A stretch of 64,000 bases of DNA from Candidatus Lutacidiplasma silvani (GTDB taxonomy: Archaea; Thermoplasmatota; Thermoplasmata; Lutacidiplasmatales; UBA184). The position numbers and the translations under genes are program-made. The stretch spans positions 80,989-144,988 of the forward strand of contig JAKIVZ010000002.1 of assembly GCA_022750295.1 (NCBI GenBank), written 5' to 3'. Shown piece by piece: positions 1 through 64,000 of this stretch (the stretch's first letter is position 1; each line of letters begins with the position of its first letter). The notes beneath the pieces are model-generated. The model was not told the DNA's origin. It did not search any database and saw only the letters and a list, made by a program, of their open reading frames with translations.

Positions 1-309
1 TTCGCGTTCGCGGTCGGGCCGGGAACGTACAACGTCAGCGTCGCCGCGCCGGGGTACTCGGCCGCCAATGTCACGGTGGCGACCGGTCCTGCCGGGACCT
101 ACGCCACGGTCGCGCTCGAAGGGGTCCCCGCGATCGGCCCGGCGGGGGGGTCCTCCTTCCCAGTCCTCGAGGTCGGCCTTGTCGGCCTAGCCGTGGCGGC
201 GGTCGCGGTGGGAGCGCTCGCCTGGCGCCGGGGCCGGACCCCCAAACGGCCCGAGCCGGCGACTCCCGAATCCTCCGCGGCGCCGTTGGGCGAGGACGAA
301 CTTACGTGA
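1..309 (+). CDS. 3' fragment of a secreted/surface protein with a C-terminal transmembrane anchor; the gene starts upstream of the window
   Basis: Frame 1 is open from base 1. It encodes Gly/Thr/Ala/Val-rich repeats (GPGTYNVSVAAPGYSAANVTVATGPAGTYATV), then a hydrophobic helix (VGLVGLAVAAVAVGALAW) followed by RRGR. TGA at 307-309. Confidence 0.4.
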   Translation, partial: FAFAVGPGTYNVSVAAPGYSAANVTVATGPAGTYATVALEGVPAIGPAGGSSFPVLEVGLVGLAVAAVAVGALAWRRGRTPKRPEPATPESSAAPLGEDELT

Positions 310-769
310 CGACGACGAACGCGCGCATGATCCCGTGGTAGGTGCCACAGAACTCGGTGCACTGGATCAGGTAGGTCGTCCCGACGGGGACCATCGGAAC
401 CGCGAACGCGAGCGTGTTGATGCGGCCCGGGATCGCGTCGATCCGCACGCCGAGGTTCGGGATGTTGAACGAATGGATGACGTCGACGCTCGTGACGTTG
501 ATCTGCACTTCGGCCCCGGGTTGGACCCAGAACGCCCCGCCGGTCGCCGTGTTGTTCGCCGGGTTGTACGTCGCGTTCGCGCAGGTGCCGTTCTGCGGGT
601 AGCAGAACTCCCAGTACCACTGGTGGCCGACGACGTCGACGTATTCGGTGACGTCGTTCGGGATCGAATCGACCTGGAACAGCAGGATCGTCGAATAGGC
701 AAGGACCCCGGCGAGGAGGGCAACGACGGCGAGGGTCCAAGCGTACTCCATCTTGCGGGTCTTATCCAT
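302..769 (-). CDS. coxB: heme-copper oxidase subunit II (cupredoxin/CuA domain)
   Basis: HQWYWEF motif and the CuA ligand pattern H...C.EFCG..H..M (CTEFCGTYHGIM). One N-terminal TM helix precedes the cupredoxin domain. Confidence 0.85.
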   Translation of the reverse strand: MDKTRKMEYAWTLAVVALLAGVLAYSTILLFQVDSIPNDVTEYVDVVGHQWYWEFCYPQNGTCANATYNPANNTATGGAFWVQPGAEVQINVTSVDVIHSFNIPNLGVRIDAIPGRINTLAFAVPMVPVGTTYLIQCTEFCGTYHGIMRAFVVVT

Positions 770-1166
770 AACGTCGCCCCCGGGTGTGCGGGTCGCGGTA
801 CCGCCAGAGGGCGTAGGCGAGGAACGCGTAGGTGACGAGCGCCCCGGCGACCGAGATCGCGATGAGGACCCAGAGGAGCGGCTCCGTCGCCTGGAGGTTC
901 GTTTGCTGGGCGGAGGCCACCCCCGCCAGGGACGCGATCACCCCGCCGGCCCCCAGTCCGAGGAGCGCGCGGTCCACGGGCCTCGGACGCACAACGGGCA
1001 CGAGGTCCCGCGCTTGATATTCATCGCGTATGAACTGGAAACGCCGCCCGGCCGGCGGGTTCGGTGGCTCGACCTCCCCAGGTACGTACCAAACCCCTTT
1101 GAACCGCTCCCCCCGTCCGCCGCCCAAGCGCGAGCCCTCCGCGCCCCGGAAAACCAACGATGCCAC
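762..1166 (-). CDS. small ORF whose C-terminus carries a transmembrane helix, overlapping the coxB start by 8 nt in another frame; possibly the detached first TM helix of subunit II
   Basis: C-terminal LLWVLIAISVAGALVTYAFLAYALWRY is a TM helix followed by a TAA stop at 762-764. There is no internal ATG, so the true start is unclear (GTG/TTG). The N-terminal half is low-complexity and may not be coding. Confidence 0.3.
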   Translation of the reverse strand: MASLVFRGAEGSRLGGGRGERFKGVWYVPGEVEPPNPPAGRRFQFIRDEYQARDLVPVVRPRPVDRALLGLGAGGVIASLAGVASAQQTNLQATEPLLWVLIAISVAGALVTYAFLAYALWRYRDPHTRGRRYG

Positions 1167-1846
1167 CGTCGCAGAGGCGTGCCAGCGCCGCGTTGCTCGT
1201 CGTCGCGCTCGTCCTTTCGATTGCCCTCGTCCCGTCGATCTCCGGCCCGCGATCGTCCGCCCCGAGCTCCGGCGTCCGAACCTCGACCAACGGGGTCGAC
1301 TATCTCAACGTCAGCGTCACCGACTCCCTCACGTTCGAGACGAGCCTCAGCGAGGTCCAGCCGGGCGACACGGTCCACGTGACGGTGACCCAGCTCGGGA
1401 CCATTGACCACACGTTCACCCTCGCGCCGACCGCCGGCTTCACGTTCCCCACGACCGATTCGGCGGGGGACTTGGACAGCTACTTCTCGTCCCACGCTCC
1501 CCTCGTCGACGTTCAGGTCGGCACGACGACGGGCGGCCACTACTTCGGGAACTTCACCGCCCCCCCGGTCGGCGTCTACGAGTATGTCTGCGAGGAACCC
1601 GGGCACTTCCCGAGCATGTCGGGACTGCTAGGGTCGGGCGAGGCGCCCGGGAATCTCGCAACGAATACCGGACCGGGCGCCCCGGTGTACATTATCGCCG
1701 GCTCGATCGTCGGCCTCGTGATCGTCGCGCTCGTCCTCGGGTTCGTCGTCGGCAAGCGCCGCGGTTCCTCCGACGAGATGCCCCCGGAGCGGCTCGGGTA
1801 TCCCGAGCCGACGCCCACGACCCCCGAACCTCCGCACGCTCCGTAG
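1160..1846 (+). CDS. membrane-anchored type-1 (blue) copper protein, sulfocyanin/halocyanin-like
   Basis: N-terminal signal/TM segment, a cupredoxin domain with the T1 Cu ligand motif YEYVCEEPGHFPSM (C, H, M), a C-terminal TM helix and a Pro/Thr tail. Confidence 0.75.
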   Translation: MPPSQRRASAALLVVALVLSIALVPSISGPRSSAPSSGVRTSTNGVDYLNVSVTDSLTFETSLSEVQPGDTVHVTVTQLGTIDHTFTLAPTAGFTFPTTDSAGDLDSYFSSHAPLVDVQVGTTTGGHYFGNFTAPPVGVYEYVCEEPGHFPSMSGLLGSGEAPGNLATNTGPGAPVYIIAGSIVGLVIVALVLGFVVGKRRGSSDEMPPERLGYPEPTPTTPEPPHAP

Positions 1847-1897
1847 GTACGGCGTTTCCGTCGGCCGGAAGCCGGAAAGCCTAAGAAGGGTGAGCCG

Positions 1898-2980
1898 TTG
1901 CCAACCTACGGACCTCGTAAGAGGTTCGAGGGTTTTCCAATGGCGTGGGGCGTTCCGAGCCGTGAGCGACGTGTGCTGAAGGCCGGACACTCGTCGATCG
2001 CGGTCACGCTCCCGAAACCGTGGGCGGAAGCGATGAATCTCCACCCCGGGGACCTTATCGTTTTCGACCAAAACGACGACGGAACCCTCTACCTCCGGCC
2101 GGCCCCGGTCGCCGGCGCGGTCCTCGTCACGTCCCCGTACCTCGTCCAGGCCGCCGCGTTCGACACCCCGGGGGTCCTGGAGCGGCTGATCGTCGGTGCC
2201 TACCGAGTGGGCCACGACGCGATCGAGATTCGGAGCGACGCCCCATTCTCCCCCGAGCGGATTGACGAGCTCCTCTCGACGGCCCGACGGCTGATCGGCG
2301 TCTCGGTCGTCGCCCAGGAGCCGAACCGGATCGTGCTCCAGAACTTCATCGACCCGTCGAAGTACGGACTGCCCCAGCTGGTCCAGCGGATGAAGATGAT
2401 CCTCATCGCGTTCCTCGAGGAGTCGGAAGCGCTCCTCGAGCGGAAGGGGCACGCGAAGAGGCTCCCTTCCCTCGACGAGGAGACCCAGCGGGTCCTCGCC
2501 CTCCTCGTCCGGCAGCTGTTCCTCGCGAGCCGCGACTGGTCGCTCGCGCGCCGGATCGGGAGCCCGGACCCCCGGCAGCTCCTGGAGTGGCGAGTCGTCG
2601 TGCACGCGCTCAACCAGCTCGGGGGACTTCTCTCCGAGATCGCCGACCTCCTCGAGGCCAGCCGGGAGCGACCGACCGGCGACACCGCCGCGCTCCGGAT
2701 CCACCTCGCCGAAGTCAAGCTTGGGTTGAAGTCGGTCGTCGACGCGCTGATTCGCCCGTCGCTCACCGACGCTTGCGAGGCGTACGCCCAGGTCCAGGCG
2801 CTCGGGGTCTCGGCTCGCGAGAGTGCCGACCAGATGGGCGTCACCGCCCGGCGCGCCGGACTCCACGCCGCGACCGTCGCCGCCCAGCGGAGCGCCGGAT
2901 GCCTCTCGACCCTCGCCGAGATCGCGGTCGACCGCGCGGTCGCGCTCGGGAATGAGAGCGTCGTTCTCGCGTCGGCGTGA
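1898..2980 (+). CDS. AbrB/SpoVT-domain plus PhoU-like domain regulator (phosphate-uptake-regulator-like)
   Basis: N-terminal swapped-hairpin motif (HSSIAVTLPKPWAEAMNLHPGDLIVF) followed by a long helical PhoU-like region. The real start may be the internal ATG (MAWGVP) about 40 nt downstream. Confidence 0.6.
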   Translation: MPTYGPRKRFEGFPMAWGVPSRERRVLKAGHSSIAVTLPKPWAEAMNLHPGDLIVFDQNDDGTLYLRPAPVAGAVLVTSPYLVQAAAFDTPGVLERLIVGAYRVGHDAIEIRSDAPFSPERIDELLSTARRLIGVSVVAQEPNRIVLQNFIDPSKYGLPQLVQRMKMILIAFLEESEALLERKGHAKRLPSLDEETQRVLALLVRQLFLASRDWSLARRIGSPDPRQLLEWRVVVHALNQLGGLLSEIADLLEASRERPTGDTAALRIHLAEVKLGLKSVVDALIRPSLTDACEAYAQVQALGVSARESADQMGVTARRAGLHAATVAAQRSAGCLSTLAEIAVDRAVALGNESVVLASA

Positions 2981-3076
2981 GCCGCCTTAAGTAGCGACCG
3001 TACGGACAGTTCGTACGGGTCGCACTACCCGGTACGAACGCCACATACCCCCCGCCCCGGTGGTCGCCGGGAACCC

Positions 3077-3289
3077 ATGTTCGATTCGATAGACGACTGG
3101 CTGATCATCGGCATCGTGGTCGCGATCTTGTTCTACGGCTCGAGCAAGATCCCGCAACTGGCCCACAGCCTCGGTCGGTCGATCGGCGAGTTCAAGCGCG
3201 GCCGCCTCGAGGTCGAGCGCGAGCTCAAGGCCGAACAGACTCGCGACGCGGCGACCGCCACCGCCACCGCCGCCGCCGACCCCCGGTAG
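3077..3289 (+). CDS. tatA: twin-arginine translocase subunit TatA/E
   Basis: MFDSIDDWLIIGIVVAILFYGSSKIPQLAHSLGRSIGEFKRG is the canonical TatA TM helix plus amphipathic helix. Confidence 0.8.
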   Translation: MFDSIDDWLIIGIVVAILFYGSSKIPQLAHSLGRSIGEFKRGRLEVERELKAEQTRDAATATATAAADPR

Positions 3290-3395
3290 ACAGAGATCCC
3301 GAGGCGAGATGGGCAACGTCGGACCGGTTCGGGCCCCCGTCGGAGCCCTCCCCGGTGTCGGCCCGGTCCCCGCACGGAGCAGGTGGGTGTGACGC

Positions 3396-4226
3396 ATGGG
3401 GGAGCTCGACAAGATCCTCGCCATCCTTGGCGAGGTCCGGCGGCGCCTCGTCCGGGTGGTCCTCGTCCTGGCCCCCATCTTCGGGTTCCTCGTCACGTTC
3501 GAGCTGAAGCCGTATCCGGTCCACGCCCTCGGTCGGACGATCCCGCTCGCGTACCCGTGGCCGAACCTGTTCTACAACGTGACGGCCCAGGTGTTCATCG
3601 CGCTCGAGCGATGGATGCTCCCGCCGAAGGTCGAGCTCCTGAACGTCGGGGTCGGCGACTCGATCGTCGTCCAGATGGAGATCGGCGCGCTCCTCACGCT
3701 GATCCTCGGGATGCCGTGGATCGTCCACGAGGTCGGCGCGTTCCTGCTGCCGGCGCTCCGGCAGAACGAGCGAGAGATGATCCGGCAGGTCGGGATCCCG
3801 GCGACCGCGCTGTTCGCGCTCGGCACGGGGGTCGGCGTGTTCTTCCTCACACCGCTCACGTTCCGGCTGCTCTTCCTCTACGTGGCCGCGATGGGGCTCG
3901 CGCCGGTCCTCGGGGTCCAGCAGTTCGTCCAGTTTGCGCTCCTCTACCCGATGGCGTTCGGCCTCGTCTTCGAGATGCCGGTGTTCCTCTACGCCCTCAC
4001 CCGGCTCGGGGTCGTCAAGGCCGCCACGTGGCGCCAACACTGGCGCGCGGCGGTGATCGGCTCGCTCGTCTTCGGGATGATCGTCACCCCCGACAACTCG
4101 GGGATCACGATGCTCCTGATCGCGGTCCCGATGATGGGGCTCTACCTCGCGGGGGTCGTGTTCGCGACCCGGTGGGAGTCGCGGTCGACGGGCCGGCGCG
4201 GAGCCGCGGCGGTCGCGGCGGGGTGA
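3396..4226 (+). CDS. tatC: twin-arginine translocase subunit TatC
   Basis: About 276 aa with six predicted TM helices and a TatC-like N-terminus (LGEVRRRLVRVVLVLAPIFGF). Confidence 0.8.
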   Translation: MGELDKILAILGEVRRRLVRVVLVLAPIFGFLVTFELKPYPVHALGRTIPLAYPWPNLFYNVTAQVFIALERWMLPPKVELLNVGVGDSIVVQMEIGALLTLILGMPWIVHEVGAFLLPALRQNEREMIRQVGIPATALFALGTGVGVFFLTPLTFRLLFLYVAAMGLAPVLGVQQFVQFALLYPMAFGLVFEMPVFLYALTRLGVVKAATWRQHWRAAVIGSLVFGMIVTPDNSGITMLLIAVPMMGLYLAGVVFATRWESRSTGRRGAAAVAAG

Positions 4227-4232
4227 ACTAAG

Positions 4233-4628
4233 ATGGCTCTGTTCTCCGACATCGACTGGGGGATCCTCCTCGCCGTCGCCGGGTTCCTCTTTCTCGGCAA
4301 AGAGAGCGGGGCCGCGCTCCGGCAATTCGGCCGGTACTACGGCCGGTTCGTCCGACTGAAGCAGGAGCTCCTCGGCGAGCTCACGCGCGCGGCCGAGCTC
4401 CCCGCGCCCCCGACCGGCGGCGCCCTCTCGTTCCGCGGCGCACTCCTCGGCTACCCCGAGGGGTCTGCCACTCCGGGGATTCCGATCGCGGTGACGTCCG
4501 CTCCGTTGGCCGTGGCGGCGCTGGCCGCCGTGGCGAGCCCCGCCCCTGCGATCCCGAGTGGGATCGGTCCGGACCGCTGGTCCGTGGCGCTCCCCTCCGC
4601 CGCGCTGGAGGCGCCGTTCGTCCGATGA
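4233..4628 (+). CDS. second TatA/TatB-like protein with an Ala/Pro-rich C-terminal tail
   Basis: MALFSDIDWGILLAVAGFLFLGKESGAALRQFGRYYGRF has TatA/B architecture. Its stop overlaps the next start (ATGA). Confidence 0.55.
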   Translation: MALFSDIDWGILLAVAGFLFLGKESGAALRQFGRYYGRFVRLKQELLGELTRAAELPAPPTGGALSFRGALLGYPEGSATPGIPIAVTSAPLAVAALAAVASPAPAIPSGIGPDRWSVALPSAALEAPFVR

Positions 4629-4810
4629 CCGCCCTCTCCCTCGACGACCAGGTGACGATGGTCGAGATGTTCCTGATTCTCGTCGGGATCGGGATCACCT
4701 GGGCCGTCTACTACGGCAGCGACCGGGCGGAACTGCCGGGCGACGCGACGACCCCCGCGCCGGGCCACGCGGATGACATGGAGATCGATGCCCGCGGGAG
4801 GACCCTCTGA
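4625..4810 (+). CDS. small single-TM membrane protein (61 aa), translationally coupled between tatA2 and the Rieske gene
   Basis: ATGA overlap with the upstream gene and TGATG overlap with the Rieske start. Hydrophobic helix MVEMFLILVGIGITWAVYY. Confidence 0.4.
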   Translation: MTALSLDDQVTMVEMFLILVGIGITWAVYYGSDRAELPGDATTPAPGHADDMEIDARGRTL

Positions 4811-5616
4811 TGTCGTACCCGTGCCCCACGAGCTGTCCGTTCTCGGTCGGGCCCGCCTCGGCCCTCGAGTTTCCCGTCGGGCAACTCCACCGGTTCCGCG
4901 GCTCGAACGCCGTCCCGGGGGAGGTCGACGAAACGAAGCGGAACGTCCTCAAGCTCCTCGTCGCCGCCGGGGTCGTAGGAGCCGCGGGGGGCGGCCTCGT
5001 GGCCGGTTCGCTCCAGTTCGCCCAGCCGCCGACCGTCGGACTGACGTCGTTCCCGCGCGTTCAGCTCCTCGACCTCGACGGGAGTCCGCTGACGGTCACG
5101 AACGTCGAGAAGGAGTACAACGCCGGCACGACCGATGTGTTGACGTTCAACTATCCGCTGCGGAACGAGCCGAACTTCCTGATCAACGTCGCCCCCGCCC
5201 CCGGCACCTCGGCCGGAGCCTCGAACGTCGTCCACGGGGTCGGAACGCAGAACTCGATCGTCGCGTTCAGCGCGATCTGCCAACACCTCGGCTGCCCCGC
5301 GCCGGCGATCCATTACTATCCACCGGGAATGTGCCCGCAGAGCCCGGGCGGCCGCCCGTTCTACATCCACTGCACGTGCCACGGCTCGACGTACGACGTC
5401 ACCAACGGAGCGGCGAACCTCACGGGGCCCGCGGTGCTTCCCCTCCCCCAGGTCCTCCTGGAGTGGGACCAGACCGACGACACCCTGTACGCGGTGAACG
5501 AGGTCGGACCGCCGGTCAACGGCCACCTCGATACGTTGTCGGGCGACTACGGCGTCGGCACTTCGAGCCAGCTCTCCAAGCAGTCGCCGGTCGTCGCCTG
5601 CAACTTCCCATCCTAG
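4810..5616 (+). CDS. Rieske [2Fe-2S] iron-sulfur protein of a bc-type complex (SoxF/SoxL-like)
   Basis: Both Rieske boxes are present: CQHLGC and CTCHGS. A TM/signal region follows a KRN(VLK) Tat-like motif. Confidence 0.85.
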   Translation: MSYPCPTSCPFSVGPASALEFPVGQLHRFRGSNAVPGEVDETKRNVLKLLVAAGVVGAAGGGLVAGSLQFAQPPTVGLTSFPRVQLLDLDGSPLTVTNVEKEYNAGTTDVLTFNYPLRNEPNFLINVAPAPGTSAGASNVVHGVGTQNSIVAFSAICQHLGCPAPAIHYYPPGMCPQSPGGRPFYIHCTCHGSTYDVTNGAANLTGPAVLPLPQVLLEWDQTDDTLYAVNEVGPPVNGHLDTLSGDYGVGTSSQLSKQSPVVACNFPS

Positions 5617-5626
5617 GAGGACGTCG

Positions 5627-6982
5627 GTGGGATTCGAGCGTTGGTTCAACCGGACCCTCAACCAGGTCTGGGGATTCATTGAGGACCGGACGGGGATGCC
5701 CAAGTGGGCGCTCCGCCCCCAGCCCGAGTTCACCTTCAAGCCGTCGTACTGGACCGGGGCGTTCGTCGTCAATGCATTCCTGTACCAGGTGATCTCGGGG
5801 CTCCTGCTCCTGCTGTATTACCAGCCGAGCGTCAATCCGACGTACACCGCGTGCGGCCAGCCCGTGGGGACCCTCTCGACGTCCCCGGCGGCATGGTGCA
5901 GTACGTACTACATCGTCCATTCGGTTCCGATGGGGTCGCTCCTCCTCTCCACCCACCTCTACGGCTCCTATGCGATGATCTTCCTTGCGATCGTCCATTT
6001 CTTCCGCGGCTACTACCTCGGCGTCTACAAGGCGCCCCGCGAGTTCTCCTGGATGGTCGGCACGCTGCTGATGCTGACGACCCTCGGGATGGGGTTCACC
6101 GGGTACCTCCTCCCGTACACCCAGATCTCGCTCAACGCGACCAACGTCGGCCTCGTCCTGGCCCTCCGGCTGCCGTACGCGGGCCCGTTGATCGGCCCCC
6201 TCCTCCTCTCCGACGGGACCGGCCAAGGATTGCTCTCACGGATGTTCGCCGCCCACGTCGTCCTTTTGCCGCTCGCCTTGGGCGCGCTCCTCTACGCCCA
6301 CATCGCTTTGTTCGAGTCGCACGGGATCGCCCCTCCGGCGACGTCCGACCCGTTGCAGCGGCGGCGGTTCACCGAGGAGGAGGACAAGAAAAACGTCCCG
6401 TTCATGCCCCACATTTTCTTCTACATCACCAAGTGGGCGTTGCTCTACATCGGGCTCCTGATCGGCATCGCGGCCCTCTGGCCGTGGAACCTTCCGACGT
6501 ACGCGGGCGACCTCACGGCGACGGGGATCGTAACCGAGCCCGATTGGTACTTCCTCTGGTTGTTCAAGTTCCTCGACTTCCAGGGGGTCACACCGGTGAT
6601 CGCCATCGGCGTCACGACGGTGATCATCCTGTACGTGTTGTTCCTGCCGTTCCTCGACCGGTCGAAGGCGACGCACCCACGGGACCGCCCGGTGTTCATC
6701 ATCATCGGCACCTCGATGCTCGAGTTCTGGTTCCTGATGACCGTCTGGGGCGGTCTCACACCGGGGGTCGCCATCACTCCCATGGAGGTCGCGCTCCGGA
6801 TCGGCCCGCTCTTCGCGGCGAACGCCGTGGTCGTCGCCCTGTTCCACTGGCGGTACCGCAAGAGCTACCGGGCCCGGATGGCGGCCCGGACCGGCGCGGC
6901 GAGCACCTGCCCCGGCGCCTACCCCAGCTCGTTGGTGGGTGGATCGCGCCCGTCCGTCGCGGAGGCGAGTGCCCGTGACTGA
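5627..6982 (+). CDS. cytochrome b (bc complex, SoxG/SoxC-like; cytochrome b plus subunit-IV-like C-terminal region)
   Basis: Multi-TM protein with conserved cytochrome b His-containing helices (HLYGSYAMIFLAIVHFFRGYY; HVVLLPLALGALLYAHIALF). Confidence 0.85.
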   Translation: MGFERWFNRTLNQVWGFIEDRTGMPKWALRPQPEFTFKPSYWTGAFVVNAFLYQVISGLLLLLYYQPSVNPTYTACGQPVGTLSTSPAAWCSTYYIVHSVPMGSLLLSTHLYGSYAMIFLAIVHFFRGYYLGVYKAPREFSWMVGTLLMLTTLGMGFTGYLLPYTQISLNATNVGLVLALRLPYAGPLIGPLLLSDGTGQGLLSRMFAAHVVLLPLALGALLYAHIALFESHGIAPPATSDPLQRRRFTEEEDKKNVPFMPHIFFYITKWALLYIGLLIGIAALWPWNLPTYAGDLTATGIVTEPDWYFLWLFKFLDFQGVTPVIAIGVTTVIILYVLFLPFLDRSKATHPRDRPVFIIIGTSMLEFWFLMTVWGGLTPGVAITPMEVALRIGPLFAANAVVVALFHWRYRKSYRARMAARTGAASTCPGAYPSSLVGGSRPSVAEASARD

Positions 6983-7241
6983 GACGGAATCCCCGAAGTT
7001 CCGGACCGGGTGGCTCTGGGGAATCCTCGGGATTCTTCTGGCGATCGGCACGGTCGCCGCCGGGTTTGTCGTCTACGGATTGACCCAGCTGCTCGCGACC
7101 GGGAACTGGTGGCTCGACGTCCCCGCGTTCGTCGGCGGGGCGGTCGTCGCCACGTTCGCCATGCTCCTCATCACCGGGATCCTCTACCGCGTCGACCGGC
7201 TGCGCGGGACCCCCCACCGGGAGGTGCGGCTCTTTGAGTGA
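6939..7241 (+). CDS. small two-TM membrane protein (possible supernumerary oxidase subunit)
   Basis: Hydrophobic helices (WLWGILGILLAIGTVAAGFVVYGL; FVGGAVVATFAMLLITGILY). The start is uncertain because it overlaps the cytochrome b 3' end. Confidence 0.35.
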   Translation: MDRARPSRRRVPVTETESPKFRTGWLWGILGILLAIGTVAAGFVVYGLTQLLATGNWWLDVPAFVGGAVVATFAMLLITGILYRVDRLRGTPHREVRLFE

Positions 7242-7632
7242 AGCATCCCCGAGCCCGGATGCGATGGTCGACTACCTTGAAGCCCACCGCTCCCAGGCCG
7301 TCGCCAAGGTCCTCGAGCTCTACAACGCGACGACGGTCCTCCTCCTGCTCGGGATCGCTGGACTGGCCATCTACGCGTTCCGGCTCGGTCCGCTCGTCGG
7401 GCCGGGGGTCGAGGAGTCGTTCGGACTGGCGGCTGGCGCGATGTTCGTCATGGGCGCGCTTCTCGTCCACCTTGTCGACCGGACCTACCGGAGCTGGCCC
7501 CTCGGCCGCAAGTTCCGGCCGGAGGTGCCGCCCGCCGTTTCACCGGCCGGGACGGCGCGGTTGGTCACCTGGCTGATCGTCCTCGCGGCGGCCGCCGGGA
7601 TTGTCTACGTCGTCGCCCAGCTGATCATGTGA
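7234..7632 (+). CDS. small multi-TM membrane protein (possible SoxI-like accessory subunit)
   Basis: Three hydrophobic helices, no recognisable domain, located between the cytochrome b and coxA genes. Confidence 0.4.
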
Positions 7633-7648
7633 AGGGGGAACCGAACCG

Positions 7649-9352
7649 ATGACTGATCTGGTAACGCCCGGCATCGAAATCGCCATGATCGTGGCGCTCG
7701 CAGCGTTCGGGCTCTACCTCACGCGCTACCACGGCGAGTGGTTCGTCAAGAAGGCGTCGCTGTACCTCTTCACCACCGATCACAAGCGCATCGGATTGAT
7801 GTACATCACCACGGGTATGGTGTTCTTCTTCATCGGCGGGATCTACGCGATCCTGATCCGGACCGACCTCGGCTTCGTGCAGGGACTCGGTCTCGACCCG
7901 CAGACGACCCTCGGAATCACCCCGGACGTCTACTCGACCCTGTTCACGATGCACGGGGTTCTGATGATCTTCATGTTCATCATGCCCGTCCTGGCCGGGT
8001 TCGGCAACTACCTCGTCCCGTCGATGATCGGGGCGAAGGAGATGGCGCTCCCCCGGATCAACGCGATCGCGTTCTGGATGCTCCCGCCCGCGGGCGTGAT
8101 CCTGATCCTGTCGAACGCGTACGCGGGTTGGACCGGCTACGTCCCCCTCTCCATCGAGGCGTACGGGCCGAACCCCCACGGGGTCGACCTCTGGATCCTC
8201 GGACTCCACATCCTCTCGGCTTCGTCGATGCTGGGCGCGATCAACTTCCTCGTCACCATCGTCAAGCACCGGGCCCCCGGCGTCCACTACTGGAACATGC
8301 CCCTCTTCGTCTGGGCGACGCTGATCAACTCGGTCCTCCTGATCTTCGCCCTCCCGTCGCTGTCGATCGCGCTCACGATGGTCCTTTCCGACCGGAACTT
8401 CGGGACGCACATCCTCGCGGCCGCGAACGGCACGCCGCTCGGCGGCGCGCTCCTCTATCAGAATATGTTCTGGTTCTTCGCCCATCCCGAAGTCTACGTG
8501 ATGGTGTTACCGGCCTTTGGTATCATCTCCACGGTCATTCCCAAACTCGCGCGGAAGGACATCTTCGGGTACGGCGCCATGGCGATCTCGCTCGGCGTGT
8601 TCGCCGTCCTTTCGTTCGCCGTCTGGGAGCACCACATGTTCGTCACGGGGCTCCCCCCGGACGTCCAGTTCGTCTTCATGCTCTCGACGATGGCGATCGC
8701 GGTCCCCTCCGCCGTCAAGACGTTCAACTGGGTCGCGACCCTCTGGGGCGGCAAAATCTGGATGGCGGTCCCGATGTGGTTCTCGGTGGCGTTCATCACC
8801 GGGTTCGTGATCGGCGGCCTCTCGGGCCTCATGTTGGCCGCGATCCCGGTCGATTACCTCTATCACGCGACGTACTTCGTCGTCGCGCACTTCCACTACA
8901 TCCTGCTCGGCGGGACGCTGATGGGGATCTTCGCGGGGATCTACTTCTACTACCCGATCTGGACCAAGCGCTGGTATTCCCAGCGGCTCGGCCACGTCCA
9001 CTTCCTCCTCACGTACATCGGCGTGAACCTCCTGCTGTTCCCGATGTTCCTCCTCGGCGCCGAGGGGATGCCCCGGCGGGTCTACACCTACCTTCCGACG
9101 CTGAACTTCCAGGAGCTGAACTTCCTCGCGAGCGTCGGCGCGATGATCCTCGGGGTCGGCCAGTTGGTCTTCGCGTTCAACATGGTCTACAGCTACTTCG
9201 CCGGCCAGAAGGTCACGACCGACGACCCGTGGGACGAGCCGGCCCCCACGCGGATGATCGGCGGGACCCCCGCGCCCGCGCCGGCCCCGCTCCCCTCGTC
9301 CCACCGGACGCCGCTCCCGACGACGGCGCCGTCGATCGAGCCGACCCCGTAG
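7649..9352 (+). CDS. coxA: heme-copper oxidase subunit I
   Basis: 567 aa, 12+ TM. Conserved CoxI regions include WFFGHPEVY (here [17 protein letters not shown]) and the HH metal ligands (HFHYILLGG). Confidence 0.9.
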
Positions 9353-9373
9353 CGCCGACTAGGAACGCAACCA

Positions 9374-9949
9374 ATGCAGAGGCACACCATCTTCCGGCTC
9401 CTCGCGATCGCCGCGTTCGCCTCGACGTACGTGACGATCATCCTCGGAGGGAACGTCATCGCCACCGGGTCTGGCCTCGCCTGCCCGGACTGGCCGTCGT
9501 GCCACGGCAACTTCCTCCCCCCGCTCAGCGGCCAGACCGCGATCGAGTGGGGACACCGGGTGAGCGCGTTCGTGACCGGCGCTCTCGTCGCTTCGATGAC
9601 GCTCGTCGGCCTCGCCTCCGAGCGGCGCCGACCCGTCCTCCGGGGCCTCTCGGTCTGCGCGTCGCTCCTGGTCCTCGCCGAGGCGATGCTCGGAGGGCTG
9701 GTCGTCGACACCCGGCTCGTGGTCGGGGTCGTCCTGTTCCACTTCCTCCTCGCGACGGTCCTGTTCGGCCTCCTCCTCCTGATCGCCTTCTTGGCGAACG
9801 TCCGCGACATCCCGAAGAAGTGGGCGTCGTGGGCCGAACGGGCGATGGTCGAAGAGAAGCCGAGCGAGACGCTCGCCCGGCTCGATCGTCGGGCCATCCC
9901 GGGTCCCGGCCCGGCCCCGGGACCCTCTCGCGGCGCCGACGGCCGCTGA
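9374..9949 (+). CDS. ctaA: heme A synthase, short archaeal type
   Basis: CPDWPSCHG cysteine loop and conserved His residues in TM helices; about 190 aa, four helices. Confidence 0.7.
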   Translation: MQRHTIFRLLAIAAFASTYVTIILGGNVIATGSGLACPDWPSCHGNFLPPLSGQTAIEWGHRVSAFVTGALVASMTLVGLASERRRPVLRGLSVCASLLVLAEAMLGGLVVDTRLVVGVVLFHFLLATVLFGLLLLIAFLANVRDIPKKWASWAERAMVEEKPSETLARLDRRAIPGPGPAPGPSRGADGR

Positions 9950-9979
9950 CCGGCCCCTCGGTCGGGATCGGAGAGGAAG

Positions 9980-10903
9980 ATGAGCGAGTCACCGGCCCCC
10001 GCGACGCCGGCCCCGACCCCGTCCCGCTGGCGGGACGTGGTGACCCTCACGAAGCCGGGGATCACGGCTCTGATCGTCCTCGTCGCCGTCGCCGGGTACT
10101 TCCTCGCCCTTCCGTCCCCCGTGAACTTCGGCCGACTCGGCCTCCTCGCGCTCACGGGCGGTCTCGCCTCCGCGGGCTCGGCGATGCTGAACCACTACCT
10201 CGACCGGGACGTCGATGGCGGAATGAAGCGGACCCGGAGCCGCCCGCTCCCGGGGTCCCGGATCCAGCAGAGCGGGGGCGTCCTCGTCGCCGGCACGGCT
10301 CTCGTGGCGTTGGGGGTGGGGGGAGCGTTCCTCTGGCTCAACCCGCTGACGGCCGTTTCGATCGCGCTCGGCGCACTCACGTACGTCGTGGTCTACACGG
10401 TCGTCCTCAAACGGCGGACGAACTGGAACATCGTCATCGGCGGGTTCGCGGGCAGCGCTCCGGCGCTCGCGGGCGGGGCAGCCGCGGTCGGGAGCTGGAC
10501 CGTCCCTGTCCTCGCGTTCGCGCTCCTCGTCTTCCTCTGGACGCCTCCCCACTTCTGGAGCCTCGCGCTGCTCCTGCGGGAGGACTACCGGCGGGTCGGG
10601 CTTCCGATGTTGCCAAGGATGGACGACCCGGCGTACTCGGGCCGCATCGTCGTCGTCTCGGCCGCCCTCCTCGTCCCCGCCTCGATCCTTCTCGTCCTTG
10701 TGGCCCCGTTCGCCTGGCCGGCGGCCGTCCTCGTCCTCCTCGCCGTGGTCGCGTACTTCGCGCTCGCGCTCCCCCTCTGGCGGCGGGTCGACCGACCGGT
10801 GGCATTGCGGGCGTTCATCGGTTCGGGGCCGTACCTCCTCGCCATCATCGCGGTCCTGATCGTCAACTTCTGGCTCCACGCGATCGGCGTCGCCTCTCTT
10901 TGA
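9980..10903 (+). CDS. ctaB: protoheme IX farnesyltransferase (heme O synthase), UbiA family
   Basis: UbiA-family motifs NHYLDRDVD and DRDxD-like; multi-TM, about 300 aa. Confidence 0.85.
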   Translation: MSESPAPATPAPTPSRWRDVVTLTKPGITALIVLVAVAGYFLALPSPVNFGRLGLLALTGGLASAGSAMLNHYLDRDVDGGMKRTRSRPLPGSRIQQSGGVLVAGTALVALGVGGAFLWLNPLTAVSIALGALTYVVVYTVVLKRRTNWNIVIGGFAGSAPALAGGAAAVGSWTVPVLAFALLVFLWTPPHFWSLALLLREDYRRVGLPMLPRMDDPAYSGRIVVVSAALLVPASILLVLVAPFAWPAAVLVLLAVVAYFALALPLWRRVDRPVALRAFIGSGPYLLAIIAVLIVNFWLHAIGVASL

Positions 10904-10912
10904 GCCCTCCGC

Positions 10913-11677
10913 GTGGCGCCCGGGGAAGCGCGACGTTATGCTCGCCGCAGTGGTGATTGGGTCGTGACCGACCGAGCTCCGACCGGGACGGGGCGTGACG
11001 TCCGCGACCGACTGCGCGAAGCGGAATCGACGCTCCGGCGGCTCGGGTACGCCCGCATCGAACCGAGCGTCCGGGAGGGCTCCGCACCCCCCGCGTTCTG
11101 GGTCCAGGAGGCCGGTGTTCCCCGCCGCACGTTCCCCGTCTTCGTTCCCCCCACCGGCGAGGCCAGCGGGGCCGGCCCGTGGTCGGGGTCGAAGCCCCGG
11201 GGCGGGCGGGCCGCTCCTTCAAGCCGGGCGATCGTCGTCGTCGGCAGCGACCTCGCCGCCGAGGCAACGTGGAATCGGATCGCCTCCGAAGGGGGGGCGG
11301 AACTCGACTCCGAGGTTCGGATCCTGGTCCTCGGCGCCGCCGAACAGGACCGACCCCACTGGCACGCCATGGTCGTCGACCGACGGACCCTGCTCCGGCT
11401 CTCCACCGGGGTCGTCGTCGGGATGTTCCGGCGGGCGTTCGCCTCGGGGGGACAGACTCCCGTGGACTTCTCCGAGCTCCTCGAGATCCTCCGGGAGCGG
11501 TTCCATCTCGACGTTCCGGGCTCACTTGGGGTCTCCTCGGACGAGGACGCGCTCTTCCTCCTCTACCAGCTCGCGCAGCGGGATTCGTACGCGCCCGGAG
11601 ACTCGGCATCGAACCTCCACTCCCTCGTGCTGAAGCCGACCGGGCCGGCGGCCCGCCTTCCCTGGTTCGCGGGCTAG
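10913..11677 (+). CDS. hypothetical protein (254 aa), no recognised domain
   Basis: Intact ORF with a plausible C-terminal globular region (LLRLSTGVVVGMFRRAF...LLEILRERFHLDVPG). Function unknown. Confidence 0.35.
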   Translation: MAPGEARRYARRSGDWVVTDRAPTGTGRDVRDRLREAESTLRRLGYARIEPSVREGSAPPAFWVQEAGVPRRTFPVFVPPTGEASGAGPWSGSKPRGGRAAPSSRAIVVVGSDLAAEATWNRIASEGGAELDSEVRILVLGAAEQDRPHWHAMVVDRRTLLRLSTGVVVGMFRRAFASGGQTPVDFSELLEILRERFHLDVPGSLGVSSDEDALFLLYQLAQRDSYAPGDSASNLHSLVLKPTGPAARLPWFAG

Positions 11678-11727
11678 CGCCGCACGAACCGAGCCGTTAA
11701 GAATCGGGGCGCGAACTCCTCCCCGAG

Positions 11728-11913
11728 GTGCCGATGCCGCCGTCCGAGGTCGTGAATCCCTATGCCACCACGCCGGGAAGCTCCACGCCGGGCCGCGGGG
11801 TCTCCGCCGAGGAGGGGGTCGCCGACCTCTGGTCGTTCTTCTGGCTCTCGATCATCGGGACCGTCGTCATCGTCGGCGTCGGGATGGCGGCGTTCCTCGT
11901 CGTGCACCCCTGA
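11728..11913 (+). CDS. possible small single-TM protein (61 aa)
   Basis: C-terminal hydrophobic helix LWSFFWLSIIGTVVIVGVGMAAFLVV; weak support. Confidence 0.2.
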   Translation: MPMPPSEVVNPYATTPGSSTPGRGVSAEEGVADLWSFFWLSIIGTVVIVGVGMAAFLVVHP

Positions 11914-11974
11914 CGAAGTTCTGCTCGGAACCATTATCTCCCGGCCGAGGGTCGGCGCCGCCGTCGCCCGGAAT

Positions 11975-12049
11975 GGGGCCGTGGGGTAGCTTGGTCCATC
12001 CTTCTTGCTTGGGGTGCAAGAGACTCCGATTCAAATTCGGACGGCCCCA
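11975..12049 (+). tRNA. tRNA-Pro (anticodon GGG)
   Basis: 7-bp acceptor stem GGGGCCG/CGGCCCC. Anticodon stem CTTGC/GCAAG with loop TTGGGGT (anticodon GGG at 12011-12013). T-stem TCCGA/TCGGA with loop TTCAAAT. 75 nt, no encoded CCA. The D-arm spacing is slightly non-canonical by hand folding. Confidence 0.6.
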
Positions 12050-12107
12050 TCCGGGCACCCGGGCGGTCGGGTTCGTGCGATGCTAGACCGCGTCGGATGA
12101 GGTCGCG

Positions 12108-12716
12108 ATGGGACGACGATTCGTGGCCGAGCGCCGCCGGGACCCGTACTACCGGGCGGCGCAGGACGAAGGGCTCCGTTCGCGGGCGGCGTTCAAGCTC
12201 GAGCACCTCGCCGAGCGGTTCCCGATCTTCCACGCTGGGGACCGGGTCTTGGACCTCGGCGCCGCTCCCGGCGGGTGGTCGATCGTGGCGGTCGAGCGGG
12301 TCGGCCGGCGGGGCGAGGTCGTCGCGGTCGACCCGCGGGCGGTCGACCCGATCGAGGGCGTGACGGTCGTCCACGGGATGGTGGGGTCGCCCGGGTTCGC
12401 CGACCGTCTGGGCCCCGAGCCGTTCGACGTCGTCCTCTCCGACATGTCGCCGCGGATCAGCGGCGCCTACGCGACCGACCACGCACGGTCGGTCGCGCTC
12501 GTGCGCTCCGCGTTCGAGCTCGCCGGGCGCGTGCTCGCGGAACGGGGCGTCTTCGTTGCGAAGGTGTTCGCGGGCGAGATGCTCGACGAGCTCGACCACG
12601 ACGTCGGACCGTCGTTCCGACGCTGGTCCCGGACGAAGCCGCCCGCGTCGCGAGAACGGTCGAGCGAGCTCTACCTCATCGGCATCGGATTCCATCGCGT
12701 CCCGGACCCGGCGTGA
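12108..12716 (+). CDS. rlmE: 23S rRNA (uridine-2'-O)-methyltransferase RlmE/FtsJ
   Basis: YRSRAAFKL, SAM-binding DLGAAPGGWS and the catalytic K..D..K pattern of the FtsJ family. Confidence 0.85.
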   Translation: MGRRFVAERRRDPYYRAAQDEGLRSRAAFKLEHLAERFPIFHAGDRVLDLGAAPGGWSIVAVERVGRRGEVVAVDPRAVDPIEGVTVVHGMVGSPGFADRLGPEPFDVVLSDMSPRISGAYATDHARSVALVRSAFELAGRVLAERGVFVAKVFAGEMLDELDHDVGPSFRRWSRTKPPASRERSSELYLIGIGFHRVPDPA

Positions 12717-13345
12717 TGGAGCCGTGGGTCGAGGCCGCCGACCGGATGGTCACCGGGCTCGGCGACGTCGCCGGTCCGGTCGCCGCGGCGATGCGGGCCG
12801 TGCCGCGCCACTATTTCGTGCCGAGCGTGTCGCTCCGCCGAGCGTACGACGACGAGCCCGTACCGCTGGGCCCGGACTACGCCACGGTCTCCGCCCCTCA
12901 CATGGTCGCCATGCAGCTCGAGGCCGCGGACCTCGAGCGGGGCGACACCCTACTCGAGATCGGCAGTGGGAGCGGCTACCTCCTCGCGGTCGCCTCGCAC
13001 CTCGTGGGCGCCCCCGGCCACCTCGTGGGTGTCGAAGTCGACGCGACGCTCGCGGCCCGAAGCCGGGCGACCCTCGCGCGGCTCGGGGTCGATGCGACGA
13101 TCCGGATCCGCGACGGGCGCGAATCGGTCCCGGAAGGTCCCGTGTTCGACGGTGTGGTCGTGTCGTGCGCGACTCCGCATCTCTACCCGTCGTGGATCGC
13201 CGCGCTCGCCGATGGGGGCCGGCTGGTCGCGCCGGTCGGAACCCCGACCGAGCAGGCGCTCACCCTCTACCGCAGGACGGGCGACCGGGGGAGCACGAGC
13301 GTCGGACCGGCGTGCCGGTTCGTTCCGCTCCGACCCCATATATAG
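12716..13345 (+). CDS. pcm: protein-L-isoaspartate O-methyltransferase
   Basis: VPRHYFVP and LEIGSGSGY motifs. ATG at 12716 overlaps the rlmE stop (TGATG). Confidence 0.8.
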   Translation: MEPWVEAADRMVTGLGDVAGPVAAAMRAVPRHYFVPSVSLRRAYDDEPVPLGPDYATVSAPHMVAMQLEAADLERGDTLLEIGSGSGYLLAVASHLVGAPGHLVGVEVDATLAARSRATLARLGVDATIRIRDGRESVPEGPVFDGVVVSCATPHLYPSWIAALADGGRLVAPVGTPTEQALTLYRRTGDRGSTSVGPACRFVPLRPHI

Positions 13346-13390
13346 GGCCGTCGAATACGGCCGTCCCGCCTATTTTGAGGGTCGGTCGTT

Positions 13391-14563
13391 GTGATTCGGT
13401 TCGGCCCTGCGGGTATCCCCCTTTCCTGTAAGGGTCGCACCCTGCGGGATGGAATCTCCGACGTCCACCATCTCGGCTTGACCGCGATGGAAGTGCAGTT
13501 CATCAAGGTCAATCCGCTGACGCGGATCGCCCTCGACGAGGAGATTGGCAAGAACGCGCGCGAGCTCGCGTTGCAGCTCGTGGTCGGCGTCGGGCCCGGC
13601 CCGGTCGCCGCGGTCCCGACCGCCGAGCGGATGCTCGCGTCGATCGGGAAAAAGGACTCGCTGACCACGCTCACGTGGAGCCTCGCGAAGGACTATGCCG
13701 ACCTCGCCCAGACACGGGCGCTCGCCCGCGCGCTCGACGTCGACCTCACGCTCCACGCCCCGTACTACGTCGACTTCTTCGGAAGCCAGGAGGCCCGCGA
13801 ACGCTCGATGCGCCAGATCCAGTGGGCGGCGGTTCTCGCCGAGGGGCTCGGGGCCCGAATGGCGGTCACCCACCTCGGCTTCTACGGTCCGGGCGGCCGC
13901 TCGGACAGCGTCCAGGAGCTGACGCGGATCGCACGCGAGCTCTCCGACTGGCTGAAGACGTACTCGAAGGGGACGGTCCGGCTGGGAATCGAGCCGAGCG
14001 GCCACCCCGACGTGTTCGGTTCGCGCGAGGAGATCCTCGAGGTCGCCCACCAGGTGAAGGGCGTGGTCCCGATCATGAACCTCCCCCACCTCGCGGCGCG
14101 GGAGCGCCATACGTTTGACACCCCCGACGACCTTCGGCCGCTCGTCGACGAGTTCGTCGCCGCGAGCGGCGGCGAGCTCTACATGAATTTCGCCGGCGTG
14201 GAATTCTACGGCCCCGGGGAGTTCCGTCTCACCCCGATCAAGCGGGGTCAGGCGCGCTTCGACCCGGTCGCCGAACTGTTCGCCGACCGGGAGTACGACG
14301 TGACGGTGATCTCGAGCTCGCCGCTCCTCGAGCACGACGCGATGTACATGAAGCTCCTCTACGAGCGGGCGCTCGCGAAGCGGTACGCGAAGAAGCACGC
14401 GCCGGTTCCCCCGGTACCGAAGAAGCCCCTCATCGCACCGTCGAAACCGGCCGGAAAGGCCCCGCTCCGACCGCCGCCCGCGGGCGGTCGGCGCCCGCTC
14501 CTCGCCGCGAAGGCGTCCGTCGCCCCGAAGAGGTCCGACCGTGACCGAAAGCGACACCGCTGA
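13391..14563 (+). CDS. TIM-barrel protein of the xylose-isomerase-like/AP endonuclease family 2 fold (sugar-phosphate isomerase/epimerase or endonuclease IV-like), with a Lys/Pro/Ala-rich C-terminal tail
   Basis: LTLHAPYYVDFF resembles the HAPY(L/V) metal-binding strand of this fold; also THLGFYGP. The roughly 70-aa K/P/A-rich tail is unusual. Confidence 0.45.
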   Translation: MIRFGPAGIPLSCKGRTLRDGISDVHHLGLTAMEVQFIKVNPLTRIALDEEIGKNARELALQLVVGVGPGPVAAVPTAERMLASIGKKDSLTTLTWSLAKDYADLAQTRALARALDVDLTLHAPYYVDFFGSQEARERSMRQIQWAAVLAEGLGARMAVTHLGFYGPGGRSDSVQELTRIARELSDWLKTYSKGTVRLGIEPSGHPDVFGSREEILEVAHQVKGVVPIMNLPHLAARERHTFDTPDDLRPLVDEFVAASGGELYMNFAGVEFYGPGEFRLTPIKRGQARFDPVAELFADREYDVTVISSSPLLEHDAMYMKLLYERALAKRYAKKHAPVPPVPKKPLIAPSKPAGKAPLRPPPAGGRRPLLAAKASVAPKRSDRDRKRHR

Positions 14564-15113
14564 ATCGCCGGTGTTCTCGCGCGCCCAGGCGTACATCGGA
14601 CGCCGCGTCAGCGAGGCGATCGACCGGATCGACCCGGCGACGATCGACCGGGCGGTCGCGATCCTCGCGAAGGCGCCGGCGACGTTCGTTTATGGCGCCG
14701 GCCGCTCCGGGATCATCGGCCGCGCGTTCGCGATGCGGCTCGTCCAGACCGGCCTCACCGCCTACGTGATCGGCGAGAGCGTGACGCCGATCGTCCGACG
14801 GGGGGACGCCGTCTTCATCGTCTCCGGCGCGGGCGAGAGCCAGTCGTCGGTCCAGACGGCGAATATCGTGCGGCGCGAGGGGGCGGACCTCGTGGTGCTC
14901 ACCGCGCGGTCGACCTCGAAGCTCGCGCATGCGGCGACCCTTCTCCTTCCGATCGAGTTCGCCGACGATCCCGAACGGCACACGCTCGCGCCGCTCGGGA
15001 CCCTCTTCGAGTCCGCGAGCCTCCGCCTCACCGATGCGCTCGTCGCCGAGTTGATGCGGGTGCGCCGCGAGACCGAGGAGTCGATGCGCCGCCGCCACGC
15101 GATCATGGTGTGA
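14541..15113 (+). CDS. SIS-domain protein, 6-phospho-3-hexuloisomerase (PHI)-like
   Basis: About 190 aa single SIS domain (FVYGAGRSGIIGRAFAMRL...VFIVSGAGES). Confidence 0.55.
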   Translation: MTESDTAESPVFSRAQAYIGRRVSEAIDRIDPATIDRAVAILAKAPATFVYGAGRSGIIGRAFAMRLVQTGLTAYVIGESVTPIVRRGDAVFIVSGAGESQSSVQTANIVRREGADLVVLTARSTSKLAHAATLLLPIEFADDPERHTLAPLGTLFESASLRLTDALVAELMRVRRETEESMRRRHAIMV

Positions 15114-15670
15114 GCGGGGCCCCCCGCCCGTCGAGAAAGGTTAAGGCGCGCGACATCTCCCCGCCCCTCGTGCCACGTCGCGCCGAGGCCCGCGAGGGAA
15201 CGCTGGTCCCGATTCCGACCCGCTTCTTCGCCACGAGCGGGAAAGGGATCAACAAGACGAGCGAGCTGAACGCGTTTGACCTCGCCCTCCTCCAGGCGGG
15301 GATTGGCGAACAGAACCTCGTCAGCGTCTCCTCGGTCCTCCCGATCGGGATCCGCCAGGTCGACCGGGTGGCGATCGCCCGCGGGGCGATCACGCATTGC
15401 GTCCTCGCCCGGATGGGCGGAGGCGAGGGCGAGGTCATCAGCTCGGGGATCGCGTACGGGTTCCGGACCGACGGCCAGGGCGGCTACGTCGCCGAGGGCC
15501 ATGTCCACGGCACGCAGAAATCGCTCAAGGAGTTCCTTCGGTGGCGGATGGAGGAGATCGCCCACTTCCGAGGGGTCGAGCTCCGCCGGATCCACTACCG
15601 GACCGAAGAGCTCGTGATCCCGATGGACCACTACGGCGTGTGCATCGCCGCGTGCGTCTTCCTGCCGTAA
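15110..15670 (+). CDS. pdaD: pyruvoyl-dependent arginine decarboxylase
   Basis: Strong match to the PdaD signature around the self-cleavage serines: ELNAFDLALLQAGIGEQNLVSVSSVLP. Confidence 0.8.
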   Translation: MSGAPRPSRKVKARDISPPLVPRRAEAREGTLVPIPTRFFATSGKGINKTSELNAFDLALLQAGIGEQNLVSVSSVLPIGIRQVDRVAIARGAITHCVLARMGGGEGEVISSGIAYGFRTDGQGGYVAEGHVHGTQKSLKEFLRWRMEEIAHFRGVELRRIHYRTEELVIPMDHYGVCIAACVFLP

Positions 15671-15685
15671 CGGCCGGGCGCGCTC

Positions 15686-16018
15686 CTACAGGAGCTTGCG
15701 GAACAGGAGCTTGTCCTCAAGACTGCCGTCGATGGCCAGCCGTCGGGTGACGAGCGCCTTCATCGGGCCGATGTCCTTCGCGATCAATCCGAGCAGCGTC
15801 GCCCGGTCGGTCGTGATCGTGAGGTCCGCCTTCCCGGTCCCGTCGCTGCGGAGGTTCTCCAGATGGCCCTCCCGGAGGTCGACCGCGTACGTCCCCTCGT
15901 CGGTGACGCGAATCCGGATGGTGCGGGCGAGGCCCCCGAGTTCGGCGCGGATCGCGGGGTTCTTCTCCGCGTGCCGGTTGAACCGGTCCACGACGCCGGC
16001 GAGGTTCTCCTCGATCAT
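15686..16018 (-). CDS. SCP2 (sterol carrier protein 2)-like lipid-binding domain protein
   Basis: 110 aa; the overall pattern and C-terminal LAIDGSLEDKLLFRKLL are typical of SCP2 domains. Confidence 0.6.
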   Translation of the reverse strand: MIEENLAGVVDRFNRHAEKNPAIRAELGGLARTIRIRVTDEGTYAVDLREGHLENLRSDGTGKADLTITTDRATLLGLIAKDIGPMKALVTRRLAIDGSLEDKLLFRKLL

Positions 16019-16713
16019 CGCCCGAACGCCTCGAGGGCGCGAGCCGGTCGGCGGGGATTAATCCTTTCCATCGTGGCCCACGACGTACGGAGCCACGCCG
16101 GCGGGGACGTTCCGTCGGCGAGGACTGCCCGCACGAACTCCACCGTTTCGCGGTCCGAGGGGTACCCGCTCCCGAGCCCCTCGCCAACCTGGCTCCGCAG
16201 TTCCTCGAGGGCTCGGTCGCGGTGGACCTTCGCGACGATCGACGCCGCTCCGACCACGAGGAGGTCCCGGTCCGCCTTGTGCCGGGCATGGACCTCGGCC
16301 GAGGTCCCCGACGCGGTCCGAAGCCGTCGACCGAACCGCTCGGCGACCGGGTCGCAGGCGTCCGCGTAGGCGATGTCGGGCCGGGTCTGGCGGACGAGCC
16401 GGGCGAATGCGGTGAGTTCGAGTTCGTTCAACCGTCCCCGCGCGACGGCCCGGTCGATCGCGCCCGGGCCGAGCCGGATCGCGAGCGGTGTGCCGATCGT
16501 CGGGAGCGCCTCGAAGATTGCCTCGCGGCGGGAGGGCGTGAGCCGCTTCGAGTCGCGGACCCCGAGCTCGCCGAGCTCCGGGATCCGTGCCGCCTCGAGG
16601 AGGAACCCACCGACGACGAGCGGTCCGACGAGACTCCCCCGACCGGCCTCGTCGATCCCGAGGACCTGCCCGTACGGCGCCGGAGCCGGGCCGGGCCCCC
16701 GGGGGACGACCAT
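16015..16713 (-). CDS. rnhB: ribonuclease HII
   Basis: GIDEAGRGSLVGPLVV and DSK motifs. Start assigned to the internal ATG (MVVPRG); the remaining 5' part of the 589-aa ORF is low-complexity and was rejected. Confidence 0.85.
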   Translation of the reverse strand: MVVPRGPGPAPAPYGQVLGIDEAGRGSLVGPLVVGGFLLEAARIPELGELGVRDSKRLTPSRREAIFEALPTIGTPLAIRLGPGAIDRAVARGRLNELELTAFARLVRQTRPDIAYADACDPVAERFGRRLRTASGTSAEVHARHKADRDLLVVGAASIVAKVHRDRALEELRSQVGEGLGSGYPSDRETVEFVRAVLADGTSPPAWLRTSWATMERINPRRPARALEAFGR

Positions 16714-16767
16714 CGGAAGGCCCCGATGGCGCGAACCCCATAAGGCGAGACCTCCTCCACCGTCGAC

Positions 16768-17658
16768 ATGCTCCACGGCCTCGCGGTTCCCGTCCCCACC
16801 GTGTTCGACCCGGACGGGGCGATCGATCCGGGGGCGAGCGGGGCGTTCGTCCGCACGATCGCGAGCGCGGGGGCCGACCACATCCTGCTCCTCGGGGCCC
16901 TCGGGGAATCCGCGCTCGTCGAGGACGCCGAGCGACGAATCCTCCTCGAGTCGACCCTCGAAAGCCTCCCGGCGAAGTCCGACGCCTGGGTCGGCGTCGG
17001 GGCTCCGGGGACGCGCCGGTCGGTCCGGTTGGCGTTGGCCGCGGAGGAGGCCGGTGCGGCCGCCCTCATCGCGGCCCCGCCGTACGGACTCCGCCTCACG
17101 ACCGACGCCCTCGCGCACTACTACCAGGCGATCCGGGAGGCGACGAAGATCCCGATCGTCGTCGAGAACGCCCCGGCGCTCGCCGGCTCCACCCTGACCC
17201 CGGAGCTCGTGCACCGATTGGCGCGGGAGCGGGTCATTGACGGGATCACCGACGGTTCGGGGTTCCTCGAGAGCGTGGCCGGCTTCCTTCGGGGCGCTCC
17301 AGAAGGGTTCGCCGTATTTTCCGGCGAGGATGCCCTGGCGCTCGCGGCCGTGGAGAAGGGGGCGGCGGGCGCGGCGCTCCCGTCCGCGAACGTCGTTCCC
17401 AAGCTGGGGGTCGCGCTCGTCCGCGCCGCCCGAGCGCACGAGACGGCCCGCGCGAACGAGCTGCAGGTGCTCGTCACCCGGGTCGGCGAGGCGATCCGGT
17501 CCGGGCCGTTCCCGGCGACCGTGAAGTTCTTGGCCGGCCAAGCGTGGGGCGCCCGCGTAGGATACCGCTCGCCCGGAGAGCCGCTCACGCCCGAGGAGGA
17601 GAGAACGGTGCTCGGAACGTTCGAGCCGCTCCGGCCCGTTCTGCGCCCGTTCCTCTGA
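16768..17658 (+). CDS. DapA/N-acetylneuraminate-lyase-family protein; the Schiff-base Lys appears substituted
   Basis: GALGES (GTTGE-like) and PPY motifs and the TIM-barrel family pattern. The segment aligning to the G-I-K-E-A-S-G lysine strand reads GITDGSG. Confidence 0.6.
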   Translation: MLHGLAVPVPTVFDPDGAIDPGASGAFVRTIASAGADHILLLGALGESALVEDAERRILLESTLESLPAKSDAWVGVGAPGTRRSVRLALAAEEAGAAALIAAPPYGLRLTTDALAHYYQAIREATKIPIVVENAPALAGSTLTPELVHRLARERVIDGITDGSGFLESVAGFLRGAPEGFAVFSGEDALALAAVEKGAAGAALPSANVVPKLGVALVRAARAHETARANELQVLVTRVGEAIRSGPFPATVKFLAGQAWGARVGYRSPGEPLTPEEERTVLGTFEPLRPVLRPFL

Positions 17659-17771
17659 TCCGACTCGGGGTTCGCGAGGGGCTCCGGGGCCCCGGGCGGT
17701 CGCGTCCGGGCCGCCGAGGAATCCGATCGCTCCGTTCCGAGCGCGGGGGCGGAGCCTCCTCTCACGAAACG

Positions 17772-17778
17772 TCAAATA
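17772..17778 (+). promoter_or_regulatory. weak TATA-like element (TCAAATA) about 36 nt upstream of the rps8e ATG
   Basis: The only AT-rich stretch in a GC-rich intergenic region. Spacing is similar to the TATA boxes upstream of rps12 and acd. Confidence 0.25.
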
Positions 17779-17813
17779 CGGCACCCCGCTCGCTCGACCT
17801 CCCTCGAGGGCCC

Positions 17814-18212
17814 ATGGGTATCTGGCAAGGTCGGTCGCGCCGCAAGCGGACGGGAGGACGGCTCCGGCCGATCCGCAAGAAGCGGCGGTTCGAGATCGGA
17901 CGCGAACTCCAGCAGGCGACCCTCGGCGCGGGGACCGTGAAGCGGTACCGCGTGCGCGGGGCCAACGAGAAGATCCGGATCCTCACCGTCAGCACCGCGA
18001 ACGTCTACGACCCGTCGACGAAGAAGTCGAAGGTCGTGAAGATCGTCACCGTCCGGGAGAACCCGGCGAACCCGAACTACGTGCAGCGGAACATCATCAC
18101 CCGCGGCGCCATCCTCGAGACCGAGCTGGGCCTCGTCCGGGTCCGCTCGCGCCCCGGCCAGGACGGCGTCGTCAACGCCGTGCGGATCGCCGAGAGCGCG
18201 GCCGCCGCGTAA
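17814..18212 (+). CDS. rps8e: 30S ribosomal protein S8e
   Basis: MGIWQGRSRRKRTGG N-terminus is typical of S8e. Start assigned to the internal ATG of the longer ORF. Confidence 0.85.
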   Translation: MGIWQGRSRRKRTGGRLRPIRKKRRFEIGRELQQATLGAGTVKRYRVRGANEKIRILTVSTANVYDPSTKKSKVVKIVTVRENPANPNYVQRNIITRGAILETELGLVRVRSRPGQDGVVNAVRIAESAAAA

Positions 18213-18232
18213 CCCCAGATCGGGGGCCGCGG

Positions 18233-18532
18233 ATGCCGGACCACTTCTTCGTCTACCCGTCGTACCTGAACCGGACCACGACCCGGGCCCTCGGGCGCCG
18301 GGTCCCGCAGTCGGTCGCGGTGACCGAAACCACCCTCGAGGAGATCGTCGAGGTGGCGAAGGGGCTCGGGTTCGTGGCCGTTGCCGAGCCCGAGAAGCAG
18401 TATCCCCGTCAGTTCTTCCAGCTCTCCGGCCGGGTGCGCGTCACGAAGAAGGCCGGAACTCCGAAGACCCAGTTCCTCCGGTCCCTCTCGGCCGAGCTCG
18501 CCCGCCGCCACGCGGCGGAGGGCGGCCACTAG
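18233..18532 (+). CDS. srp19: signal recognition particle 19 kDa protein
   Basis: VYPSYLNRTTTRALGRRVP matches the SRP19 N-terminal motif (IWPxYxD...RxxGRRV); about 99 aa. Confidence 0.7.
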   Translation: MPDHFFVYPSYLNRTTTRALGRRVPQSVAVTETTLEEIVEVAKGLGFVAVAEPEKQYPRQFFQLSGRVRVTKKAGTPKTQFLRSLSAELARRHAAEGGH

Positions 18533-19324
18533 ATGGAGGAGCCGGGGACCGTCTACTTCACCGGCACCGCCGGGGCCGGAAAGACGAACCTCGTCCACGC
18601 GTTCCGGACCTGGCTGAAGGGCGAGGGGTACGAGGCGACGATCCTCAACCTCGACCCGGGGAACGAGAACGCCGAGCTCGAGCCGGACGTCGACATCCGC
18701 GAGTGGGTCCGCCTGGCCGAGGTGATGCAGGAGCACGAGCTCGGACCGAACGGCGCCCAGGTGGCGGCCGCCGACATGATCGCGCTGAAGGTGTTCGACG
18801 TCAAGCAGGCGCTCTCGGAGTTCCGCTCCGACTACGTCCTCGTCGACACCCCCGGGCAGATCGAACTCTTCGCGTTCCGGGAGGCGTCGCGGGCCATCGT
18901 CGACGCCCTCAGCGGGGAACGGTCGACGATCGCCTTCCTGTTCGACCCCGCGCTCGCGCGGACCCCGAACGGGTTCGTCTCGCTCCTCCTCCTATCTGCC
19001 ACGGTCGAATTCCGGTTCCGGCTTCCGACGGTGAACGTACTCACGAAGACCGACCTCCTCGACGCCGCCCGGCGGGAGGAGATCCTCGGCTGGGGCGACG
19101 AGCCCGGCCTCCTCTACGACGCCGTCACGCGGGAGACGGCGACGCCGGACCTGCAGCTCTCGACCGAGCTGTTCCGGGCGATGGAAGCGATGGCGCCGCT
19201 CGCGACCCTCCTCCCGACGTCGAGCAAGGCGATGACCGGGATGGATGCGGTCTACCGCCAGCTCCAGGCGAACTTCGCGGGCGGCGAGGACCTCGAGGCG
19301 TCCCAGGGTCCGACCGAAGAGTAG
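18533..19324 (+). CDS. GPN-loop GTPase
   Basis: P-loop GTAGAGKT, the GPN motif (ELGPNGA) and DTPGQIE. Confidence 0.8.
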   Translation: MEEPGTVYFTGTAGAGKTNLVHAFRTWLKGEGYEATILNLDPGNENAELEPDVDIREWVRLAEVMQEHELGPNGAQVAAADMIALKVFDVKQALSEFRSDYVLVDTPGQIELFAFREASRAIVDALSGERSTIAFLFDPALARTPNGFVSLLLLSATVEFRFRLPTVNVLTKTDLLDAARREEILGWGDEPGLLYDAVTRETATPDLQLSTELFRAMEAMAPLATLLPTSSKAMTGMDAVYRQLQANFAGGEDLEASQGPTEE

Positions 19325-19330
19325 GCCCGC

Positions 19331-19630
19331 CTACTCGGTGAAGAACAGGCCCATCCCGGCCGAGGCAGCGTCGTCCTCGTCCTGGAATTTCCGCTGGAGC
19401 GACTCGGCCTCCGCCGCCGGGAGCTTCCGTCCCAGGGGCGCGAGGAGCGAGTCGGCGCGCGTGACGGCTTCCTCGGTCCCGCTGACCACCACGTAGAGCT
19501 GGCCCGCCGGCCCGCCCGCGGACGGGGCATCGCGGATCTTCTGGCTTTGCCGCGAGACGACGTCGTCCTGGAGCGCCGCGTCGAGTTCCGTCCGCTTGGC
19601 GCTCGGCACTTCGTAGATCGTCGAGGCCAT
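19331..19630 (-). CDS. hypothetical protein (99 aa)
   Basis: Compact ORF between convergent genes; no recognised motif. Confidence 0.35.
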   Translation of the reverse strand: MASTIYEVPSAKRTELDAALQDDVVSRQSQKIRDAPSAGGPAGQLYVVVSGTEEAVTRADSLLAPLGRKLPAAEAESLQRKFQDEDDAASAGMGLFFTE

Positions 19631-19687
19631 CGGCGGTCCGACCGGGCCGGGCTATTTGGGGTTTGGCGCGGCGTCGCGGCGGGCCCG

Positions 19688-20770
19688 TCAGATCCCGAAG
19701 CTCCGTCGGGCCGCGAGGACCTTCGGGTCGTCGAGCCCCATGATGTCGGGGTTGAGCCCGTCCTGGACCGCGATCCAGTACGCCAGCCACTGGAACGGGA
19801 TCCCCTGGACGATCGGGGCGATCCCGGGTGGGACCGGCGGCAGCGCGAGGCCGTTCTCGACCGTCGCGGCGCCCGAGGTATCGATGTGCCAGACGAACGC
19901 GTCGAGGTGCCGGGCCGCCGCGAGGCCGTCGGCGACCCGTCGCCGCTCGAGCTCGGTCCCCGAGATCGCGAGGACCGCCGCGTGTTCGTTGAGCGAGGGG
20001 AGGACCCCATGGAGGAGTTCCTCGACCCCGACCGCGGTGGCGAACCGGCGCGTCGCCTCGCGGAGCTTCAACGCCGCCTCCCGGGCGGTCGCCTCGCCGC
20101 TCCCCGAGCCGACGAGAACGAACCGGTCCCGTTCGCCGAGCGCCTCGACCGTCTCCATCACCCGGGGTTCGAGGGCGAGGGCGTCGCCGATCGCCTCGAC
20201 CACCGTCGCCTCGGCGACCGGGTCCGGACGGGGCTGGACCAGCGACCATCCGGCGGCGACGCCCGCGGCGTAGCTGACGGTGTGGGTCCACGAATCTTCC
20301 TTCGCGTGCTTGGTCTCGACGACCTCCGCTGCGAGGTCCCGGCACTCTCCCTTCGCCGCAGCGGTGACGAGGACGGTCGGCACCTTCCGCTGGCGCAGGA
20401 GCTCGAGGGCGCGGGCGGTCACGAACGTCTCGGCCGACTCCGAGAACGCGATCGCCACGTCGGCCACCGCGGTCTCGGGTCCGTCCAGAAGGTCGAAGGC
20501 GGACCGGGCCTCGACGACCCGGCCGGGGGAGGCGGCCCGCGCCGCGGCGGCCACGGCGAGCGCCGCATGGAACGAGGTCCCGATCCCCGTCGTGAGCAGG
20601 CGGGCCGCAGGATCCCGGGTGCGGGCGGCCCCGGCCCAGCCCGTCAGCTCGGCGAGGGTCGCCTTCACGGCGACCTGTTGCCGCCGGACCATCTCGTGCA
20701 TGAAGAACGGGTGACGGGTTCGGCCGCGCGGCGGGTTCGGCTGCTGGGGCGGGGGAAACGTCGTCGCCAT
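19688..20770 (-). CDS. tandem SIS-domain sugar isomerase (GlmS isomerase-domain/AgaS-like, no glutaminase domain)
   Basis: FFMHEMVRRQQ resembles the start of the GlmS isomerase domain (FMxKEIxEQP), followed by two SIS modules. The true start is probably ATG at 20701 or 20692. Confidence 0.6.
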   Translation of the reverse strand: MATTFPPPQQPNPPRGRTRHPFFMHEMVRRQQVAVKATLAELTGWAGAARTRDPAARLLTTGIGTSFHAALAVAAAARAASPGRVVEARSAFDLLDGPETAVADVAIAFSESAETFVTARALELLRQRKVPTVLVTAAAKGECRDLAAEVVETKHAKEDSWTHTVSYAAGVAAGWSLVQPRPDPVAEATVVEAIGDALALEPRVMETVEALGERDRFVLVGSGSGEATAREAALKLREATRRFATAVGVEELLHGVLPSLNEHAAVLAISGTELERRRVADGLAAARHLDAFVWHIDTSGAATVENGLALPPVPPGIAPIVQGIPFQWLAYWIAVQDGLNPDIMGLDDPKVLAARRSFGI

Positions 20771-20826
20771 CCCGCACGGCGAACGGCTCCGGGTCCAAAT
20801 GCCTCGCGGTCGCCCGCAACCCCCAA

Positions 20827-21561
20827 GTGGTCGTCCCGGCTCGCGGCGCCGTGTATTCGAGCACGCTCGAGGCGCCCATCCTGCTCCTCGGCACCGCGCA
20901 CGTCGTCGACCTCGACGGGCCGATCCGGGCGACGCTGCGCGACCGGCCGCTCGACGCGATCGCCGTCGAGCTCGACGAGGAACGGGCCCAGGCGATGCTC
21001 CCCGAGCCGGCGCCCGGGGCCCGTCGGAGCGGGGGCGGGGACGCCCCGTTGTTCGTCCGGCTCTGGGCCGTCATCCAGAAGCGGCTCGGCGGCGAGCTCG
21101 GCGCGGGGGTGGCCGGAGCCGAGATGCGGAGCGCGGCCGCCCTCGCGAAGGAACGGGGGATCCCGCTCCTCTTGATCGACGACCCGATCCGCGAGACGAT
21201 CCGTCGGCTCATCGCCGCGCTCTCCCCGAAGGAACGGGTGGCGCTCATCGTCGGGAGCATCGTCGGGCTCGTGATCCCGTCGCGAGTCGTCCGCAAGGAG
21301 CTCGACCGGTACGCCGATGCCCCGGAGGACTTCTCGGCGGACCTGCGGACCGCCTACCCCGGCGTGGCTCGGGTCCTTCTCGATGAGCGGAACGAGCACA
21401 TGGCCGCCCGGCTTACCGAGGCCCGGCGGAACGGCTACGGACGGGTGGCCGCGATCGTCGGGGACGCGCACGTCCGCGGCCTCGCGGCGGCGCTCCGGCG
21501 CCGCGGGGTTCCGACCGAGACGGTCGCGTTCGGGGCGCTGCGCGCGACTACAGCGTCGTGA
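20827..21561 (+). CDS. TraB/GumN-family protein
   Basis: LLLGTAHVV N-terminal motif and C-terminal ERNEHMAARL...AIVGDAHVRGL are typical of the TraB family. Confidence 0.6.
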   Translation: MVVPARGAVYSSTLEAPILLLGTAHVVDLDGPIRATLRDRPLDAIAVELDEERAQAMLPEPAPGARRSGGGDAPLFVRLWAVIQKRLGGELGAGVAGAEMRSAAALAKERGIPLLLIDDPIRETIRRLIAALSPKERVALIVGSIVGLVIPSRVVRKELDRYADAPEDFSADLRTAYPGVARVLLDERNEHMAARLTEARRNGYGRVAAIVGDAHVRGLAAALRRRGVPTETVAFGALRATTAS

Positions 21562-22417
21562 CCGACGACGTGCCCTGGGCCGCGATCGCGGCGAGGAACG
21601 CGTCGGCGAGCGCGGCGACCTCGGTCGACCGGTAATCGCCGAGCGTGCCGTGGTCCGCCGCGTCCGAAAGCGCCGGGTCCACGGGGAGGGTCCCGAGGAC
21701 GGGAATGCCGAACTCCTTCGCGATCCGCTCGACGCTCCCCGGTCCGAAGAGCGGGATCCGCTCGTGGCAATGCGGACACTGGAGATAGCTCATGTTCTCG
21801 ACGGCGCCGAGGAGCGGGACGTGGAGGTCGCGGGCCATGTTCATGGCTTTCTTCACGATCATGCCGGCGAGTTCTTGCGGCGTGAAGACGAACACCATCC
21901 CATCGATCGGGATCGTCTGGAAGACCGTGAGGGGAACGTCGCTCGTCCCGGGCGGCATGTCGATCAGGAGGTAGTCGAGCTTCCCCCAGTTGACGCCTCC
22001 GAAGAACTGCGTGATGAGCCGGGTGACGAGGGGACCGCGCCAGATCACCGGGGCCTGTTCGTCCTCGACGAGGAACTGGGAGGAGATCACCCGCATGCCA
22101 TCGGCCGACACCGCCGGTTCGATCCCTTCGCCCCGGTCGAGCAGCGGTCCGGAGAGACCGAACAGCTTCGGGATCGACGGGCCGGTGACATCGGCGTCGA
22201 GGAGCCCGACCGCGAGGCCGCGCCGGCGCAACTCGGAGGCCAGAAGCGCGGTCGTCGCCGACTTTCCGACCCCGCCCTTTCCGGAGCCGACGGCGACGAC
22301 GTGGACGATCGCGCCCTTTCCCATCTTCTGAAGGACGCCGCCGGGCCGCCCGCGGGGCGCGGCGCCGGGGGGCGTGGACGTCGGTTGGGGGTGGGGCGCC
22401 TCCGACGGTCCGGCCAT
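21548..22417 (-). CDS. Mrp/NBP35/ApbC-family iron-sulfur cluster carrier ATPase
   Basis: Deviant Walker A GSGKGGVGKS and CPHC motif. Start set at ATG 22417, which sits about 23 nt downstream of a TATA box (leaderless). An alternative shorter start is ATG 22324 (MGKGAI). Confidence 0.75.
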   Translation of the reverse strand: MAGPSEAPHPQPTSTPPGAAPRGRPGGVLQKMGKGAIVHVVAVGSGKGGVGKSATTALLASELRRRGLAVGLLDADVTGPSIPKLFGLSGPLLDRGEGIEPAVSADGMRVISSQFLVEDEQAPVIWRGPLVTRLITQFFGGVNWGKLDYLLIDMPPGTSDVPLTVFQTIPIDGMVFVFTPQELAGMIVKKAMNMARDLHVPLLGAVENMSYLQCPHCHERIPLFGPGSVERIAKEFGIPVLGTLPVDPALSDAADHGTLGDYRSTEVAALADAFLAAIAAQGTSSVTTL

Positions 22418-22438
22418 CGCGCCCAACCCGGACCACGG

Positions 22439-22445
22439 TATATAA
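22439..22445. promoter_or_regulatory. bidirectional TATA box (TATATAA) in the divergent mrp/acd intergenic region
   Basis: The only strongly AT-rich element in the region. It is about 23 nt upstream of the mrp ATG (minus strand) and about 33 nt upstream of the acd ATG (plus strand). Confidence 0.5.
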
Positions 22446-22478
22446 CAAACGGCCGTCTCGGCGACGACGGAGCGGCCG

Positions 22479-24641
22479 GTGGGCGGGCGGAACGTGGCGT
22501 CGCTCGACGAATTGTTCCGTCCCCGTTCGGTCGCGGTGATCGGAGCCTCCAACCGGCCCGGCGCGGTCGGCACTTCGCTGTTCCGCAACGTGCTCTCCGC
22601 CGGGTTCCAGGGCGTCGTCTATCCGGTGAACCCGAAATGGCCGAGCGTGAGCGGCGTCCAATGCTACCGGTCGGTGCGCGAGCTCCCCGAGACGCCGGAC
22701 CTCGCCGTGGTGATCGTGCCGGCCCCCGATGTCCGGGTCGTGGTGGAGTCGCTGGGCCGCGCCGGGACCCGGGGGGCGATCGTGATCTCCGCGGGGTTCC
22801 GCGAGGTCGGCGGCGCCGGAGTGGCCCGGGAAGCCGCGCTCGTCGCCACCGCCCGCCGGCACGGAATGTCGCTCGTCGGCCCGAATTGCTTTGGCGTGCT
22901 CAACACCGACCCGTCGGTCGCCCTGAACGCCACGTTCTCGGAGACGCTGCCGCCGCGCGGGAACATCGCCTTCGTCAGCCAGAGCGGGGCGCTCTGTGCG
23001 GGGATCCTGCGCTATGGCATTGCCGAGCGAATTGGATTCTCCCGATTCGTCTCGATCGGGAACCGGGCGGGGATCGACGAGAACGACCTCCTGCGTTCGC
23101 TCGCCGACGACCCCGCGACCGCCGTGGTCCTCCTGTACGTCGAGAACCTCGCCGACGGCCGGCGATTCCTCGAGACGGCGCGGGAGGTCACCGAGAAGAA
23201 ACCGGTCATCGTGATCAAGAGTGGACGCTCCGTCGCGGGCGAGCGGGCCGCCCGCAGTCACACCGGTTCCCTTGCGAACTCCGGGCAGGACCGGCTCTTT
23301 GACGCGTTGTTTGAGCAGTCCGGGGTCCTGCGGGTCGACTCGATCGGCGAGCTGTTCCGGGCGGCGAAAGTCCATGCGGCCGGTCTCGCGCTGAGCGGGC
23401 CCCGATTGGCGATCCTCACGAACTCGGGGGGACCCGGGATCGTGGCGGCCGATGCGTGCGCCCGGGTCGGCCTCGAGCTTCCCGTCCCCCCGGAGCGGAC
23501 CGTCCGGGCGCTTCGTCGGCGCCTCTCCCCCTCCGCGTCGGTGGGGAACCCGGTCGACATGACCGCCGACGCCCACGCCGAACAGTATTCGGGCGCCCTC
23601 GCCGACCTTCTCGCCGCCCCCACGACCGATGGGGCGCTCGTGATCGCCACTCCGACCGGCACCCTGAGCGGCGACGTCGTCTCCCGGGCGATCCTGAAGG
23701 GCCGGGGGACGAGCCCGAAGCCGGTCGTCGCCTGCCTGTTCGGGCTCACCGACCTCACCCACGAGGTCGGGATCCTGGAGGAGCACGGCGTTCCGACGTT
23801 CACCTTCCCCGAGGAGGCGGTCGCCGGGCTGGGGACGCTCGCCAAGTACCACGCCTGGAAGATCCGGCCCAGGACCCGGGTTCGCTCGTTCCCCGTCGAC
23901 CGACCGGCCGCCCGAGCCGCGATCGCCGCGGCCCGGCGCTCCCGGTCCTCCGTCCTTCCCGAGTACGCCGCCCGGGCCCTGCTGACCGCTTACGGGATTC
24001 CGTTCGCCCCGTCCCGAGCGGTCGACGGCCTCGAGGAGGCGGTCGAGGCGGCGGCCGAGATCCGCTACCCCGTGGTCCTCAAGGTCGCCTCGCCCGACAT
24101 CTCGCACAAGACCGACGTCGGAGGCGTCGCCGCCAATCTCCCGGACGAGGGCGCGCTCCGGTCGGCGTGGGCGACGATGCGGTCGGAGCTCGCGCGACGG
24201 GCGAGCGGCGCACGGATCGATGGGTTCGAGATCGAATCGATGATCCGGGGCGGCCACGAGGTGATCGTCGGGGCCCAGCGGGATCCGGGGTTCGGGCCGG
24301 TGGTCCTGTTCGGGATGGGAGGGATCTACGTCGAGGTGCTCCGCGACGTGACGTTCCGTCTGGCCCCCCTCCGCTCGCTTTCGGCGGTCCACATGGTCGG
24401 GGCCGTCCGCTCGGCCGCGATCCTGAACGGGGTCCGGGGGGAAGGGCCGGCCGACCTCGCCGCCCTCTACGATGCGATCGAGCGGGTCAGCCAGCTCGTG
24501 GTGGAGGTGCCCGAGGTCGCGGAGCTCGACCTGAATCCCCTGATCGTCCGGCCGGCCGGGCAGGGCGTCGTGGCCGTCGACGCGCGGGTCGTGCTCGATC
24601 TGTCTTCCAGATCGCCACGTCGGACTTCACCCGGTCGATGA
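22479..24641 (+). CDS. acd: acetyl-CoA synthetase (ADP-forming), fused alpha-beta (NDP-forming acyl-CoA synthetase)
   Basis: N-terminal CoA-binding domain (SVAVIGASNRPGAVG), succinyl-CoA-synthetase-like flavodoxin domain and a C-terminal ATP-grasp domain; 720 aa. Confidence 0.85.
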   Translation: MGGRNVASLDELFRPRSVAVIGASNRPGAVGTSLFRNVLSAGFQGVVYPVNPKWPSVSGVQCYRSVRELPETPDLAVVIVPAPDVRVVVESLGRAGTRGAIVISAGFREVGGAGVAREAALVATARRHGMSLVGPNCFGVLNTDPSVALNATFSETLPPRGNIAFVSQSGALCAGILRYGIAERIGFSRFVSIGNRAGIDENDLLRSLADDPATAVVLLYVENLADGRRFLETAREVTEKKPVIVIKSGRSVAGERAARSHTGSLANSGQDRLFDALFEQSGVLRVDSIGELFRAAKVHAAGLALSGPRLAILTNSGGPGIVAADACARVGLELPVPPERTVRALRRRLSPSASVGNPVDMTADAHAEQYSGALADLLAAPTTDGALVIATPTGTLSGDVVSRAILKGRGTSPKPVVACLFGLTDLTHEVGILEEHGVPTFTFPEEAVAGLGTLAKYHAWKIRPRTRVRSFPVDRPAARAAIAAARRSRSSVLPEYAARALLTAYGIPFAPSRAVDGLEEAVEAAAEIRYPVVLKVASPDISHKTDVGGVAANLPDEGALRSAWATMRSELARRASGARIDGFEIESMIRGGHEVIVGAQRDPGFGPVVLFGMGGIYVEVLRDVTFRLAPLRSLSAVHMVGAVRSAAILNGVRGEGPADLAALYDAIERVSQLVVEVPEVAELDLNPLIVRPAGQGVVAVDARVVLDLSSRSPRRTSPGR

Positions 24642-24972
24642 GGAACCGGGCGGCCCGGAACGCCTGGTCCCGATGGACGGCCGCGACCCCGACGACGACC
24701 GAGACCTCGCCGACGCGAACGGTCCCGGTCCGGTGCCAAACGACGACCCGCCGGACGCCGGGGGACCGTTCGGCCGTCCGGGCCAATCGTCGGAGCACGG
24801 GGAGCGCCATCCGCTCGTCGGCCTCGTAGAAGAGGGCCCGCACCGCTCCGGCCGCCGATCGGTCCGGCCGAACGCGGCCCGAGAACACCACGACGCCGCC
24901 CGAGTTCGGGTCGGCCAGGAGTCGAATCGCCGCGGCCATGTCGAGGCGCTCGCGGGTCAAGCGGACGACCAC
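24487..24972 (-). CDS. moaE: molybdopterin synthase catalytic subunit
   Basis: MoaE-like core (GGVVVFSGRVR...VAIWKTD) with an Arg/Pro-rich C-terminal tail that overlaps the acd 3' end. Confidence 0.65.
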   Translation of the reverse strand: MVVRLTRERLDMAAAIRLLADPNSGGVVVFSGRVRPDRSAAGAVRALFYEADERMALPVLRRLARTAERSPGVRRVVVWHRTGTVRVGEVSVVVGVAAVHRDQAFRAARFLIDRVKSDVAIWKTDRARPARRRPRRPARPAGRSGDSGRAPRPRAPPPRAG

Positions 24973-24975
24973 CGC

Positions 24976-25260
24976 TCAACCCCCGCTGTACGGCGGATGG
25001 ATGGCGAGTTCCTCTCCGGCCCGCACGCGGCCGCCCGTTCCGTGGACGTAGGCGCCGTTCCGGGCGAACCGGGAGTGTCGGAGGATCGGCGCCAGCGCCG
25101 GCCGCTGCTCCGCCAGCTCGCGCAGCAGGTCCCGAAGGACGACACCCTCCGGTCCGGTCTCCCGCTCGATTCGCGAGGTCCCGGCCGCCTCCCGGGCGGT
25201 CGCGAACAGCCGGATCGCGATCGTTCCGGGCCTCGTTCGACGGACGCTCCGGTCGGCCAT
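24976..25260 (-). CDS. moaD: molybdopterin synthase sulfur-carrier subunit (ends in Gly-Gly)
   Basis: 94 aa with C-terminal ...HPPYSGG; located immediately upstream of moaE. Confidence 0.65.
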   Translation of the reverse strand: MADRSVRRTRPGTIAIRLFATAREAAGTSRIERETGPEGVVLRDLLRELAEQRPALAPILRHSRFARNGAYVHGTGGRVRAGEELAIHPPYSGG

Positions 25261-25327
25261 GGAATCCTCCGCGGCCCCGCTCCGGACGACACCCCGGGGG
25301 GGTCCTGTCGGCGAGGGGAGACAATCG

Positions 25328-25335
25328 CTTAATAG
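25328..25335 (+). promoter_or_regulatory. TATA box (CTTAATAG) placing the transcription start at or next to the korA ATG (leaderless)
   Basis: AT-rich element 24 nt upstream of the korA ATG at 25359. Confidence 0.4.
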
Positions 25336-25358
25336 GCACTCCCTCTCGAAGCGCGTCG

Positions 25359-27113
25359 ATGGGCGAGATTTCCGTCCGGGCCGGCGGCGCTGCCGGCGAC
25401 GGGATCGCGTCCGTGGGCGAGACGCTCGCGCATTCGCTCTCGCGGATGGGGTTGCACGTCTTCGGCCACAACGCCTACCAATCGGTCATCCGGGGGGGCC
25501 ATGTCTGGTTCCAGGCCCGAGCCTCCACCGCGCCCACCCACTCGCAGGGCGATGCGTGTGACATCCTGTACGCCCTGAACAAGGAGACGGCGGACGTCCA
25601 CTTGCCGAGCCTCTCGCGCGGCGGCACCGTGGTCTTCGACCCGGAGAAGTTCGACATCCCCGCGAGCCAGCTTCCGGCGGGCACGAAGGCGTTGCCCGTC
25701 AAGACCCTCGAGATCGCCCGGAAGTTCACCTCCCAATCGATCCTGCAGAATGCGGGCGGCCTCGGGGCCACCGCGTTCCTCGCCGGGATCCCGCTCGACG
25801 TCCTCCAAGCGTCGCTCGCCGACTCGTTCGGGAAGAAGAAGGGCGACGTCGTCGACTGGAACCTCGGGGCGTCCGCGGACGGCTACGCGTTCGCGCAGGC
25901 GAACTCCGCGGCGAACGACCACGCCGTCGCGAAGGCCGGGGAGCCGAAGCTCCTCATGACCGGGAACGCGGCGATCGCCCTCGGGGCCGCCGCCGCCGGC
26001 TGCAAGTTCCTCGCCCAGTATCCGATGACGCCGGCGTCGTCGATCATGCACTGGATGGCGGCCCATTCCCGCGACATCGGGGTGGTCGTCAAGCAGGCCG
26101 AAGACGAGCTCGCGGCGATCAACATGGCGATCGGCGCCTCGTACGGCGGCGTCCGGTCGATGACCGCCACGAGCGGCGGCGGATTCGCCCTGATGGTCGA
26201 GGCGCTCGGCATGGCCGGAATGGCCGAGATCCCCCTCGTCGTGGTCGAATCCCAACGGTCCGGTCCGTCGACGGGGCTTCCGACGAAGACCGAGCAGGGC
26301 GACCTCAACATGATGCTCGGCGCCGGCCAGGGGGAGTTCCCCCGGGCGATCCTCGCCCCGGCGAACGCCGTCGAGGCGTACCGGGCCGCGATCCGGGCGT
26401 TCCAGGTCGCCGAGGAGTGGCAGACCCCCGTCCTCCTCGCGAGCGACCTCCACCTGTCGGAGAACTACATGACGGTCGACCGCTCGGAGATCGACCTCAA
26501 CGTCGAGATCCCCTCGCTCTTCTCGGTCCAGCCGAACGGCCACGATTACAAACGCTACCAGTACACGCCGTCGGGCGTCTCTCCGCGGTCCCTTCCCGGC
26601 CAGGTCGGCCTGCAGTGGATCGCCGGGTCCGACGAGCACGACGAGAAGGGCCACCTGATCTCGGACGTCAAGTCCGGGATCCCCGTCTGGGTCGCCGAAC
26701 GAACGAAGATGATGCAGAAGCGGATGGGCAAGCTCGCCGGCATCGGGCGGTCGACCGAGCCCCCCCGGCTCGAGGGACCCGCCGACGCCCCGCTGACGTT
26801 CGTCGCGTGGGGCTCGACCGTCGGCGCGATCCGGGACGCGATGGTCACGCTCGCCGCGAAGAACGTCGCGACGAACCTACTCCAGATCCGAACCGTCTTC
26901 CCCCTCCACGTCGACGTCCTGGAGGCCGCGATCGACCGGGCGAAGACGACGCTCCTCGTCGAAGCGAACTATTCCGGCCAGCTCGGTCGCCTCATCCGGG
27001 CGGAGACCGGCCGTCACCTCACCAACCGGCTCCTCAAGTACGACGGGGAGCCGTTCTACCCCTACGAGGTCGTAGGGAAGGCCCTGGAGGTCCTTGGACA
27101 TGGCCGGAACTAG
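25359..27113 (+). CDS. korA: 2-oxoacid:ferredoxin oxidoreductase subunit alpha (fused gamma/alpha type)
   Basis: 584 aa; GDGIASVGE N-terminal (gamma-like) region followed by the alpha domain, typical of the two-subunit archaeal OFOR. Confidence 0.85.
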   Translation: MGEISVRAGGAAGDGIASVGETLAHSLSRMGLHVFGHNAYQSVIRGGHVWFQARASTAPTHSQGDACDILYALNKETADVHLPSLSRGGTVVFDPEKFDIPASQLPAGTKALPVKTLEIARKFTSQSILQNAGGLGATAFLAGIPLDVLQASLADSFGKKKGDVVDWNLGASADGYAFAQANSAANDHAVAKAGEPKLLMTGNAAIALGAAAAGCKFLAQYPMTPASSIMHWMAAHSRDIGVVVKQAEDELAAINMAIGASYGGVRSMTATSGGGFALMVEALGMAGMAEIPLVVVESQRSGPSTGLPTKTEQGDLNMMLGAGQGEFPRAILAPANAVEAYRAAIRAFQVAEEWQTPVLLASDLHLSENYMTVDRSEIDLNVEIPSLFSVQPNGHDYKRYQYTPSGVSPRSLPGQVGLQWIAGSDEHDEKGHLISDVKSGIPVWVAERTKMMQKRMGKLAGIGRSTEPPRLEGPADAPLTFVAWGSTVGAIRDAMVTLAAKNVATNLLQIRTVFPLHVDVLEAAIDRAKTTLLVEANYSGQLGRLIRAETGRHLTNRLLKYDGEPFYPYEVVGKALEVLGHGRN

Positions 27114-27999
27114 TGCACCGTCGGTCGCTCCGACGGTCGGGACGCTGCTGCCCCTCATCGGAAAGTCCGACACAAAGCCCACCTGGTGCCCGGGGTGCGG
27201 CGACTTCGGGGTCGTCGCGGCGGTCGAGATGGCCCTCAAGCGGCTGAAGATCCCGAGCCACCAGGTCGTGCTCGTTTCGGGGATCGGCTGCTCGTCGAAC
27301 CTCCCGCACTTCCTCTCGAGCTACGGGTTCCATTCGATCCACGGGCGATCGCTCCCGGTCGCGGAAGGGATCCGGTGGGCGAACCACACCCTCACCGTGA
27401 TCGCCACGGGCGGGGACGGCGATGGGTTCGGGATTGGCGCCGGCCATTTCATCCACACGATGCGGCGGAACGTCGACATGACGTACGTCACGATGGACAA
27501 CCAGATCTACGGACTGACGACCGGCCAGGCGTCGCCGACGTCGATGATGGGCCAGAAGACGAAGTCAACCCCGGCGGGGGTCATCGAGAACCCGATCGAC
27601 CCGATCAGCCTCGCCCTCGCGGCGGGCGCCACCTACATCGCGCGTGCCTTCTCCGGGGACGTCAAGCAGATGGCCGACCTTGTCGCCGGCGGCATCCAGC
27701 ACAAGGGGTTCGCCTTCATCGACGCGATGAGCCCGTGCGTCACCTACAACAAGATCAACACGTTCGACTGGTTCCGCCAGCGCGTCTACAAGCTCGAGAA
27801 CTCGGGCCACGACCCGACCGACATCGTGCAGGCGTGGCAGCGGTCGCTCGAGTGGGGCGACAAGGTCCCGACGGGATTGTTCTACAAGGCCGACAAGCCG
27901 ACGTACGAGGACCTCGAGGAGGTCCTCACCGCCGGCCCGCTCGCGAACCAGCCTGCGGGCCTCAAGGGCCGCGAGAGCCTGCTCGACGAGTTCATCTGA
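27094..27999 (+). CDS. korB: 2-oxoacid:ferredoxin oxidoreductase subunit beta (TPP-binding)
   Basis: WCPGCGDFG and GDG motifs (TGGDGDGFGIG) of the TPP-binding beta subunit. Confidence 0.85.
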   Translation: MDMAGTSAPSVAPTVGTLLPLIGKSDTKPTWCPGCGDFGVVAAVEMALKRLKIPSHQVVLVSGIGCSSNLPHFLSSYGFHSIHGRSLPVAEGIRWANHTLTVIATGGDGDGFGIGAGHFIHTMRRNVDMTYVTMDNQIYGLTTGQASPTSMMGQKTKSTPAGVIENPIDPISLALAAGATYIARAFSGDVKQMADLVAGGIQHKGFAFIDAMSPCVTYNKINTFDWFRQRVYKLENSGHDPTDIVQAWQRSLEWGDKVPTGLFYKADKPTYEDLEEVLTAGPLANQPAGLKGRESLLDEFI

Positions 28000-30055
28000 G
28001 TCCGCCCGACCCCGCCGTCGGGGCCAGGGTCCCCGGCGTGTACTCGAACACGTACGCGTCCCCCGCGTGTTCCACGAGCGCGAATTCGGACGGCTCGGCG
28101 AAGAGCGGGGCCGTCGAGTACGGGGTCCCGAGGACCGAGTTGCGGCCGGTCACGACGATGTACCCGACCCCGAGCGCGAGGAGGTCGGCGTGGCCGTTCG
28201 GTTCGAGGGTGCCGTTCGACAGCTCTCGGTTCAGGTCCCGGTACGTGAGGTTCGGGAAGTCGAACCCGAGGACCACCGGGTAGACGACCCGCACTTGCGG
28301 GGCGTACGCCGGGAGGAACTCCGCCGCGCTCCCCGGCGCCACGAGGACGCGGGCCCCCGCCGGTAACCCCGTGCCGGCCCAGGCGAGCATCGCGAAGTCC
28401 CCCGCGCTGACGTTCCCGAACGAGCGGTAGAGCGTACCGACCGTCCCCGGCATCTCGGTCGCCGTCACCGCCACGCCCGGGACGAAGAGGAGCAGGGCGA
28501 CCGCAATGGCCCACGTCGGCCCCCTGGGGCTCGATCCGGCCGGGAGCGACCACCGGGGTCGCCGGACGGAGTCCGGGATCGTCGGATCGGCGGCCTTCCA
28601 CTCCAGGAGGGCGACGACCGGAACGGCCGCGACCACGACGAAGGCGGTGAACAGCATCTCGGAAAGCTCGGCCCCGTTCGTGAGCGGCGCCAGCGCCGGG
28701 AACGGCCGGACGCCGAGCGAGGCGAGCCATTCGACCAGGAACAGGACCCCCGCGGACGCGATCGCCCCGAACGCCAGTCGACGGACCGGGCCGCGGTCGC
28801 CGGTCGAGTTCGCGAGCACCGCCAGCAGGAGGGCCCCCACGACGAGGAGGCCGGCCAGCTCGAGCCGGAGGACCGGGAACGGCGAGAGCCCCTGGTCGGT
28901 GGCGCCGAACAGCAACGGGTCGACGTACCCGACGATCTGGCTTCCCGTCAGCCCGACGGGCGCCAACGTCCCGACGCCCGGCGCGGAACCGGCAAACCCG
29001 ATGTGGTCTCTTCCCCGCGCCACCGCGGCGAGCGAGGGGGCGATCGGGATCGCGGCGGCTACGAGCGCCACGGCATACCGGGCCAGCCAGGCCCGGGCGT
29101 CGCCGAACCACCGGCCGGCGGCCGCCGCACCCGCGGCGAACGGGAGGGCAAGGAGCCACCAGCCGACCCCCACCGGGTTGAGCGCAGCGGCGTACCCCGC
29201 GAGGAGCCCGAACGCCACCACGTCCCCCCACGGGACGACGGTCGGCTCGACCCAGCTTCGCGAAAGGGCGATGACGAGGAGCGTGAGGGGGAACGCCGCG
29301 ACGAAATCGTAGCTTCCCGAGACCTGCAACCGGGTCCACGTCGCGAGGACCGCGAGGGCGACCGCGAGCACCGCTCCCCCGCGCGGTCCGCCCAACCACC
29401 GGTCGCCGAGTGCATACCCTCCGAGCGGCGCGAGGCCGAAGAACAGCGGCGTGACGAGCAGCGCGGTCCGCGCCGCGGGAAGGCCGAACAGGAGCTGGGC
29501 CGTCCCCATCCATACGGTCGCCCCCTGCGGGTAGGAGACCGACCCGGAGAGACCAAGCCCCGCGAGGTTCGTGGGAACCGAGTGGTGCGCGAGGAGGAGG
29601 GCTGTGTACGTCGCCAGCTGGCTCGCATCGTAGGTGTTCCCCGTCGGGATCCCGACCGCGATCGCGAGTTCGAGAGCTCCGAGGGCCGCGGCCGCGACCA
29701 GCGCGACGCCGGGGCCGATCCCCAGATAGCCTCGGACGGCGCGCACCACCGCGCGGCCGGACTCGGACCGGCCCAACCGGACCACCCGGAACAGCAGGTA
29801 GGCGAGCGCCAGGACGACAAGCGTGGGGAAGGTCGCCGCCGTGAACAACCCGAGCGGGAGCAACGCGACGGCGTACACGGTGCCGCCGCCGAGGTACAGG
29901 TCGAGGACCAGCCGTTCGATCGGGCCGAGCGATCGCCAGGCGGGCACCCACCGGACTACGAACGTCCGCAGCGCGCCCCCCAGGATCGCGGACGCCGCGG
30001 CGAACACCAGCAGCGCGAGCGCCCAGGCGCCGAGGCCGGGCCCGGGAAGGGTCAC
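27992..30055 (-). CDS. large polytopic membrane protein, putative GT-C-fold glycosyltransferase (687 aa, about 14 or more TM plus a C-terminal soluble domain)
   Basis: Highly hydrophobic multi-TM N-terminal two-thirds and a C-terminal non-membrane domain. No WWDYG motif, so AglB/STT3 identity is unsupported. Confidence 0.45.
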   Translation of the reverse strand: MTLPGPGLGAWALALLVFAAASAILGGALRTFVVRWVPAWRSLGPIERLVLDLYLGGGTVYAVALLPLGLFTAATFPTLVVLALAYLLFRVVRLGRSESGRAVVRAVRGYLGIGPGVALVAAAALGALELAIAVGIPTGNTYDASQLATYTALLLAHHSVPTNLAGLGLSGSVSYPQGATVWMGTAQLLFGLPAARTALLVTPLFFGLAPLGGYALGDRWLGGPRGGAVLAVALAVLATWTRLQVSGSYDFVAAFPLTLLVIALSRSWVEPTVVPWGDVVAFGLLAGYAAALNPVGVGWWLLALPFAAGAAAAGRWFGDARAWLARYAVALVAAAIPIAPSLAAVARGRDHIGFAGSAPGVGTLAPVGLTGSQIVGYVDPLLFGATDQGLSPFPVLRLELAGLLVVGALLLAVLANSTGDRGPVRRLAFGAIASAGVLFLVEWLASLGVRPFPALAPLTNGAELSEMLFTAFVVVAAVPVVALLEWKAADPTIPDSVRRPRWSLPAGSSPRGPTWAIAVALLLFVPGVAVTATEMPGTVGTLYRSFGNVSAGDFAMLAWAGTGLPAGARVLVAPGSAAEFLPAYAPQVRVVYPVVLGFDFPNLTYRDLNRELSNGTLEPNGHADLLALGVGYIVVTGRNSVLGTPYSTAPLFAEPSEFALVEHAGDAYVFEYTPGTLAPTAGSGGLR

Positions 30056-30147
30056 GACCGTCGATGGACGCAGGGGGGTCTTGAACCCGCCTTCCTATCC
30101 GTCAGCACCCTTTTCTCCCGGGGTCGCCCGACGGCACTGGGACGGAC

Positions 30148-31716
30148 GTGGCCGAGCCAGTGCGGTCGACCCGGGACGGCCTACACGCCGTCACGCACGG
30201 CACCGTCCTGATGCTGATCGGGACCCTGGTCTACGTCGGTGCGACGTTCCTCATCCGGGTCGTTCTGGTCAACACGCTCTCGTCGACCGATTGGAGTGCG
30301 TTCGCCTACGCGCTCGCCCTCACCGGCCTCTTGGCCTCGATCGGAACCCTCGGGCTCCCCCAGGCAATCGCGCGGAGCCTGCCGTTCGCCCCGAGCGACG
30401 ACCAGCGACGGACGATCGTCCGGAGCGCGTCGCGCGTCCTCGTCGGCTCCGCCCTCGCCTTCACCGCCGGGATGGCGGTCGCCGGATTCGTCGAGGGGGA
30501 GTTCTACCACGCCCCGGTCCTCTCGCTGACCCTGGAGGCGTTCAGCGTCGGCGTCGGCTGCCAGATCGTAGGCTCGCTCGTCGTTTCGGTGTTCCAGGGG
30601 TTCGAGGACGTCCGGCCGAACGTCGTCTACTCGCTCATCCTGAACCCGGTCCTCTTCCTGACCTTCGTCGTCTTCCTATTCCGGTTCGCCCCCCACCCGC
30701 TCCTGTTCCCGGAGACGCTCGGAGCGTACGTCGCGGCGAACCTCCTTGTCATCGCCGGGCTCGCGTGGTACACCCGGCGCCGACTCCCGAAGCGTCTCCC
30801 GGCCGGCGCCCGGGCGGCCGGTGAGGACCGGCGGCTGTTCCTCTTCGCGGTCCCGCTGTTCATCGTCAGCGTCGCCGGATTCGTCACGGGGAACGCCGAC
30901 CTCCTGCTCCTCGGCGTCTTCCACTACTCGGTCGTCGGGGGCTATTCGGCGACCCTGACCCTCGCCCGGCTCCTCCAGATCGGGACCGGGTCGGTCGCGT
31001 ACATCTTCCTCCCCGTCGCCGCCCGGTTCGTCCGACAGAAGGACCTCGACGGGGTCCGACTCACCTACGTCACCGCGACCAAGTGGGTCGTCCTCACCAG
31101 CCTCCCGCTCTTCCTCCTCTTCTTCTTCTTCCCGACGGGCGCCCTCGGATTCGTCTATCCGCAGAGCTACACCGGGGCGACGGTCCCGCTCCAGATCCTC
31201 GTCTCCGGGGCGCTCGTCTCGACCCTCGTCGGGCCGGCGGCCGCGACCCAGGTCTCGTTCGGCCAGACCCGGCTCCTCGTCTACAACGCCGCGGCGTCCG
31301 CGATCGTCGACGTCACGATCGCCCTCGTGCTGGTCCCGGCGTACGGCCCGACCGGCGCCGCGATCGCGTGGGCCGTGGCGAACGCGCTCAACCCGGTCCT
31401 CTCGATCGTCGAGCTCGCCGTCCTGGAAGGGGTCCACCCGTTCCAGCGGCACTACGTCGTGCCGCTCGTGCTGACGGGGGTGCCGGTCGGGCTCCTGTTC
31501 CTGTTCGTGCCGTTCGCGCTGACCGGGCTTCGACTACCGATCGTCGGGCTCGGGATCGCCGCCCTGTTCGTCCTGATCGTGATCCTGACCGGGAGCATCG
31601 ACCACGGGGACGACCTGGCCCTCGAGGTGGTCGAGGGGATGCTGGGCCGTCGGCTGACCCTCCTGCGCCGGATCGGGTCGTGGCGGATCCGTCGCGGCCC
31701 CGAGGCGGGCCGATGA
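30148..31716 (+). CDS. polysaccharide biosynthesis/oligosaccharide flippase (Wzx/MOP superfamily)
   Basis: 522 aa with about 14 TM and the architecture of polysaccharide-biosynthesis (Wzx-like) transporters. Confidence 0.65.
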   Translation: MAEPVRSTRDGLHAVTHGTVLMLIGTLVYVGATFLIRVVLVNTLSSTDWSAFAYALALTGLLASIGTLGLPQAIARSLPFAPSDDQRRTIVRSASRVLVGSALAFTAGMAVAGFVEGEFYHAPVLSLTLEAFSVGVGCQIVGSLVVSVFQGFEDVRPNVVYSLILNPVLFLTFVVFLFRFAPHPLLFPETLGAYVAANLLVIAGLAWYTRRRLPKRLPAGARAAGEDRRLFLFAVPLFIVSVAGFVTGNADLLLLGVFHYSVVGGYSATLTLARLLQIGTGSVAYIFLPVAARFVRQKDLDGVRLTYVTATKWVVLTSLPLFLLFFFFPTGALGFVYPQSYTGATVPLQILVSGALVSTLVGPAAATQVSFGQTRLLVYNAAASAIVDVTIALVLVPAYGPTGAAIAWAVANALNPVLSIVELAVLEGVHPFQRHYVVPLVLTGVPVGLLFLFVPFALTGLRLPIVGLGIAALFVLIVILTGSIDHGDDLALEVVEGMLGRRLTLLRRIGSWRIRRGPEAGR

Positions 31717-32043
31717 GCCGCCCCGCCGGGGCCGGACGCGGTCGATTCCGATGAGCGCCACGCCCGCGACCAGCAGGAAGACGACGTCGATCGCGAGCGA
31801 ATCGGCCAGCGCGCTCGCCCCGGTCCCGCTCGCCACCGCGGCCAGCAGGAGGACGACGAGAGCCCCGTACAGCGGGAGGCGGGGGTTCGCGCGGGTCCAC
31901 GCCGAGTATCCGACGTAGGTCACGAGGATGACCAGGAGGACCTCCTGGAGCGGGACCGTCACCGCCCCCACCAGCCGGTCCGGACGGATAGCGGCCCGGT
32001 CGGGGAAGAAACCGGATGCGACGAGGGAACGGCCCGACCTCAA
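31534..32043 (-). CDS. questionable ORF: two-TM N-terminus then a Gly/Asp-rich tail that overlaps the flippase 3' end
   Basis: Hydrophobic segments are present but no promoter or domain support was found; it may be partly spurious. Confidence 0.2.
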   Translation of the reverse strand: MRSGRSLVASGFFPDRAAIRPDRLVGAVTVPLQEVLLVILVTYVGYSAWTRANPRLPLYGALVVLLLAAVASGTGASALADSLAIDVVFLLVAGVALIGIDRVRPRRGGSSARLGAATDPPRPDPAQEGQPTAQHPLDHLEGQVVPVVDAPGQDHDQDEQGGDPEPDDR

Positions 32044-32097
32044 CCTTTACATAGAGCGCCCGGCCACTTCCAGACGGGTCCCGCTCGGGACCAGAGC

Positions 32098-32676
32098 GTG
32101 GACGTGGCCAAACTACCTACTCGGGCGTCGGTCGTTCCGCTGGCGTTCGGTGTCGCGATTCTTTCCGTCATTCTCGCCGCCGCCCTCGGTCCGGCGACCG
32201 GGACCGTCCAGGCCGCGTCGAGCTGCCAGTACGGGACGTGCACGAACAACGGCCCCGGCCTCCTCACCTACGGGGTCGGCGTCCTCCTCGCGATCATCAT
32301 CCTCCTCATCGCCGCGGCCGTGATCTACCAGCGGCGCCGCGGTGGCGGCGGGAGCGGCGGAACCCCCCCCGCCTCCGGTAGCGACGGCGTGGCGGCCTGG
32401 AGCGGACCGACCGGCGGCGCGCAGACCCCGCCGGGCGCCGAGACCCCCTCCTACATCGAGGGTCCGGGCGACGTGGCGGCCGGCGCGGCGGCCGGCGCCG
32501 CCGCCGGAGCGGCCGTCGGGGCCGGCGCCGCGGCGGAAGCCGAGCCCGCGGACATCGACTCCCTGATGGGGGAGCTCGACCGGATCAGCGGCGAGATCCT
32601 CAAGCGGGGCCCCGGAAAGAAGGGCGCGGGCGCCCCGGGCGAAGGGGACGCCGACGTCTCCCCGCCCGACGCGTAA
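32098..32676 (+). CDS. small membrane protein: signal peptide, short Cys-containing ectodomain (ASSCQYGTCTNNGPG), one TM, then a Gly/Ala-rich cytoplasmic tail
   Basis: GTG start. A TATA-like TTTACATA lies at 32046-32053, about 45 nt upstream. Confidence 0.4.
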   Translation: MDVAKLPTRASVVPLAFGVAILSVILAAALGPATGTVQAASSCQYGTCTNNGPGLLTYGVGVLLAIIILLIAAAVIYQRRRGGGGSGGTPPASGSDGVAAWSGPTGGAQTPPGAETPSYIEGPGDVAAGAAAGAAAGAAVGAGAAAEAEPADIDSLMGELDRISGEILKRGPGKKGAGAPGEGDADVSPPDA

Positions 32677-32683
32677 CCGCCAC

Positions 32684-32986
32684 GTGCGCTCGCCGTTATA
32701 CGCCCCGAGTCCCTCAATTCGTTGGATGACCGACGCGTCCCGGACCCTCCCGAGCGAGGAGACGCTCCTCGCCCAGTTGCACGAGGAGATCGCCCGCTCC
32801 TCCGCCCCGATCCGGGAGATCGAGGCCGGGATTTCCCTCTCCATCGCCCTCGGCCGCCGGCGCCCGGCGGTCGCCTGCGGCGGCTGCCAGACCCCCCTCG
32901 AATTCGAGGGGATTCCCGCCCGGACCAACGCGGCCCTCCGGGTCCCGTACCGGCTGGTCCTGGCGGCGCCGACGTCCCCCGGTTAG
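32684..32986 (+). CDS. possible small protein (100 aa) with a CGGC motif
   Basis: ORF only; overlaps an Arg-rich alternate-frame ORF. Low support. Confidence 0.2.
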   Translation: MRSPLYAPSPSIRWMTDASRTLPSEETLLAQLHEEIARSSAPIREIEAGISLSIALGRRRPAVACGGCQTPLEFEGIPARTNAALRVPYRLVLAAPTSPG

Positions 32987-33010
32987 GCGTCGCGCGAGGC
33001 TTCGGGTCGA

Positions 33011-33697
33011 ATGCTCTCGCTGCCGATCGTCGAGACGCTCGTCGGGGTCCTCACAGCTGTCCTCACCGCGGGCGGACTCGCCGCGCTGTTCGGCCTCATG
33101 GTCGTCGAGAGCCTCGGCATCCCGCCATTGCCGAGCGAGGTGATCCTCCCATTCGCCGGATACCTCGTCTTCTCCGGCGTCTACCCGTTCTGGGCGGCGT
33201 TCGTGGCCGCCCTGGCCGGGAGCCTCGTCGGGGCGTTCTCGGCGTACGCGATCGGGCGGTACGGGCGGGGCTGGCTGGAGCGGTCCGGGACCGGGGGGTT
33301 CCGGCTCAACGCGCAGCACTTGCGCGCGATGGACGCGTGGTTTGCCCGGCATGGGGAACCGGCGGTCGGGTTCGCCCGGCTTCTCCCGATCGTCCGGGCG
33401 TACATCTCGTTCCCCGCCGGGACCGCTCGGATGGACCCGCGGAAGTTCGGCCTCTACACCGCGCTCGGAGGGGCCCCCTTCACGGCGGCGCTCCTCTACG
33501 TCGGGGTCCTGCTCGGCCGGAATTGGGCGTCGTTCGAGGCGACGTTCCGATTCTTCGACATCGTCGCCGTCGTGGTCCTGGTCGGGGCGGTGGCGTACCT
33601 CGCGCTCCGGTGGCGGGGGGTCGTGACTCCCGGGTTTCCGCCGCGGCTCACTCGGAGTACCGGATCGCCTCGGCCGGCGGAAGACGGGCCGCGCTGA
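33011..33697 (+). CDS. DedA/SNARE-associated (VTT domain) membrane protein
   Basis: LGIPPLPSEVILPFAGYL and GRYGRGWLER motifs are typical of the DedA family. Confidence 0.75.
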   Translation: MLSLPIVETLVGVLTAVLTAGGLAALFGLMVVESLGIPPLPSEVILPFAGYLVFSGVYPFWAAFVAALAGSLVGAFSAYAIGRYGRGWLERSGTGGFRLNAQHLRAMDAWFARHGEPAVGFARLLPIVRAYISFPAGTARMDPRKFGLYTALGGAPFTAALLYVGVLLGRNWASFEATFRFFDIVAVVVLVGAVAYLALRWRGVVTPGFPPRLTRSTGSPRPAEDGPR

Positions 33698-36578
33698 GCG
33701 ACGGCCCGAGGATCGCGAGGACCGTCAGCCCGTAGCTGACGAGGACCACGATCAAGATGTTCTCCCACGGGACCGCGAACTGCAGCAGGGCGACCGCCCC
33801 CTGGCTCGCGTCCCAGTCGAGGAGGATCCCGAGCCCCGTCCCGATCAGGATCCCGAGGATCGTGACGAACGAGTACTCGAGCAGGAACGCGCGCAACACC
33901 ATCCCCTGCGTGAACCCGGTGGCCCGGATCATCCCGATCTCGGCCCGCCGCTCCACGACCGCGCGCATCGCGAGGATCCCCATCGCCGCGATCCCGACCC
34001 CGAGGCCGAGCGCGACGAACACTTCGAGGAGGTCGAGGATCGCGAGCGTCGTCTGGAGCGACGCGGCGACCGCCTGCTGGAAGTCGATCACGATGAGCCC
34101 GTAGGCGTAGAACGCCGCCTTCAGGTGCTGGAGCACGAGGGTGTCCGACGTCCCGGCCGTCGTGCGGAAGAAGAAGGCGCTCGTCCCGTGGATCCCGAGC
34201 GCCGACTCGGTCGCCGGGTTCAGGAACACGCCGGGCACGAAGCTCTCGCCGAGGACGCCGATGACCGTGACGTTGCGCGTGGTCCCCGAGTCCGGGTTCC
34301 CGAGGGTGAAGCGGGTCCCGACGGGCGCGCTCGGGTGGCTGCCGCCTCCCGAGAGGCTGATCGTGCTCGCGGGGGCGTACTGATTCGACACGACCACGTC
34401 GTCCGGGTCCGAGGCGAGCGCGGACCAGACCTCGGCCGGGGTCGAGCCGTTCGCGGTGGCGGAGAAGTTGAAGTCGGCCGTCCCGGCGAGCGTTTCGTTC
34501 GAGGGAAGTCCCGCCGGGGAGGCGAACGCCGAATCGACGTAGGTCCCGGCGAACCCGGGGACCACCTCCGAGAGGAAACCGGCCGCGAGGGGCACGGTGG
34601 TCAGGATCTCGCCGCGGAGGGTCGAGTTGTTGGCGACCTGGCCGGGGAGGTTCGGCACCGGGGTCTGCGAGTAGGCGATCAGGGGGTAGCCGCCGGACTC
34701 CGCCTGAACCGAATTGTTGACCCCGACCGTGACCGACTGGCCGATCGATGCGATGCCGACGATCGTGAACAGGACGAGGGCGAAGATCGCGAGGTTGATG
34801 GCCGTGCGACCCGGCCGGCGACTCGGATAGGAGAGGGCGATGCGCGCGACCGGGACGGTCCTCGGACTTCGCCGGACCAGCGCGGCGACGCCGTTCACCA
34901 CGAGGTCGGAGTTGAAGGTGTAGAGCATCACGGCCCCCGTGACCATGAGGATCCCGTCGACGAAGAACACCGTGATCGTCCCCGAGTGGTGCGCGCCGAT
35001 GAGGTCCCGGCGGATCGGGATGTAGCCGGCCCACAGGAGGAGGGCCGCGCCCGCGACCGTGAAGACCGGACGGTTGCGGAGGAAGCGGCTCGCGATGAGG
35101 GCGACCCCGAGGATCATCAGCGCTCCGGCGAGGGTCGGGACGGAAACGTCGCCGGAGCCCGCGTAGGTCCGGTCGTAGATCAGCGCCCCGAGCACGAGGA
35201 CGAGCGCGCCGACGTACGCGAGGTAGGTGTACCAGTGTCGGGCCGGCGGCGGCTCCGGGATCGACCGGATCGCCCGGACGATGTTGAGGCGGCTCACGCT
35301 GTACGAGGCGATGGTCACCGTCACGAGCGTCAGCAGAAAGCCGGCGACGTAGGCGATCAACAAGCTGGACGGTTTGACCGTGAACGCCTGCAGGATCGCG
35401 AGCGCCGCGGCGCTTCCGCCACCCTCGATCGAGACGAACGCCTCGATCAGACCGAAGCCGACGAGGAGGCCCAGCAGCGTCCCGGCGAGCGCGCTGCCGA
35501 GTGCGTACAGCACCCCCTCGAAGTAGTAGGTGTAGACGAGCTGACCCCGGGGGAGCCCGATGGCTCTCAGCATCCCCATCTCGCCCTTCCGCTCCTCCGC
35601 GATCATCACGAAAATCCCGACGATCAGCATCGCGCCGGCGACGATCGAGAACAGCCCGAGGACGAGGAAGAGGTCCGTGAGCGAGCTGCCCGACTGGGCC
35701 GCCACGAGCAGGTTGTCGTGGAGTTGGTTGTCGACGACCACGGGAAGGGGCGAGTCGAGTCCGGCGATCGTGCTGTTGATCCGGACGCTCACGTTCGGCG
35801 AATTCGCGGCGCCCGTCGCGGAGGTGCCGACGTCGGTCACGGCAAGGAAGTTGACCTCGCCCGAAACGTTCTCCGCCTGCTGGGCCGCGGCGAGCGTGAC
35901 GTACGCGTTGCTCCCGCCATAGAACCCGCCCCGGCTCGAGTCCGAGACGATCGCTTGGACCGTCAGGTTGAGCGGCGCCACGCCGACCAGCGTGATGTGG
36001 TCGCCGACCGAGGCGTTCAGGTCCCCCGCGGCGACGTCGTCGAGGAGGACCATCCCCGGGTCGGGACCGACGACCGTCGCGCCCCCGTCGGTGTGGAACG
36101 TCCCGAGCGCGCCGCTCGAGTTGGGGTCCGCACCGATCAGGCCGAGCCCCGGCTGAGGTAAACCCGTCGTATGGTCGAAGACGCTGGCCCCGGCGATGAT
36201 CATCGGGCTGACCGAAGCGACCCCGCTCACCCCTAAGATCGCGTGGGTCAGCGTCGTCGACTCGTTCGTCGGCAGGAAGGCGTAGCTCGACGTCGTGACC
36301 GACTCGTTGTAGATCCCCTGGTCGACCCCGTGATACGCGACGTACGTGCCCTGCACCGCGACGGCGTTGACCGTGTCGCCCACCACGAGGCTCGCCGAGA
36401 TGATCGTCGTACCGACCAAGAGCCCGAGGAGCACCAGGATCGTGCGACGACCGCCGCGGCGCACATTCCGCGCGGCGATCCGGAAGCTGAGCCGGAATCG
36501 GAGGGCGAGGGCGAGCGTGATGAAGAGGACGATGACGAGGAGCAGCAGAGGGAGGAAGACGCCCGAGCCGGCGGCCAT
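33648..36578 (-). CDS. ABC transporter permease, MacB/FtsX family with two fused FtsX modules (976 aa)
   Basis: Two repeats of TM helices each followed by a large extracytoplasmic domain and four TM helices. Located immediately upstream of a MacB-type ATPase. Confidence 0.75.
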   Translation of the reverse strand: MAAGSGVFLPLLLLVIVLFITLALALRFRLSFRIAARNVRRGGRRTILVLLGLLVGTTIISASLVVGDTVNAVAVQGTYVAYHGVDQGIYNESVTTSSYAFLPTNESTTLTHAILGVSGVASVSPMIIAGASVFDHTTGLPQPGLGLIGADPNSSGALGTFHTDGGATVVGPDPGMVLLDDVAAGDLNASVGDHITLVGVAPLNLTVQAIVSDSSRGGFYGGSNAYVTLAAAQQAENVSGEVNFLAVTDVGTSATGAANSPNVSVRINSTIAGLDSPLPVVVDNQLHDNLLVAAQSGSSLTDLFLVLGLFSIVAGAMLIVGIFVMIAEERKGEMGMLRAIGLPRGQLVYTYYFEGVLYALGSALAGTLLGLLVGFGLIEAFVSIEGGGSAAALAILQAFTVKPSSLLIAYVAGFLLTLVTVTIASYSVSRLNIVRAIRSIPEPPPARHWYTYLAYVGALVLVLGALIYDRTYAGSGDVSVPTLAGALMILGVALIASRFLRNRPVFTVAGAALLLWAGYIPIRRDLIGAHHSGTITVFFVDGILMVTGAVMLYTFNSDLVVNGVAALVRRSPRTVPVARIALSYPSRRPGRTAINLAIFALVLFTIVGIASIGQSVTVGVNNSVQAESGGYPLIAYSQTPVPNLPGQVANNSTLRGEILTTVPLAAGFLSEVVPGFAGTYVDSAFASPAGLPSNETLAGTADFNFSATANGSTPAEVWSALASDPDDVVVSNQYAPASTISLSGGGSHPSAPVGTRFTLGNPDSGTTRNVTVIGVLGESFVPGVFLNPATESALGIHGTSAFFFRTTAGTSDTLVLQHLKAAFYAYGLIVIDFQQAVAASLQTTLAILDLLEVFVALGLGVGIAAMGILAMRAVVERRAEIGMIRATGFTQGMVLRAFLLEYSFVTILGILIGTGLGILLDWDASQGAVALLQFAVPWENILIVVLVSYGLTVLAILGPSLSAARLPPAEAIRYSE

Positions 36579-36593
36579 CGCGAGTCCTCCTCC

Positions 36594-37274
36594 CTACGCG
36601 ACGAACACGCCGTCGCGCATCCGGAGCGTCCGGTCGCAGCGGGAGGCGACCTGGGGGTCGTGGGTGACGATGACGATCGTCTGGTGGTAGTCGTGATTCA
36701 ACTGCCGGAGGAGGTCGGTCACCTGTTGGGAGCCCTCCTCGTCAAGGTTGCCGGTCGGCTCGTCCGCCCAGACGATCGCGGGCTGGCCGACCAGCGCCCG
36801 GGCGAGGGAGACCCGCTGCTGCTGGCCGCCCGACAGTTCCGATGGCCGGTGGTGCCCCCGGTCGCCGAGACCGAGGTCGGTCAGGATCTTCGTCGCGCGG
36901 GCGCGCGCCTCTTTTTGCGGAACGCCGGCGATCAGGAGCGGGAGCTCGGTGTTCTCCACCGCCGAGAGGATCGGGAGGAGGTTGTAGGACTGGAAGACGA
37001 ACCCCGTCCGTTTCGCCCGGTAGTTGCTCCGGTCGCGGTCCTTCATCGAGTGGACGTTCACGCCTTCGAGCGTCACGGTCCCGCGGGTGATGTCATCGAG
37101 TCCGGAGAAGCAGTTCAGGAGCGTGGTCTTGCCACAGCCGGACGGGCCCATGATGGCGACCATATCGCCCCGGTGCACCTGGACGTTGACCCCTTTCAGG
37201 GCATTGACGGCCGTCTCCCCGGCGCCGTAGGTCTTCCAGACGTCACGACCCTCGACGACGATGTCGGATGCCAT
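36594..37274 (-). CDS. ABC transporter ATP-binding protein (MacB/LolD-like)
   Basis: Walker A GPSGCGKTT, signature LSGGQQQRV, Walker B IVWADEPTGNLD. Confidence 0.9.
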   Translation of the reverse strand: MASDIVVEGRDVWKTYGAGETAVNALKGVNVQVHRGDMVAIMGPSGCGKTTLLNCFSGLDDITRGTVTLEGVNVHSMKDRDRSNYRAKRTGFVFQSYNLLPILSAVENTELPLLIAGVPQKEARARATKILTDLGLGDRGHHRPSELSGGQQQRVSLARALVGQPAIVWADEPTGNLDEEGSQQVTDLLRQLNHDYHQTIVIVTHDPQVASRCDRTLRMRDGVFVA

Positions 37275-37307
37275 CGGCTCGCTCCGGGCGACGTCTTCGC
37301 CGGCCCC

Positions 37308-38681
37308 TTAAACCCGTTTCGTAACGAACCGGTTTGGAACATTACGGGAGACGGTGGAAACGTATTCCGGTCGGACCACCGCCCCGTTCCTCGGACCGAC
37401 GAACTCGCCGTCCGCCACCAAGATCTCGCCCCGACGCAGGTGCCCGTGCGGGAACACCGCCCGGCGCCCCTCGAACGGGGACCAGCCCGCCGGGGAGCGG
37501 AGGTGTTTCCCCTCAATCTTCCGGCCGCGGCGGAAGTCGATCGCGATCAGGTTCGCCCAGTGCCCGGGGGCCAGCCGGCCCATCGGAAGTCCGAACCAAC
37601 GGGCGGGGCGATCCATCGCCGCGCCGAGGAGCACCGGCAGCGGAAGGTCGCCCGACCGGACGAGCTCGAGCATGAGCGGAACCATGGTCTCAACTCCGGG
37701 AACCCCGCTCGGCGCCTTCGAGAACGGCCCCTCCTTGGCCGCCGAGTGATGGGGCGCGTGGTCGCTCGCCAGCAAGGGAACGGCCCCCGAGGCAAACCGA
37801 TCCCACAGGGCGCGGCGGTCGGCCTCGGACCGGAGGGGAGGGTTCGTCTTGGCAAACCCGTCCCCGTCGGAGCGCGCCCGGAGCAAGAGGTGGTGCGGGG
37901 TGGCCTCGCAGGAGATCCCGCCCCCGGCCACCCGGTCCACCGTGTCGGCCTCGGTGGCGTGCGCGATGTGCAGACGAAGGGAACTCGGCGCGCGGAGAAG
38001 GCGATCGACCGCCGCGCGCTCGGCGGCCGGGGGACGGGAGGCGTTCCATCCCTCGGTGGAGCTCGGCGGAACGGACGACGGGGAGAACGCCGGGGGCCAC
38101 TCCGCGTGCACCGACAGGGGGAGGCCGACGGCGGCCACGGCCTCGAGGACCTCGGGGAGACGATCGATCGGGAAATCCTCGACGCCCGTCGTGGGCGCGA
38201 GGTAGAGCTTCAGCGCCCCCGCGACGGGGGCGAGCGACCGGACGGCGGCCGGCGACTGGGCGGAGCCGTAGAGGACGACATCCACCGCGATTCGACCTCG
38301 AGCGAGGGCCGCCTTCTCCTCCCAACGCTCCCGGTCGTCGACGGGAGGGCGAGTGTTCGGCATCTCTCCGACCGCCCCGATGCCCCCGAGGGCCGCGCCC
38401 TCCGTGCCGCTCGCGAACGACTCGGCCGGGTCGGGCCCGTCGGGGTCGCGGAAGTGGACGTGCACGTCGGTGGCGGCCGGAAGGAGGACCGACTCGCCGA
38501 AATCGAGCCGATGGCCGGTATCCCGCAGGTTGCGCGCGATGCGACGGATCCAGCCGTCCTCGTCGACCCCGACCTCGACGGGGCGGAGTTTCCCGTCGAG
38601 CCAGGCTCGGCCGGTGACGACCAGCTCGTACCCGTCCGACCCGGCCCGGGGCCGCCCGTCCGACCCCGGAGCCGCCGCCAT
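37308..38681 (-). CDS. pyrC: dihydroorotase (cyclic amidohydrolase family)
   Basis: DVHVHFRDPDGP...SGTEGAALGGIGAVGEMPNTRPP matches the dihydroorotase/allantoinase metal-binding signature. Confidence 0.7.
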   Translation of the reverse strand: MAAAPGSDGRPRAGSDGYELVVTGRAWLDGKLRPVEVGVDEDGWIRRIARNLRDTGHRLDFGESVLLPAATDVHVHFRDPDGPDPAESFASGTEGAALGGIGAVGEMPNTRPPVDDRERWEEKAALARGRIAVDVVLYGSAQSPAAVRSLAPVAGALKLYLAPTTGVEDFPIDRLPEVLEAVAAVGLPLSVHAEWPPAFSPSSVPPSSTEGWNASRPPAAERAAVDRLLRAPSSLRLHIAHATEADTVDRVAGGGISCEATPHHLLLRARSDGDGFAKTNPPLRSEADRRALWDRFASGAVPLLASDHAPHHSAAKEGPFSKAPSGVPGVETMVPLMLELVRSGDLPLPVLLGAAMDRPARWFGLPMGRLAPGHWANLIAIDFRRGRKIEGKHLRSPAGWSPFEGRRAVFPHGHLRRGEILVADGEFVGPRNGAVVRPEYVSTVSRNVPNRFVTKRV

Positions 38682-38769
38682 CGAGGGCGGGAGGACGTCG
38701 GGGATTAAGGGTCGCGGGGTCCGGCGGCGGAACCCTCTTAGGCAGAGCCCCGGTCGGCCGGCCGATCGG

Positions 38770-39819
38770 ATGGCGAAGACCCCCCGTTGGTCGTACGCCC
38801 GGGCCGGCGTGGACCGGAACGACGTCTCCGATTCGTTGGCCGCCCTGCTCGCCGGGACCCGGTACCGACCGTCGCCGCGGTCCGGGAGGCTCCTCGACTT
38901 GCCCGGACACTACGCCGGACTCGTCCGCATCGGGAGCGAGACCCTCGCCGTGACCACCGACACCGTCGGCACCAAGGTCGTCCTCGCGGAGGAGCTCGGG
39001 AGTTGGGAAGGGGTCGGCGAAGACGTCGTCCAGGTGAACGTCAATGACCTCGCCGCCGTCGGGGCCCGCCCCTCGGTGCTGGTCGACTGCATTCTGTGCG
39101 CCCGACCGGACCCGAAGGTGTTCGCGGCGATCGGGCGCGGGATCGGGCGGGGGCTCAAGCGGGCGCAGGTCGCCCTCGCGGGAGGCGAGACCGCGGTCGT
39201 GCCGGACATCGTCCGGGGCACCGACCTCGGTGGCACCGCGGTCGGCTTCTTCCCCGGTCGACGGCGGCCGGTCACGGGGGACCGGATCCGGGCCGGGGAC
39301 GTCGTCCTCGGAATCCCCGCGAGCGGATTCCACGCGAACGGGTACACGCTCCTTCGCAAACTCCTTCGGGCCCGCAGCGTCGACGTTCGCCGGCCAAGGC
39401 CGGGCGCTCGGCGCCCTCTGGGCGAGGAGCTGCTTCGCCCCGGCCGGATCTACGTGGACGCTTCGGAGGCGGTCGCGGACCTCTCGACGACCCACGGCCT
39501 CGCCCACATCTCGGGCGGCGGTGTTCGGAACCTCGTCCGACTGAACCCCAACGTCCGATTCGAGCTCGACGGATGGCCGTCGGCGGCGGGGGTGTACCGG
39601 TGGGTCGCCGACCTCGGCGAGATCGACCCGGCGGAACTGTACCAGACGTTCAACCTCGGGATCGGGTTCGTCGCGGTCGTCGCCGCGACGGCGGTCGACC
39701 CGACCCGGCGCCGCCTGGCCGCGGCGGGGGTCCGGGATTCGAGGGTCGTCGGTCGCGTGATCTCCGGCGAGGGAGTTTCCCTCCCGCACCTCGGGCTCGA
39801 GTACCACGGGTACGCGTGA
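38770..39819 (+). CDS. purM: phosphoribosylformylglycinamidine cyclo-ligase (AIR synthase)
   Basis: SYARAGVDRND near the N-terminus is the PurM fingerprint. Start assigned to the internal ATG at 38770. Confidence 0.8.
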   Translation: MAKTPRWSYARAGVDRNDVSDSLAALLAGTRYRPSPRSGRLLDLPGHYAGLVRIGSETLAVTTDTVGTKVVLAEELGSWEGVGEDVVQVNVNDLAAVGARPSVLVDCILCARPDPKVFAAIGRGIGRGLKRAQVALAGGETAVVPDIVRGTDLGGTAVGFFPGRRRPVTGDRIRAGDVVLGIPASGFHANGYTLLRKLLRARSVDVRRPRPGARRPLGEELLRPGRIYVDASEAVADLSTTHGLAHISGGGVRNLVRLNPNVRFELDGWPSAAGVYRWVADLGEIDPAELYQTFNLGIGFVAVVAATAVDPTRRRLAAAGVRDSRVVGRVISGEGVSLPHLGLEYHGYA

Positions 39820-39868
39820 CGAACGCCACCGGGCGAACCGTTATCGCGCGTATCCTCGTCGGCCGGGG

Positions 39869-40819
39869 GTGGACCCCGACCTGCAGCGTCGCCTTTCCGC
39901 CGCCGGTCTCGCCCTCATCGCCGCCGGGCTGTGGGCGTCGTACTACGTCTTCGTCCTGACGCTCGCCCCCCACGTCCCGCCATCCGGCCTCATCGTCTGG
40001 CCGTTCGCGTTCGGGGCGCTGGGGTACCTCGTTTGGTCCGGGGCCGGCGGGCACCTCCGGTCGTACGGACCCCTGTCCCGGTCGTGGGCCGCGTGGGCCC
40101 GGGTCGCGCTGCTCGTCCTGATGCAGCTCTCGGTGCTGGCCGAGACGTTCCTCGCCGGAGCCGTCGACACGTCGCTCCTCTCCCTTCTCGGGGACGTCGT
40201 CCTAACCCCGATCCTCGTGATGACGTTCCTCCGCGAGGGGCGGAACCGGGCCCGCGACCCGGTGTTCATCGGGGGGGTCGTGCTCGCGACCGGCGGCGCG
40301 ACGCTGACGATCGTCGCCGGCGGGGCGGTCCGACCCCTCACGGACCTCGCGGCGGTCGTCGCGGCCCTCGTTCCATTCTTCATCGCGATCTACTTCCTGT
40401 CCGCCGCGCAGGAGAACCGGACGACCCCGGCGTCGGCCGTCGTGGGTCACGCGACGATCTTCGCCGCCGTGGGCACGGCGGCCATCGCCGGCCTGCTTCC
40501 CGGCGGCTACGGGGGCCTGGTGTTCCCCTCCATCACGGCGGCCGTGCTCCTCGCGGCGATGGGTCTGACGAGCTTCTTCGTCGCGCCGGCGCTCTACTTC
40601 CGGGCGATCGAGCAGACCGGAATCGTCCTCCCCGCGATCTTGATGGCGTCGATCCCGGTGTTCACGCTCTTCCTCACCGCGGCGTTCTTCCGCGTCGTCC
40701 CGCCGGTGCTCGGGATCGTCGGAGTCCCCCTCGCCGTCGTGGGGGCGGTCCTTGCGCTCCAAGGGGCCCACCCCCCGTGGTCCCGTCGGTATCCCGCCCC
40801 CGGCGCGGCGGCGAAGTAG
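39869..40819 (+). CDS. EamA/DMT-superfamily transporter (10 TM)
   Basis: Ten predicted helices with duplicated-half architecture. Confidence 0.55.
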   Translation: MDPDLQRRLSAAGLALIAAGLWASYYVFVLTLAPHVPPSGLIVWPFAFGALGYLVWSGAGGHLRSYGPLSRSWAAWARVALLVLMQLSVLAETFLAGAVDTSLLSLLGDVVLTPILVMTFLREGRNRARDPVFIGGVVLATGGATLTIVAGGAVRPLTDLAAVVAALVPFFIAIYFLSAAQENRTTPASAVVGHATIFAAVGTAAIAGLLPGGYGGLVFPSITAAVLLAAMGLTSFFVAPALYFRAIEQTGIVLPAILMASIPVFTLFLTAAFFRVVPPVLGIVGVPLAVVGAVLALQGAHPPWSRRYPAPGAAAK

Positions 40820-40823
40820 CGGC

Positions 40824-43283
40824 TCAGCCGAAGTCGGCGAGCGACGTCGGTCGGCGGCGCTTCGGGCCCTTCGCCGCCTCCCCCACGGGAGTGTCGAGGG
40901 TCGCGGCGGACGGACCCGGGGTCGGAAGGGGGGCCTTCTCGACCAGCCGCTGCTGGTGGCTCCCGCGCAGCAGCGCCGCCGCGTCCCAGTCGAACACTTC
41001 GGTCACCCTCGCGAGAGTCTGGGCGACGCGATCGGCGTAGTACGAGTAGTCCGGCGGTTTCAGGAGCTTCCGGCCCTCGCGCCACGGTTCGACCTCCTGC
41101 GGGTTCGCCCGCGCGTCGGTCACGATCCAGGCGACTTTCATCCCGGGGATCACGTCGTACCCCTCCTGCTTGAGCTGGCGGAACACCCGCAGGAACGGGA
41201 GGGCGTCCCGGGTCCCCTCGTTGTACTCCGATTCGGCCCGGACTGAGCGGGCGATCACGAGTCGCTCCGGCGGCACCTCCCCCCGCCGGCACTCCTGGAC
41301 GAGCTCCCGGGACCGTTGCACGGCCCCGTCGGTGTCCCCGGCGAGGACGAGGTCGAACACCTTGAGGAGCGCTTCCGATTGGAAGTCGAACGCATCGGTC
41401 CGACGGGTCTCGTACCCCCGGACGACCAGCTCCTCCTTCGGCCACGCGGTCCGGCCGACGTACCGTTTCTTCGCCCCGTGGGAGAAGAACGAGGCGAACA
41501 CCGACTGGAACTCGAACGTGACCCCGGCGCGGGTGAACCGCTTCGAGATCGACTCGCCGAACTCACGGGACGCCTCGAGCCCCGCGACGGGCGAACGGAC
41601 GAACACCGAGTCGGTGTCCGAGTAGACGACGTCGTGGCCGTCGACTTCGAGCGCCCGGATGATCGTCGTGATCTCGTCGCGGGCGAACGACGTGATCGCC
41701 GACCCGATCTCCTTGTCGGTGAACCGGTAGAAGCTCGAGGCGAGGACCCCATAGAACGAGTTCATGAGGATCTTGACCGCGTTCTGGAGACCGTCGTAGT
41801 ACTGGCGGACGTCGTCGGTCGGTGCCGCCGCCAGCTGGCGCCGGAAGCGGTCCCGGTCGGCGAGGAGCTCCCGGAGGATCTCCGGCACGATCCCGACGCG
41901 GACCTCCGGCGGAACGAACCGGGCGCCCGACGGGCTGACCGTCGTGCCCGTCGGACTGAGCGTCGTGAAGCAGATGTTCCGGCTGATGATGATCGACGGG
42001 TACATCGACTTGAAGTCGAGGACCACCACCCACGCGTAGATCCCCGGCCGGATCGCGTGGACGTACCCGCCCTCGATCGGGTTGTCCCGGTTCATCCGGT
42101 GGGTCGGGGGAACCCCGACGTGGCGTTGGTCGGCGCGGGGGATCAGGAGGGCGTCGATGTACTGCGACGTCCGCCCGTTGAGTCCCTCCTCGAGGGGGAG
42201 GTGGGCGACGGTCGCCAGGTCGGCGGCCTTGTCGATCGCGCGCAGTTTCTGGAGGATCCGGAGGGCGAGGTCGGCGTCGTGCTCGCAGTACTCCATCACC
42301 CGCTCGGAGTTCGCCTCCCACTCGGCGTCGATGTTCCGCCGGTCGACGTCGAGCTTTTGGTCGCCGAGGAGCGTGCGGCTGACGAAATCGAGCGACTCCT
42401 GCTTCGGCCGAAGGTCGCGGCGGGCCGACCACCAGGCGTCGGCGATGACCCGGCCCGACGCCCGCCAGAGCCGGTCGCCCGCCTCCCGGAGCCCGGAGCC
42501 GTCCCGCCCGAAGGGAAGGGGGATCCGGCCGAGCGCCTCGGCGCGTTCGAGGAGGAGGGGGAGGTCGTAGCCGCCGATGTTGTATCCGGTGATGACGTCG
42601 GGGTCTTCCTCCCGAATGATCCGGGCAAACTCCTGGAGGGTTCCCCGCTCGTCGGGCCCCCCGAATCGGAACGTCCCCCGGGTCCCGTCGGCCCGCGCGA
42701 CGACCCCGCAGATGCAGAAGATCGTCCGGTTGCGGATCGAATTCTCGATATCGAATGCCAGCGTGGTGAGCGGCGGGCGGAACGGCTCGGTCGGACGAAG
42801 GTCGGGCCCGCCGTTCGGGTCCGGAACGACCCGGACGACCGTGGCCACGGAGTACTGCCGCCGGACCTCCTCGGCGACTGGCTCCCCCTCGAACCCGATC
42901 GTGAGGGTCAGCCCCTTGTCGTAGAGGAACCGGTGGACGAACGGGATATCGCACGCGAGGACGCTCGCCTCGTCGTTCGGCTTCCGGTACCGCTCCCGGT
43001 ATTCGGGGACCAGCCACGGGGCGTGGAGGGTCACCCGGACCGCCCGTCGGTCGGCGCCGGCGAGCCATGTCGTCTCCTCGGTGAGGGAGATGATCTGGGG
43101 GTCGGCGCGGAGCCGGGTCAGCGACTCCTCCGTCGGTTCGGTCAGGAGGAAGTACGGCCGGAACCCCTCGTACCGGGCCACGACCGGTTCCCCGGACCGG
43201 CTCCGCCCGAACAGCTCGAGGACCGGTTCGTCCCCGACCCGCTGGTACGAACCGCCGAGAAGGAACAGTTCGTAGGCGGTCAC
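40824..43283 (-). CDS. polB: family B DNA polymerase
   Basis: Pol B motifs KILMNSFYG (motif B) and YSDTDSVFV (motif C), plus exonuclease motifs. Start set at GTG 43283 (VTAYELFLLGGSY, preceded by GGGG); the ORF upstream to 43523 is Arg/Ser-rich junk overlapping udg. Confidence 0.85.
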   Translation of the reverse strand: MTAYELFLLGGSYQRVGDEPVLELFGRSRSGEPVVARYEGFRPYFLLTEPTEESLTRLRADPQIISLTEETTWLAGADRRAVRVTLHAPWLVPEYRERYRKPNDEASVLACDIPFVHRFLYDKGLTLTIGFEGEPVAEEVRRQYSVATVVRVVPDPNGGPDLRPTEPFRPPLTTLAFDIENSIRNRTIFCICGVVARADGTRGTFRFGGPDERGTLQEFARIIREEDPDVITGYNIGGYDLPLLLERAEALGRIPLPFGRDGSGLREAGDRLWRASGRVIADAWWSARRDLRPKQESLDFVSRTLLGDQKLDVDRRNIDAEWEANSERVMEYCEHDADLALRILQKLRAIDKAADLATVAHLPLEEGLNGRTSQYIDALLIPRADQRHVGVPPTHRMNRDNPIEGGYVHAIRPGIYAWVVVLDFKSMYPSIIISRNICFTTLSPTGTTVSPSGARFVPPEVRVGIVPEILRELLADRDRFRRQLAAAPTDDVRQYYDGLQNAVKILMNSFYGVLASSFYRFTDKEIGSAITSFARDEITTIIRALEVDGHDVVYSDTDSVFVRSPVAGLEASREFGESISKRFTRAGVTFEFQSVFASFFSHGAKKRYVGRTAWPKEELVVRGYETRRTDAFDFQSEALLKVFDLVLAGDTDGAVQRSRELVQECRRGEVPPERLVIARSVRAESEYNEGTRDALPFLRVFRQLKQEGYDVIPGMKVAWIVTDARANPQEVEPWREGRKLLKPPDYSYYADRVAQTLARVTEVFDWDAAALLRGSHQQRLVEKAPLPTPGPSAATLDTPVGEAAKGPKRRRPTSLADFG

Positions 43284-43317
43284 AGGGCCCCGGACAAGGG
43301 CGCGTGTAATAGGCGTT

Positions 43318-43950
43318 TCAGCCGCGGGCGAGGAGCGCGCGAAGCCGGTCGAGGTCGTCCGTCCAGCGCGCGAGGTTTTTCCGGGACCGGAACGTGGCCG
43401 CCGGGTGCAGCAACGGGAACATCGTCCACCCCGCCGTGACCCTCTGGAACCCCGCCGCGGCGGTGATCCGGGGCGCGGACGGGTCGAGCGTCGCGAGCGC
43501 GTGGGCGCCGAGTGGGAGCACAAGGTCCGGGGCGAGCAGCTCGAGCTGCCGGTCGAGGAACGGGCGGCACGTCGCCGCGGACGACCGAGAGAACACGTTC
43601 GCCGGGGGACGGCATTTCAGGAGGTTCACGATCCCGAACTCCTCCCCGAGCAAGCCGAGCCGGGCGATCCCTTCGTCGAGGCGCTTCCCCGACCGCCCCA
43701 CGAACGGAACGCCGCGCCGGTCCTCCTCGGCGCCCGGGGCTTCTCCGATGAACACCAGGCGGGGATGGTCGCCCCCCCGGTAGATCACGGCATTCGTCCG
43801 GCCCCGGTGGAGTTCGCACCGCTCGCAAACGCGGATCTCCGCGCTCAGACGCTCCCAGGCCGGCCCCGTCGCGCCGGCCTTCCGAGAACTCGTCAACTTG
43901 CTCCCCCCTGGGAGCGCAGAGGACAAGTCGGGCTTCACGATTTGGGCCAA
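43318..43950 (-). CDS. udg: uracil-DNA glycosylase, family 4 (Fe-S type)
   Basis: CERCELH Cys cluster, GEAPGAEEDRRGVPFVGRSG and HPA motifs. Confidence 0.8.
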   Translation of the reverse strand: MAQIVKPDLSSALPGGSKLTSSRKAGATGPAWERLSAEIRVCERCELHRGRTNAVIYRGGDHPRLVFIGEAPGAEEDRRGVPFVGRSGKRLDEGIARLGLLGEEFGIVNLLKCRPPANVFSRSSAATCRPFLDRQLELLAPDLVLPLGAHALATLDPSAPRITAAAGFQRVTAGWTMFPLLHPAATFRSRKNLARWTDDLDRLRALLARG

Positions 43951-44003
43951 TTCCCGGCCCTCGGCGCCGCCCGGTTCCGTCGTCGTCGCCGGCCGGAGTG
44001 ACC

Positions 44004-44011
44004 CTTAAATA
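44004..44011. promoter_or_regulatory. TATA box (CTTAAATA) in the divergent udg/rps12 intergenic region
   Basis: 33 nt upstream of the rps12 ATG. The reverse complement could also serve udg. Confidence 0.45.
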
Positions 44012-44043
44012 CCGAGGCTCGGTGGCACGGACCCTCCAAAGCC

Positions 44044-44478
44044 ATGGCGCCGCCATCCGGCCTGAACACCGCGGGCAAGCTATCGTCGCTTCGCCAGCGG
44101 AGGCGCTGGTCGGACCGGTACTACAAGCGCCGAACCCTCCATCTCAAGGAACGGTCGGACCCCCTCGAGGGCGCTCCCCAGGGCCGTGGGATCGTCCTCG
44201 AAAAGGTCGGGGTTGAGGCGAAGCAGCCGAACTCCGCCATTCGGAAGTGCATCAAAGTCCAACTGATCAAGAACGGCCGGCAGATTACCGCGTTCGCCGT
44301 CGGCGACGGCGCGATCAACTTCATCGATGAGCACGACGAGGTCTTGGTCGAAGGGATCGGAGGGCGCATGGGCCGCTCGTACGGCGACATTCCCGGCGTC
44401 CGCTACAAAGTGATCCAGGTGAACGGCACGTCGCTCGACGAGCTGGTGCGCGGGCGCAAGGAGAAACCCCAGCGATGA
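44044..44478 (+). CDS. rps12: 30S ribosomal protein S12 (uS12)
   Basis: [10 protein letters not shown] signature. Confidence 0.9.
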
Positions 44479-45134
44479 GCGGATCCCCGGAGTCGATGAT
44501 GCCCCCCGCCGACGGCCCCGATGCCGGACCGGTCGTCCAGCGGACCGCGGCCCCCCCGCCGCCCCCGTTCCCGCTTCCCCCGCTGTTCGGCAAGTACTCC
44601 TTCGAGGGGATCGAGGTCCACGACCCCGGGCTGCAGCCGTACCTCTACCTCCACCCGATCTACGCCCCGCATTCGGAGGGCAAGCTCTCCGGACGGCCGT
44701 TCATGAAGAGCCACATGCACGTGGTCGAACGGCTCGCGAACAACCTGATGAAAGGCGGGAAGTTCACCGGGAAGAAGGGGAAGGCGCTCGCGACCGTCCG
44801 GATGGCGTTCGACGAGCTCGCCCTGCGCGAGAAGAAGAACCCCCTCCAACTCCTCGTCGATGCGATCGAGAACGCCGCCCCCCGCGAGGAGGTCACCCGT
44901 CTCCAGTTCGGTGGCATCTCCGTCCCCCGGGCCGTGGACGCCTCGCCCGCACGCCGGGCCGGTGTCGCCATCCGGAACCTCGCGCAAGGCGCGATCACCG
45001 CGTCCCACAAGTCGACGAAGTCGATCCATAGCTGCCTCGCCAACGAGATCGCCCTCGCCGCGAAGGGCGACCTGACCAGCTACGCCGTCGGACGCAAGGA
45101 AGAGGTCGAGCGGGTCGCCCAGTCGGCCCGGTAG
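44475..45134 (+). CDS. rps7: 30S ribosomal protein S7 (uS7)
   Basis: uS7 fold signature ([10 protein letters not shown]...); overlaps the rps12 stop (ATGA). Confidence 0.9.
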
Positions 45135-45156
45135 GCGCTCCCGGAGAGACGGATCG

Positions 45157-47358
45157 ATGACGCACGTCCGAGCCGAGCTGGCGGCCGCCATTCCCGGCAT
45201 GATGAAGAACCTCGACCAGATCCGGAACATTGGGATCGTCGCCCACATCCATCACGGGAAGACGACCCTCTCCGACAACCTCCTCGCCGCGGCGGGGATG
45301 ATCTCCAACGACCTCGCGGGCAAGCAGCTCTACCTCAACTTCGACGAGCAGGAGCAGGCGCGCCTGCTCACGATCAACAACGCGGACGTCACGATCGTCC
45401 ACGAGTACGAGAACCAGCGGTATCTGATCAACCTCATCGACACCCCCGGGCACGTCGATTTCGGCGGCGACGTCACGCGCGCGATGCGGGCGGTCGACGG
45501 CGCGGTCGTCGTCGTCTGCGCCGTCGAGGGGGTCATGGCCCAGACGGAGACGGTGCTCCGCCAGGCGCTCCGCGAGAAGGTCAAGCCGGTCCTCTTCATC
45601 AACAAGGTCGACCGCGCGATCAAGGAACTCAAACTGACCGCCGACTCGATGCAGAAGCGGTTCACGACCATCATCACCGAGGTCAACGAGCTCATCCGGC
45701 GGATGGCGCCCGACGAGTTCGTCGACGAGTGGTCGGTCGACCCGCGGGACGGCTCGGTCGCCTTCGGTTCGGGGTACGAGAACTGGGCGATCAGCATCCC
45801 CTACATGCTGAAGACCGGCGTGAAGTTCCCGGACATCTTCGACTTCGTCTCCACCGGCCGCTCCCGCGAGATCGCGCAGCGGGCCCGGATCAACGACGTC
45901 GTCTTCGACATGGTCGTCAAGCACTTGCCGGCCCCGAAGGTCGCGCAGCGCTACCGGATCCCCAACATCTGGCGTGGCGACCCGAAGTCGACCGTCGGGG
46001 TCGCGATGTCCGACACGAACGCCGAGGGCCCCACCACGTTCATGGTCACCGACATCACCATGGACCCGAACGCGGGCGAGATCGCCACGGGGCGCGTGTT
46101 CTCCGGTCGGCTCGTCAAGGGGATGGAGCTCAACGTCGTCGGGACGAAGATCAAGAACCGCGTCCAGCACGTTTCCCTGTTCATGGGCCCCGAGCGCCTC
46201 ATGGTCGAGGAGGTCCAGGCCGGCAACATCGCCGCCGTCATCGGCCTCACCGACGCGTTCGCCGGGACGACGATGTCGAACGCCCCCGACATGGTCGCGT
46301 TCGAGGAGATCCGTCACGTCTCCGAGCCGGTCGTCACCGTCGCCATCGAGCCGAAGCACATGGGGGACCTCCCGAAGCTGATCGAGACGATGCGGAAGGT
46401 CGGCAAGGAGGACGCGAGCCTCAAGGTCGAGATCAACCAGGAGACCGGCGAGCATCTCCTGTCGGGGATGGGCGAGCTCCACCTGGAGATCACCCAGTAC
46501 CGGATCATCAACGACTACAAGGTCGAGATCACCTCGTCAAAACCGATCGTCGTCTACCGGGAGACCGTCAAGGCCCCGGGGGGTCCGTTCGAGGGGAAGT
46601 CCCCGAACAAGCACAACAAGTTCTACTTCGAGGTCGAGGCGCTGCCGGCGGCGGTCGTCGACGCGATCCGCGAGGGCGAGATCCCGCAGGGGAAGTCGTT
46701 CAAGGACACGAAGACGCTCGTGACGAAGATGGAAGCGCTCGGCATCACGCGCGACGAGGGCCGGGGGATCGTCGCCGTCGACGGGACGAACATCCTGTTC
46801 GACGTCACGAAGGGGATCCAGAACCTCAACGAGACGATGGACCTCGTCGTCGACGCGTTCAAGGAGGCGATGAACCGAGGACCGCTCGCGAACGAGAAGG
46901 TCTACGGCCTGAAGGTCCGCCTCGTCGACGCGAAGCTCCACGAGGACTCGATCCACCGCGGTCCCGCGCAGACGATCCCCGCCGCCCGGTCGGGCGTGTA
47001 CGGCGCGATGTGCCTCGGCGGCCGGGTCCTCCTCGAGCCGCTCCAAAAGGTCACGGTCAACGTCCCGCAGGAGATCCTGAGCGGCGCGACGCGCGAACTC
47101 CAGCGCCGACGGGGCGAGATCCTCGACATGACGAACGTCGGCGACCTGCAGACGGTCGTCGCGAAGGTCCCGGTCGCCGAGATGTTCGGGTTCGCCTCGG
47201 ACATCCGGAGCGCGACCGCCGGGAAGGTCCTCTGGTCGACCGAGTCGCTCGGCTTCGAGGTCATCCCGACCGAGCTGCAGACGCCGGTCGTCTCCGAGAT
47301 TCGCCAGCGGCGCGGGCTCAAGCCCGAGCCGTACGACGCGGCGTACTACTCCGGCTGA
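45157..47358 (+). CDS. fusA: translation elongation factor 2
   Basis: GTPase G1-G4 motifs (AHIHHGKTTL, DTPGHVDF, NKVD); 733 aa, typical aEF-2. Confidence 0.95.
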   Translation: MTHVRAELAAAIPGMMKNLDQIRNIGIVAHIHHGKTTLSDNLLAAAGMISNDLAGKQLYLNFDEQEQARLLTINNADVTIVHEYENQRYLINLIDTPGHVDFGGDVTRAMRAVDGAVVVVCAVEGVMAQTETVLRQALREKVKPVLFINKVDRAIKELKLTADSMQKRFTTIITEVNELIRRMAPDEFVDEWSVDPRDGSVAFGSGYENWAISIPYMLKTGVKFPDIFDFVSTGRSREIAQRARINDVVFDMVVKHLPAPKVAQRYRIPNIWRGDPKSTVGVAMSDTNAEGPTTFMVTDITMDPNAGEIATGRVFSGRLVKGMELNVVGTKIKNRVQHVSLFMGPERLMVEEVQAGNIAAVIGLTDAFAGTTMSNAPDMVAFEEIRHVSEPVVTVAIEPKHMGDLPKLIETMRKVGKEDASLKVEINQETGEHLLSGMGELHLEITQYRIINDYKVEITSSKPIVVYRETVKAPGGPFEGKSPNKHNKFYFEVEALPAAVVDAIREGEIPQGKSFKDTKTLVTKMEALGITRDEGRGIVAVDGTNILFDVTKGIQNLNETMDLVVDAFKEAMNRGPLANEKVYGLKVRLVDAKLHEDSIHRGPAQTIPAARSGVYGAMCLGGRVLLEPLQKVTVNVPQEILSGATRELQRRRGEILDMTNVGDLQTVVAKVPVAEMFGFASDIRSATAGKVLWSTESLGFEVIPTELQTPVVSEIRQRRGLKPEPYDAAYYSG

Positions 47359-47460
47359 ACGTCGCTCCCGCGCCTTGCGGAAGCGCCCCGGGCCGGGACT
47401 CCCCCTCGAGGGGCGGATTCGCCCGAGCCGAAGATCGATCCGCCGACCGGTCCGGAGTGC

Positions 47461-48027
47461 CTACGCGCGCGGCGACCGGTCCAGCGTCCGCTGGCCCTTG
47501 GGCCGGGGCCCGTCCGACGACTTCGACTTGAGGGGCCAGGCCCCTTCCCGGTCGAGGAGCCAGCGCTTCCGCCAGAGTCCGAGCCCAAAACCGGTCAGGT
47601 CCCCGTCGTTGCCGACGACCCGGTGACAGGGAATGATGATCGGGGCCGGGTTCCGGTGCATCGCGCCCCCGACAGCCCGCGCCGCCCCAGAGTGGCCCGC
47701 GCGCTTCGCGAGCTCGCCGTAGGTCACGGTTTCGCCGGCGGGGACCCGGAACAGCTGCCGCCAGACCGCGCGGTCGAACTCCGAACCGGTCAGCGGGGAG
47801 GCATCGACGTCGAACGTGACCCGGTCCCCGCGGAAGTACTCCGCGAGCTGCGACGGCGGGGACCCCTTTTGGAACGGCGCCTTCCGCTGATGAGCCCCGT
47901 CGGGGATCCCGGTCTGGCTCGTCCCGCGCTCGAGAAGGTCCACGATGTGGACTTTATCGCCCTCGTAGACGACCCGGAACGTGCCGATGGGGGTTGGGAC
48001 CTCGGCGAACTCGACCTGGGCCTCCAT
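47461..48027 (-). CDS. ogt: methylated-DNA-protein-cysteine methyltransferase
   Basis: IPCHRVV active-site motif. Start assigned to the internal ATG (MEAQVEF). Confidence 0.8.
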   Translation of the reverse strand: MEAQVEFAEVPTPIGTFRVVYEGDKVHIVDLLERGTSQTGIPDGAHQRKAPFQKGSPPSQLAEYFRGDRVTFDVDASPLTGSEFDRAVWRQLFRVPAGETVTYGELAKRAGHSGAARAVGGAMHRNPAPIIIPCHRVVGNDGDLTGFGLGLWRKRWLLDREGAWPLKSKSSDGPRPKGQRTLDRSPRA

Positions 48028-48253
48028 GGAGGGGGCGACGACAACCCGGGATATCTCCGTTCGCCCGCGACTCGCGATTCCCGGCAGACCCGCCGCGCGA
48101 ACGCCGGCGGGCCCCGCGGGCCGGCCGTGGTCGGCGGCGTCCCCGACGGCGATTTCTCCATGACCGCCGGCGTTGAGCGCCGGGGGACCGAGACGATTCC
48201 GTCCGTTTAAGGTGAGTTTACCGCCATTCATTTTCCTACCTTAATTCACGAGT

Positions 48254-48682
48254 ATGCGGCCACGGCACGACGAGCATTGCTATCGGTGCGGCTACGTTTG
48301 GACGCCTCGCCGATCCCGGATCCGAATCTGCGCCCGAGGCAAGTCTCCGTACTTCTGGCTCCCGAAAATTCGGGTCCCGACGCGGGGCTCCGGCCTCGGG
48401 ATTGAGGACGCGATCGGTCCGAAACGGAAGGTGGTCCTTCGGCTGGCTCGCCGGTATGGGGCGACGAACGTACGGGTGTTCGGGTCGGTCGCCCGACATG
48501 GAGCCTCGCACGACAGCGACATCGACCTCCTCGTCGACCCGATCCGAGAGGAATCGTATCGGCCGATCGACCTCGCCCTCTCCTTGACGGCGGCGCTGGG
48601 GCGGAGGGTCGATCTCGTCCGGGAACGGTCGCTCGTCTGGCTCGTCCAACCCCAAGTCGTCGCCGAGGCCGTGCCGCTGTGA
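48254..48682 (+). CDS. minimal nucleotidyltransferase (MNT antitoxin-type) with an N-terminal Cys-containing extension
   Basis: GSVARHGASHDSDIDLLVD nucleotidyltransferase motif (GS...D.D). The N-terminal HCYRCGYVW...RICARG may be a zinc ribbon. Confidence 0.6.
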   Translation: MRPRHDEHCYRCGYVWTPRRSRIRICARGKSPYFWLPKIRVPTRGSGLGIEDAIGPKRKVVLRLARRYGATNVRVFGSVARHGASHDSDIDLLVDPIREESYRPIDLALSLTAALGRRVDLVRERSLVWLVQPQVVAEAVPL

Positions 48683-49065
48683 GGACAGCCGCCGACTCTC
48701 CGGTCACGAACCGGACGTTCGTTGCCCTCGGGATCGAGCACCTCGAGGCCGCGGTCCGCTACGGGCAGCTCGGAAAGCGGGCGTTCTTCGCCGACAAGAG
48801 TCCGATCGTATTCGTCGCGGTCGAGAGCGAGCTCCGAAAGGCGTACGAGTCGCTGAACAAACTTGGGCCAACGGCTCGTCGGGCCCACCCCACACTTCCG
48901 TTCGACCGGATGGCGGAGATCCGCCGGGTCCTGACCCACGACTACGCGGGGGTCGACCGTGAAGACGTGCAGAAGATGGTCACCCAAGAAGCGCCCTCGT
49001 TGCTCCGCCAACTCTCGAAGTTGAAGCTCCCCAAGGAGGGAGCCACGGCGCCGACGACCCCCTAG
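48679..49065 (+). CDS. HEPN-domain (DUF86/HepT-like) RNase toxin
   Basis: R-x4-H-x-Y motif (RRVLTHDY); overlaps the MNT stop (ATGA). Confidence 0.6.
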   Translation: MRTAADSPVTNRTFVALGIEHLEAAVRYGQLGKRAFFADKSPIVFVAVESELRKAYESLNKLGPTARRAHPTLPFDRMAEIRRVLTHDYAGVDREDVQKMVTQEAPSLLRQLSKLKLPKEGATAPTTP

Positions 49066-49099
49066 TCCGCGCGGACTTCGGCCGCCTCGGCGTGTCCCG

Positions 49100-49774
49100 C
49101 TACGAGAGCCCGGTGGACGTGATCCGGAACTCGGCGGACGCCTCGCCGAGAGACCGGTGCTTGACGAGGACCGCCCGCCGGCGGGCGCCGCCCAGTCGAT
49201 CGATCCGCACGACCGTTTTCGCGGCGTGGTTGACGAACGAGCCGCCGAGCGGCTCGAGGTCGCCCGTGCGCTGGTTCCGCCACACCTGATTGGTGAATAG
49301 GACCGGGAGATGGGACGCGATCGCCGTCGCGACGAGCTCGGCCAGCTCCCGGCCCAGCGCCTGGCGGCCGGCGTCCTCCTCATCGCTCGAGAGCGTGAGC
49401 CGGTAGTAGAACGTCGCCGAATCCAGGACGATCAGGCCGACGGGGCGCTTCCCGTCGCGGGCCAGCGAGCACGCGGCGCTGACCGCCGACGTCTGTTCGG
49501 CGAGGCTCTTCGGGGTCGCGAGGAGGAGTCGCTGGAGGACCTGCTCGACGTGGCCGTGGGCGATCGCCTCGAGGCGGTCGACGCTCACCCCCTCGGTGTC
49601 GATGTAGCAGACCCACCGGTCGGCGAGGGCGAGCCGGGTCGCGGCCTCCAGGCAGACGAGGGTCTTCCCCGAACCCCCCTCCCCGTAGAGCTCGGTGAGC
49701 CCGTCGGTCTCGAGCCCCCCGCCCAGGAGCTGGTCGAGGGGGCCGACGCCGGTCGGGCAGCGGTCGGCCGGCAT
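49100..49774 (-). CDS. radB: DNA repair and recombination protein RadB (RecA-superfamily ATPase)
   Basis: Walker A GEGGSGKT; about 224 aa RadB architecture. Confidence 0.8.
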   Translation of the reverse strand: MPADRCPTGVGPLDQLLGGGLETDGLTELYGEGGSGKTLVCLEAATRLALADRWVCYIDTEGVSVDRLEAIAHGHVEQVLQRLLLATPKSLAEQTSAVSAACSLARDGKRPVGLIVLDSATFYYRLTLSSDEEDAGRQALGRELAELVATAIASHLPVLFTNQVWRNQRTGDLEPLGGSFVNHAAKTVVRIDRLGGARRRAVLVKHRSLGEASAEFRITSTGLS

Positions 49775-49825
49775 CCGAGCGGGACGTCCGTCGACGGCTA
49801 AAAGCGAACGGGCGCCGGCGGACGG

Positions 49826-51166
49826 TCAACCGATGGGGTACGACGTCCCGAGCTCGGGAGACTCGGTCCGCTTCGCCCAGCCGACGAACGCCTCGGGATG
49901 CTCGGTGTGCACGGGGAACACGGTCCCGGGAGCGACCTCGTGGACGATCTGTTCGAGCTCCGGCCCGGAGGCGTGCCCGGACGCGTGGTACTGGTGGAGG
50001 GAGAGCCCGAAATGGTCGAGCCAGCTGTGGAGCATTTGGTCGTTGAGGTCGTCCTCGCTGAACGGCTCGGACATCGAACGGATGAACGGGCTCCCGGGGA
50101 CCGGTCGCAGGTCGATGAGCTCGGCGAAGTGGCTCATCTCGAGGGAGAGGAGGAGCTCCTTCGCGTGGGTGCGGACCCACGGCGCGTCGACCGCCGCCTC
50201 GAGGAACGGCCGCTCCCAGGGAAAGTACCGGGACTTGGGCCGTCGGTACACGTGGAGAGTGTCGGTCTCGCCGGGGACCGGGATGGGGATCGTGGGGAAC
50301 GTGGCGTGCGTCGCGCTCAGGAGGTACGCCGTCCGGAGCGAGACGACGAGGGAGCGTCCCGCGGCGACCGCCGCCGCGTGAAGGGTGGCGAACCGGTCGA
50401 GGTCCCTCGGGTAGCAGCTGACGAGCGCGAGCCGGTCGGTCGTCCCGAGGAGCGAATCGACGCCGGACCGGACCCCCTCCTCCGAGAACTGCCGGCGGGG
50501 GTCCGGCCCGGCGCGCGTTCCTTCCGTGATGAGGGCGACCGGGTGCTCGGCGGCCGCGGCGGCGACGAACGCCCGGGTCTCCGCGGCCCGCGGGCCATGC
50601 TGGCGAAAGTCGCCGGTGTAAACGACCGTCCCTTCCGACGTCCGGATGAGGAATCCGCTCGCGCCGGGGATCGAATGGTCGACGGGGAGCGGGACGACCT
50701 CGATCCGCCCGATCTTCACCGGGGTCCCGTACGCCATCGTCCGCCAATCGTGCTCGCCGTACCGGGTGAACGTGCTCGCTTCGATCGCCTCGAGGAGCGA
50801 GCGGGTCCCCTCGCTCGCGTAGACGGGGATCCGGGGGTCGACGAGGTTCAGGTGCCCCGCGTGGTCCATGTGGGCGTGGCTGACGAAGACCCCCTGAAAC
50901 TCGGGGTCGGAGGGTCGGAGGTCCGAGCCGGCGAGCGCCTCCTCCGAGTAGAGGCCGTCGACCCGGGGGAGAAGCCCGAACTCGAGCCGGTCCTTGACTG
51001 GGGAGCTGGGGCGGGGCTGAAGGTACTGCCCCCAGTACTGTTCCCAGACCGGGGAGAACGACGGACCGAAGTCGATGAGGATCCGGTCCGGGCCGTCCTC
51101 GATGACGACCTTGTTCCCGCCGATCTCGCGGACTCCGCCGAGGAATCGTACCGTCGGGCGCCCCAT
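49826..51166 (-). CDS. metallo-beta-lactamase/beta-CASP ribonuclease (archaeal RNase J-like)
   Basis: HAHMDHAG motif and beta-CASP region; 446 aa. Confidence 0.75.
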   Translation of the reverse strand: MGRPTVRFLGGVREIGGNKVVIEDGPDRILIDFGPSFSPVWEQYWGQYLQPRPSSPVKDRLEFGLLPRVDGLYSEEALAGSDLRPSDPEFQGVFVSHAHMDHAGHLNLVDPRIPVYASEGTRSLLEAIEASTFTRYGEHDWRTMAYGTPVKIGRIEVVPLPVDHSIPGASGFLIRTSEGTVVYTGDFRQHGPRAAETRAFVAAAAAEHPVALITEGTRAGPDPRRQFSEEGVRSGVDSLLGTTDRLALVSCYPRDLDRFATLHAAAVAAGRSLVVSLRTAYLLSATHATFPTIPIPVPGETDTLHVYRRPKSRYFPWERPFLEAAVDAPWVRTHAKELLLSLEMSHFAELIDLRPVPGSPFIRSMSEPFSEDDLNDQMLHSWLDHFGLSLHQYHASGHASGPELEQIVHEVAPGTVFPVHTEHPEAFVGWAKRTESPELGTSYPIG

Positions 51167-51214
51167 CGGCCTCCGAGACCGCCGGGGCGGATGACGGTTG
51201 GTCCGGGTGCGGGC

Positions 51215-51349
51215 CCTAGCGGGCCTTCAGGACCTTCTTCACGTTCGGATGCTCCTTCGTGAAGATCTTCCCGCCGCAATTGTCGCAGCGGACGCCGAAG
51301 AGGTTCGAGTCGCTCGGGAGCGCCTCCCCGCAGCGGATGCACCGGAACA
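51215..51349 (-). CDS. rpoP: DNA-directed RNA polymerase subunit P (Rpb12/RPABC4 homologue), 44 aa
   Basis: Hand translation gives MFRCIRCGEALPSDSNLFGVRCDNCGGKIFTKEHPNVKKVLKAR*, a C4 zinc ribbon. Too short for the ORF track. Confidence 0.75.
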
Positions 51350-51374
51350 TATCGACGTCCTCGGGCCGACTCGA

Positions 51375-51656
51375 TTAAGCGTTTGCGGTCGCCGTCGCGG
51401 TGGCCGCGTCCTTCTCCGACCGGGTGATCGGGGGGGCGGGCGTGAACAGGTACGCCCCGCTCGCGAATTTGACGCCGCAGCGCCGGCACTGGAAGACGCC
51501 GCTCGCGACCCTTCGGACCGTCACCGTCGCGCACTTCGGGCAGGCGGCGGCGAGCTCGCGGGCCCGGTCGATCTCGAGGACCCGGCGGCGGATCCGGATC
51601 CCGTAGCGGGCTCCCATCCAGCCGGTGTTGCCGACCTTCTTCGTGCGCTTGCTCAT
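51375..51656 (-). CDS. rpl37ae: 50S ribosomal protein L37Ae (eL43)
   Basis: KVGNTGWMGARYG plus a C-x2-C...C-x2-C zinc ribbon. Confidence 0.85.
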   Translation of the reverse strand: MSKRTKKVGNTGWMGARYGIRIRRRVLEIDRARELAAACPKCATVTVRRVASGVFQCRRCGVKFASGAYLFTPAPPITRSEKDAATATATANA

Positions 51657-51662
51657 GGGTCC

Positions 51663-52445
51663 CTACGCTCCCGCGGCCAGCTTCCGCATCCGGTCGCCGT
51701 GCTGGAACGCCCGCTCCGCGAGGGATTTGACGTCTTCGGGGGAGAAGGCGCCGATCAGCCCCTTCTGCATGGCGACGACGTTGGCGAGCTCGTCGGTCGC
51801 GATCGTGAGACGGCCCTGGCAGGCGAGCTCCTCATCGAACGACGGGTCGACGACGATCGCGTCCCCGAGCCGGACGAACGTCGTCTCGACCGGTTGGTGC
51901 TGGAGCGCGAGCGGGGAGTCCGACTCCGCGATCCCGAACCGCTTCGCCGGCAGGGTCGCGTGGGCCAGCGCCGTCAGCGCGGCGAGCGACCCGGCGTCGA
52001 TCAGGTTGCCGGAGTGGTCGATGACGTGGACGTCGACGTAGCAGACCCAGGTCTTCTCCCCCGGGGTAACGCAGAGCTTCGTGAGGTCGATCGCCTCGGC
52101 CGCGCGGATCGCCCGGTCGATGACGCGCGACACCTCGATCGCCCGCGGGTGCGGGGGACCGGGCTCGAACGACGGGTTGGAGAGCGGCACGAGCTCGGCG
52201 TTGGTCGTGAGGACCCCCGCGTTCGGGGTGTCCGGGAACGGCTTTCCGGGCTCGAGCTTGACGCCCGCGACGACCGCGGTCGCGCCGATCCGGACGAGGG
52301 CCGAGCCGTCCGCGGAAGCGACGAACCCGGGCTCGACCGTGACCTTCCGGTACTCGTCGAGTCCCCGGCCATCGAGGCGCCGCCCCTGGCGGGCGAGGTC
52401 GAGGACGTGGGTGCCGAGGATCTCGGCGGTGACTTCGTTGCTCAT
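51663..52445 (-). CDS. rrp42: exosome complex component Rrp42
   Basis: RNase PH-like fold without the catalytic GxxDGR motif; length and position follow rrp41. Confidence 0.85.
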   Translation of the reverse strand: MSNEVTAEILGTHVLDLARQGRRLDGRGLDEYRKVTVEPGFVASADGSALVRIGATAVVAGVKLEPGKPFPDTPNAGVLTTNAELVPLSNPSFEPGPPHPRAIEVSRVIDRAIRAAEAIDLTKLCVTPGEKTWVCYVDVHVIDHSGNLIDAGSLAALTALAHATLPAKRFGIAESDSPLALQHQPVETTFVRLGDAIVVDPSFDEELACQGRLTIATDELANVVAMQKGLIGAFSPEDVKSLAERAFQHGDRMRKLAAGA

Positions 52446-53197
52446 TGGGCCGCTCCTTCGGACGGGCCGCCCAACTGGTAGCGGTCGCGGAGCGCCTGCT
52501 TCATCTTCTCGTAGATCGCGCGGCAGCCGACGACGCCCAGGTCGAGCGATTCGGAGAGCTCCGGACCGGTCATGTGCCCCTCCATCTGGAGGAGGACGAG
52601 CCGGCCGGACTGGGGGACGAGCGCCATCGGGAGATCGGCCTCGCCGAAGTTGTCCTCTTCCTTCTTGAGGTCGAGGGCGATCTTGCCGGCGACTTTCCCG
52701 ACCGCGACGGCCGGGAGGAGGTCGACCATCGGGATCCCGGCATCGGCGAGCGCCACCGAGGCGGCGACGACCCCCGCGCAGCGGGTCCCGGCGTTCGCTT
52801 GCAGGACCTCGATGTAGATGTCGATGCTCGTGCGGGGGAACTCCTCGACGAAGATCACCGACTCGAACGCCTCGGCGATCACCTTGCTGATCTCCTGGGA
52901 CCGGCGGTCGAGGCCGGGGCGTTTCCGCTCATCGACGGAGAACGCCGCCATGTTGTACTTGCACTGGACGATCGCCTTGTTGTTCTGCTGCAGGTGGCGG
53001 GGATGGACCTCGCGCGGGCCGTAGACGGCCGCCATCACCTTGTTCGCTCCCCACTCCACGAACGCGGACCCGTCGGCCTGGTGCAACGCCCCGGCCACGA
53101 TCCGCATCGACCGCAATTCGTCGAGTTTCCGTCCGTCGATCCGCTTGCCGTCCGGGCTCAGCAGGACCGGGACCTCCTTCGCTCCTACGCTTCCCAT
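52442..53197 (-). CDS. rrp41: exosome complex exonuclease Rrp41
   Basis: RNase PH-like domain with IDGRKLDELR / DGR motif. Confidence 0.9.
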   Translation of the reverse strand: MGSVGAKEVPVLLSPDGKRIDGRKLDELRSMRIVAGALHQADGSAFVEWGANKVMAAVYGPREVHPRHLQQNNKAIVQCKYNMAAFSVDERKRPGLDRRSQEISKVIAEAFESVIFVEEFPRTSIDIYIEVLQANAGTRCAGVVAASVALADAGIPMVDLLPAVAVGKVAGKIALDLKKEEDNFGEADLPMALVPQSGRLVLLQMEGHMTGPELSESLDLGVVGCRAIYEKMKQALRDRYQLGGPSEGAAQ

Positions 53198-53224
53198 GGT
53201 ACTGTCTCCGTATGGAATGGAATC

Positions 53225-54058
53225 CTAGAATGGCGCCGGGCCGGCGTCGTCGTCCGGCTCGTCGCCGCCGTCGATCGGGCTCGGGGGCTCGAACGGGGGC
53301 CGCGTGGGGGTCGGCATCGGCGCGGCGTCCCCGGGCTGGCGCGTCGAACCGAGATAGCCGGCGACCCGGTCGGTCAGCCCCGAGCGCTGGCCCTCCTCCT
53401 CGATGAGCCGGAGCGCCTCGCGGACCCGTTGCATCCCTTCGGGGGTCCCGTCGACCCAAACCCGTCCGTTCTGGCCGACGGCGATCCGGCATCCGGTCTC
53501 GTTGGTGAGCATTTGGATCATGGAACCACTGCGGCCAATGACGCGGGGGACCTTCGCGGGCGACATGGTGACGACGGTCCCGCCGTCGACCTTCCCCAAG
53601 TCGTCGCCGAGCATCGTGACGCCGATCCGACCGGTCGGGTCGATGTTCTCGATCGCGACCACGACCGTGTCGCCCACGTGGAGGTACTGGCCGCACTCGC
53701 CGACCTCGATCTTCCACGGGGTTCCGGTCATGTGGAGCGGCGCCCACCGGGGCGCCCCGATGTCGAGGAGCCAGAATGTGGTCTGGACGTCGGTGACCGT
53801 CCCCACGACGATGTCCTGGGGCTTCGGAATATACCGGCCGGAGAGGGGGATGACCCGAACGACGGGGGGGCGGCGCGAGAGGAGGCCGAGGACCGACGCG
53901 TACGTGCGCCCATCGACGCGGTACGTACCCGGGCCCGGTTGGAGCCCGTGAACGTCGATCTCCTCCCCGGGGAGAACTAACGTGCGTTCCCCGTCCGATC
54001 GAGGGGGAACGCCTCCTGGGCCACGGCCACGGTGGCCGCGGCGATGTCCATGTCCCAT
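53225..54058 (-). CDS. rrp4: exosome RNA-binding subunit Rrp4 (S1 + KH)
   Basis: S1-like region followed by KH motif (VIGRSGSMIQ). The start may lie a few codons downstream of 54058. Confidence 0.8.
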   Translation of the reverse strand: MGHGHRRGHRGRGPGGVPPRSDGERTLVLPGEEIDVHGLQPGPGTYRVDGRTYASVLGLLSRRPPVVRVIPLSGRYIPKPQDIVVGTVTDVQTTFWLLDIGAPRWAPLHMTGTPWKIEVGECGQYLHVGDTVVVAIENIDPTGRIGVTMLGDDLGKVDGGTVVTMSPAKVPRVIGRSGSMIQMLTNETGCRIAVGQNGRVWVDGTPEGMQRVREALRLIEEEGQRSGLTDRVAGYLGSTRQPGDAAPMPTPTRPPFEPPSPIDGGDEPDDDAGPAPF

Positions 54059-54094
54059 TGCTGCTCGTGCACCGGGCCGCGCGACTTGGGCCGG

Positions 54095-54793
54095 TTATTT
54101 AACGAGCGCGGTCTCGGCGGCGCCCTTCGTGCGCGCGCTGAGCTTCTCGTAGAGTTCGGTCTGCACTCCGGCGGGGATTTCGATGACCGCGCTCCACGCT
54201 CCGTCCGGCAACCACTGCTCGTCCGCGAGCTTCCCGATCCCCTTCAGCTCCCCGATGACCCGGGGATAGTACTGGGCCGGGACCTTCACCCGGACCCGGA
54301 CCGTGTCGAGCCGGATCGGGAGGAGCGGCCGAAGCTTCGTGATGATCTCGGCGACCTGCTGGTCGGCGGGCCGGAACGGGTCGATGTGGATCTTCGCCTC
54401 CACCATCGCCGCCTCGATCCGGGCCGGCGGGTGCGGGGCCCCCGTCTGGGGATTCATCGCGTTCCGGGCGATCGTGGCAACGATCTGCTTGTGCTTCGCG
54501 GCCTGGAGCTCGTGGCGTTGGTCGGTGGTGACCTGGACCTCGCCGTTCAGGATGATCTGCCGGGCGATCTCGGCGAGGTCGCGGGTGTGGAACGTCTTCT
54601 CGAGATGTTCGGCCGAGATCTTGTCGCCCTTCTTCGCGTCCTTGAACACCTGGTCGAGAGCGAGCTTGTCGGAGAGGTCCACGGTCCGTCCGTCCTTGAG
54701 CGCCTGAACGGCGACCGGGTCGACGAGGACCTCGAAGCGGGATCCGCCCTTCTCCCAGCGCGCGACGACGGCGTCCTCGACCGCGACCATCAA
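54095..54793 (-). CDS. sdo1: ribosome maturation protein SBDS/Sdo1
   Basis: FEVLVDP N-terminal FYSH domain motif; 232 aa. Confidence 0.8.
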   Translation of the reverse strand: MMVAVEDAVVARWEKGGSRFEVLVDPVAVQALKDGRTVDLSDKLALDQVFKDAKKGDKISAEHLEKTFHTRDLAEIARQIILNGEVQVTTDQRHELQAAKHKQIVATIARNAMNPQTGAPHPPARIEAAMVEAKIHIDPFRPADQQVAEIITKLRPLLPIRLDTVRVRVKVPAQYYPRVIGELKGIGKLADEQWLPDGAWSAVIEIPAGVQTELYEKLSARTKGAAETALVK

Positions 54794-54815
54794 TGCCCTC
54801 GGCGGGGCGCGCCGC

Positions 54816-55565
54816 TCACGCGCGGGCGGCCTTGCCCCCCGGTCCGACCGGGGGAAGTCGCGCGACGTACTTCTGGGTTTCCTCGACGGAGAGCCGGTGG
54901 CTCCCGTTGGTCCGGTCGAGCGTCAGGACCTCGACTTGGCCGAGCGTCCCCGACTCGTCGAGCGACTGGCGAAGCCCCTCGAGCGCGAGGACGACCGCCG
55001 CGTCGACGTCCATCTTGGGGCGGTGCTTCTGCTCGAACAGCTCCATCACGGGGCCCTTGTTCCCGCCGGTCGAGGTCGCCTTGAAGCTCGTCAGTGAGCC
55101 GGACGGCTCGGTCTCGTAGAGATGCACGCCGGTGTCGTCGAATCCACCGACGAGGAGGGCGGTCCCGAACGGCCGTACGCCGCCGAACTGGGTGTACTGT
55201 TGCTTGTAGTCGCAGATCCGACGGACGAGGAGTTCGACGGAGACCGGCTCGGTGTAGGTGACCCGGTTGATCTGGGCGGCGAGCCGCGCGTAGTCCACCA
55301 GCACGCGGGCGTCGGCGACCAAGCCCGCGGTCGCACACGCGATGTGCTCGTCGATGAGATGGATCTTCTCGAGGCTCGCGGGTTCGGCGAGCTTGGGGTT
55401 CGGGATCCGGCGGTCGGCGACCAGGACGACTCCGTCCTCGTAGCAGACCCCCGCGGTCGTCGCGCCCCGACGCACCGCCTCCCGGGCGTACTCGACCTGG
55501 AACAGGCGCCCATCGGGCGAGAACACGGTGATGGCCCGGTCGTACGCCATCTGGCCGGGTTGCAT
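54816..55565 (-). CDS. psmA: proteasome subunit alpha
   Basis: MQPGQMAYDRAITVFSPDGRLFQVEYAREAV matches the T. acidophilum alpha-subunit N-terminus almost residue for residue. Start set at the third ATG (55565), consistent with a TATA box at 55612-55619. Confidence 0.9.
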   Translation of the reverse strand: MQPGQMAYDRAITVFSPDGRLFQVEYAREAVRRGATTAGVCYEDGVVLVADRRIPNPKLAEPASLEKIHLIDEHIACATAGLVADARVLVDYARLAAQINRVTYTEPVSVELLVRRICDYKQQYTQFGGVRPFGTALLVGGFDDTGVHLYETEPSGSLTSFKATSTGGNKGPVMELFEQKHRPKMDVDAAVVLALEGLRQSLDESGTLGQVEVLTLDRTNGSHRLSVEETQKYVARLPPVGPGGKAARA

Positions 55566-55611
55566 CTCCATCGACGGTTCCTCCGAGGCGGCCCGCCCCA
55601 CGGAGGCCCGG

Positions 55612-55619
55612 GTTATAAC
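55612..55619. promoter_or_regulatory. palindromic TATA element (GTTATAAC) between divergent psmA and the thioredoxin-domain gene
   Basis: The only AT-rich element in the region; about 45 nt upstream of the psmA ATG at 55565. Confidence 0.4.
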
Positions 55620-55710
55620 GGGTCACAGGACAGTTTCCCCGAGGTAGGCGACTCCCGCCGGGGAACCGGCCGAGCAACGGTAAAGCGGCGCCGCGCTCCG
55701 ACGGGATTCG

Positions 55711-57822
55711 ATGACCGGCGGGACGTCCGGCTCGGCCCCTTCCACGAAGGCGCACCGACTCGCGAACGCCTCCAGCGTCTACCTCCGGAGCGCCTCGGAA
55801 CAGTCGATCGACTGGTATCCGTGGGGGACCGAACCCTTCGCCCTCGCGAAGCGCCTCCATCGACCGGTCCTCATCGACGTCGGCGCCGTCTGGTGCCACT
55901 GGTGCCACGTGATGGACGAGGGGACGTATTCCGACCCCGAGGTCGCGCGGCTCCTCGCCGAAGGGTTCGTCGCGGTGAAGGTCGACCGGGACGAGAACCC
56001 CGAGGTCGACCGACGGTACCAGCGCCAGGTCAACGCGCTCACGGGCGAGGGCGGCTGGCCGCTCACCGCGTTCGCGACGGCCGACGGGGAGGTGTTCCTC
56101 GGGGGAACGTACTTCCCGCCTGAGGACGGGATGGGCCGCCCGGGGTTCCGGCGGGTCCTCCGCGAGGTCGCCCGGCTGTACCGGGAGGAACCCGAGAAGG
56201 TCCGACAGAATGCCGAGGTCGTGCGTGGCGCGCTCGCCCGGATGTCGGAGGGCCGCTCGGCCCGGGCGACGTCGAATCCGGAGTTCCTCGCCCGCGTCCG
56301 GACCTCGATCCACGACGCATACGACCCCGTCCACGCCGGGTTCGGGCACGCGCCGAAGTTCCCGCATGCCGGGGGGATCGAGTTCCTCCTCCTCGACGGA
56401 TTCCAGGGAGGAGACCCGAGGTCCGGCGCCCGGGCCGTGGCCACGCTTCACCAGATGGTCGACGGCGGGATCTTCGACCAGGTAGGGGGCGCGTTCCACC
56501 GGTACTCGGTCGACGAAGGCTGGCACGTCCCTCACTTCGAGAAGATGGGGGCCGACAACGCCGAGCTCCTGGCGGCCCTGGTCGAGGTCGACCGGCAGGA
56601 ACCCCAGACCCGGTTTACGGACGCGATCGGCGCAACCGTCCGATGGTCGTCGACCGTGCTGGGAGACCCCGCGGGTGGGTTCGGGGCGAGCCAGGACGCC
56701 GACAACGCGCCGGGCGACGACGGCGGATACTTCACCTGGAGTCGCCCGGAACTGAAGTCCGTCCTGGCCCCCGACGAACTGCGGCTCGCGACCCGGGCGT
56801 TCGGGGTCGGAACCGACGGCCGGATGCCCCACGACCCCGACCGCAACGTCCTCTACCGGCTCATGTCCGACGCCGAGCTCGCAACCGACCTCGGGGTCGC
56901 CGAGCCAGAGGCCCGGCGGCGGCTCGACGCCGTGGTCGCCAAGCTCGCCGAGACGCGGGGACGGCGAGCCGCCCCGCTCATCGACCGAACCCTCTACGCC
57001 GACATCAACGGACTGTTCCTGCGGGCGTTCGCCCGGGCCGCTCGGGCGTCCGCGTCCGCACCGTGGCTCGCCACCGCCCGTCGGTCGGCGGACCGGTTTC
57101 TCCGGGACGGGTACGCGCCGGACGTGGGGGTCGTCCATCGGCTCGGGGGGGCCTCCGACGCGGGTCACGGGCTCCTCGCCGATCAGGCGATGATGGCGCT
57201 CGGGCTCGTGGAGCTCGGCGGGGCGACGGTCGAGCCCCGGTACGTCGAGGCGGCCCGAGCGTTGCTCGCCGTCGTCGAGCGGGAGTTCCGGGCCGACAAC
57301 GGCCTCCTCCGCGATGTCGCCCCGCGGTTGTACGATGGTCCGAAGGTGGGAGCGGTCGACGAACCCGCGTATCCGCTGGAGGACACGCCCAACCTGGCCC
57401 CCAACGCGGCGGTCGCGACCGCCCTCCTCCGTCTCGCCTCGCTGACCGGGGACGACGCGGACCGGGATCGCGCCCGACCGCTCATCGCGGCGATGGCGGC
57501 CCGCCTCGGGCCGGCAGGATTGTTCGCCGGCGGCGCCGCGTTCGCGGCGGGCGCGATCGACGTACCGCCGGCCCGCGTGGTCATCGAGGGGACCGGCCCC
57601 GACGCCGAGCGGCTGGCCCGGGTCGCGGAACGGACGTACCACCCGAACCTTTGGGTCTTCCGAGGCGCGCCGCCGCCGCCGTTCTCCCTGCCGGACGAAC
57701 TGGGGACCGGTGGCCGCGGACCGCGGGCGCTGATCTGCTTCGGCACGCGGTGCCTCGCCCCCATCACGGAGCCGGTCGCGCTCGTCGCGGCGATCCGCTC
57801 CGGCGGGTCGACGCCGGCGTAA
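55711..57822 (+). CDS. thioredoxin-domain protein of the DUF255/YyaL family (thioredoxin-like N-domain plus alpha/alpha-toroid domain)
   Basis: WYPWGTEPFALAKRLHRPVLIDVGAVWCHWCHVMDE; about 700 aa family architecture. Confidence 0.8.
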   Translation: MTGGTSGSAPSTKAHRLANASSVYLRSASEQSIDWYPWGTEPFALAKRLHRPVLIDVGAVWCHWCHVMDEGTYSDPEVARLLAEGFVAVKVDRDENPEVDRRYQRQVNALTGEGGWPLTAFATADGEVFLGGTYFPPEDGMGRPGFRRVLREVARLYREEPEKVRQNAEVVRGALARMSEGRSARATSNPEFLARVRTSIHDAYDPVHAGFGHAPKFPHAGGIEFLLLDGFQGGDPRSGARAVATLHQMVDGGIFDQVGGAFHRYSVDEGWHVPHFEKMGADNAELLAALVEVDRQEPQTRFTDAIGATVRWSSTVLGDPAGGFGASQDADNAPGDDGGYFTWSRPELKSVLAPDELRLATRAFGVGTDGRMPHDPDRNVLYRLMSDAELATDLGVAEPEARRRLDAVVAKLAETRGRRAAPLIDRTLYADINGLFLRAFARAARASASAPWLATARRSADRFLRDGYAPDVGVVHRLGGASDAGHGLLADQAMMALGLVELGGATVEPRYVEAARALLAVVEREFRADNGLLRDVAPRLYDGPKVGAVDEPAYPLEDTPNLAPNAAVATALLRLASLTGDDADRDRARPLIAAMAARLGPAGLFAGGAAFAAGAIDVPPARVVIEGTGPDAERLARVAERTYHPNLWVFRGAPPPPFSLPDELGTGGRGPRALICFGTRCLAPITEPVALVAAIRSGGSTPA

Positions 57823-58582
57823 CGATTGGCCCGACGTCGGTGCCGTCGAGCAGGTACGCGCGGGCCGAGCCTTCGCCGAGGAATCTCCCGAACAGGAACG
57901 ACCGGCTCCGCCGCGGCCGCTGCCGGTTGAGCGCCTCCCGGCCCGCGAGCGGATGGAAGGCGGGGAGCACGATCAATTCCTTCGCGGCGAACCGCCGCGG
58001 TCGGTCGCCGACCGGAACGTCCTCGAACTCGGCGCGGACCCAGCACGCCATTTTGCCGGAGGCGGATTCGCCGGTCGACGCGAACCGGTAGCCGGGGTGC
58101 AGGTGACCGGCGACGAGTCGGTCGGCCCCGAGTACGCGCTTCGAGGGCCACCGGTGCCCGTGGAAGACTCCAACCCCGTCCCGAAGGAGTCCGTCGGCGG
58201 GATGGACCGTCACCTCGCGGGGGAGGTGGGCGGCGAGTCCGACATCGTGGTTCCCGAGGACCACGTCAACTTCGACCCCGGCCGCAAGGAGGTCAGCGAA
58301 GACCCCGAAGAGCGAGGGGCGAAGCGACCGCGGAGTCCCCACGATCGGGTGCTTCACGTCTCCGGCCACGACCAGGCGACGGACCCCGCTCGAGTCGCAG
58401 GCGGCGAGGAGTTGGTCCCGGATCGCGTTCGGGGACCCTTCCGGAGGCCCCGGAGTGCCGCGCTCGCCCGCCGTGAGGCCGAGGTGCAGGTCGGCGACGA
58501 TGAGCCAGGGCCGCGCGTTTCCCGAAGGGTCGACACGAAGGGCCGGAAGACCGCGGAGCGGGGTGACTTGCGACGCCGCCAC
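57764..58582 (-). CDS. calcineurin-like metallophosphoesterase
   Basis: Motifs I-III and V: LIVADLHLG, GDVKHP, LGNHD, GHLH. Start assigned to GTG 58582 (alternative GTG 58597); the upstream part of the 632-aa ORF is antisense to the regulator gene. Confidence 0.55.
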   Translation of the reverse strand: MAASQVTPLRGLPALRVDPSGNARPWLIVADLHLGLTAGERGTPGPPEGSPNAIRDQLLAACDSSGVRRLVVAGDVKHPIVGTPRSLRPSLFGVFADLLAAGVEVDVVLGNHDVGLAAHLPREVTVHPADGLLRDGVGVFHGHRWPSKRVLGADRLVAGHLHPGYRFASTGESASGKMACWVRAEFEDVPVGDRPRRFAAKELIVLPAFHPLAGREALNRQRPRRSRSFLFGRFLGEGSARAYLLDGTDVGPIVTPASTRRSGSPRRARPAP

Positions 58583-58672
58583 GGACCGTCCGGACACCGC
58601 CGGGGGAGAAACCGACTCCGACGGGCCGTCGTCGAAGCCGTCGAGGTCCTTTTCTACCCTCCCGACGATGGA

Positions 58673-59713
58673 ATGCCCGCGATGGGGCGAAGTGCGGCGG
58701 CCGAGAGCCGGACTGGACCGCGCGACCGCGCGATCGAGCGGGTCCGACAGCTCCTGGAGAGCGCGGGATTCTTCGTCACCGACGCCCACCATGTCCGCCC
58801 GAGCAGCTTCGACCTGATGGCCCGGCGCGACTCGCAACTGCTCATCGTCAAGATCCTGAAGAACATCGACGCGCTCGACCCCGGCGAAGCGGCCCGGATC
58901 GCCGAGCTCGGCCGACAGTTCCCGGCCAAAGTCCTCGTCATCGGTCACACCTCTGGGGGGAACGAGCTCGAACCCGGCGTGGTCTACAGCCGGTACGGCG
59001 TGCCCATCGTCGTCGAGGAGAGCCTGCAGGAGTACCTCCAGAAAGGGATCCCGCCGTTCCTGTTCAGCGGCCCGGGCGGAATCTTCGCCCGCGTCGACGG
59101 CCCGCGGCTCCGCGCCCTCCGGGAGGAGCGGCGGATCTCGCTCGGGGCCCTCGCCTCGATCGCTGGAGTCTCGCGACGGACCATCCAACTCTACGAGGAC
59201 GGCGCGGGGGCCGAGGTCGAGATCATCGAGCGCCTCGAGCGGTATCTCTCCGAGCCGATCGCCCGGCCCCTCGACCTGTTCGCCGACGAGCGGCCGAGCC
59301 CCGCGGACGGAGCGCCCGGTACCCCGGCCGATCCCGACCCCGCCGAGACGCCTCGGCGGCTTCGTCCGACGGGGGACGCGCTCCGCGACGGAGTCGTCCG
59401 CCAGCTCAATGGGATGGGCTGGGAGGTCACCGTGACGATCCGCTGCCCGTTCGACGCGCTCTCCCACGCCGACGCGCGGGGCGCCGACCGAACGTTGCTC
59501 ACCTCGGTGGGGACGCTCCGCACCGCGCAGAGTCGGGCCGACCTTCTCCTCCAACTCGCCCGAGTCGCCGAGGGCCACGCGATGTTCGTCGTCCGCGAGG
59601 CGACCGACCGCACCGACATCGAGGGTCTTCCGATCCTCTCGGTCCGGGAGCTCCAACGCCACCGGGACCGCGGCGAACTCATCGACGTCATCGAGGAGCG
59701 GGGCGCCGGGTGA
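58673..59713 (+). CDS. archaeal XRE-type HTH transcriptional regulator (COG1395-like)
   Basis: Central HTH (ISLGALASIAGVSRRTIQLYEDG) flanked by conserved N- and C-domains. Start at the internal ATG 58673. Confidence 0.55.
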   Translation: MPAMGRSAAAESRTGPRDRAIERVRQLLESAGFFVTDAHHVRPSSFDLMARRDSQLLIVKILKNIDALDPGEAARIAELGRQFPAKVLVIGHTSGGNELEPGVVYSRYGVPIVVEESLQEYLQKGIPPFLFSGPGGIFARVDGPRLRALREERRISLGALASIAGVSRRTIQLYEDGAGAEVEIIERLERYLSEPIARPLDLFADERPSPADGAPGTPADPDPAETPRRLRPTGDALRDGVVRQLNGMGWEVTVTIRCPFDALSHADARGADRTLLTSVGTLRTAQSRADLLLQLARVAEGHAMFVVREATDRTDIEGLPILSVRELQRHRDRGELIDVIEERGAG

Positions 59714-60378
59714 TCGAGCGCGTCCTCAACGGCGTGACGGTCCTCGGGGCGGTCCGAGGCCTCGTCGCCGAGGGGGACAGCGTACGGAATCGGCTCGAAC
59801 GGATGACACCGTCGGCCGTCGGAATCGCAATCTCGCCGGACGAGTTGAAGGGGCTGCGCGAGTACTTCGTCTCTCCCGAGACCGAACCGGTCGTCCCGCT
59901 CGCCCCGACCGAGGCCGGCGAGGTCCGCGGCCTCGCGCGCTACGGGGAGGTCGGCGTCCCGAACCCGGTCGCGGTCGAGGCGATCCGCTGGTCGGACGGC
60001 GCCGGCGTTGAGGTCGAGCCGCTCGACCCGTCGGACGACGACTACTCCGAATGGTTCGCGGACACGATCAGTTACGTCGAGCTCGTCCGCCGGACGCTGC
60101 GGGAGCGCCGGGTCGTCAAGCGCCCCCCCACCCCGCCGACGGCCGACGAATTCGCCATGAGTTGGAGTCGGACGATCAACAAGGGAGCGGGTTCCCGGCG
60201 CCTCATCGCGCGTCGCGACGCGGCCGTGATCGAGGGGCTCGGTCGGTTGCGCGCCCGCCACGCGTCCGTCGTGCTCCTCGTCGACCGCGAACGGTTCGAC
60301 GGCGTCGTGACGCTCCTCAACGACGGGTTCGCCTCCGTCCGGACGCCGGTCGGCGATTCGTATCGTGCGAGCCGTTAA
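59710..60378 (+). CDS. hypothetical protein, weakly TraB-family-like with degenerate motifs
   Basis: GTG start overlapping the regulator stop (GTGA). VTVLGAVRGL and VVLLVDRERFDG resemble TraB GTAHV/GxxHxxG positions but lack the His residues. Confidence 0.35.
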   Translation: MIERVLNGVTVLGAVRGLVAEGDSVRNRLERMTPSAVGIAISPDELKGLREYFVSPETEPVVPLAPTEAGEVRGLARYGEVGVPNPVAVEAIRWSDGAGVEVEPLDPSDDDYSEWFADTISYVELVRRTLRERRVVKRPPTPPTADEFAMSWSRTINKGAGSRRLIARRDAAVIEGLGRLRARHASVVLLVDRERFDGVVTLLNDGFASVRTPVGDSYRASR

Positions 60379-61948
60379 GAACCGCCTCGCCCCCATGGGA
60401 CTCCCTAGGTTCCTCTCGATGCCCCCTCTGGCGTCCGAAAGCCGGAAGAGCCGGCCCTACGCCGTGGTGGACGTCGGCTCGAACACGGCGCGGCTCGCCG
60501 TCTTCGAGGTCACCCCGGCCGGCGGGTTGCGGGCGGCGTTCGAGTCGAAGGAGGTCCCGCGTCTTGGCGAGGGGACCGGCGAAGACCGCTCCCTCTCGGA
60601 CGCCGCGGTCCGTCGCGGGGTCGAGGCGCTCGCGCGATTCCGCCGACGGCTGGCGGCCGCCGGCGACCCTCCCGCGATCTCGGTCGCTACGAGCGCCGTG
60701 CGGGACGCACCGAACGGCGCCGAGTTCGTCGCCCGGGTCCGAGCGGCGACCGGCTTCAACTTGCGGATCCTCTCGGGCGAGGAGGAGGCGCGGTACGCCT
60801 ACCTCGGCGTCGCCGGCGCGTGGCACCTCCACTCCGATACGATCGTCGACCTGGGCGGCGGCTCGCTCCAGGCGGTGCGCACGAAGGGCGGCGAAATCGA
60901 AGCGGCGGGGAGCGGTCCCCTCGGAGCCCTGCGACTCACCGAGGCGTTCCTCGAACACGACCCACCGAAGCAGCGAGAGTTGGAGCGGCTGCGGACCCAC
61001 GTGCGGGCCGAGCTTCGCAAGCTCCGCGGGGCCGGGGTCGTCCGCGGTCAGCTCTACGGCGTCGGCGGGACGATCCGGTGTCTGGCCCGCGTCGGGGTCG
61101 ACCTCACGAACTATCCGCTCGAGCGGGTCCACGGGTATCCGCTCACCCGACGGACGCTCGCCCGCGTGGAGCGGGTCCTGCTCGGACTCGACGCGGACGA
61201 GCGACGCCGGATCCCCGGGGTCGGCGGGCACCGGGCCGACGTCATCGTCGCGGGCGCGATCGTCGTCGACGAGCTGATGCGGCGGACCGAAGCCGATTCG
61301 CTCGTCGTCAGCGCGACCGGGATCCGCGAGGGGATCGCGATCGAGCACGCCGGGATCCGGGTGCCGGCCGCCTCCGAGACGCTCGCCTGGCGCTCGGTCA
61401 CCGCCGAGGCGAGCGCGCTCGGGTTCTCGCTCCCCCATGGCGAAGCGGTCCGGGGGGTTGCGGTCGAGCTGTTCGAGGCGCTCGCCCCGAGGTTCGGATG
61501 GGGCGCGAGCGAACGGCTCTCCCTCGACGTCGCGGCGTGGATGCACGACGTCGGATGGACGATCGACCCGTGGCGCCACGCGAAGCACTCGGCGTACGTT
61601 CTCCGCCACGCCGCGATCCATGGTCTGACCCACCGGGAAGTGGCGATCGCGAGCATCGTCGCCTACCTCCACGAAGGCGACCCGTTCCCGGCCCCCTGGA
61701 AGGAGACGTTCCACGAGATCCTCACCGACGACGACCTCGAGACCTCCCGCCGGCTCGGGGCGCTCGTCTTCTTCGCCGAGGCGCTCGACGGGGCGCGGCC
61801 CGGGATCTCGATCCCGCGCGGCTCCGACCGTCTGGTTCTGACCCCCGAAGCGGGCCGGGGCGCCCGCCCGTCCGACCGAACCGTCCAACGGCTCCGGAAG
61901 CCGACGCGTCGCGCCCTTGGGCTGGAGGTCGAGCTGAATGGCCGCTGA
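60365..61948 (+). CDS. ppx: Ppx/GppA-family exopolyphosphatase/pppGpp phosphohydrolase with a C-terminal HD-like domain
   Basis: VVDVGSNTARLAVFE (the ASKHA phosphate-1 motif), DLGGGS phosphate-2 and C-terminal HD-like helices. Confidence 0.8.
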   Translation: MRAVKNRLAPMGLPRFLSMPPLASESRKSRPYAVVDVGSNTARLAVFEVTPAGGLRAAFESKEVPRLGEGTGEDRSLSDAAVRRGVEALARFRRRLAAAGDPPAISVATSAVRDAPNGAEFVARVRAATGFNLRILSGEEEARYAYLGVAGAWHLHSDTIVDLGGGSLQAVRTKGGEIEAAGSGPLGALRLTEAFLEHDPPKQRELERLRTHVRAELRKLRGAGVVRGQLYGVGGTIRCLARVGVDLTNYPLERVHGYPLTRRTLARVERVLLGLDADERRRIPGVGGHRADVIVAGAIVVDELMRRTEADSLVVSATGIREGIAIEHAGIRVPAASETLAWRSVTAEASALGFSLPHGEAVRGVAVELFEALAPRFGWGASERLSLDVAAWMHDVGWTIDPWRHAKHSAYVLRHAAIHGLTHREVAIASIVAYLHEGDPFPAPWKETFHEILTDDDLETSRRLGALVFFAEALDGARPGISIPRGSDRLVLTPEAGRGARPSDRTVQRLRKPTRRALGLEVELNGR

Positions 61949-62666
61949 AGCCGTCCCGGCCCTCCCCGAGGGCACGACCCCGTCGGGGAGCCGGCTCGCC
62001 GGCCGTCTCCTCGTGTTCGAGGGCCTCGACGGCTCCGGGAAGTCGACCCAGGCCCGGCTGCTAGTGAAGTGGCTGCAGGCGCGCGGCTACCGGGTGTTCT
62101 TCACCGAATGGAACTCGTCCGAGCTGATCAGCGACACGATCCGTCGCGGCAAGAAGAAGAACCTCCTGACCCCGACCACCTTCTCCCTGCTCCACGCCAC
62201 CGATTTCGCCGACCGGCTCGAGCGGCACGTGATCCCGCCGCTGCGGGCGGGCTACGTCGTCATCTGCGACCGGTACGCGTACACCGCGTTCGTGCGCGAC
62301 GCCGCGCGGGGGTGCGACCCGGACTGGGTGCGCAGCCTCTACGGGTTCGCGCCGAAACCGGACAAGGTGTTCTACTTCCGCGTCCCGGTCGCCACGTCGC
62401 TCGCGCGAAAGCTCGCGAGCCGCCAGAAGATCTCCTACTACGAAGCCGGAATGGACCTCGGGCTCGCCGACGACCTCATCGAGTGCTACGAGAAGTTCCA
62501 GTCGCGGCTCAAGCGCGAGTACGAGCGGCTCGTCCCGACCGACGGGTTCGTCGTCATCGACGCGGACAAGCCGGTCGAGACCGTCCTCAACCAGGTCCGC
62601 CGCGAGGTGCGACCGCTCTTGACCGGGTTCCCGAAAGCGGAGGCGCTCGTCCATGCCGACGAATAG
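61938..62666 (+). CDS. thymidylate-kinase-like P-loop kinase, paralogue A (canonical P-loop)
   Basis: FEGLDGSGKSTQ P-loop and CDRYAYT (DRY motif); it also carries a YYEAGMDL insert shared with the downstream paralogue. Confidence 0.75.
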   Translation: MAAEAVPALPEGTTPSGSRLAGRLLVFEGLDGSGKSTQARLLVKWLQARGYRVFFTEWNSSELISDTIRRGKKKNLLTPTTFSLLHATDFADRLERHVIPPLRAGYVVICDRYAYTAFVRDAARGCDPDWVRSLYGFAPKPDKVFYFRVPVATSLARKLASRQKISYYEAGMDLGLADDLIECYEKFQSRLKREYERLVPTDGFVVIDADKPVETVLNQVRREVRPLLTGFPKAEALVHADE

Positions 62667-63360
62667 GACCTACGGGACCAAACTCCCGGGGATGCCCCGG
62701 GACCCGTTTCCCGGGAAGCTGATCGTTCTCGAGGGGGCGGACGGCTCGGGCCGGACGACCGAAGTCGACCTCCTCCGCGAGTGGCTCGAGGTCGAGGGCC
62801 ACCCGGTCGTCGACACCGGACTCCGCCGCTCGTCGCTCCTCAGCGAGCAGATCGAGGAGGCGAAGAAGGGGAACACGCTGAGCGCGACGACCCTCGCACT
62901 CCTCTACGCCGCCGACTTCGCCGACCAGCTCGAGAACAAGATCATCCCGTCGCTTTCGGCGGGGAGCACGGTGCTCGCCGACCGGTACGTCTACACGCTG
63001 ATGGCCCGCGCGATCGTCCGCGGAGCGAGCCGGTCGTGGGCCGAGAAGCTGTACGGGTTCGCCCTCGTTCCCGACCTCACGATCTTCCTCGACGCGAAGA
63101 CCGACATCCTGCTCCACCGCGCGATCGCGAAGTACGGGAGCCTCGACTACTGGGAGAGCGGGATGGACCTCTGCCTGTCCCGCGACCGGTTCGAGAGCTT
63201 CTACCGATACCAGTCGCTGTTGCGCGCGGAGTTCGGCGTGATGGAGAACCGGTACGGGTTCCATCGCGTCGACGCGAATCGGACCCCGACCGGGGTCCAC
63301 CGGGAGACCCGGGACCTCGTCGCCCCGCTGTTCCATCCCGAAGGACGTCGGCGTCGGTAG
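62653..63360 (+). CDS. thymidylate-kinase-like P-loop kinase, paralogue B (P-loop Lys replaced by Arg)
   Basis: LEGADGSGRTT (K to R), LADRYVYT and YWESGMDL; overlaps the paralogue A stop by 14 nt. Confidence 0.7.
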   Translation: MPTNRTYGTKLPGMPRDPFPGKLIVLEGADGSGRTTEVDLLREWLEVEGHPVVDTGLRRSSLLSEQIEEAKKGNTLSATTLALLYAADFADQLENKIIPSLSAGSTVLADRYVYTLMARAIVRGASRSWAEKLYGFALVPDLTIFLDAKTDILLHRAIAKYGSLDYWESGMDLCLSRDRFESFYRYQSLLRAEFGVMENRYGFHRVDANRTPTGVHRETRDLVAPLFHPEGRRRR

Positions 63361-63442
63361 GTCCCCCGTACCCCAGAGGCTCGCGCGGGGACCGACCACG
63401 GTTGGTCGGACCGTTTCGGCGGGCCTTGCCCGACACGGGACG

Positions 63443-63955
63443 TTAGAGTCGTCGACCGACGCGGGTCAGCGCCTTCCGGTCGAGCCGCCAGGCGAGCGTG
63501 CCGCCGCCGGCCCGAATCGCCTTCGGGAACTCGACGGCGGCCGTTCCGGCGCGACCCAACCGAGTGACCGATACCGCATCGCCGGCGATGGCGAGACCCA
63601 CGAGCTCGCCGAGTTGCGGCTCGTGGCCGACGAGCAGGACCGTAGCGCGACGGGTCCCGTCCTCGGCCAATCGTTCGAGGAGAGGCGCGGCGGGGGCCCC
63701 GGGGGCAAGTTCGGGCCAGTCGATCAGTTTCGACCGGACGCCCAGGGTGTTCCGGAGGATCTCCGCCGTGGCGCGGGCGCGGGTCGCGGGGCTGGTGAGG
63801 ATCGTCCCGACCTGGCGCTCCAGGGCCGCGATTCCGGCGGCGGCGTCCCGCGTCTCACGACGACCGTCGCGGGACAACGGTCGCAAGTCGTCGTTCGACC
63901 ACCGTCGGGGGTCGCGCGATTCCGCCGGGCCATGCCGGACAATCAGGAGGCGCAC
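63443..63955 (-). CDS. histidine phosphatase superfamily protein (SixA/phosphoglycerate-mutase-like)
   Basis: LLIVRHGPA (RHG catalytic motif) and LLVGHEPQLG (second His). Confidence 0.7.
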   Translation of the reverse strand: MRLLIVRHGPAESRDPRRWSNDDLRPLSRDGRRETRDAAAGIAALERQVGTILTSPATRARATAEILRNTLGVRSKLIDWPELAPGAPAAPLLERLAEDGTRRATVLLVGHEPQLGELVGLAIAGDAVSVTRLGRAGTAAVEFPKAIRAGGGTLAWRLDRKALTRVGRRL

Positions 63956-63965
63956 GGGGACCGCC

Positions 63966-64000
63966 TCAGTCTTCGGCGTCGAGGATCGCTTCGAGCTTCG
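63966..64000 (-). CDS. 3' end of a gene continuing beyond the window (last 11 codons)
   Basis: Minus-strand reading frame ends ...KLEAILDAED with TGA at 63966-63968. Confidence 0.2.
   Translation of the reverse strand, partial: KLEAILDAED

Follow-up and report, generated by a model that had tools for sequence, protein, structure and literature searches.

Twin-arginine translocase genes adjoining the Rieske gene in a respiratory super-locus of a Lutacidiplasmatales archaeon

The DNA analyzed here (the window, 64 kb) carries a respiratory super-locus of a Lutacidiplasmatales archaeon in which tatA, tatC, a 131-aa ORF (ORF3), and a gene for a 61-aa membrane protein are followed by the genes for a Rieske protein and cytochrome b, two small ORFs, coxI, ctaA, and ctaB (Table 1). 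All five ORFs of the tatA-to-Rieske order proposed in an initial annotation were found where it had placed them. The ATGA and TGATG overlaps that it described on either side of the 61-aa gene were read in the sequence and are retained across related loci. The arrangement of Tat and respiratory genes is already published and is not new: complex IV genes were reported to adjoin those for complex III, haem A/O synthesis, a twin-arginine translocation system, and a cupredoxin (Sheridan et al., 2022; PMC9287336). Gene order and strands in the window are the same as in AcS3-62_00358-00372 of Ca. Lutacidiplasma sylvanus (PMC9287336), for which the reference sizes are 155, 76, 228, 346, 70, 276, 131, 61, 268, 451, 88, 122, 567, 191, and 307 aa. 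Eleven window ORFs match these sizes outright and the other four do so after an internal start codon is chosen; by gene sizes, the window is identical or nearly identical to the AcS3-62 locus. In the published locus the 276-aa TatC with six transmembrane (TM) segments is labeled 'tatB', a label that should read tatC, and the 131-aa and 61-aa genes are listed as of unknown function, the latter as restricted to Lutacidiplasmatales (PMC9287336 Suppl. Data 9). That study does not take up the Tat motif of the Rieske protein, the gene overlaps, or the block's mosaic history.

Table 1. Genes and sequence features of the respiratory locus, with positions counted from the first nucleotide of the window.
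Feature	Position	Strand	Remarks
coxII	302-769	minus	Pfam COX2, E=3.3e-19
76-aa membrane ORF	762-992	minus	upstream context
Blue-copper protein	1160-1846	plus	weak Copper-bind match, E=0.016
AbrB/MazE-domain regulator	1898-2980	plus	Pfam MazE_antitoxin, E=3.8e-10
Candidate promoter/operator 5' of tatA	2987-3047	plus	TATA-like TTAAGTA at 2987-2993, then three repeats
Three CGTACG(G/A)(A/G) repeats, candidate operator	2998-3007, 3010-3019, 3030-3039	plus	
tatA, 70 aa	3077-3289	plus	TM helix, FYGSSKIP hinge, amphipathic helix
tatC, 276 aa	3396-4226	plus	Pfam PF00902
ORF3, 131 aa	4233-4628	plus	divergent TatA/B-family paralogue; tail long, poorly conserved
ATGA overlap, ORF3/61-aa gene	4625-4628		
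61-aa single-pass membrane protein gene	4625-4810	plus	overlaps ORF3 (ATGA) and Rieske gene (TGATG)
TGATG overlap, 61-aa gene/Rieske gene	4808-4812		
Rieske 2Fe-2S protein, 268 aa	4810-5616	plus	Pfam Rieske; CQHLGC and CTCHGS
Rieske motif, T42 to K48	4933-4953		4930-4953 with E41
Rieske anchor, ~residues 47-71	4948-5022		Gly/Ala-rich
Cytochrome b, 451 aa, Rieske partner	5627-6982	plus	Pfam Cytochrom_B_N_2, E=4.9e-38; also Cytochrome_B, Cytochrom_B_C
Two small membrane ORFs	between cytochrome b and coxI	plus	downstream context, 6939-10903
coxI	7649-9352	plus	Pfam COX1 on orthologue in locus L001
ctaA	9374-9949	plus	Pfam COX15-CtaA on orthologue in locus L001
ctaB	9980-10903	plus	Pfam UbiA on orthologue in locus L001

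The tatA product matched Pfam TatA_B_E (PF02416; E=1.7e-11, 43.6 bits, cut-off 21) and TIGR01411 tatAE (56.8 bits, cut-off 53.9), and its hydrophobic moment was 0.64 compared to a shuffle mean of 0.41. Identity of TatA across loci was 65-94% in aligned segments. TatC matched the Pfam TatC family with E=2.2e-40 (139.2 bits, cut-off 25.1) and the solved structures of the E. coli and Aquifex proteins with E=2.7e-18 and E=7.6e-16, respectively, whereas its score of 154.7 against the narrower NCBIfam equivalog TatC-Arch was under the cut-off of 192.6. A database entry that is 100% identical to the window TatC exists. Two TatC glutamates, E13 and E125, do not vary among 23 orthologues: E125 is paired with E. 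coli E103 inside the significant match, and the pairing of E13 with E. coli E15 falls in a weak N-terminal stretch that is not significant. The two E. coli residues belong to the twin-arginine binding site.

The TATA-like box and CGTACG repeats 5' of tatA constitute a candidate promoter/operator. An alignment of 77 regions upstream of tatA contained a conserved TTTATCTA/TTAAGTAG box as well as a near-invariant GTACGGAC..CGTACGGGTC..CCGTACGAACGCCATAT pattern. As sigma-70 promoter and intrinsic-terminator scans are inapplicable to archaea, oligo-T runs and AT-rich boxes were looked for instead; between positions 1 and 12,500 the plus strand nowhere has five or more T in succession. The spacing of the genes suggests that the tat-Rieske string is co-transcribed.

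ORF3 produced no match in Pfam (E<=10) or NCBIfam (E<=1), failing the TatA_B_E, tatAE, and tatB models, and none of 21 members of the ORF3 family matched TatA_B_E. When ORF3 was compared to a local TatA alignment with hhalign, the two were matched over 52 columns with a probability of 95% and E=3e-8. In reciprocal searches of 16,034 stop-to-stop segments, a TatA HMM retrieved 41 ORF3 segments (best E=6e-5) and an ORF3 HMM retrieved 78 TatA segments (best E=1.4e-6), the same count as that obtained with the TatA HMM itself, and no unrelated segments were retrieved. ORF3 and TatA also cross-match in tblastn. A single-sequence AF2 model of ORF3, with low overall confidence, comprised a helix at residues 5-20, a break at 21-24, and a second helix at 25-55, with block-mean pLDDT values of ~69-84 across residues 11-50; a Foldseek search of the PDB with this model returned no match. 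The hydrophobic moment was 0.69 compared to a shuffle mean of 0.43 (sd 0.10). ORF3 retains the TatA core of an acidic N-terminus, DW motif, TM helix, Gly hinge, and amphipathic helix. The profile comparisons show that ORF3 is a divergent TatA-family paralogue. Its earlier description as a second TatA/B-like gene is borne out by hhalign and the reciprocal HMMs, although the curated models miss it, and one of the six genes of unknown function in the published locus can be reassigned accordingly to the TatA family. The ORF3 family is small, with 46 matches at E<=0.001 among 1.84 billion representatives, a few of which are spurious or frame-fused. The P0280 sequence and the segment at 9995-11227 of locus L067 are frame-fused ORF3 read-throughs.

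The 61-aa protein is kept in 71 distinct orthologues that feature the motifs GIGITWAVYYGSERAELPGE and RGRTL. It has no match in Pfam or NCBIfam and no similarity to TatA in hhalign. An apparent likeness in hhalign between the 61-aa protein and the tail of ORF3 was traced to a few frame-fused ORF3 extractions and rejected.

The Rieske protein matched Pfam Rieske with E=2.4e-6 and NCBIfam SoxL2 (TIGR03171) with E=2.7e-41, the score of 141.6 bits in the latter case being under the cut-off of 582.1. The closest solved structure is SoxF (1JM1, E=3e-18). These matches relate the protein to the Sulfolobales SoxL/SoxF type and place it outside the SoxL2 equivalog. Both 2Fe-2S motifs are conserved in the orthologues. 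Residues 1-40 form a conserved, cytoplasmic N-terminal extension with a Cys pair (usually CxxxC) and the sequence FPVGQ[VL]RR; because these 40 residues are conserved, the start at 4810 is real. The KR-type motif noted earlier ahead of the anchor helix is present as T42-K43-R44-N45-V46-L47-K48. Its consensus, DET[KR]RN[VIL]LK, includes KR in 57 of 70 Rieske orthologues and RR in 12; the second Arg is invariant in this set with K/R exchange confined to the first position, and the pattern [STA][KR]Rx[FLIVM][LIVMQ]K is matched by 69 of the 70 sequences. Measured against the strict S/T-R-R-x-F-L-K pattern, the window protein reads T-K-R-N-V-L-K and departs from the RR rule. The first 35 residues do not include the motif, which the window protein has at 43-44 and its orthologues at residues 39-53. 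TatFind demands RR within the first 35 residues and would reject the window protein. Other systems do transport proteins that carry KR variants of the motif. The anchor has a maximum 19-residue Kyte-Doolittle mean of 1.9 and a Gly/Ala/Ser/Thr content of 47%, compared to a hydropathy value of 2.4 for the cupredoxin signal. The Rieske protein combines a weakly hydrophobic h-region with a cofactor domain that needs to fold before export and is most likely a Tat client.

Rieske proteins of bacteria and plastids (Paracoccus, Legionella, chloroplast) are established Tat clients with an uncleaved signal anchor. The window protein is like these in possessing an N-terminal Tat-type motif, an anchor helix, and a C-terminal cofactor domain, but is unlike them in the ~40 conserved cytoplasmic residues that precede the motif and in being of SoxF/SoxL type. 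The locus also differs from the bacterial and plastid systems in that the translocase genes share one gene string with the Rieske gene. KR/RK variants are known at the same site in mitochondrial Rieske proteins, and a variant of this kind is known in the chloroplast protein.

Among 59 gene calls in the window that were searched with a regular expression for the motif, the Rieske protein was the only credible Tat-motif protein. Matches in CoxI and CtaA lie in internal membrane segments and were dismissed. The expression also matches a 976-aa membrane protein at 33648-36578. The cupredoxin was rejected as a conserved second Tat client: the QRRAS sequence of the window protein is not conserved among its nearest relatives and, although RR occurs in 35 of 70 cupredoxin n-regions, [ST]RRx[FLIVM][LIVMA] occurs in none of the 70. 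A molybdenum sulfite-oxidase homologue that has been reported in these genomes could be another Tat client.

The gene order is kept in all 80 genome loci plus loci L001-L003, and order and overlaps, found in both locus types, recur in ~75 related Lutacidiplasmatales (Thermoplasmata) genomes. The overlap of ORF3 with the 61-aa gene is 4 nt in 68 of 76 related loci, that of the 61-aa gene with the Rieske gene is 4 nt or 1 nt in 65 of 74, and the gap from tatC to ORF3 is 4-12 nt in almost all. The gene overlaps are not due to chance. Cytochrome b follows the Rieske gene in every locus of sufficient length. Thus, the earlier proposal that the Tat genes within the respiratory locus are tightly coupled to the Rieske gene holds across ~75 species-level genomes.

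The genes of this string do not share a single history. Identities of ORF3, the 61-aa protein, Rieske, and cytochrome b are flat at ~0.35, 0.35, 0.57, and 0.54, respectively, regardless of TatC distance. In neighbor-joining (NJ) analysis, the type-2 TatA+TatC group was sister to loci L001, L062, L063, and L076 in 42 of 50 bootstraps, whereas this grouping was recovered in 0 of 50 for Rieske plus cytochrome b and in 0 of 50 for ORF3. These data show that in oxidase-less variant loci tatA-tatC have one history, and ORF3, the 61-aa gene, Rieske, and cytochrome b another, which is a new result. Given these separate histories, ORF3 belongs evolutionarily to the Rieske/cytochrome b module and not to tatA/tatC. 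A diagnostic-column (synapomorphy) test of the origin of the type-2 block yielded too few columns for a decision, and the search for Rieske homologues was saturated by Lutacidiplasmatales sequences.

The explanation that is considered probable as a whole is that the sole Tat system stands at the head of the respiratory string, with the Rieske protein as its main client and ORF3 as a client-side accessory. The Rieske protein would take up its 2Fe-2S cluster and fold in the cytoplasm, after which the internal KR motif (RR in some relatives; residues 41-48) would be recognized by TatC. The C-terminal domain would then cross the membrane, and the Gly/Ala-rich helix would remain uncleaved as an anchor in the manner of Rieske proteins from bacteria and plastids. 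With the translocase genes directly 5', Tat would be made together with its main, and possibly near-only, client.

As a client-side accessory, ORF3 may be adapted to the Rieske signal anchor, acting as a TatB-like receptor or as an insertion helper. Like bacterial TatB (TIGR01410), ORF3 is a TatA-family protein longer than TatA (131 versus 70 aa) with a variable tail, has the TM-hinge-amphipathic core, and is encoded immediately beside tatC; unlike TatB, it matches neither TatB nor TatA models and its gene is downstream, not upstream, of tatC. The one observation that points to a putative TatB-type function is the position of ORF3 4-12 nt after tatC. That ORF3 is the first archaeal TatB counterpart, namely a lineage-specific TatA paralogue and TatC partner tuned to the Rieske anchor that has been swapped with its client behind a vertically inherited tatA-tatC, is a speculative and rather doubtful proposition. 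If correct, Tat specificity would reside in a swappable, client-linked third subunit and not in duplicated whole systems.

Alternatively, ORF3 and the 61-aa protein may serve the Rieske/cytochrome b complex as subunits, in its structure or in its assembly. ORF3 would then be TatA-derived but non-translocating, with insertion of the Rieske protein left to TatA and TatC alone; other archaea and Gram-positive bacteria have two-component TatAC systems of this sort. A complex III subunit fits the co-inheritance of ORF3 equally well, as the ORF3 and 61-aa genes co-diverge and are co-inherited with Rieske/cytochrome b and not with TatA/TatC, and are translationally coupled to the Rieske gene. The limitation of the ORF3 family to Lutacidiplasmatales, the failure of TatA and TatB models to match it, and reports of archaea without an identifiable TatB also are in keeping with a subunit role. 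Such a role nevertheless is judged unlikely, as ORF3 retains the whole TatA core and consistently starts just after tatC where a Tat component would be expected.

A different possibility is modeled on Bacillus subtilis, in which TatAd/TatCd is encoded and co-expressed with its client PhoD and is one of two parallel Tat systems. The window is similar in that the translocase genes adjoin a specific client, but its tatA and tatC families are single copy and its Tat is therefore the general Tat system of the organism. The initial annotation had instead favored substrate-specific Tat paralogues that form a separate, dedicated system, a claim that it would have surrendered had the genome no other Tat system. 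Within the 64-kb window there is no second tatA or tatC. The published families, which Roary assembled at 35% identity and with paralogues unsplit such that a TatC of <35% identity would escape, give a copy number of 1 in AcS3-62 for both tatA and the 276-aa six-TM family (Sheridan et al., 2022; PMC9287336 Suppl. Data 9). The copy number also is 1 in every other Lutacidiplasmatales genome with a detection and in Thermoplasmatales genomes, and is 0 in a few Lutacidiplasmatales genomes that also are without the neighboring genes of the locus (PMC9287336). Contigs were scanned here with clade-specific peptide patterns, which returned close orthologues only and none from Thermoplasmatales; among the 80 loci kept, large or closed contigs of 2.18, 1.84, 1.81, 1.66, and 1.48 Mb have one locus each. 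Archaeoglobus has a TatC. As its count in the published TatC family nonetheless is 0 (PMC9287336), that family is not all-inclusive. Two loci were found in each of two MAGs, SMAG_U12189 (L016, L070) and SMAG_U12138 (L015, L049). However, these look like mixed bins because L015 and L016 share 99.6% identity across 12.8 kb but are in MAGs that represent different species. Thus, the Tat genes described here form what looks like the only Tat system of the genome. An extra, single-substrate system paralogous to a housekeeping one is highly improbable despite the two-locus MAGs and the tight linkage to a single plausible client. The claim of a dedicated Tat system is not upheld; the idea of substrate linkage survives in weaker form for ORF3, which is co-inherited with Rieske/cytochrome b, but not for the whole Tat system.

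That the adjacency is a functionless accident of a compact genome and that the Rieske protein is inserted by Sec/YidC is very improbable: the KR motif 43 residues into the protein is outside strict predictor rules and mitochondrial Rieske signals were exported Tat-independently in a heterologous test, but the linkage extends across the related species and outlasts both oxidase-gene loss and replacement of the downstream block in variant loci, the motif is nearly invariant, and Rieske proteins of bacteria and plastids are established Tat clients.

If the sole Tat system does have the Rieske protein as its main client, the Tat pathway would be an integral part of respiratory-chain assembly in Lutacidiplasmatales, which are soil archaea, with translocase and principal client produced from a single gene string. 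Some intracellular bacteria, and mitochondria, offer a comparison, as their reduced Tat systems seem to persist chiefly for the sake of the Rieske protein: in Anaplasmataceae and for mitochondrial TatC, Tat is kept where Rieske is a recurrent or the only recognizable client, but the tat genes are unlinked to the Rieske gene, unlike in the window. The practical gains are small but concrete and do not reveal a new kind of system. The KR/RR motif of the Rieske protein is a testable signal, and the mosaic loci provide a natural experiment on whether or not a subunit of TatA type evolves in step with its client. Papers on Cuniculiplasma and E-plasma do not give the position of tatAC relative to Rieske/cytochrome b. 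Cytochrome b is also present in those Thermoplasmatota genomes in which this TatC family occurs (PMC9287336 Suppl. Data 9).

The respiratory locus occupies the first 11 kb of the window, which has a G+C content of 70%, and its gene families were assigned by sequence searches of Pfam, NCBIfam and the PDB (table below). The gene order described in the initial annotation, in which tatA and tatC are followed by a TatA/B-like gene (ORF3), a short membrane ORF and the Rieske gene, proved correct in every particular when the open reading frames, family searches and sequence were considered together. An ATGA overlap between ORF3 and the 61-aa gene (4625-4628) and a TGATG overlap between the latter and the Rieske gene (4808-4812) are directly visible in the sequence. 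No additional tatA or tatC was detected within the 64-kb window. The TatC protein of the window is 100% identical to an NCBI entry designated 'Thermoplasmata archaeon', and its relatives are named as Ca. Lutacidiplasmatales.

Genes of the respiratory locus (window positions)
Feature	Position	Strand
coxII	302-769	minus
Blue-copper protein (cupredoxin)	1160-1846	
AbrB/MazE-domain regulator	1898-2980	
tatA	3077-3289	
tatC	3396-4226	
ORF3, 131 aa	4233-4628	
61-aa single-pass membrane ORF	4625-4810	
Rieske protein	4810-5616	
Cytochrome b	5627-6982	
Two small membrane ORFs, then coxI, ctaA, ctaB	after cytochrome b	

Sheridan et al. (2022; PMC9287336) have already described the association of Tat and respiratory genes at this same locus. 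Across the order, complex IV genes were described as adjoining those for complex III, haem A/O synthesis, a cupredoxin, a 'twin-arginine translocation system' and six functionally uncharacterized proteins. For Ca. Lutacidiplasma sylvanus AcS3-62, the locus given as reference comprises proteins of 155, 76, 228, 346, 70, 276, 131, 61, 268, 451, 88, 122, 567, 191 and 307 aa (PMC9287336, Supplementary Data 9). Eleven of the window ORFs equal these sizes outright and the other four do so when an internal start codon is used; judged by the predicted products, the window is the AcS3-62 reference locus or a near-identical one. The same supplement names the 276-aa, 6-TM protein 'tatB' and assigns no function to the 131-aa and 61-aa genes. 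The 'tatB' label is wrong, as the product is TatC by Pfam, NCBIfam and PDB comparison. What the present sequence analysis adds is modest: the membership of ORF3 in the TatA family, the finding that both the KR/RR motif of the Rieske protein and the cytoplasmic extension ahead of it are conserved, the conservation of the gene junctions, and a modular history of the locus in which the break falls between tatC and ORF3.

The tatA and TatC families are each present as one copy in AcS3-62 (PMC9287336, Supplementary Data 9), the families having been built with Roary at 35% identity with paralogues unsplit such that a TatC of <35% identity would escape the table. The same single copies were recorded for the other Lutacidiplasmatales genomes in which these families were detected and for Thermoplasmatales, and the copy number is 0 in a few Lutacidiplasmatales genomes that also are devoid of the neighboring locus genes (PMC9287336). 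The proposal in the initial annotation that the locus encodes a dedicated, paralogous Tat system is not supported by this published copy number of one for both families, an outcome that the annotation itself had named as refuting, so that its interpretation is supported only in part. Two MAGs of different species (SMAG_U12138 and SMAG_U12189) each carry two tat-Rieske loci (L015, L016, L049 and L070). As loci L015 and L016 are 99.6% identical over 12.8 kb across these different-species MAGs, the two-locus bins probably are mixed and provide no evidence for two Tat systems per cell.

Scanning of one genome per species yielded 80 loci, all in Thermoplasmata MAGs, with TatC proteins that are 66-88% identical. 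The order tatA-tatC-ORF3-61-aa gene-Rieske-cytochrome b is kept in every locus of sufficient length. Almost all loci have a gap of 4-12 nt between tatC and ORF3, ORF3 and the 61-aa gene overlap by 4 nt in 68 of 76, and the 61-aa and Rieske genes overlap by either 4 nt or 1 nt in 65 of 74. The spacer between tatA and tatC (3290-3395 in the window) is ~91-119 nt long in nearly all of 76 loci, with a sequence that is barely conserved. TatC and ORF3 were observed in one continuous frame in a 375-aa product (P0280) and in a 1.2-kb open segment of another locus (L067, 9995-11227); these frames most likely reflect frameshift or assembly errors, and may alternatively represent a real fusion.

Located 30-90 nt 5′ of tatA and just 3′ of the regulator gene, positions 2987-3047 include three CGTACG(G/A)(A/G) repeats preceded by a conserved TATA-like box with the sequence TTAAGTA (consensus, TTTATCTA). 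The arrangement resembles a regulated promoter with operator sites that would serve the entire gene string from tat to cta. Oligo-T tracts (≥5 T) on the coding strand are absent from positions 1-12,500. The gene junctions, the absence of T-runs and the upstream element fit a predicted single long transcription unit that starts before tatA.

No curated model matched ORF3 or 21 members of its family, and searches among 1.84 billion representatives returned 46 matches to the family at E ≤ 0.001, a few of which are spurious or frame-fused. Nevertheless, ORF3 and tatA cross-match by tblastn in four loci, and hhalign comparison of ORF3 with TatA gave a probability of 95% (E = 3e-8). When 16,034 stop-to-stop segments were searched, a TatA HMM recovered 41 ORF3 segments and an ORF3 HMM recovered 78 TatA segments, which equals the count for the TatA HMM itself, and neither model recovered anything unrelated. 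The ORF3 consensus MALFSDIDW-hydrophobic-FG-...LGRWYGR aligns with MFDSIDDW-hydrophobic-YG-...LGRSVGE in TatA. A single-sequence AF2 model of ORF3 consists of a helix (residues 5-20), a break, a second, strongly amphipathic helix (residues 25-55) and a disordered tail. Foldseek searches with this model returned nothing, as is expected for so simple a shape. Overall, the tblastn, hhalign and reciprocal HMM comparisons identify ORF3 as a TatA paralogue, in agreement with its first description as a second TatA/B-like gene. The 61-aa protein also is conserved, and no relatives were detected in family searches and profile comparison.

The Rieske protein possesses the motif DET[KR]RN[VILFM]L followed by K. 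Among 70 distinct orthologues, the arginine pair is KR in 57 and RR in 12, and is missing in one that apparently was mis-extracted; the second Arg never varies. The KR-type Tat-like motif that was noted ahead of the anchor helix therefore is a conserved feature. Residues 1-40 (4810-4929) are conserved as protein in loci both with and without oxidase genes, and comprise a Cys pair, which lies within YPCPTSCPF in the window and is a strict CxxxC in 55 of the 70 orthologues, and the sequence FPVGQ[VL][RH]R. Such conservation at the protein level means that the start at 4810 is genuine, and so is the overlap with the preceding gene. No known domain matched residues 1-40, which may act as a docking or quality-control element. 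The helix after the motif is Gly/Ala-rich, with a Kyte-Doolittle value of 1.9 compared to 2.4 for the cupredoxin signal, and the 2Fe-2S ligand motifs are intact. Residues E13 and E125 of TatC are invariant: E125 aligns with E103 of E. coli TatC in a significant match, and the alignment of E13 with E15 is confined to a weak N-terminal stretch. The two E. coli residues form the binding site for the arginine pair. Strict Tat predictor rules (RR, within 35 residues) would reject the window Rieske protein. Use of the Tat pathway is established for bacterial and plastid Rieske proteins, and KR/RK variants are known at the motif site. The predicted Tat dependence of the Rieske protein is well motivated.

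Loci L051, L068, L070 and L071 (= L084) are without coxII, the regulator, coxI, ctaA and ctaB, but keep a cupredoxin-like ORF, tatA, tatC, ORF3, the 61-aa gene, and the Rieske and cytochrome b genes (around 8,800-13,800). These oxidase-less, type-2 loci specify a longer cytochrome b (498-506 aa) and a Rieske motif of DEARRNFL or DETRRNFL, and their layout matches TMEG-bg1 in the PMC9287336 table. Their TatA and TatC proteins share 82-90% identity with those of L076, an oxidase-containing (type-1) locus in the clade {L001, L062, L063, L076}, whereas identities to L076 are ~47-56% for ORF3, ~40-44% for the 61-aa protein, ~55-57% for Rieske and ~51-53% for cytochrome b. Across all type-1/type-2 pairs, identities for these four proteins are flat (~0.35, 0.35, 0.57 and 0.54, respectively) whatever the TatC distance, whereas identities among type-1 loci climb with TatC identity. 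In NJ bootstraps, type-2 TatA plus TatC were sister to the L076 clade in 42 of 50 replicates, compared to 0 of 50 for Rieske plus cytochrome b and for ORF3. The differing identities and NJ placements therefore place the break in history between tatC and ORF3. In these comparisons ORF3, the 61-aa gene, Rieske and cytochrome b constitute one evolutionary module behind a vertically inherited tatA-tatC pair. Either the resident block was replaced by an old or foreign version or the block changed in a burst; the flat type-1/type-2 identities favor replacement.

In the proposed mechanism, a single TatA/TatC translocase would be produced from the leading genes of the respiratory string and would insert the pre-folded Rieske protein via its KR/RR signal anchor. 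ORF3, which is TatA-derived and travels with the client, most likely would aid this insertion as a TatB-like or client-specific accessory. As the main rival explanation, ORF3 and the 61-aa protein would simply be subunits of complex III. A TatB-like accessory role for ORF3 would be of some interest if true, as archaea reportedly lack any TatB that can be recognized.

The cupredoxin was rejected as a conserved Tat client: the QRRAS segment of its n-region (MPPSQRRAS) is replaced by HVR, YAR or PVR in its closest relatives and, although RR occurs within the Arg-rich n-region of 35 of the 70 orthologues, the Tat consensus is matched by none. The signal probably is Sec-type in an Arg-rich context. 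When genes were called crudely across the window (59 genes, 86% coding) and scanned for Tat motifs, the Rieske protein remained as the sole credible Tat candidate among the 59 calls. One further client may be the molybdenum sulfite-oxidase homologue that has been reported for the order. The loose Tat-motif scan also picked out a 976-aa membrane protein (33648-36578, minus strand) with GGRRTILVLLGLLVG ~45 residues from the N-terminus. This protein probably is a permease; the product of the adjacent 36594-37274 begins like an ABC ATPase.

Follow-up and report, generated by a model that had tools for sequence, protein, structure and literature searches.

To our knowledge, all characterised proteins of the DHDPS/NAL family are Schiff-base enzymes. 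In E. coli DapA, the numbering of which is used for all residues below, the active site comprises Thr44, Tyr106, Tyr107, Tyr133, Arg138, Lys161, Gly186 and Ile203; the roles of the proton-relay residues Tyr133 and Thr44 have been described, and mutation of the triad or of Lys161 severely impairs activity (PMC3369909). A literature search, incomplete in its coverage, found no description of a lysine-less or pseudoenzyme DHDPS/NAL-family protein. Here we describe such a lysine-less protein, encoded in a 64000-nt stretch of DNA from Candidatus Lutacidiplasma silvani (hereafter the window, meaning the whole stretch analysed).

The best match of the window protein in both sequence and fold was DapA (E. 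coli 1dhp and N. meningitidis 3flu), with a phmmer E-value of 2.7e-29, a TM score of 0.92–0.93 and an rmsd of 1.7 Å, followed by E. coli YagE (2v8z and 3n2x; 1e-27, TM 0.93). The window protein and DapA have in common the (β/α)8 barrel, the C-terminal helical domain, Gly46, Glu47, Asn134, Pro136 and Lys253, whereas Lys161, Tyr133, Tyr107, Thr44/Thr45 and the ASA-binding Arg138 of DapA are all missing from the window protein. Compared with the 2-keto-3-deoxy-sugar-acid aldolases, it is again without the Schiff-base lysine that those enzymes use.

The gene, its key codons, all of them verified, and its neighbours in the window are as follows.

16768..17658, + strand: DHDPS/NAL-family ORF of 296 amino acids plus stop (PF00701; TIM barrel in the AlphaFold2 model), probably a lysine-less pseudo-aldolase
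16897..16902, + strand: Ala44-Leu45 codons (GCC CTC), where DapA has Thr44-Thr45 and the lysine-bearing family has Ser44-Leu45 (alignments)
17086..17088, + strand: Gly107 codon (GGA), site of the inter-subunit triad Tyr107 (alignments)
17164..17166, + strand: Glu133 codon (GAG), site of the catalytic-triad Tyr133 (alignments)
17248..17250, + strand: Thr161 codon (ACC), site of the Schiff-base lysine, Lys161 of E. coli DapA (alignments and AlphaFold2 model)
17659..17813, no strand: 155-nt spacer between the DHDPS-like stop codon and the S8e gene, the site of a glucose dehydrogenase (GDH) gene in ~55 related loci (synteny table)
16015..16713, − strand: RNase HII, conserved on the left side and transcribed divergently; anchor of positional orthology
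17814..18212, + strand: ribosomal protein S8e, conserved on the right side, ahead of SRP19 and a GPN-loop GTPase

The ORF is a real gene. Its product matched PF00701 (DHDPS) over residues 2–281 with an E-value of 2.9e-42, its GC3 of 0.90 matched that of the neighbouring genes, and an identical protein has already been deposited from a Thermoplasmata MAG. A 589-residue ORF on the opposite strand (16015..17784, − strand), which consists of RNase HII plus a spurious extension, was rejected as a gene: in this 70% GC genome, its GC1 of 0.89 and GC3 of 0.75 are the pattern of a high-GC artefact, that is, the shadow of a gene with a high GC3. No second paralogue of the family turned up when all six reading frames of the window were searched with hmmsearch, and the genome scan described below found one family locus per genome, showing that the window copy is the single orthologue rather than a duplicated paralogue.

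To locate the catalytic positions, the window protein was aligned by phmmer to the solved DapA and YagE structures and by MAFFT with E. coli DapA. The alignments were collinear and gap-free around the motifs, with no indel near β5 or β6. They placed GITDGSG opposite GIKEATG (Lys161 to Thr), VVENAPALAG opposite ILYNVPSRTG (Tyr133 to Glu and Arg138 to Leu), PPYGL opposite TPYYN (Tyr107 to Gly) and GALGES opposite GTTGES (Thr44 to Ala and Thr45 to Leu). An AlphaFold2 model of the window protein, built from 41 family sequences, was an eight-stranded barrel with a pLDDT of 95.5 and a pTM of 0.92, in which Thr161 lay at the C-terminal end of strand 159–162 and Glu133 at the end of strand 130–134. 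Upon comparison with the crystal structures of DapA and YagE using Foldseek, the model gave TM scores of 0.92–0.93 and rmsd values of 1.6–1.8 Å over 288–296 columns. An earlier note on this DNA had claimed, from an alignment made by eye, that both the Schiff-base lysine and the triad tyrosine are apparently missing. HMMER, MAFFT and the AlphaFold model all gave threonine at the end of β6, phmmer and MAFFT agreed on Glu133, and neither the HMM, the family alignment nor the structure prediction with superposition brought a lysine to the catalytic position; both parts of the claim therefore stand.

In total, the window protein differs from the E. coli enzyme at six of the eight listed active-site residues. 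Of the features that define a DHDPS/NAL enzyme, the homology in sequence and fold was found over the whole (β/α)8 barrel and the C-terminal helices, whereas the Schiff-base lysine at the end of β6 is Thr161, and the two proton-relay residues, the tyrosine at the end of β5 and the Thr/Ser of the GxxGE loop, are Glu133 and Ala44 respectively. The lysine residues of the protein (Lys70, Lys127, Lys195, Lys212 and Lys253) are all five also present in the lysine-bearing relatives, indicating that none of them is a compensating newcomer. With this inventory and the HMM, MAFFT and AlphaFold2/Foldseek alignments, a hidden lysine or a missed indel was excluded. Nor is the replacement an assembly error, since many independent metagenomes contain related sequences without the lysine. 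The K161A and K161R mutants of E. coli DHDPS reportedly retain a small residual activity (Soares da Costa et al., 2010), and thus the loss of the lysine alone would be no proof of zero catalysis; in the window protein, Tyr133, Tyr107 and Thr44 are replaced in addition to Lys161.

A search of 5.8 billion proteins returned 44 relatives at 45–81% identity, and all of those with a source name were attributed to Thermoplasmata; beyond them, the matches fell sharply to ordinary bacterial DapA-like proteins (E=1e-23). Scanning one genome per GTDB species added 66 loci, 65 of which were titled as Thermoplasmata or Thermoplasmatota MAGs, the remaining one (L025) being deposited only as 'bacterium'. Together these make up a Thermoplasmata-specific family of ~110 sequences, which we define here by its position (RNaseHII-X-(GDH)-S8e) and by the signature blocks GLxVPxPTLF at the N-terminus and GPFPxxxKFL...GYRxP at the C-terminus; the window protein has both the positional orthology and the blocks. 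In an alignment of 108 sequences, Ser44, Leu45, Phe48, Tyr107, Tyr133 and Lys161 were kept in 87 members, and position 138 in these lysine-bearing members was leucine, histidine or lysine, never the arginine of DapA. Most orthologues, then, retain Lys161 and Tyr133, and the clade of the window together with up to four other lineages does not. The suggestion in the earlier note that this is a non-canonical or pseudoenzyme-type member rather than a product of misalignment was upheld by these alignments and orthologues.

The lysine-bearing members are not DapA either. They scored 138–153 bits against TIGR00674 (dapA), compared with 128.5 bits for the window protein and a cut-off of 206.15, and like the window protein, which has Leu138 in place of the aspartate-semialdehyde-binding Arg138, they differ from DapA in lacking Arg138, as well as Thr45; their partner gene encodes a GDH homologue rather than DapB. 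With YagE they share a G-x-K-D-T motif, and the adjacent GDH homologue is as expected for an Entner–Doudoroff-type route. No specific affiliation with the KD(P)G aldolases (T. tenax 2r91 and 4uxd, the latter deposited as 2-dehydro-3-deoxy-D-gluconate/2-dehydro-3-deoxy-phosphogluconate aldolase) was found, as the scores against NF040954 (archaeal KD(P)G aldolase) of 83–114 bits, namely 82.7 for the window protein and 103–114 for the lysine-bearing relatives, were far from the cut-off of 390. A specific functional affiliation of the lysine-bearing family was accordingly rejected: its members fell below every NCBIfam cut-off and matched DapA, YagE and KD(P)G aldolase structures in the PDB without discrimination, which marks the family as a distinct, Thermoplasmata-specific branch.

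The order of genes was the same in all loci, AP_endo-SIS-PdaD-SCP2-RNaseHII-X-(GDH)-S8e-SRP19-GPN, so that the DHDPS-like gene (X) is preceded by genes for an AP-endonuclease-2 fold protein, an SIS protein, a pyruvoyl arginine decarboxylase and, on the minus strand, SCP2 and RNase HII. At ~55 loci, a gene of 362 codons begins a few nucleotides past the DHDPS-like stop codon. The solved structures closest to its product are three glucose 1-dehydrogenases: 2cd9 of Sulfolobus solfataricus (1e-58), 2b5w of Haloferax mediterranei (4e-45) and 3wic of Thermoplasma volcanium (3e-29). This archaeal glucose-1-dehydrogenase homologue almost always directly follows the lysine-bearing gene. The pair suggests the first and the C–C-cleaving steps of a non- or semi-phosphorylative Entner–Doudoroff-type sugar-acid route, an assignment based solely on the adjacency of the two genes and on their homologies.

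In the window, the dehydrogenase gene has been cleanly deleted: S8e starts 155 nt past the DHDPS-like stop codon, and a search of this spacer for GDH remnants gave only chance-level matches. The gene was likewise absent, with no remnants, from L071, L002–L004, L075, L076, L061, L056, L157 and L159. Two loci, L070 and L072, are lysine-less with GDH still present, and in L070 the conserved start codon of GDH is replaced by CTG. Conversely, GDH has been lost in a lysine-bearing subclade (L020, L026, L035 and L042) and truncated in L043. The existence of both GDH-positive lysine-less and GDH-less lysine-bearing loci shows that the two genes erode in either order. Both genes were absent from L080, in which RNase HII abuts S8e and which nests among module-bearing relatives, and apparently also from L083, a 1.4-kb contig with the same arrangement that is unplaced in the tree. 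The whole module is thus missing from one lineage, possibly two.

The residues found at the catalytic positions of the lysine-less members were varied.

Thr161, Glu133 and Gly107: the window protein
Thr161, Glu133 and Ala107: P0002, the same as L071
Thr161, Ser133 and Tyr107: P0003, the same as L070
Val161 and Gln133: P0004, P0005, P0013, L003, L076, L077 and the partial L005
Gln161 and Glu133: L061 and P0043
Thr161 and Ser133: P0014, P0022 and L002
Val161 and Ala133: P0019–P0021, L004 and L075
Glu161 and Ser133: P0009, the same as L072
Thr161, with Tyr133 still present: L056

In a tree of eight concatenated neighbour genes, the window, L070, L061, L003 and L076 formed one clade (clade A; 99% bootstrap), and a second lysine-less clade (clade B; L002, L004 and L075) fell inside the lysine-bearing, GDH-positive L001, L074 and L073 with 88–100% bootstrap. 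L056 branched elsewhere than clades A and B. The protein tree calculated without the active-site columns agreed with the neighbour-gene trees, and in it P0009 grouped with the lysine-bearing P0006, P0010 and P0011. A single ancestral loss of the lysine was rejected, as monophyly of the shallow lysine-less proteins received 15% bootstrap once the active-site columns were removed and clade B lies within lysine-bearing lineages.

A profile search of 1.84 billion representatives for relatives outside the family extended this picture. Most of the closest full-length sequences, P0055, P0057, P0058 and P0062, were lysine-less, as was a 223-residue fragment (P0065) among them; all five have isoleucine, leucine or valine at position 161, and their GxxGE and PPYY motifs are strongly degenerate. 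The sole name given to these nearest out-of-family relatives is the generic '4-hydroxy-tetrahydrodipicolinate synthase'. P0057 and P0058 are positional orthologues, encoded between RNase HII and S8e without the dehydrogenase, and the lineage that contains them has the lysine-bearing, GDH-positive L031 and L081 as its sister. In the neighbour-gene trees, the deep clade of L157 and L159 sits apart from clades A and B. Taken together, we count up to five independent losses of the lysine: one in each of two shallow clades with good support, one in a deep clade of ~35% identity and one in each of two single lineages. The support is good for the separation of clades A and B and weaker for the separate origins of the others, at 75% for the deep clade and at most 37% for L056, and P0009 is placed by the protein tree alone. 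The dehydrogenase was lost in most, though not in all, of these cases. Neither the frameshifts in L061 and L066 (both Nanopore MAGs) nor the in-frame stop codon in L044 (low coverage) could be distinguished from sequencing errors. An apparent DHDPS–S8e fusion, P0028, was discarded, its contig being full of frameshifts and its S8e broken as well. The recurrence of the event, the usual loss of the neighbouring dehydrogenase and the fact that the lysine-less proteins remain under purifying selection all go beyond what the earlier note had proposed.

Which positions had been released from constraint was analysed using 85 columns with a conservation of 93% or more among the 87 lysine-bearing proteins; these columns were checked in 12 shallow lysine-less proteins. 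The latter retained 72 of the 85 columns and had lost 13, at window positions 24, 40, 43, 107, 133, 135, 139, 161, 163, 185, 187, 205 and 239. With the catalytic face defined as the final residues of each barrel strand plus the loop after it, 11 of the 13 lost columns belonged to it, compared with 22 of the 72 retained ones (odds ratio 12.5, one-sided Fisher p=3.7e-4). The replacements were mixed, with threonine, valine, glutamine, glutamate, leucine or isoleucine at position 161 and glutamate, serine, glutamine, alanine, leucine or phenylalanine at position 133, and several of them require two nucleotide steps. In the clade of the window alone, threonine, valine or glutamine occurs at position 161, glutamate, serine or glutamine at position 133, and glycine, alanine or tyrosine at position 107. 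No newly fixed residue was found in the lysine-less clades. This pattern is as expected for a pocket that has lost its constraint without gaining a new chemistry.

Selection was measured as NG86 dN/dS on pairs whose common ancestor had already lost the lysine, so that every branch between the two members is lysine-less. NG86, which if anything overestimates ω here, was relied upon because YN00 was affected by saturation and composition and the maximum-likelihood optima were partly unstable. The window and its closest lysine-less relative, L071, gave 0.23 (bootstrap 0.16–0.33), L003–L076 gave 0.21 and L004–L075 gave 0.18. Two pairs from the deep lineages, in which dS is ~0.13 and thus unsaturated, gave 0.22 (0.12–0.38) and 0.18 (0.09–0.38), values like those of RNase HII from the same genomes. 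All five lysine-less pairs thus lie at 0.18–0.23 with confidence intervals below 0.4, compared with 0.06–0.19 for lysine-bearing pairs, and at equal divergence of the neighbour genes the lysine-less pairs were 66–71% identical against a mean of 77%. The constraint on the lysine-less proteins is therefore relaxed ~1.5–2-fold, far from abolished. Consistent with this, 54 scaffold positions are common to the lysine-bearing, the shallow lysine-less and the deep lysine-less forms, the last being only 33–40% identical to the rest, and all of the full-length lysine-less copies from short-read assemblies were 295–298 residues long with a conserved C-terminus and no frameshift.

We consider that the window protein is probably a catalytically dead pseudo-aldolase, the remnant of an eroding catabolic module that has been kept for a non-catalytic role. 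As in pseudoenzymes generally, the fold is intact, the catalytic residues are lost and purifying selection persists, here at the dN/dS values given above. The ancestral pair would have combined oxidation of a sugar with cleavage of a 2-keto-3-deoxy sugar acid, as in Entner–Doudoroff-type routes. In the lineage of the window, the dehydrogenase gene has been deleted and constraint has been lost specifically on the catalytic face; the present protein is predicted no longer to make a Schiff base and neither to cleave nor to form C–C bonds. The folded protein would then be kept for a function that does not depend on the old active site, for example in binding, as a scaffold or in a moonlighting role that its active ancestors already had; we infer this non-catalytic role by exclusion. 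More tentatively, we suggest that the aldolase-like protein of this conserved locus, which adjoins genes of translation and RNA processing, may have a second, non-catalytic function as the real reason for its retention, with catalysis and GDH as an accessory discarded on up to five occasions under continued selection on the scaffold. Against retention as a pseudoenzyme, the absence of the whole module from L080, and apparently from L083, shows that the protein is dispensable in some relatives, and the dN/dS and amino-acid divergence of the lysine-less proteins, ~1.5–2 times above those of the lysine-bearing relatives, fit a partial relaxation.

The same observations bear on the main rival explanation, that the sugar-acid pathway has become useless and the aldolase gene is a functionless, decaying relic merely awaiting deletion or disruption. 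Deletion of the GDH partner in many lineages, the altered start codon of the surviving GDH in L070, the lack of both genes in the nested L080 and on the short contig L083, the drift at active-site positions and the faster evolution would all be accommodated by such decay, and at a genomic GC content of 70% a long reading frame can stay open by chance, as the 589-residue antisense ORF illustrates. However, we regard a relic as unlikely, because five independent pairs with a lysine-less ancestor, some of them unsaturated, have a dN/dS of 0.18–0.23 whose intervals stay well under 1, because the short-read copies are uniformly full length and undisrupted, and because 72 of the 85 conserved columns are retained, with the 54 scaffold positions kept even in the deep lysine-less lineages.

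Purifying selection of this kind would also be seen if the protein were a neofunctionalised enzyme, with a lysine-independent reaction (e.g. acid/base catalysis via Glu133) or a new ligand in the old pocket. An acidic residue is indeed present at position 133 in the window protein, L071 and L061, and the pocket-lining Glu47, Asn134, Asp162, Asp188 and Asn208 are still present in the window protein as well as in the shallow lysine-less clades. Nevertheless, a new active site appears even less probable than a relic: the pocket residues vary within the window's own clade, no residue has become newly fixed, the independent lysine-less lineages share no common replacement, and it is mainly on the catalytic face that conservation has been lost. 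Finally, an artefact, be it a true lysine hidden by misalignment or a codon altered through an error of sequencing or assembly, can be dismissed, as the alignments by HMM, MAFFT and structure run collinearly, contain no indel close to β5 or β6 and reveal no extra lysine, the identical sequence is present in NCBI, and the lysine-less relatives come from many independent samples.

Since the characterised proteins of the family are all Schiff-base enzymes, automatic annotation names this gene '4-hydroxy-tetrahydrodipicolinate synthase' or 'dihydrodipicolinate synthase family protein'. These names are misleading for metabolic reconstruction, in which soil and peat Thermoplasmata could wrongly gain a lysine-biosynthesis or sugar-acid aldolase step. 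If catalysis is indeed the discarded accessory of a protein kept for a second function, the family would be one of few archaeal examples in which catalysis has died repeatedly and the protein has been retained, and could be the first recurrent natural pseudoenzyme lineage in the DHDPS/NAL superfamily. One orthologous gene presents every stage of erosion, from the intact pair through loss of GDH only, loss of the lysine only and loss of both to complete deletion, a clean experiment of nature that makes the family a tractable system for the origin of pseudoenzymes in prokaryotes. The conceptual interest lies in the repeated, independent death of catalysis with retention of the scaffold, and the fact that this lysine-less scaffold is under selection in young and old lineages suggests that a TIM-barrel aldolase has a non-catalytic role so far unrecognised.

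Within the lysine-bearing part of the family, one subclade (loci L018, L020, L026, L035 and L042 together with the related protein P0033) stands apart by its substitutions. All three of the Schiff-base lysine K161 and the catalytic-triad tyrosines Y133 and Y107 are kept in it (E. coli DapA numbering), and its members carry the substitutions L45 to T and D188 to P, most of them also A164 to G. The adjacent dehydrogenase has been lost at four of the five loci. These proteins may have changed specificity or partner rather than undergone catalytic death.

Lysine-less proteins were also found in deep lineages with 33-40% identity to the core family, namely P0055, P0057 (locus L157), P0058 (loci L159 and L160), P0062 and P0065. 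Position 161 is I, L or V in this set, and the GxxGE and PPYY motifs are degenerate. The genes for P0057 and P0058 occupy the same slot between RNase HII and S8e, and P0058 was found on more than 24 contigs.

Two further loci contain neither the DHDPS-like gene nor the glucose dehydrogenase gene:

L080 (Ga0209415_10000224), 3306-4645: S8e directly after RNase HII, gap of ~320 nt
L083, 179-1313: S8e directly after RNase HII, gap of ~125 nt

L080 is nested among module-bearing lineages, and L083 is too short for placement. At L070, the dehydrogenase homologue is still present:

L070, 10900-11985: glucose-dehydrogenase homologue, retained as neighbour of a lysine-less aldolase

Its start position reads CTG, where ATG, GTG or TTG stands in 55 of 58 loci, and no in-frame ATG follows until residue 28. 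The dN/dS value for the dehydrogenase was 0.33 for L070 compared with L001, against 0.06-0.16 for other pairs, and this copy may be in early decay.

Broken frames were seen in both classes of aldolase. The lysine-bearing L044, whose contig has low coverage, shows an in-frame stop immediately past KDT at ~2740. Nanopore-derived MAGs supplied a lysine-less copy with one frameshift (L061, ~10430) and a lysine-bearing copy with two (L066). The stop and the frameshifts may represent either real pseudogenisation or sequencing error, the two being indistinguishable. The apparent DHDPS-S8e fusion P0028 (460 aa, PF00701 plus PF01201, on an ENA contig of 112 kb) was rejected as an artefact, since it involves several frameshifts and the N-terminus of the essential S8e is also out of frame.

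Two features of the window lie at or beside its DHDPS-like gene:

16015-17784, (-): 589-aa ORF, RNase HII plus a spurious N-terminal extension
17740-17800: conserved motif, about GAAACGTCAAATACGGCACC, upstream of S8e

The extension lies antisense to the entire DHDPS-like gene, and the true start of RNase HII is at ~16713. With GC1 of 0.89 and GC3 of 0.75, the 589-aa frame was dismissed as a high-GC shadow rather than a real gene; a naive gene caller, such as the one used in this analysis, picks it ahead of the real one. The motif recurs in the equivalent spacers of L071, L002, L003, L004 and L061 and is present at all loci that lack the dehydrogenase. It probably serves S8e as a promoter or 5' element, which would make S8e expression independent of the upstream gene.

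ARAGORN called a tRNA:

11974-12052, (+): tRNA-Pro(GGG), 79 nt

An Rfam scan of the whole window at the gathering threshold gave zero matches, tRNA family included. Gene content at 5627-10903, 22479-28000, 40824-43523 and 51375-55601 was assigned from Pfam matches and the annotated syntenic locus L070, giving aerobic respiration genes (cytochrome b, COX1, CtaA and UbiA) as well as ADP-forming acyl-CoA synthetase, pyruvate:ferredoxin oxidoreductase and a family B DNA polymerase. A putative exosome, SBDS and proteasome-alpha superoperon in this gene content was recognised by motif. The lifestyle of this member of the Thermoplasmata appears to be that of an aerobic or facultative heterotroph.

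Follow-up and report, generated by a model that had tools for sequence, protein, structure and literature searches.

A probable PPK3-type polyphosphate-turnover cassette next to a separate gene pair in an uncultured Thermoplasmata archaeon

In the stretch of DNA analysed here (64 kb; hereafter the window), a ppx gene is followed by two tandem genes for thymidylate kinase (Tmk)-like proteins, which raises the question of whether they encode a polyphosphate kinase of the type found in Sulfolobus acidocaldarius and whether the two genes that precede them (A and B; Table 1) belong to the same system. The S. acidocaldarius enzyme, SaPPK3, has been described by Hofmann et al. (J Biol Chem 2026; bioRxiv 2024; PMC12995831) as an alpha2beta2 complex of Saci_2019 (cPPK3), which is active, and Saci_2020 (rPPK3), an inactive activator, both encoded in a sixA-ppx-cPPK3-rPPK3-CHAD operon. 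Polyphosphate (polyP) synthesis with ATP and ADP phosphorylation with polyP have been demonstrated for Saci_2019/2020 only, and the inactivity of rPPK3 has been ascribed to the loss of the DRX arginine (PMC12995831). In contrast to the SaPPK3 host, the window belongs to a high-GC (ca. 70%) uncultured archaeon of the Thermoplasmata, a group with no mention in the main text of that paper or in the preprint.

The region from ca. 60419 to 63955 very probably constitutes a four-gene PPK3-type polyphosphate-turnover cassette composed of ppx, cPPK3, rPPK3 and a convergent sixA-like gene, from which A and B are separate. An earlier note on this DNA had pointed to a proposed archaeal polyphosphate kinase made of two Tmk-like proteins encoded next to ppx, and had suggested this locus as a candidate for it. 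This core idea is right but is already in print as PPK3 (Hofmann et al., PMC12995831), and the accompanying proposal of a second, phylogenetically distant example was overstated since PPK3 operons were already known from Sulfolobaceae, Nitrososphaeraceae and scattered bacteria (PMC12995831).

Table 1. Genes of the predicted cassette and of the adjoining A-B pair (positions in the window)
Gene	Position	Strand	Evidence and remarks
A, COG1395-type regulator with XRE helix-turn-helix	58673..59713	+	PRK04140, HTH_31; cassette neighbour
B, TraB/ChaN/erythromycin-esterase-like fold	59710..60378	+	Thermoplasmata-specific; cassette neighbour
ppx, Ppx/GppA-family exopolyphosphatase	60419..61948 (start uncertain)	+	PF02541; first cassette gene
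D, cPPK3, predicted catalytic subunit	61938..62666	+	STK_15430 match, signature columns
E, rPPK3, predicted regulatory pseudokinase-like subunit	62653..63360	+	rPPK3 clade, GSGRTT
SixA-like histidine phosphatase	63443..63955	-	TIGR00249, His_Phos_1, RHG motif; fourth cassette gene

The five plus-strand ORFs reported earlier are all present at the coordinates claimed, and reading of the sequence confirmed the GTGA shared by A and B (59710-59713), the 11 nt by which the ppx stop overlaps the ATG of D (61938-61948) and, with the longest ORF, the 14 nt shared by D and E (62653-62666). A D/E overlap of 8-26 nt recurs in every orthologous Thermoplasmata locus that has both genes. The 14-nt overlap claimed for B and ppx (60365-60378) proved not to be robust, as it requires the GTG start at 60365 while in-frame ATGs occur at 60395 and 60419. 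In the gene calls of the closest relatives (L085 and L088), ppx starts 13-40 nt past the B stop, and comparison of the N-termini with these two loci makes 60419 the preferred, probable start. For gene A, either 58673 or a second ATG at 58682 may be the start. The sixA-like gene lies outside the coordinates of the earlier note and was absent from it.

Two thymidylate kinase-like genes

As had been proposed, D and E are paralogous Tmk-like proteins: both match PF02223 (E = 9e-30 for D) and they are 39% identical to each other. Searches against Tmk and PPK families, which had also been suggested, placed D nearest to a cPPK3 structure (PDB 2plr/5h70; STK_15430, the cPPK3 homologue of S. tokodaii) with E = 5.5e-60, versus values no better than 1.9e-16 for true Tmks in the PDB; the only Pfam match to PPK2 was weak, sub-threshold and located on a fusion protein (P0245, see below). 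D is 49% identical to STK_15430 and 45-49% identical to the cPPK3 of Sulfolobaceae. Its GSGKST and CDRY motifs are intact, and the corresponding Walker-A lysine and DRX arginine (K and DR) occur in 57/57 cPPK3 orthologues. D, which has a pI of 9.06, also carries TEWNSS and GKKK..LLTP.TFSLLHATDFADR, and both the RRGKKK patch, with basic residues as expected of a protein that handles polyP, and the TEWNSS motif are kept across clades.

Public annotation tells a different story, in which D and/or E would be ordinary thymidylate kinases and their adjacency to ppx a coincidence. Pfam Thymidylate_kin matches both proteins, and D reaches 108.5 bits with the NCBIfam dTMP-kinase equivalog model TIGR00041, above the cut-off of 83.25, so that automated annotation still says thymidylate kinase; "dTMP kinase" is indeed the name of D in public records and that of every homologue with a source name. 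D and E also resemble canonical Tmks (PF02223/TIGR00041; e.g. Saci_0893, Aquifex aeolicus 5xb2, Thermus thermophilus 5x7j) in that all are P-loop kinases by fold and have a Walker-A, a DR(Y/H) motif and a lid region. However, the best PDB match of D is the cPPK3 homologue by 44 orders of magnitude, and E-values of D and E range from 1e-36 to 1e-60 for the cPPK3 structure versus 1e-13 to 1e-16 for canonical Tmks. The diagnostic columns K/DR/H/F/R/D are identical in all 57 cPPK3, D included, and the last four of these read F/R/H/Q in most of 19 canonical Tmks (F replaced by H, R by F, H by R and Q by D in PPK3). From knowledge of Tmk structures, we take these four columns to be dTMP-site positions; with the presumed dTMP contacts replaced in both D and E, membership of either protein in the canonical dTMP kinases was rejected. 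Unlike canonical Tmks, D and E come as a c/r pair with genetic linkage to ppx and sixA, and the survey of ppx-tmk-tmk synteny advocated by the earlier note found this linkage kept across archaeal and bacterial phyla. In addition, E has lost the Walker-A lysine to an arginine and the D orthologue Saci_2019 has no dTMPK activity (PMC12995831). Ordinary thymidylate kinases are thus highly improbable at this locus, and TIGR00041 evidently over-calls PPK3 subunits.

In a neighbour-joining (NJ) tree, D is placed with the genes that come first in ppx-linked pairs and away from the 19 canonical Tmks. Only 24% of NJ bootstraps returned these first genes as a group of their own, since three odd sequences (L062-L064) fall within it, while the second-gene (rPPK3) clade of 55 sequences, E included, was monophyletic in 99/100. 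By sequence, D is the orthologue of the PPK3 catalytic subunit, with a predicted activity, and E is that of the regulatory subunit, with a predicted regulatory role. E matches 2plr with E = 2.5e-36, scores 81.2 bits with TIGR00041 (below the 83.25 cut-off) and shows 34-39% identity to the second genes found in Sulfolobaceae/Desulfurococcales loci; for the second gene of nearly all loci it was the better tblastn query.

The P-loop of E reads GSGRTT, and a lysine-to-arginine replacement at this Walker-A position is found in 55/55 rPPK3, those of Sulfolobaceae included. This hallmark was observed here and has no mention in the main text of the PPK3 paper (PMC12995831). The replacement of the DRX arginine, a published rPPK3 trait, does not extend to E, in which this residue is kept (LADRY), as it is in 51/55 rPPK3 orthologues; it is lost (LADGY) only in four loci of Sulfolobales/Desulfurococcales (L056, L057, L059 and L060). 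Among 150 independent cluster representatives, 76 single-domain sequences have an R-type P-loop, and the DRX arginine is kept in 47/47 of the representatives that have a P-loop arginine and in which both motifs are readable. From the alignment of 55 rPPK3, loss of the DRX arginine is a trait of the Sulfolobales and does not define the family.

With its DRX arginine kept, E might therefore hold some activity or nucleotide binding. Conceivably, in lineages other than Sulfolobales, each subunit has catalytic competence or E serves as a nucleotide-binding sensor, which would give Thermoplasmata an enzyme that, unlike SaPPK3, has two active sites or ATP/ADP allosteric gating through E. Besides the distribution of DRY and DGY just described, the P-loop of E is otherwise intact and most of its nucleotide pocket is kept. 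Set against this is the Walker-A arginine, which no rPPK3 lacks, not even the Sulfolobus type that proved inactive by experiment. In P-loop kinases, a lysine-to-arginine change in the Walker-A usually abolishes phosphoryl transfer. Moreover, E has AKKG/EE where cPPK3 has its basic GKKK/RR patch, which matches the report that polyP-binding residues are not kept in rPPK3 (PMC12995831). A competent or sensing E is hence considered unlikely, and a catalytically impaired, regulatory E is preferred.

Cassette composition and distribution

The identification of the gene upstream of D as Ppx/GppA, already proposed, holds: the product matches PF02541 in the N-terminal ASKHA domains (E = 2.1e-56) and PF21447 Ppx-GppA_III in domain III (E = 1.1e-11), and it scores 273 bits with TIGR03706, below the cut-off of 307. 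In every Thermoplasmata locus ppx is located directly upstream of cPPK3. The product of the fourth gene matches His_Phos_1 above cut-off and TIGR00249 sixA with E = 2.2e-19 (69.8 bits, below the cut-off of 74.5), and its translation contains the RHG motif (LIVRHGPAE). This gene is convergent and immediately follows rPPK3 in all Thermoplasmata loci that are long enough, with two exceptions: in L016 no sixA-like gene was detected after rPPK3 and in L026 it occurs ca. 4.5 kb further downstream.

The search retrieved 24 or more species-level genomes and, at 90% identity, over 120 sequence clusters. Every one of the 24 Thermoplasmata species genomes contains the cassette, for which three or more genomic contexts were seen, and the same arrangement also occurs, with variations, in bacteria, Nitrososphaeraceae and Sulfolobaceae. 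The Thermoplasmata genomes concerned are uncultured and apparently come mostly from soil and peat samples.

When compared to SaPPK3, the order ppx-cPPK3-rPPK3 is the same (see Sulfolobaceae loci L056, L057 and L060), a sixA-like gene lies next to them, the overlap of the D stop with the E start recurs, D has the same invariant cPPK3 signature and E belongs to the same clade with the same Walker-A exchange. The differences lie in sixA, which is convergent and downstream in the window but upstream and on the same strand in Sulfolobus, in the DRX arginine, kept in the window and lost in Sulfolobales rPPK3, and in the CHAD gene, absent from the window but present after rPPK3, as in Sulfolobus, in the relative L026. 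No third Tmk, PPK1 or PPK2 was detected among the ca. 45 ORFs of the window scanned with Pfam. Natural fusions were found that join cPPK3 and rPPK3 (P0242) or cPPK3, rPPK3 and Ppx domain III (P0245, P0254 and P0270); judged from these sequences, the fusions suggest a physical coupling of cPPK3 and rPPK3.

Genes A and B

Gene A is, as the earlier note had it, probably a COG1395/XRE-type regulator. It matches NCBIfam PRK04140 over residues 17-343 (E = 5.7e-76) with 255.6 bits, slightly short of the cut-off (263), and Pfam HTH_31 above cut-off; the annotation of its orthologues from L085, L087 and L088 gives PDDEXK_19 plus HTH_31. Gene B has no Pfam match, even at E <= 10. Its assignment to TraB/PrgY/GumN (PF01963) was rejected, as it lacks any such match and has G-x-V-R-G in place of GTxH; it shows ca. 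11% identity with the TraB/ChaN/erythromycin-esterase-like fold group, and a profile comparison with the window's true TraB gene (20827-21561) gave no similarity.

It had further been proposed that the five plus-strand genes form one unit that has its own regulator and an additional, uncharacterised subunit, and one may still consider a single operon in which A regulates polyphosphate metabolism and B is a subunit of, or an accessory factor to, the kinase complex. The five genes are tightly packed on one strand, A and B overlap by GTGA, B and ppx either share 14 nt or have a gap of no more than 40 nt, and the order A-B-ppx-D-E is also seen in L026, L085 and L088. However, L087 represents an empty site, with an identical neighbourhood in which A-B is directly followed by an AAA_18 gene and no cassette is present. 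Conversely, A and B are missing within 10 kb of the cassette in 23 of the 24 Thermoplasmata species loci, the exception being L026 where both occur upstream of ppx; the loci of bacteria, Nitrososphaeraceae and Sulfolobaceae all lack them at this distance too. In L001 the cassette occupies a different genomic place. Homologues of B were found in Thermoplasmata only, whereas PPK3 is far more widespread, and the 4-nt A-B overlap is conserved alone, in the absence of the cassette. On this comparison the five-gene unit thus fails, and a single dedicated operon is a quite improbable reading of the locus.

From these sequence comparisons, A and B are regarded as a separate translationally coupled pair, unrelated to the cassette. 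The pair belongs to a conserved region adjoining exosome/SBDS/proteasome genes; in the sublineage of the window, the cassette happens to occupy the space from B to the AAA_18 gene further downstream. As the B-ppx gap is at most 40 nt, read-through from the A-B promoter is possible in this lineage, and the cassette may be co-transcribed with A-B. It may be that the four-gene cassette is relocatable, has landed right behind A-B in this sublineage and has come under A-B transcriptional control, a suggestion that is tentative and rather doubtful.

Predicted working and significance of the cassette

By homology to SaPPK3, which is alpha2beta2 in Sulfolobus, we infer that D and E would form a heteromer, a view indirectly backed by their recurrent start-stop overlap and by the natural c-r fusions. 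In this complex D, with its intact Walker-A lysine and DRX arginine, would move phosphate reversibly between ATP/ADP and polyP, with the formation of ATP from polyP and ADP being preferred except at a high ATP/ADP ratio. E would be a catalytically impaired paralogue that activates D through oligomerisation, and Ppx would trim polyP to Pi. A similar division has been noted in two-domain class II PPK2, with one active and one inactive domain, which have been likened to PPK3 (PMC12995831): in PA3455 of P. aeruginosa, too, an active P-loop kinase unit is joined to an inactive paralogue that helps it to oligomerise, an architecture approached by PPK3 in natural c-r fusions such as P0242, but class II PPK2 belongs to another P-loop kinase family, and the PPK3 subunits of the window are separate polypeptides. 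More speculatively, and with little confidence, the combination of the hallmark lysine-to-arginine exchange with a kept DRX arginine means that rPPK3 outside Sulfolobales could be a nucleotide-binding pseudokinase; as an ATP/ADP sensor it could set the switching point of PPK3 between synthesis of polyP and regeneration of ATP.

The locus leaves the known picture of how PPK3 works unchanged and removes the tempting but mistaken inference of a dedicated regulator and an extra subunit. What is new is modest, namely the occurrence in Thermoplasmata, unnamed in the published main-text distribution, and an rPPK3 that keeps its DRX arginine. The definition of rPPK3 is thereby refined, with the Walker-A lysine-to-arginine exchange universal and loss of the DRX arginine confined to Sulfolobales(/Desulfurococcales), and PPK3 subunits are seen to be systematically mislabelled as dTMP kinase by public annotation and by the NCBIfam equivalog model. 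Overall, with the uncultured Thermoplasmata these data add a third major archaeal lineage to the range of the PPK3 family.

Organisation of the locus

The five forward-strand ORFs described in the earlier note were found in the sequence at their claimed positions, in a window of ca. 70% G+C, and a sixth gene, which encodes a SixA-like histidine phosphatase and is convergent with E, lies just beyond the region then considered. D and E are 39% identical to each other.

Genes of the polyphosphate locus, with positions in the window and profile matches
Gene	Position	Strand	Assignment	Profile match
A	58673-59713	+	COG1395/PRK04140-type regulator, XRE helix-turn-helix	PRK04140, 255.6 bits (cut-off 263); HTH_31
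B	59710-60378	+		none in Pfam or NCBIfam
C (ppx)	60365-61948 (longest ORF)	+	Ppx/GppA exopolyphosphatase	PF02541, E = 2e-56
D	61938-62666	+		Pfam Thymidylate_kin
E	62653-63360	+		Pfam Thymidylate_kin
sixA	63443-63955	-	SixA-like histidine phosphatase	TIGR00249, 69.8 bits (cut-off 74.5)

Four overlaps between consecutive genes had been claimed, three of which stand: the GTGA shared by A and B is seen directly in the sequence, the 11 nt between C and D were confirmed and so were, for the longest ORF, the 14 nt between D and E. The remaining overlap, of 14 nt between B and C, is doubtful because it needs a GTG start at 60365 while in-frame ATGs occur downstream at 60395 and 60419, because ppx starts 13 nt (locus L085) or 40 nt (locus L088) after the stop of B in the closest gene-called relatives, and because an ATG equivalent to that at 60419 is conserved. 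In the spacer between E and sixA (63355-63450), no terminator hairpin was detected, folding being no better than that of shuffled sequence (z = -0.43).

D and E compared with the PPK3 subunits

The proposal that ppx and the two Tmk-like genes relate to a polyphosphate kinase is correct but not new, the system that the earlier note referred to having been described by Hofmann et al. (J Biol Chem 2026, PMC12995831; preprint 10.1101/2024.08.28.610084) as polyphosphate kinase family 3 (PPK3). In S. acidocaldarius, the operon has the order sixA-ppx-saci_2019-saci_2020-CHAD, in which Saci_2019 is the catalytic subunit (cPPK3) and Saci_2020 (rPPK3) an activator that is itself inactive; the holoenzyme, SaPPK3, is an alpha2beta2 assembly whose reaction is reversible, with polyP + ADP -> ATP favoured (PMC12995831).

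In a structure-database search, D matched the S. tokodaii cPPK3 homologue STK_15430 (2plr/5h70) with E = 5.5e-60 versus 1.9e-16 for the best true thymidylate kinase, and E matched the same protein with E = 2.5e-36 versus ca. 1e-13 for true thymidylate kinases. Neighbour joining (134 sequences, 215 columns, 100 bootstraps) recovered the rPPK3 clade with 99% bootstrap and the Thermoplasmata subclades of cPPK3 and rPPK3 with 100% and 99%, respectively. Sequence comparison thus shows D to be an orthologue of cPPK3 and E of rPPK3.

The catalytic motifs are intact in D and the P-loop is degenerate in E. The Walker-A Lys and the DRX Arg were present in all 57 first-gene proteins aligned, D included. 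Four diagnostic columns, which from our reading of Tmk structures we take to be dTMP-site positions, are H/F/R/D in the same 57 proteins versus F/R/H/Q in most of 19 canonical Tmks. This agrees with the published statement that the dTMP-binding residues are not conserved (PMC12995831). In the second-gene proteins, the Walker-A Lys is replaced by Arg in 55 out of 55, including E (GSGRTT). The DRX arginine, to the loss of which the inactivity of rPPK3 has been attributed (PMC12995831), is missing (LADGY) in only four of these, all from Sulfolobales/Desulfurococcales, and is kept (LADRY) in E and the other 50. As an independent sample, E was searched against 1.84 billion cluster representatives, giving 192 clusters at E <= 1e-30; among the best 150 of them, all 47 sequences having an R-type P-loop and both motifs readable have kept the DRX Arg. 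In these alignments, the Lys to Arg change is the universal hallmark of rPPK3 and the DRX-Arg loss is confined to Sulfolobales, which is a modest new point.

PPK3 subunits are systematically misannotated as "dTMP kinase" in records: the NCBIfam equivalog of that name (TIGR00041) scores 108.5 bits on D, over its curated cut-off of 83.25, and the label is carried by every homologue with a source name in the set P0002-P0120. Neither PPK1/PPK2 nor a separate Tmk was found among the ca. 45 ORFs scanned in the 64-kb window.

Among the matches listed from the search with E, P0242 (460 aa) is a natural cPPK3-rPPK3 fusion, and P0245, P0254 and P0270 (650-696 aa) are natural fusions of cPPK3, rPPK3 and Ppx domain III/HD; in these four proteins the P-loop of the second kinase domain is degenerate (GHYQ, GVTH). 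Such fusions, a modest new point, together with a D/E overlap of 8-26 nt in every Thermoplasmata locus having both genes, are consistent with a physical complex of D and E. A further candidate, P0046 (407 aa), in which a complete cPPK3 is joined to an rPPK3, was rejected as a natural fusion since its second half begins inside the P-loop (…VVNA|VGRSTQ…), and it is probably a chimeric, truncated or deleted sequence. In two giant proteins, P0320 (1610 aa) and P0347 (2575 aa), a PPK3/Tmk-like domain occurs together with one for inorganic pyrophosphatase (InPase), and P0347 has an ART-PolyVal ADP-ribosyltransferase domain as well; both look like polyvalent mobile-element proteins.

The cassette and the A-B pair across genomes

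A genome scan, with one genome per species, yielded 80 loci, 24 of which come from Thermoplasmata archaeon MAGs with 67-81% identity to D. Identities were 50-59% in the many loci from bacterial phyla, 53-56% in Nitrososphaeraceae and 45-49% in Sulfolobaceae, the rest being ordinary Tmks (29-41%). By tblastn with the window proteins, essentially all non-Tmk loci have a D-like gene and after it an E-like one, in most cases accompanied by ppx and frequently by sixA; the arrangement recurs in Thermoplasmata and, with variations, in bacteria, Nitrososphaeraceae and Sulfolobaceae. Every Thermoplasmata locus shares the conserved block ppx-D-E, as a rule with sixA convergent right after E, and gene order across these genomes shows the linkage of ppx and sixA to D and E to be conserved. 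One locus, L022 (DAIDCO010000074.1, "bacterium isolate clean3188"), has Thermoplasmata-type synteny and a cassette 68-73% identical to that of the window; this MAG is probably mislabelled. In L026 (Thermoplasmata MAG REEB18), rPPK3 is followed by a CHAD gene (9739-10743, + strand; PF05235 E = 3e-15), which is also the order in the PPK3 operon of Sulfolobus. There, an insertion of ca. 4.5 kb that includes AlkZ-like, PKD-domain and glyoxalase genes precedes sixA.

PPK3 has been reported mainly from Sulfolobaceae, Nitrososphaeraceae and a small number of bacteria, where genes such as ppx, sixA, CHAD and pst lie in its vicinity (PMC12995831). Thermoplasmata are not mentioned in the main text of that paper or of its preprint (10.1101/2024.08.28.610084), and literature searches for PPK3 with Thermoplasmat* and for Lutacidiplasmatales with polyphosphate returned nothing. 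The large Thermoplasmata PPK3 clade, unnamed in the publication's main text, is a modest new point.

Genes A and B occur upstream of the cassette in only one (L026) of the 24 Thermoplasmata species loci. Further contexts (L085-L089) were retrieved via homologues of B. In L085/L086 and L088/L089 the gene layout is exactly that of the window, with two RNase PH genes, Rrp4, SBDS and proteasome alpha (- strand), DUF255 (+) and a phosphoesterase (-) upstream, then A, B, ppx, D, E, sixA (-), AAA_18 (-), an unknown gene, an aminoacyl-tRNA synthetase and an amidohydrolase. L087 (8001-9211; JGI 3300033402, 552-kb contig) corresponds to an empty site: both flanks match the window, the A-B pair is directly followed by AAA_18 and the ppx-cPPK3-rPPK3-sixA cassette is absent. 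In L001, the cassette is flanked by an Nre-family gene on one side and by an aminotransferase gene on the other, and the remaining Thermoplasmata loci have neither of these contexts. Since the cassette occupies such different contexts and the 4-nt A-B overlap is conserved both with and without it, A and B form an independent coupled pair, which gene order shows to belong to the region beside the exosome, SBDS and proteasome genes. The reading of a five-gene unit with a dedicated regulator (A) and an extra subunit (B) is refuted by comparative genomics (L087, L001 and the single occurrence in 24 loci); by these comparisons the conserved unit is one of four genes, and its relocation between genomic sites is a modest new point. 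When 60200-64000 was searched for repeats, direct or inverted, on either side of the cassette, the only meaningful match was the D/E paralogy (134 nt, 71%), and there were no insertion scars.

Housekeeping genes at 44044-55601 of the window encode ribosomal S12 and S7, EF-2, an Ogt-like methyltransferase, a RadB/Rad51-like ATPase and a beta-CASP/metallo-beta-lactamase RNase, and end with an RNase PH subunit, Rrp4, SBDS and proteasome alpha, which A-B adjoins.

Gene B had no match in Pfam even at E <= 10, nor in NCBIfam. Its family comprises 334 detectable homologues and, among the 120 listed, those with a source name are all "hypothetical" and from Thermoplasmata or Lutacidiplasmatales. The AlphaFold2 model of B (38 sequences) is confident (pLDDT 90.4, pTM 0.85). 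The label "TraB-like" holds at the level of the predicted fold, a likeness that in the model includes other members of the erythromycin-esterase/ChaN-like group, but B has G-x-V-R-G in place of the GTxH motif. A true TraB/PrgY/GumN gene does occur elsewhere in the window (20827-21561, + strand; PF01963 E = 2.2e-14); B shows no profile similarity to it, and hhalign detected no relation between it and the B family (probability 2%).

Predicted role of the cassette

Genes of an aerobic respiratory chain cluster at 302-10903 of the window (COX2, TatC, Rieske protein, cytochrome b, COX1, a CtaA-like haem A synthase and a UbiA-family prenyltransferase), and this Thermoplasmata archaeon probably lives aerobically or microaerobically. 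A 360-aa ORF in this region (1898-2980, + strand) has an N-terminal MazE/AbrB-type domain (SpoVT-AbrB) as its sole domain match.

The locus is well supported as a new member of the known, recently published PPK3 system. By analogy with SaPPK3, D and E would form a heteromer in which D may move phosphate between ATP/ADP and polyP and E may activate D via oligomerisation; Ppx would break down polyP, and the cassette would buffer phosphate and energy.
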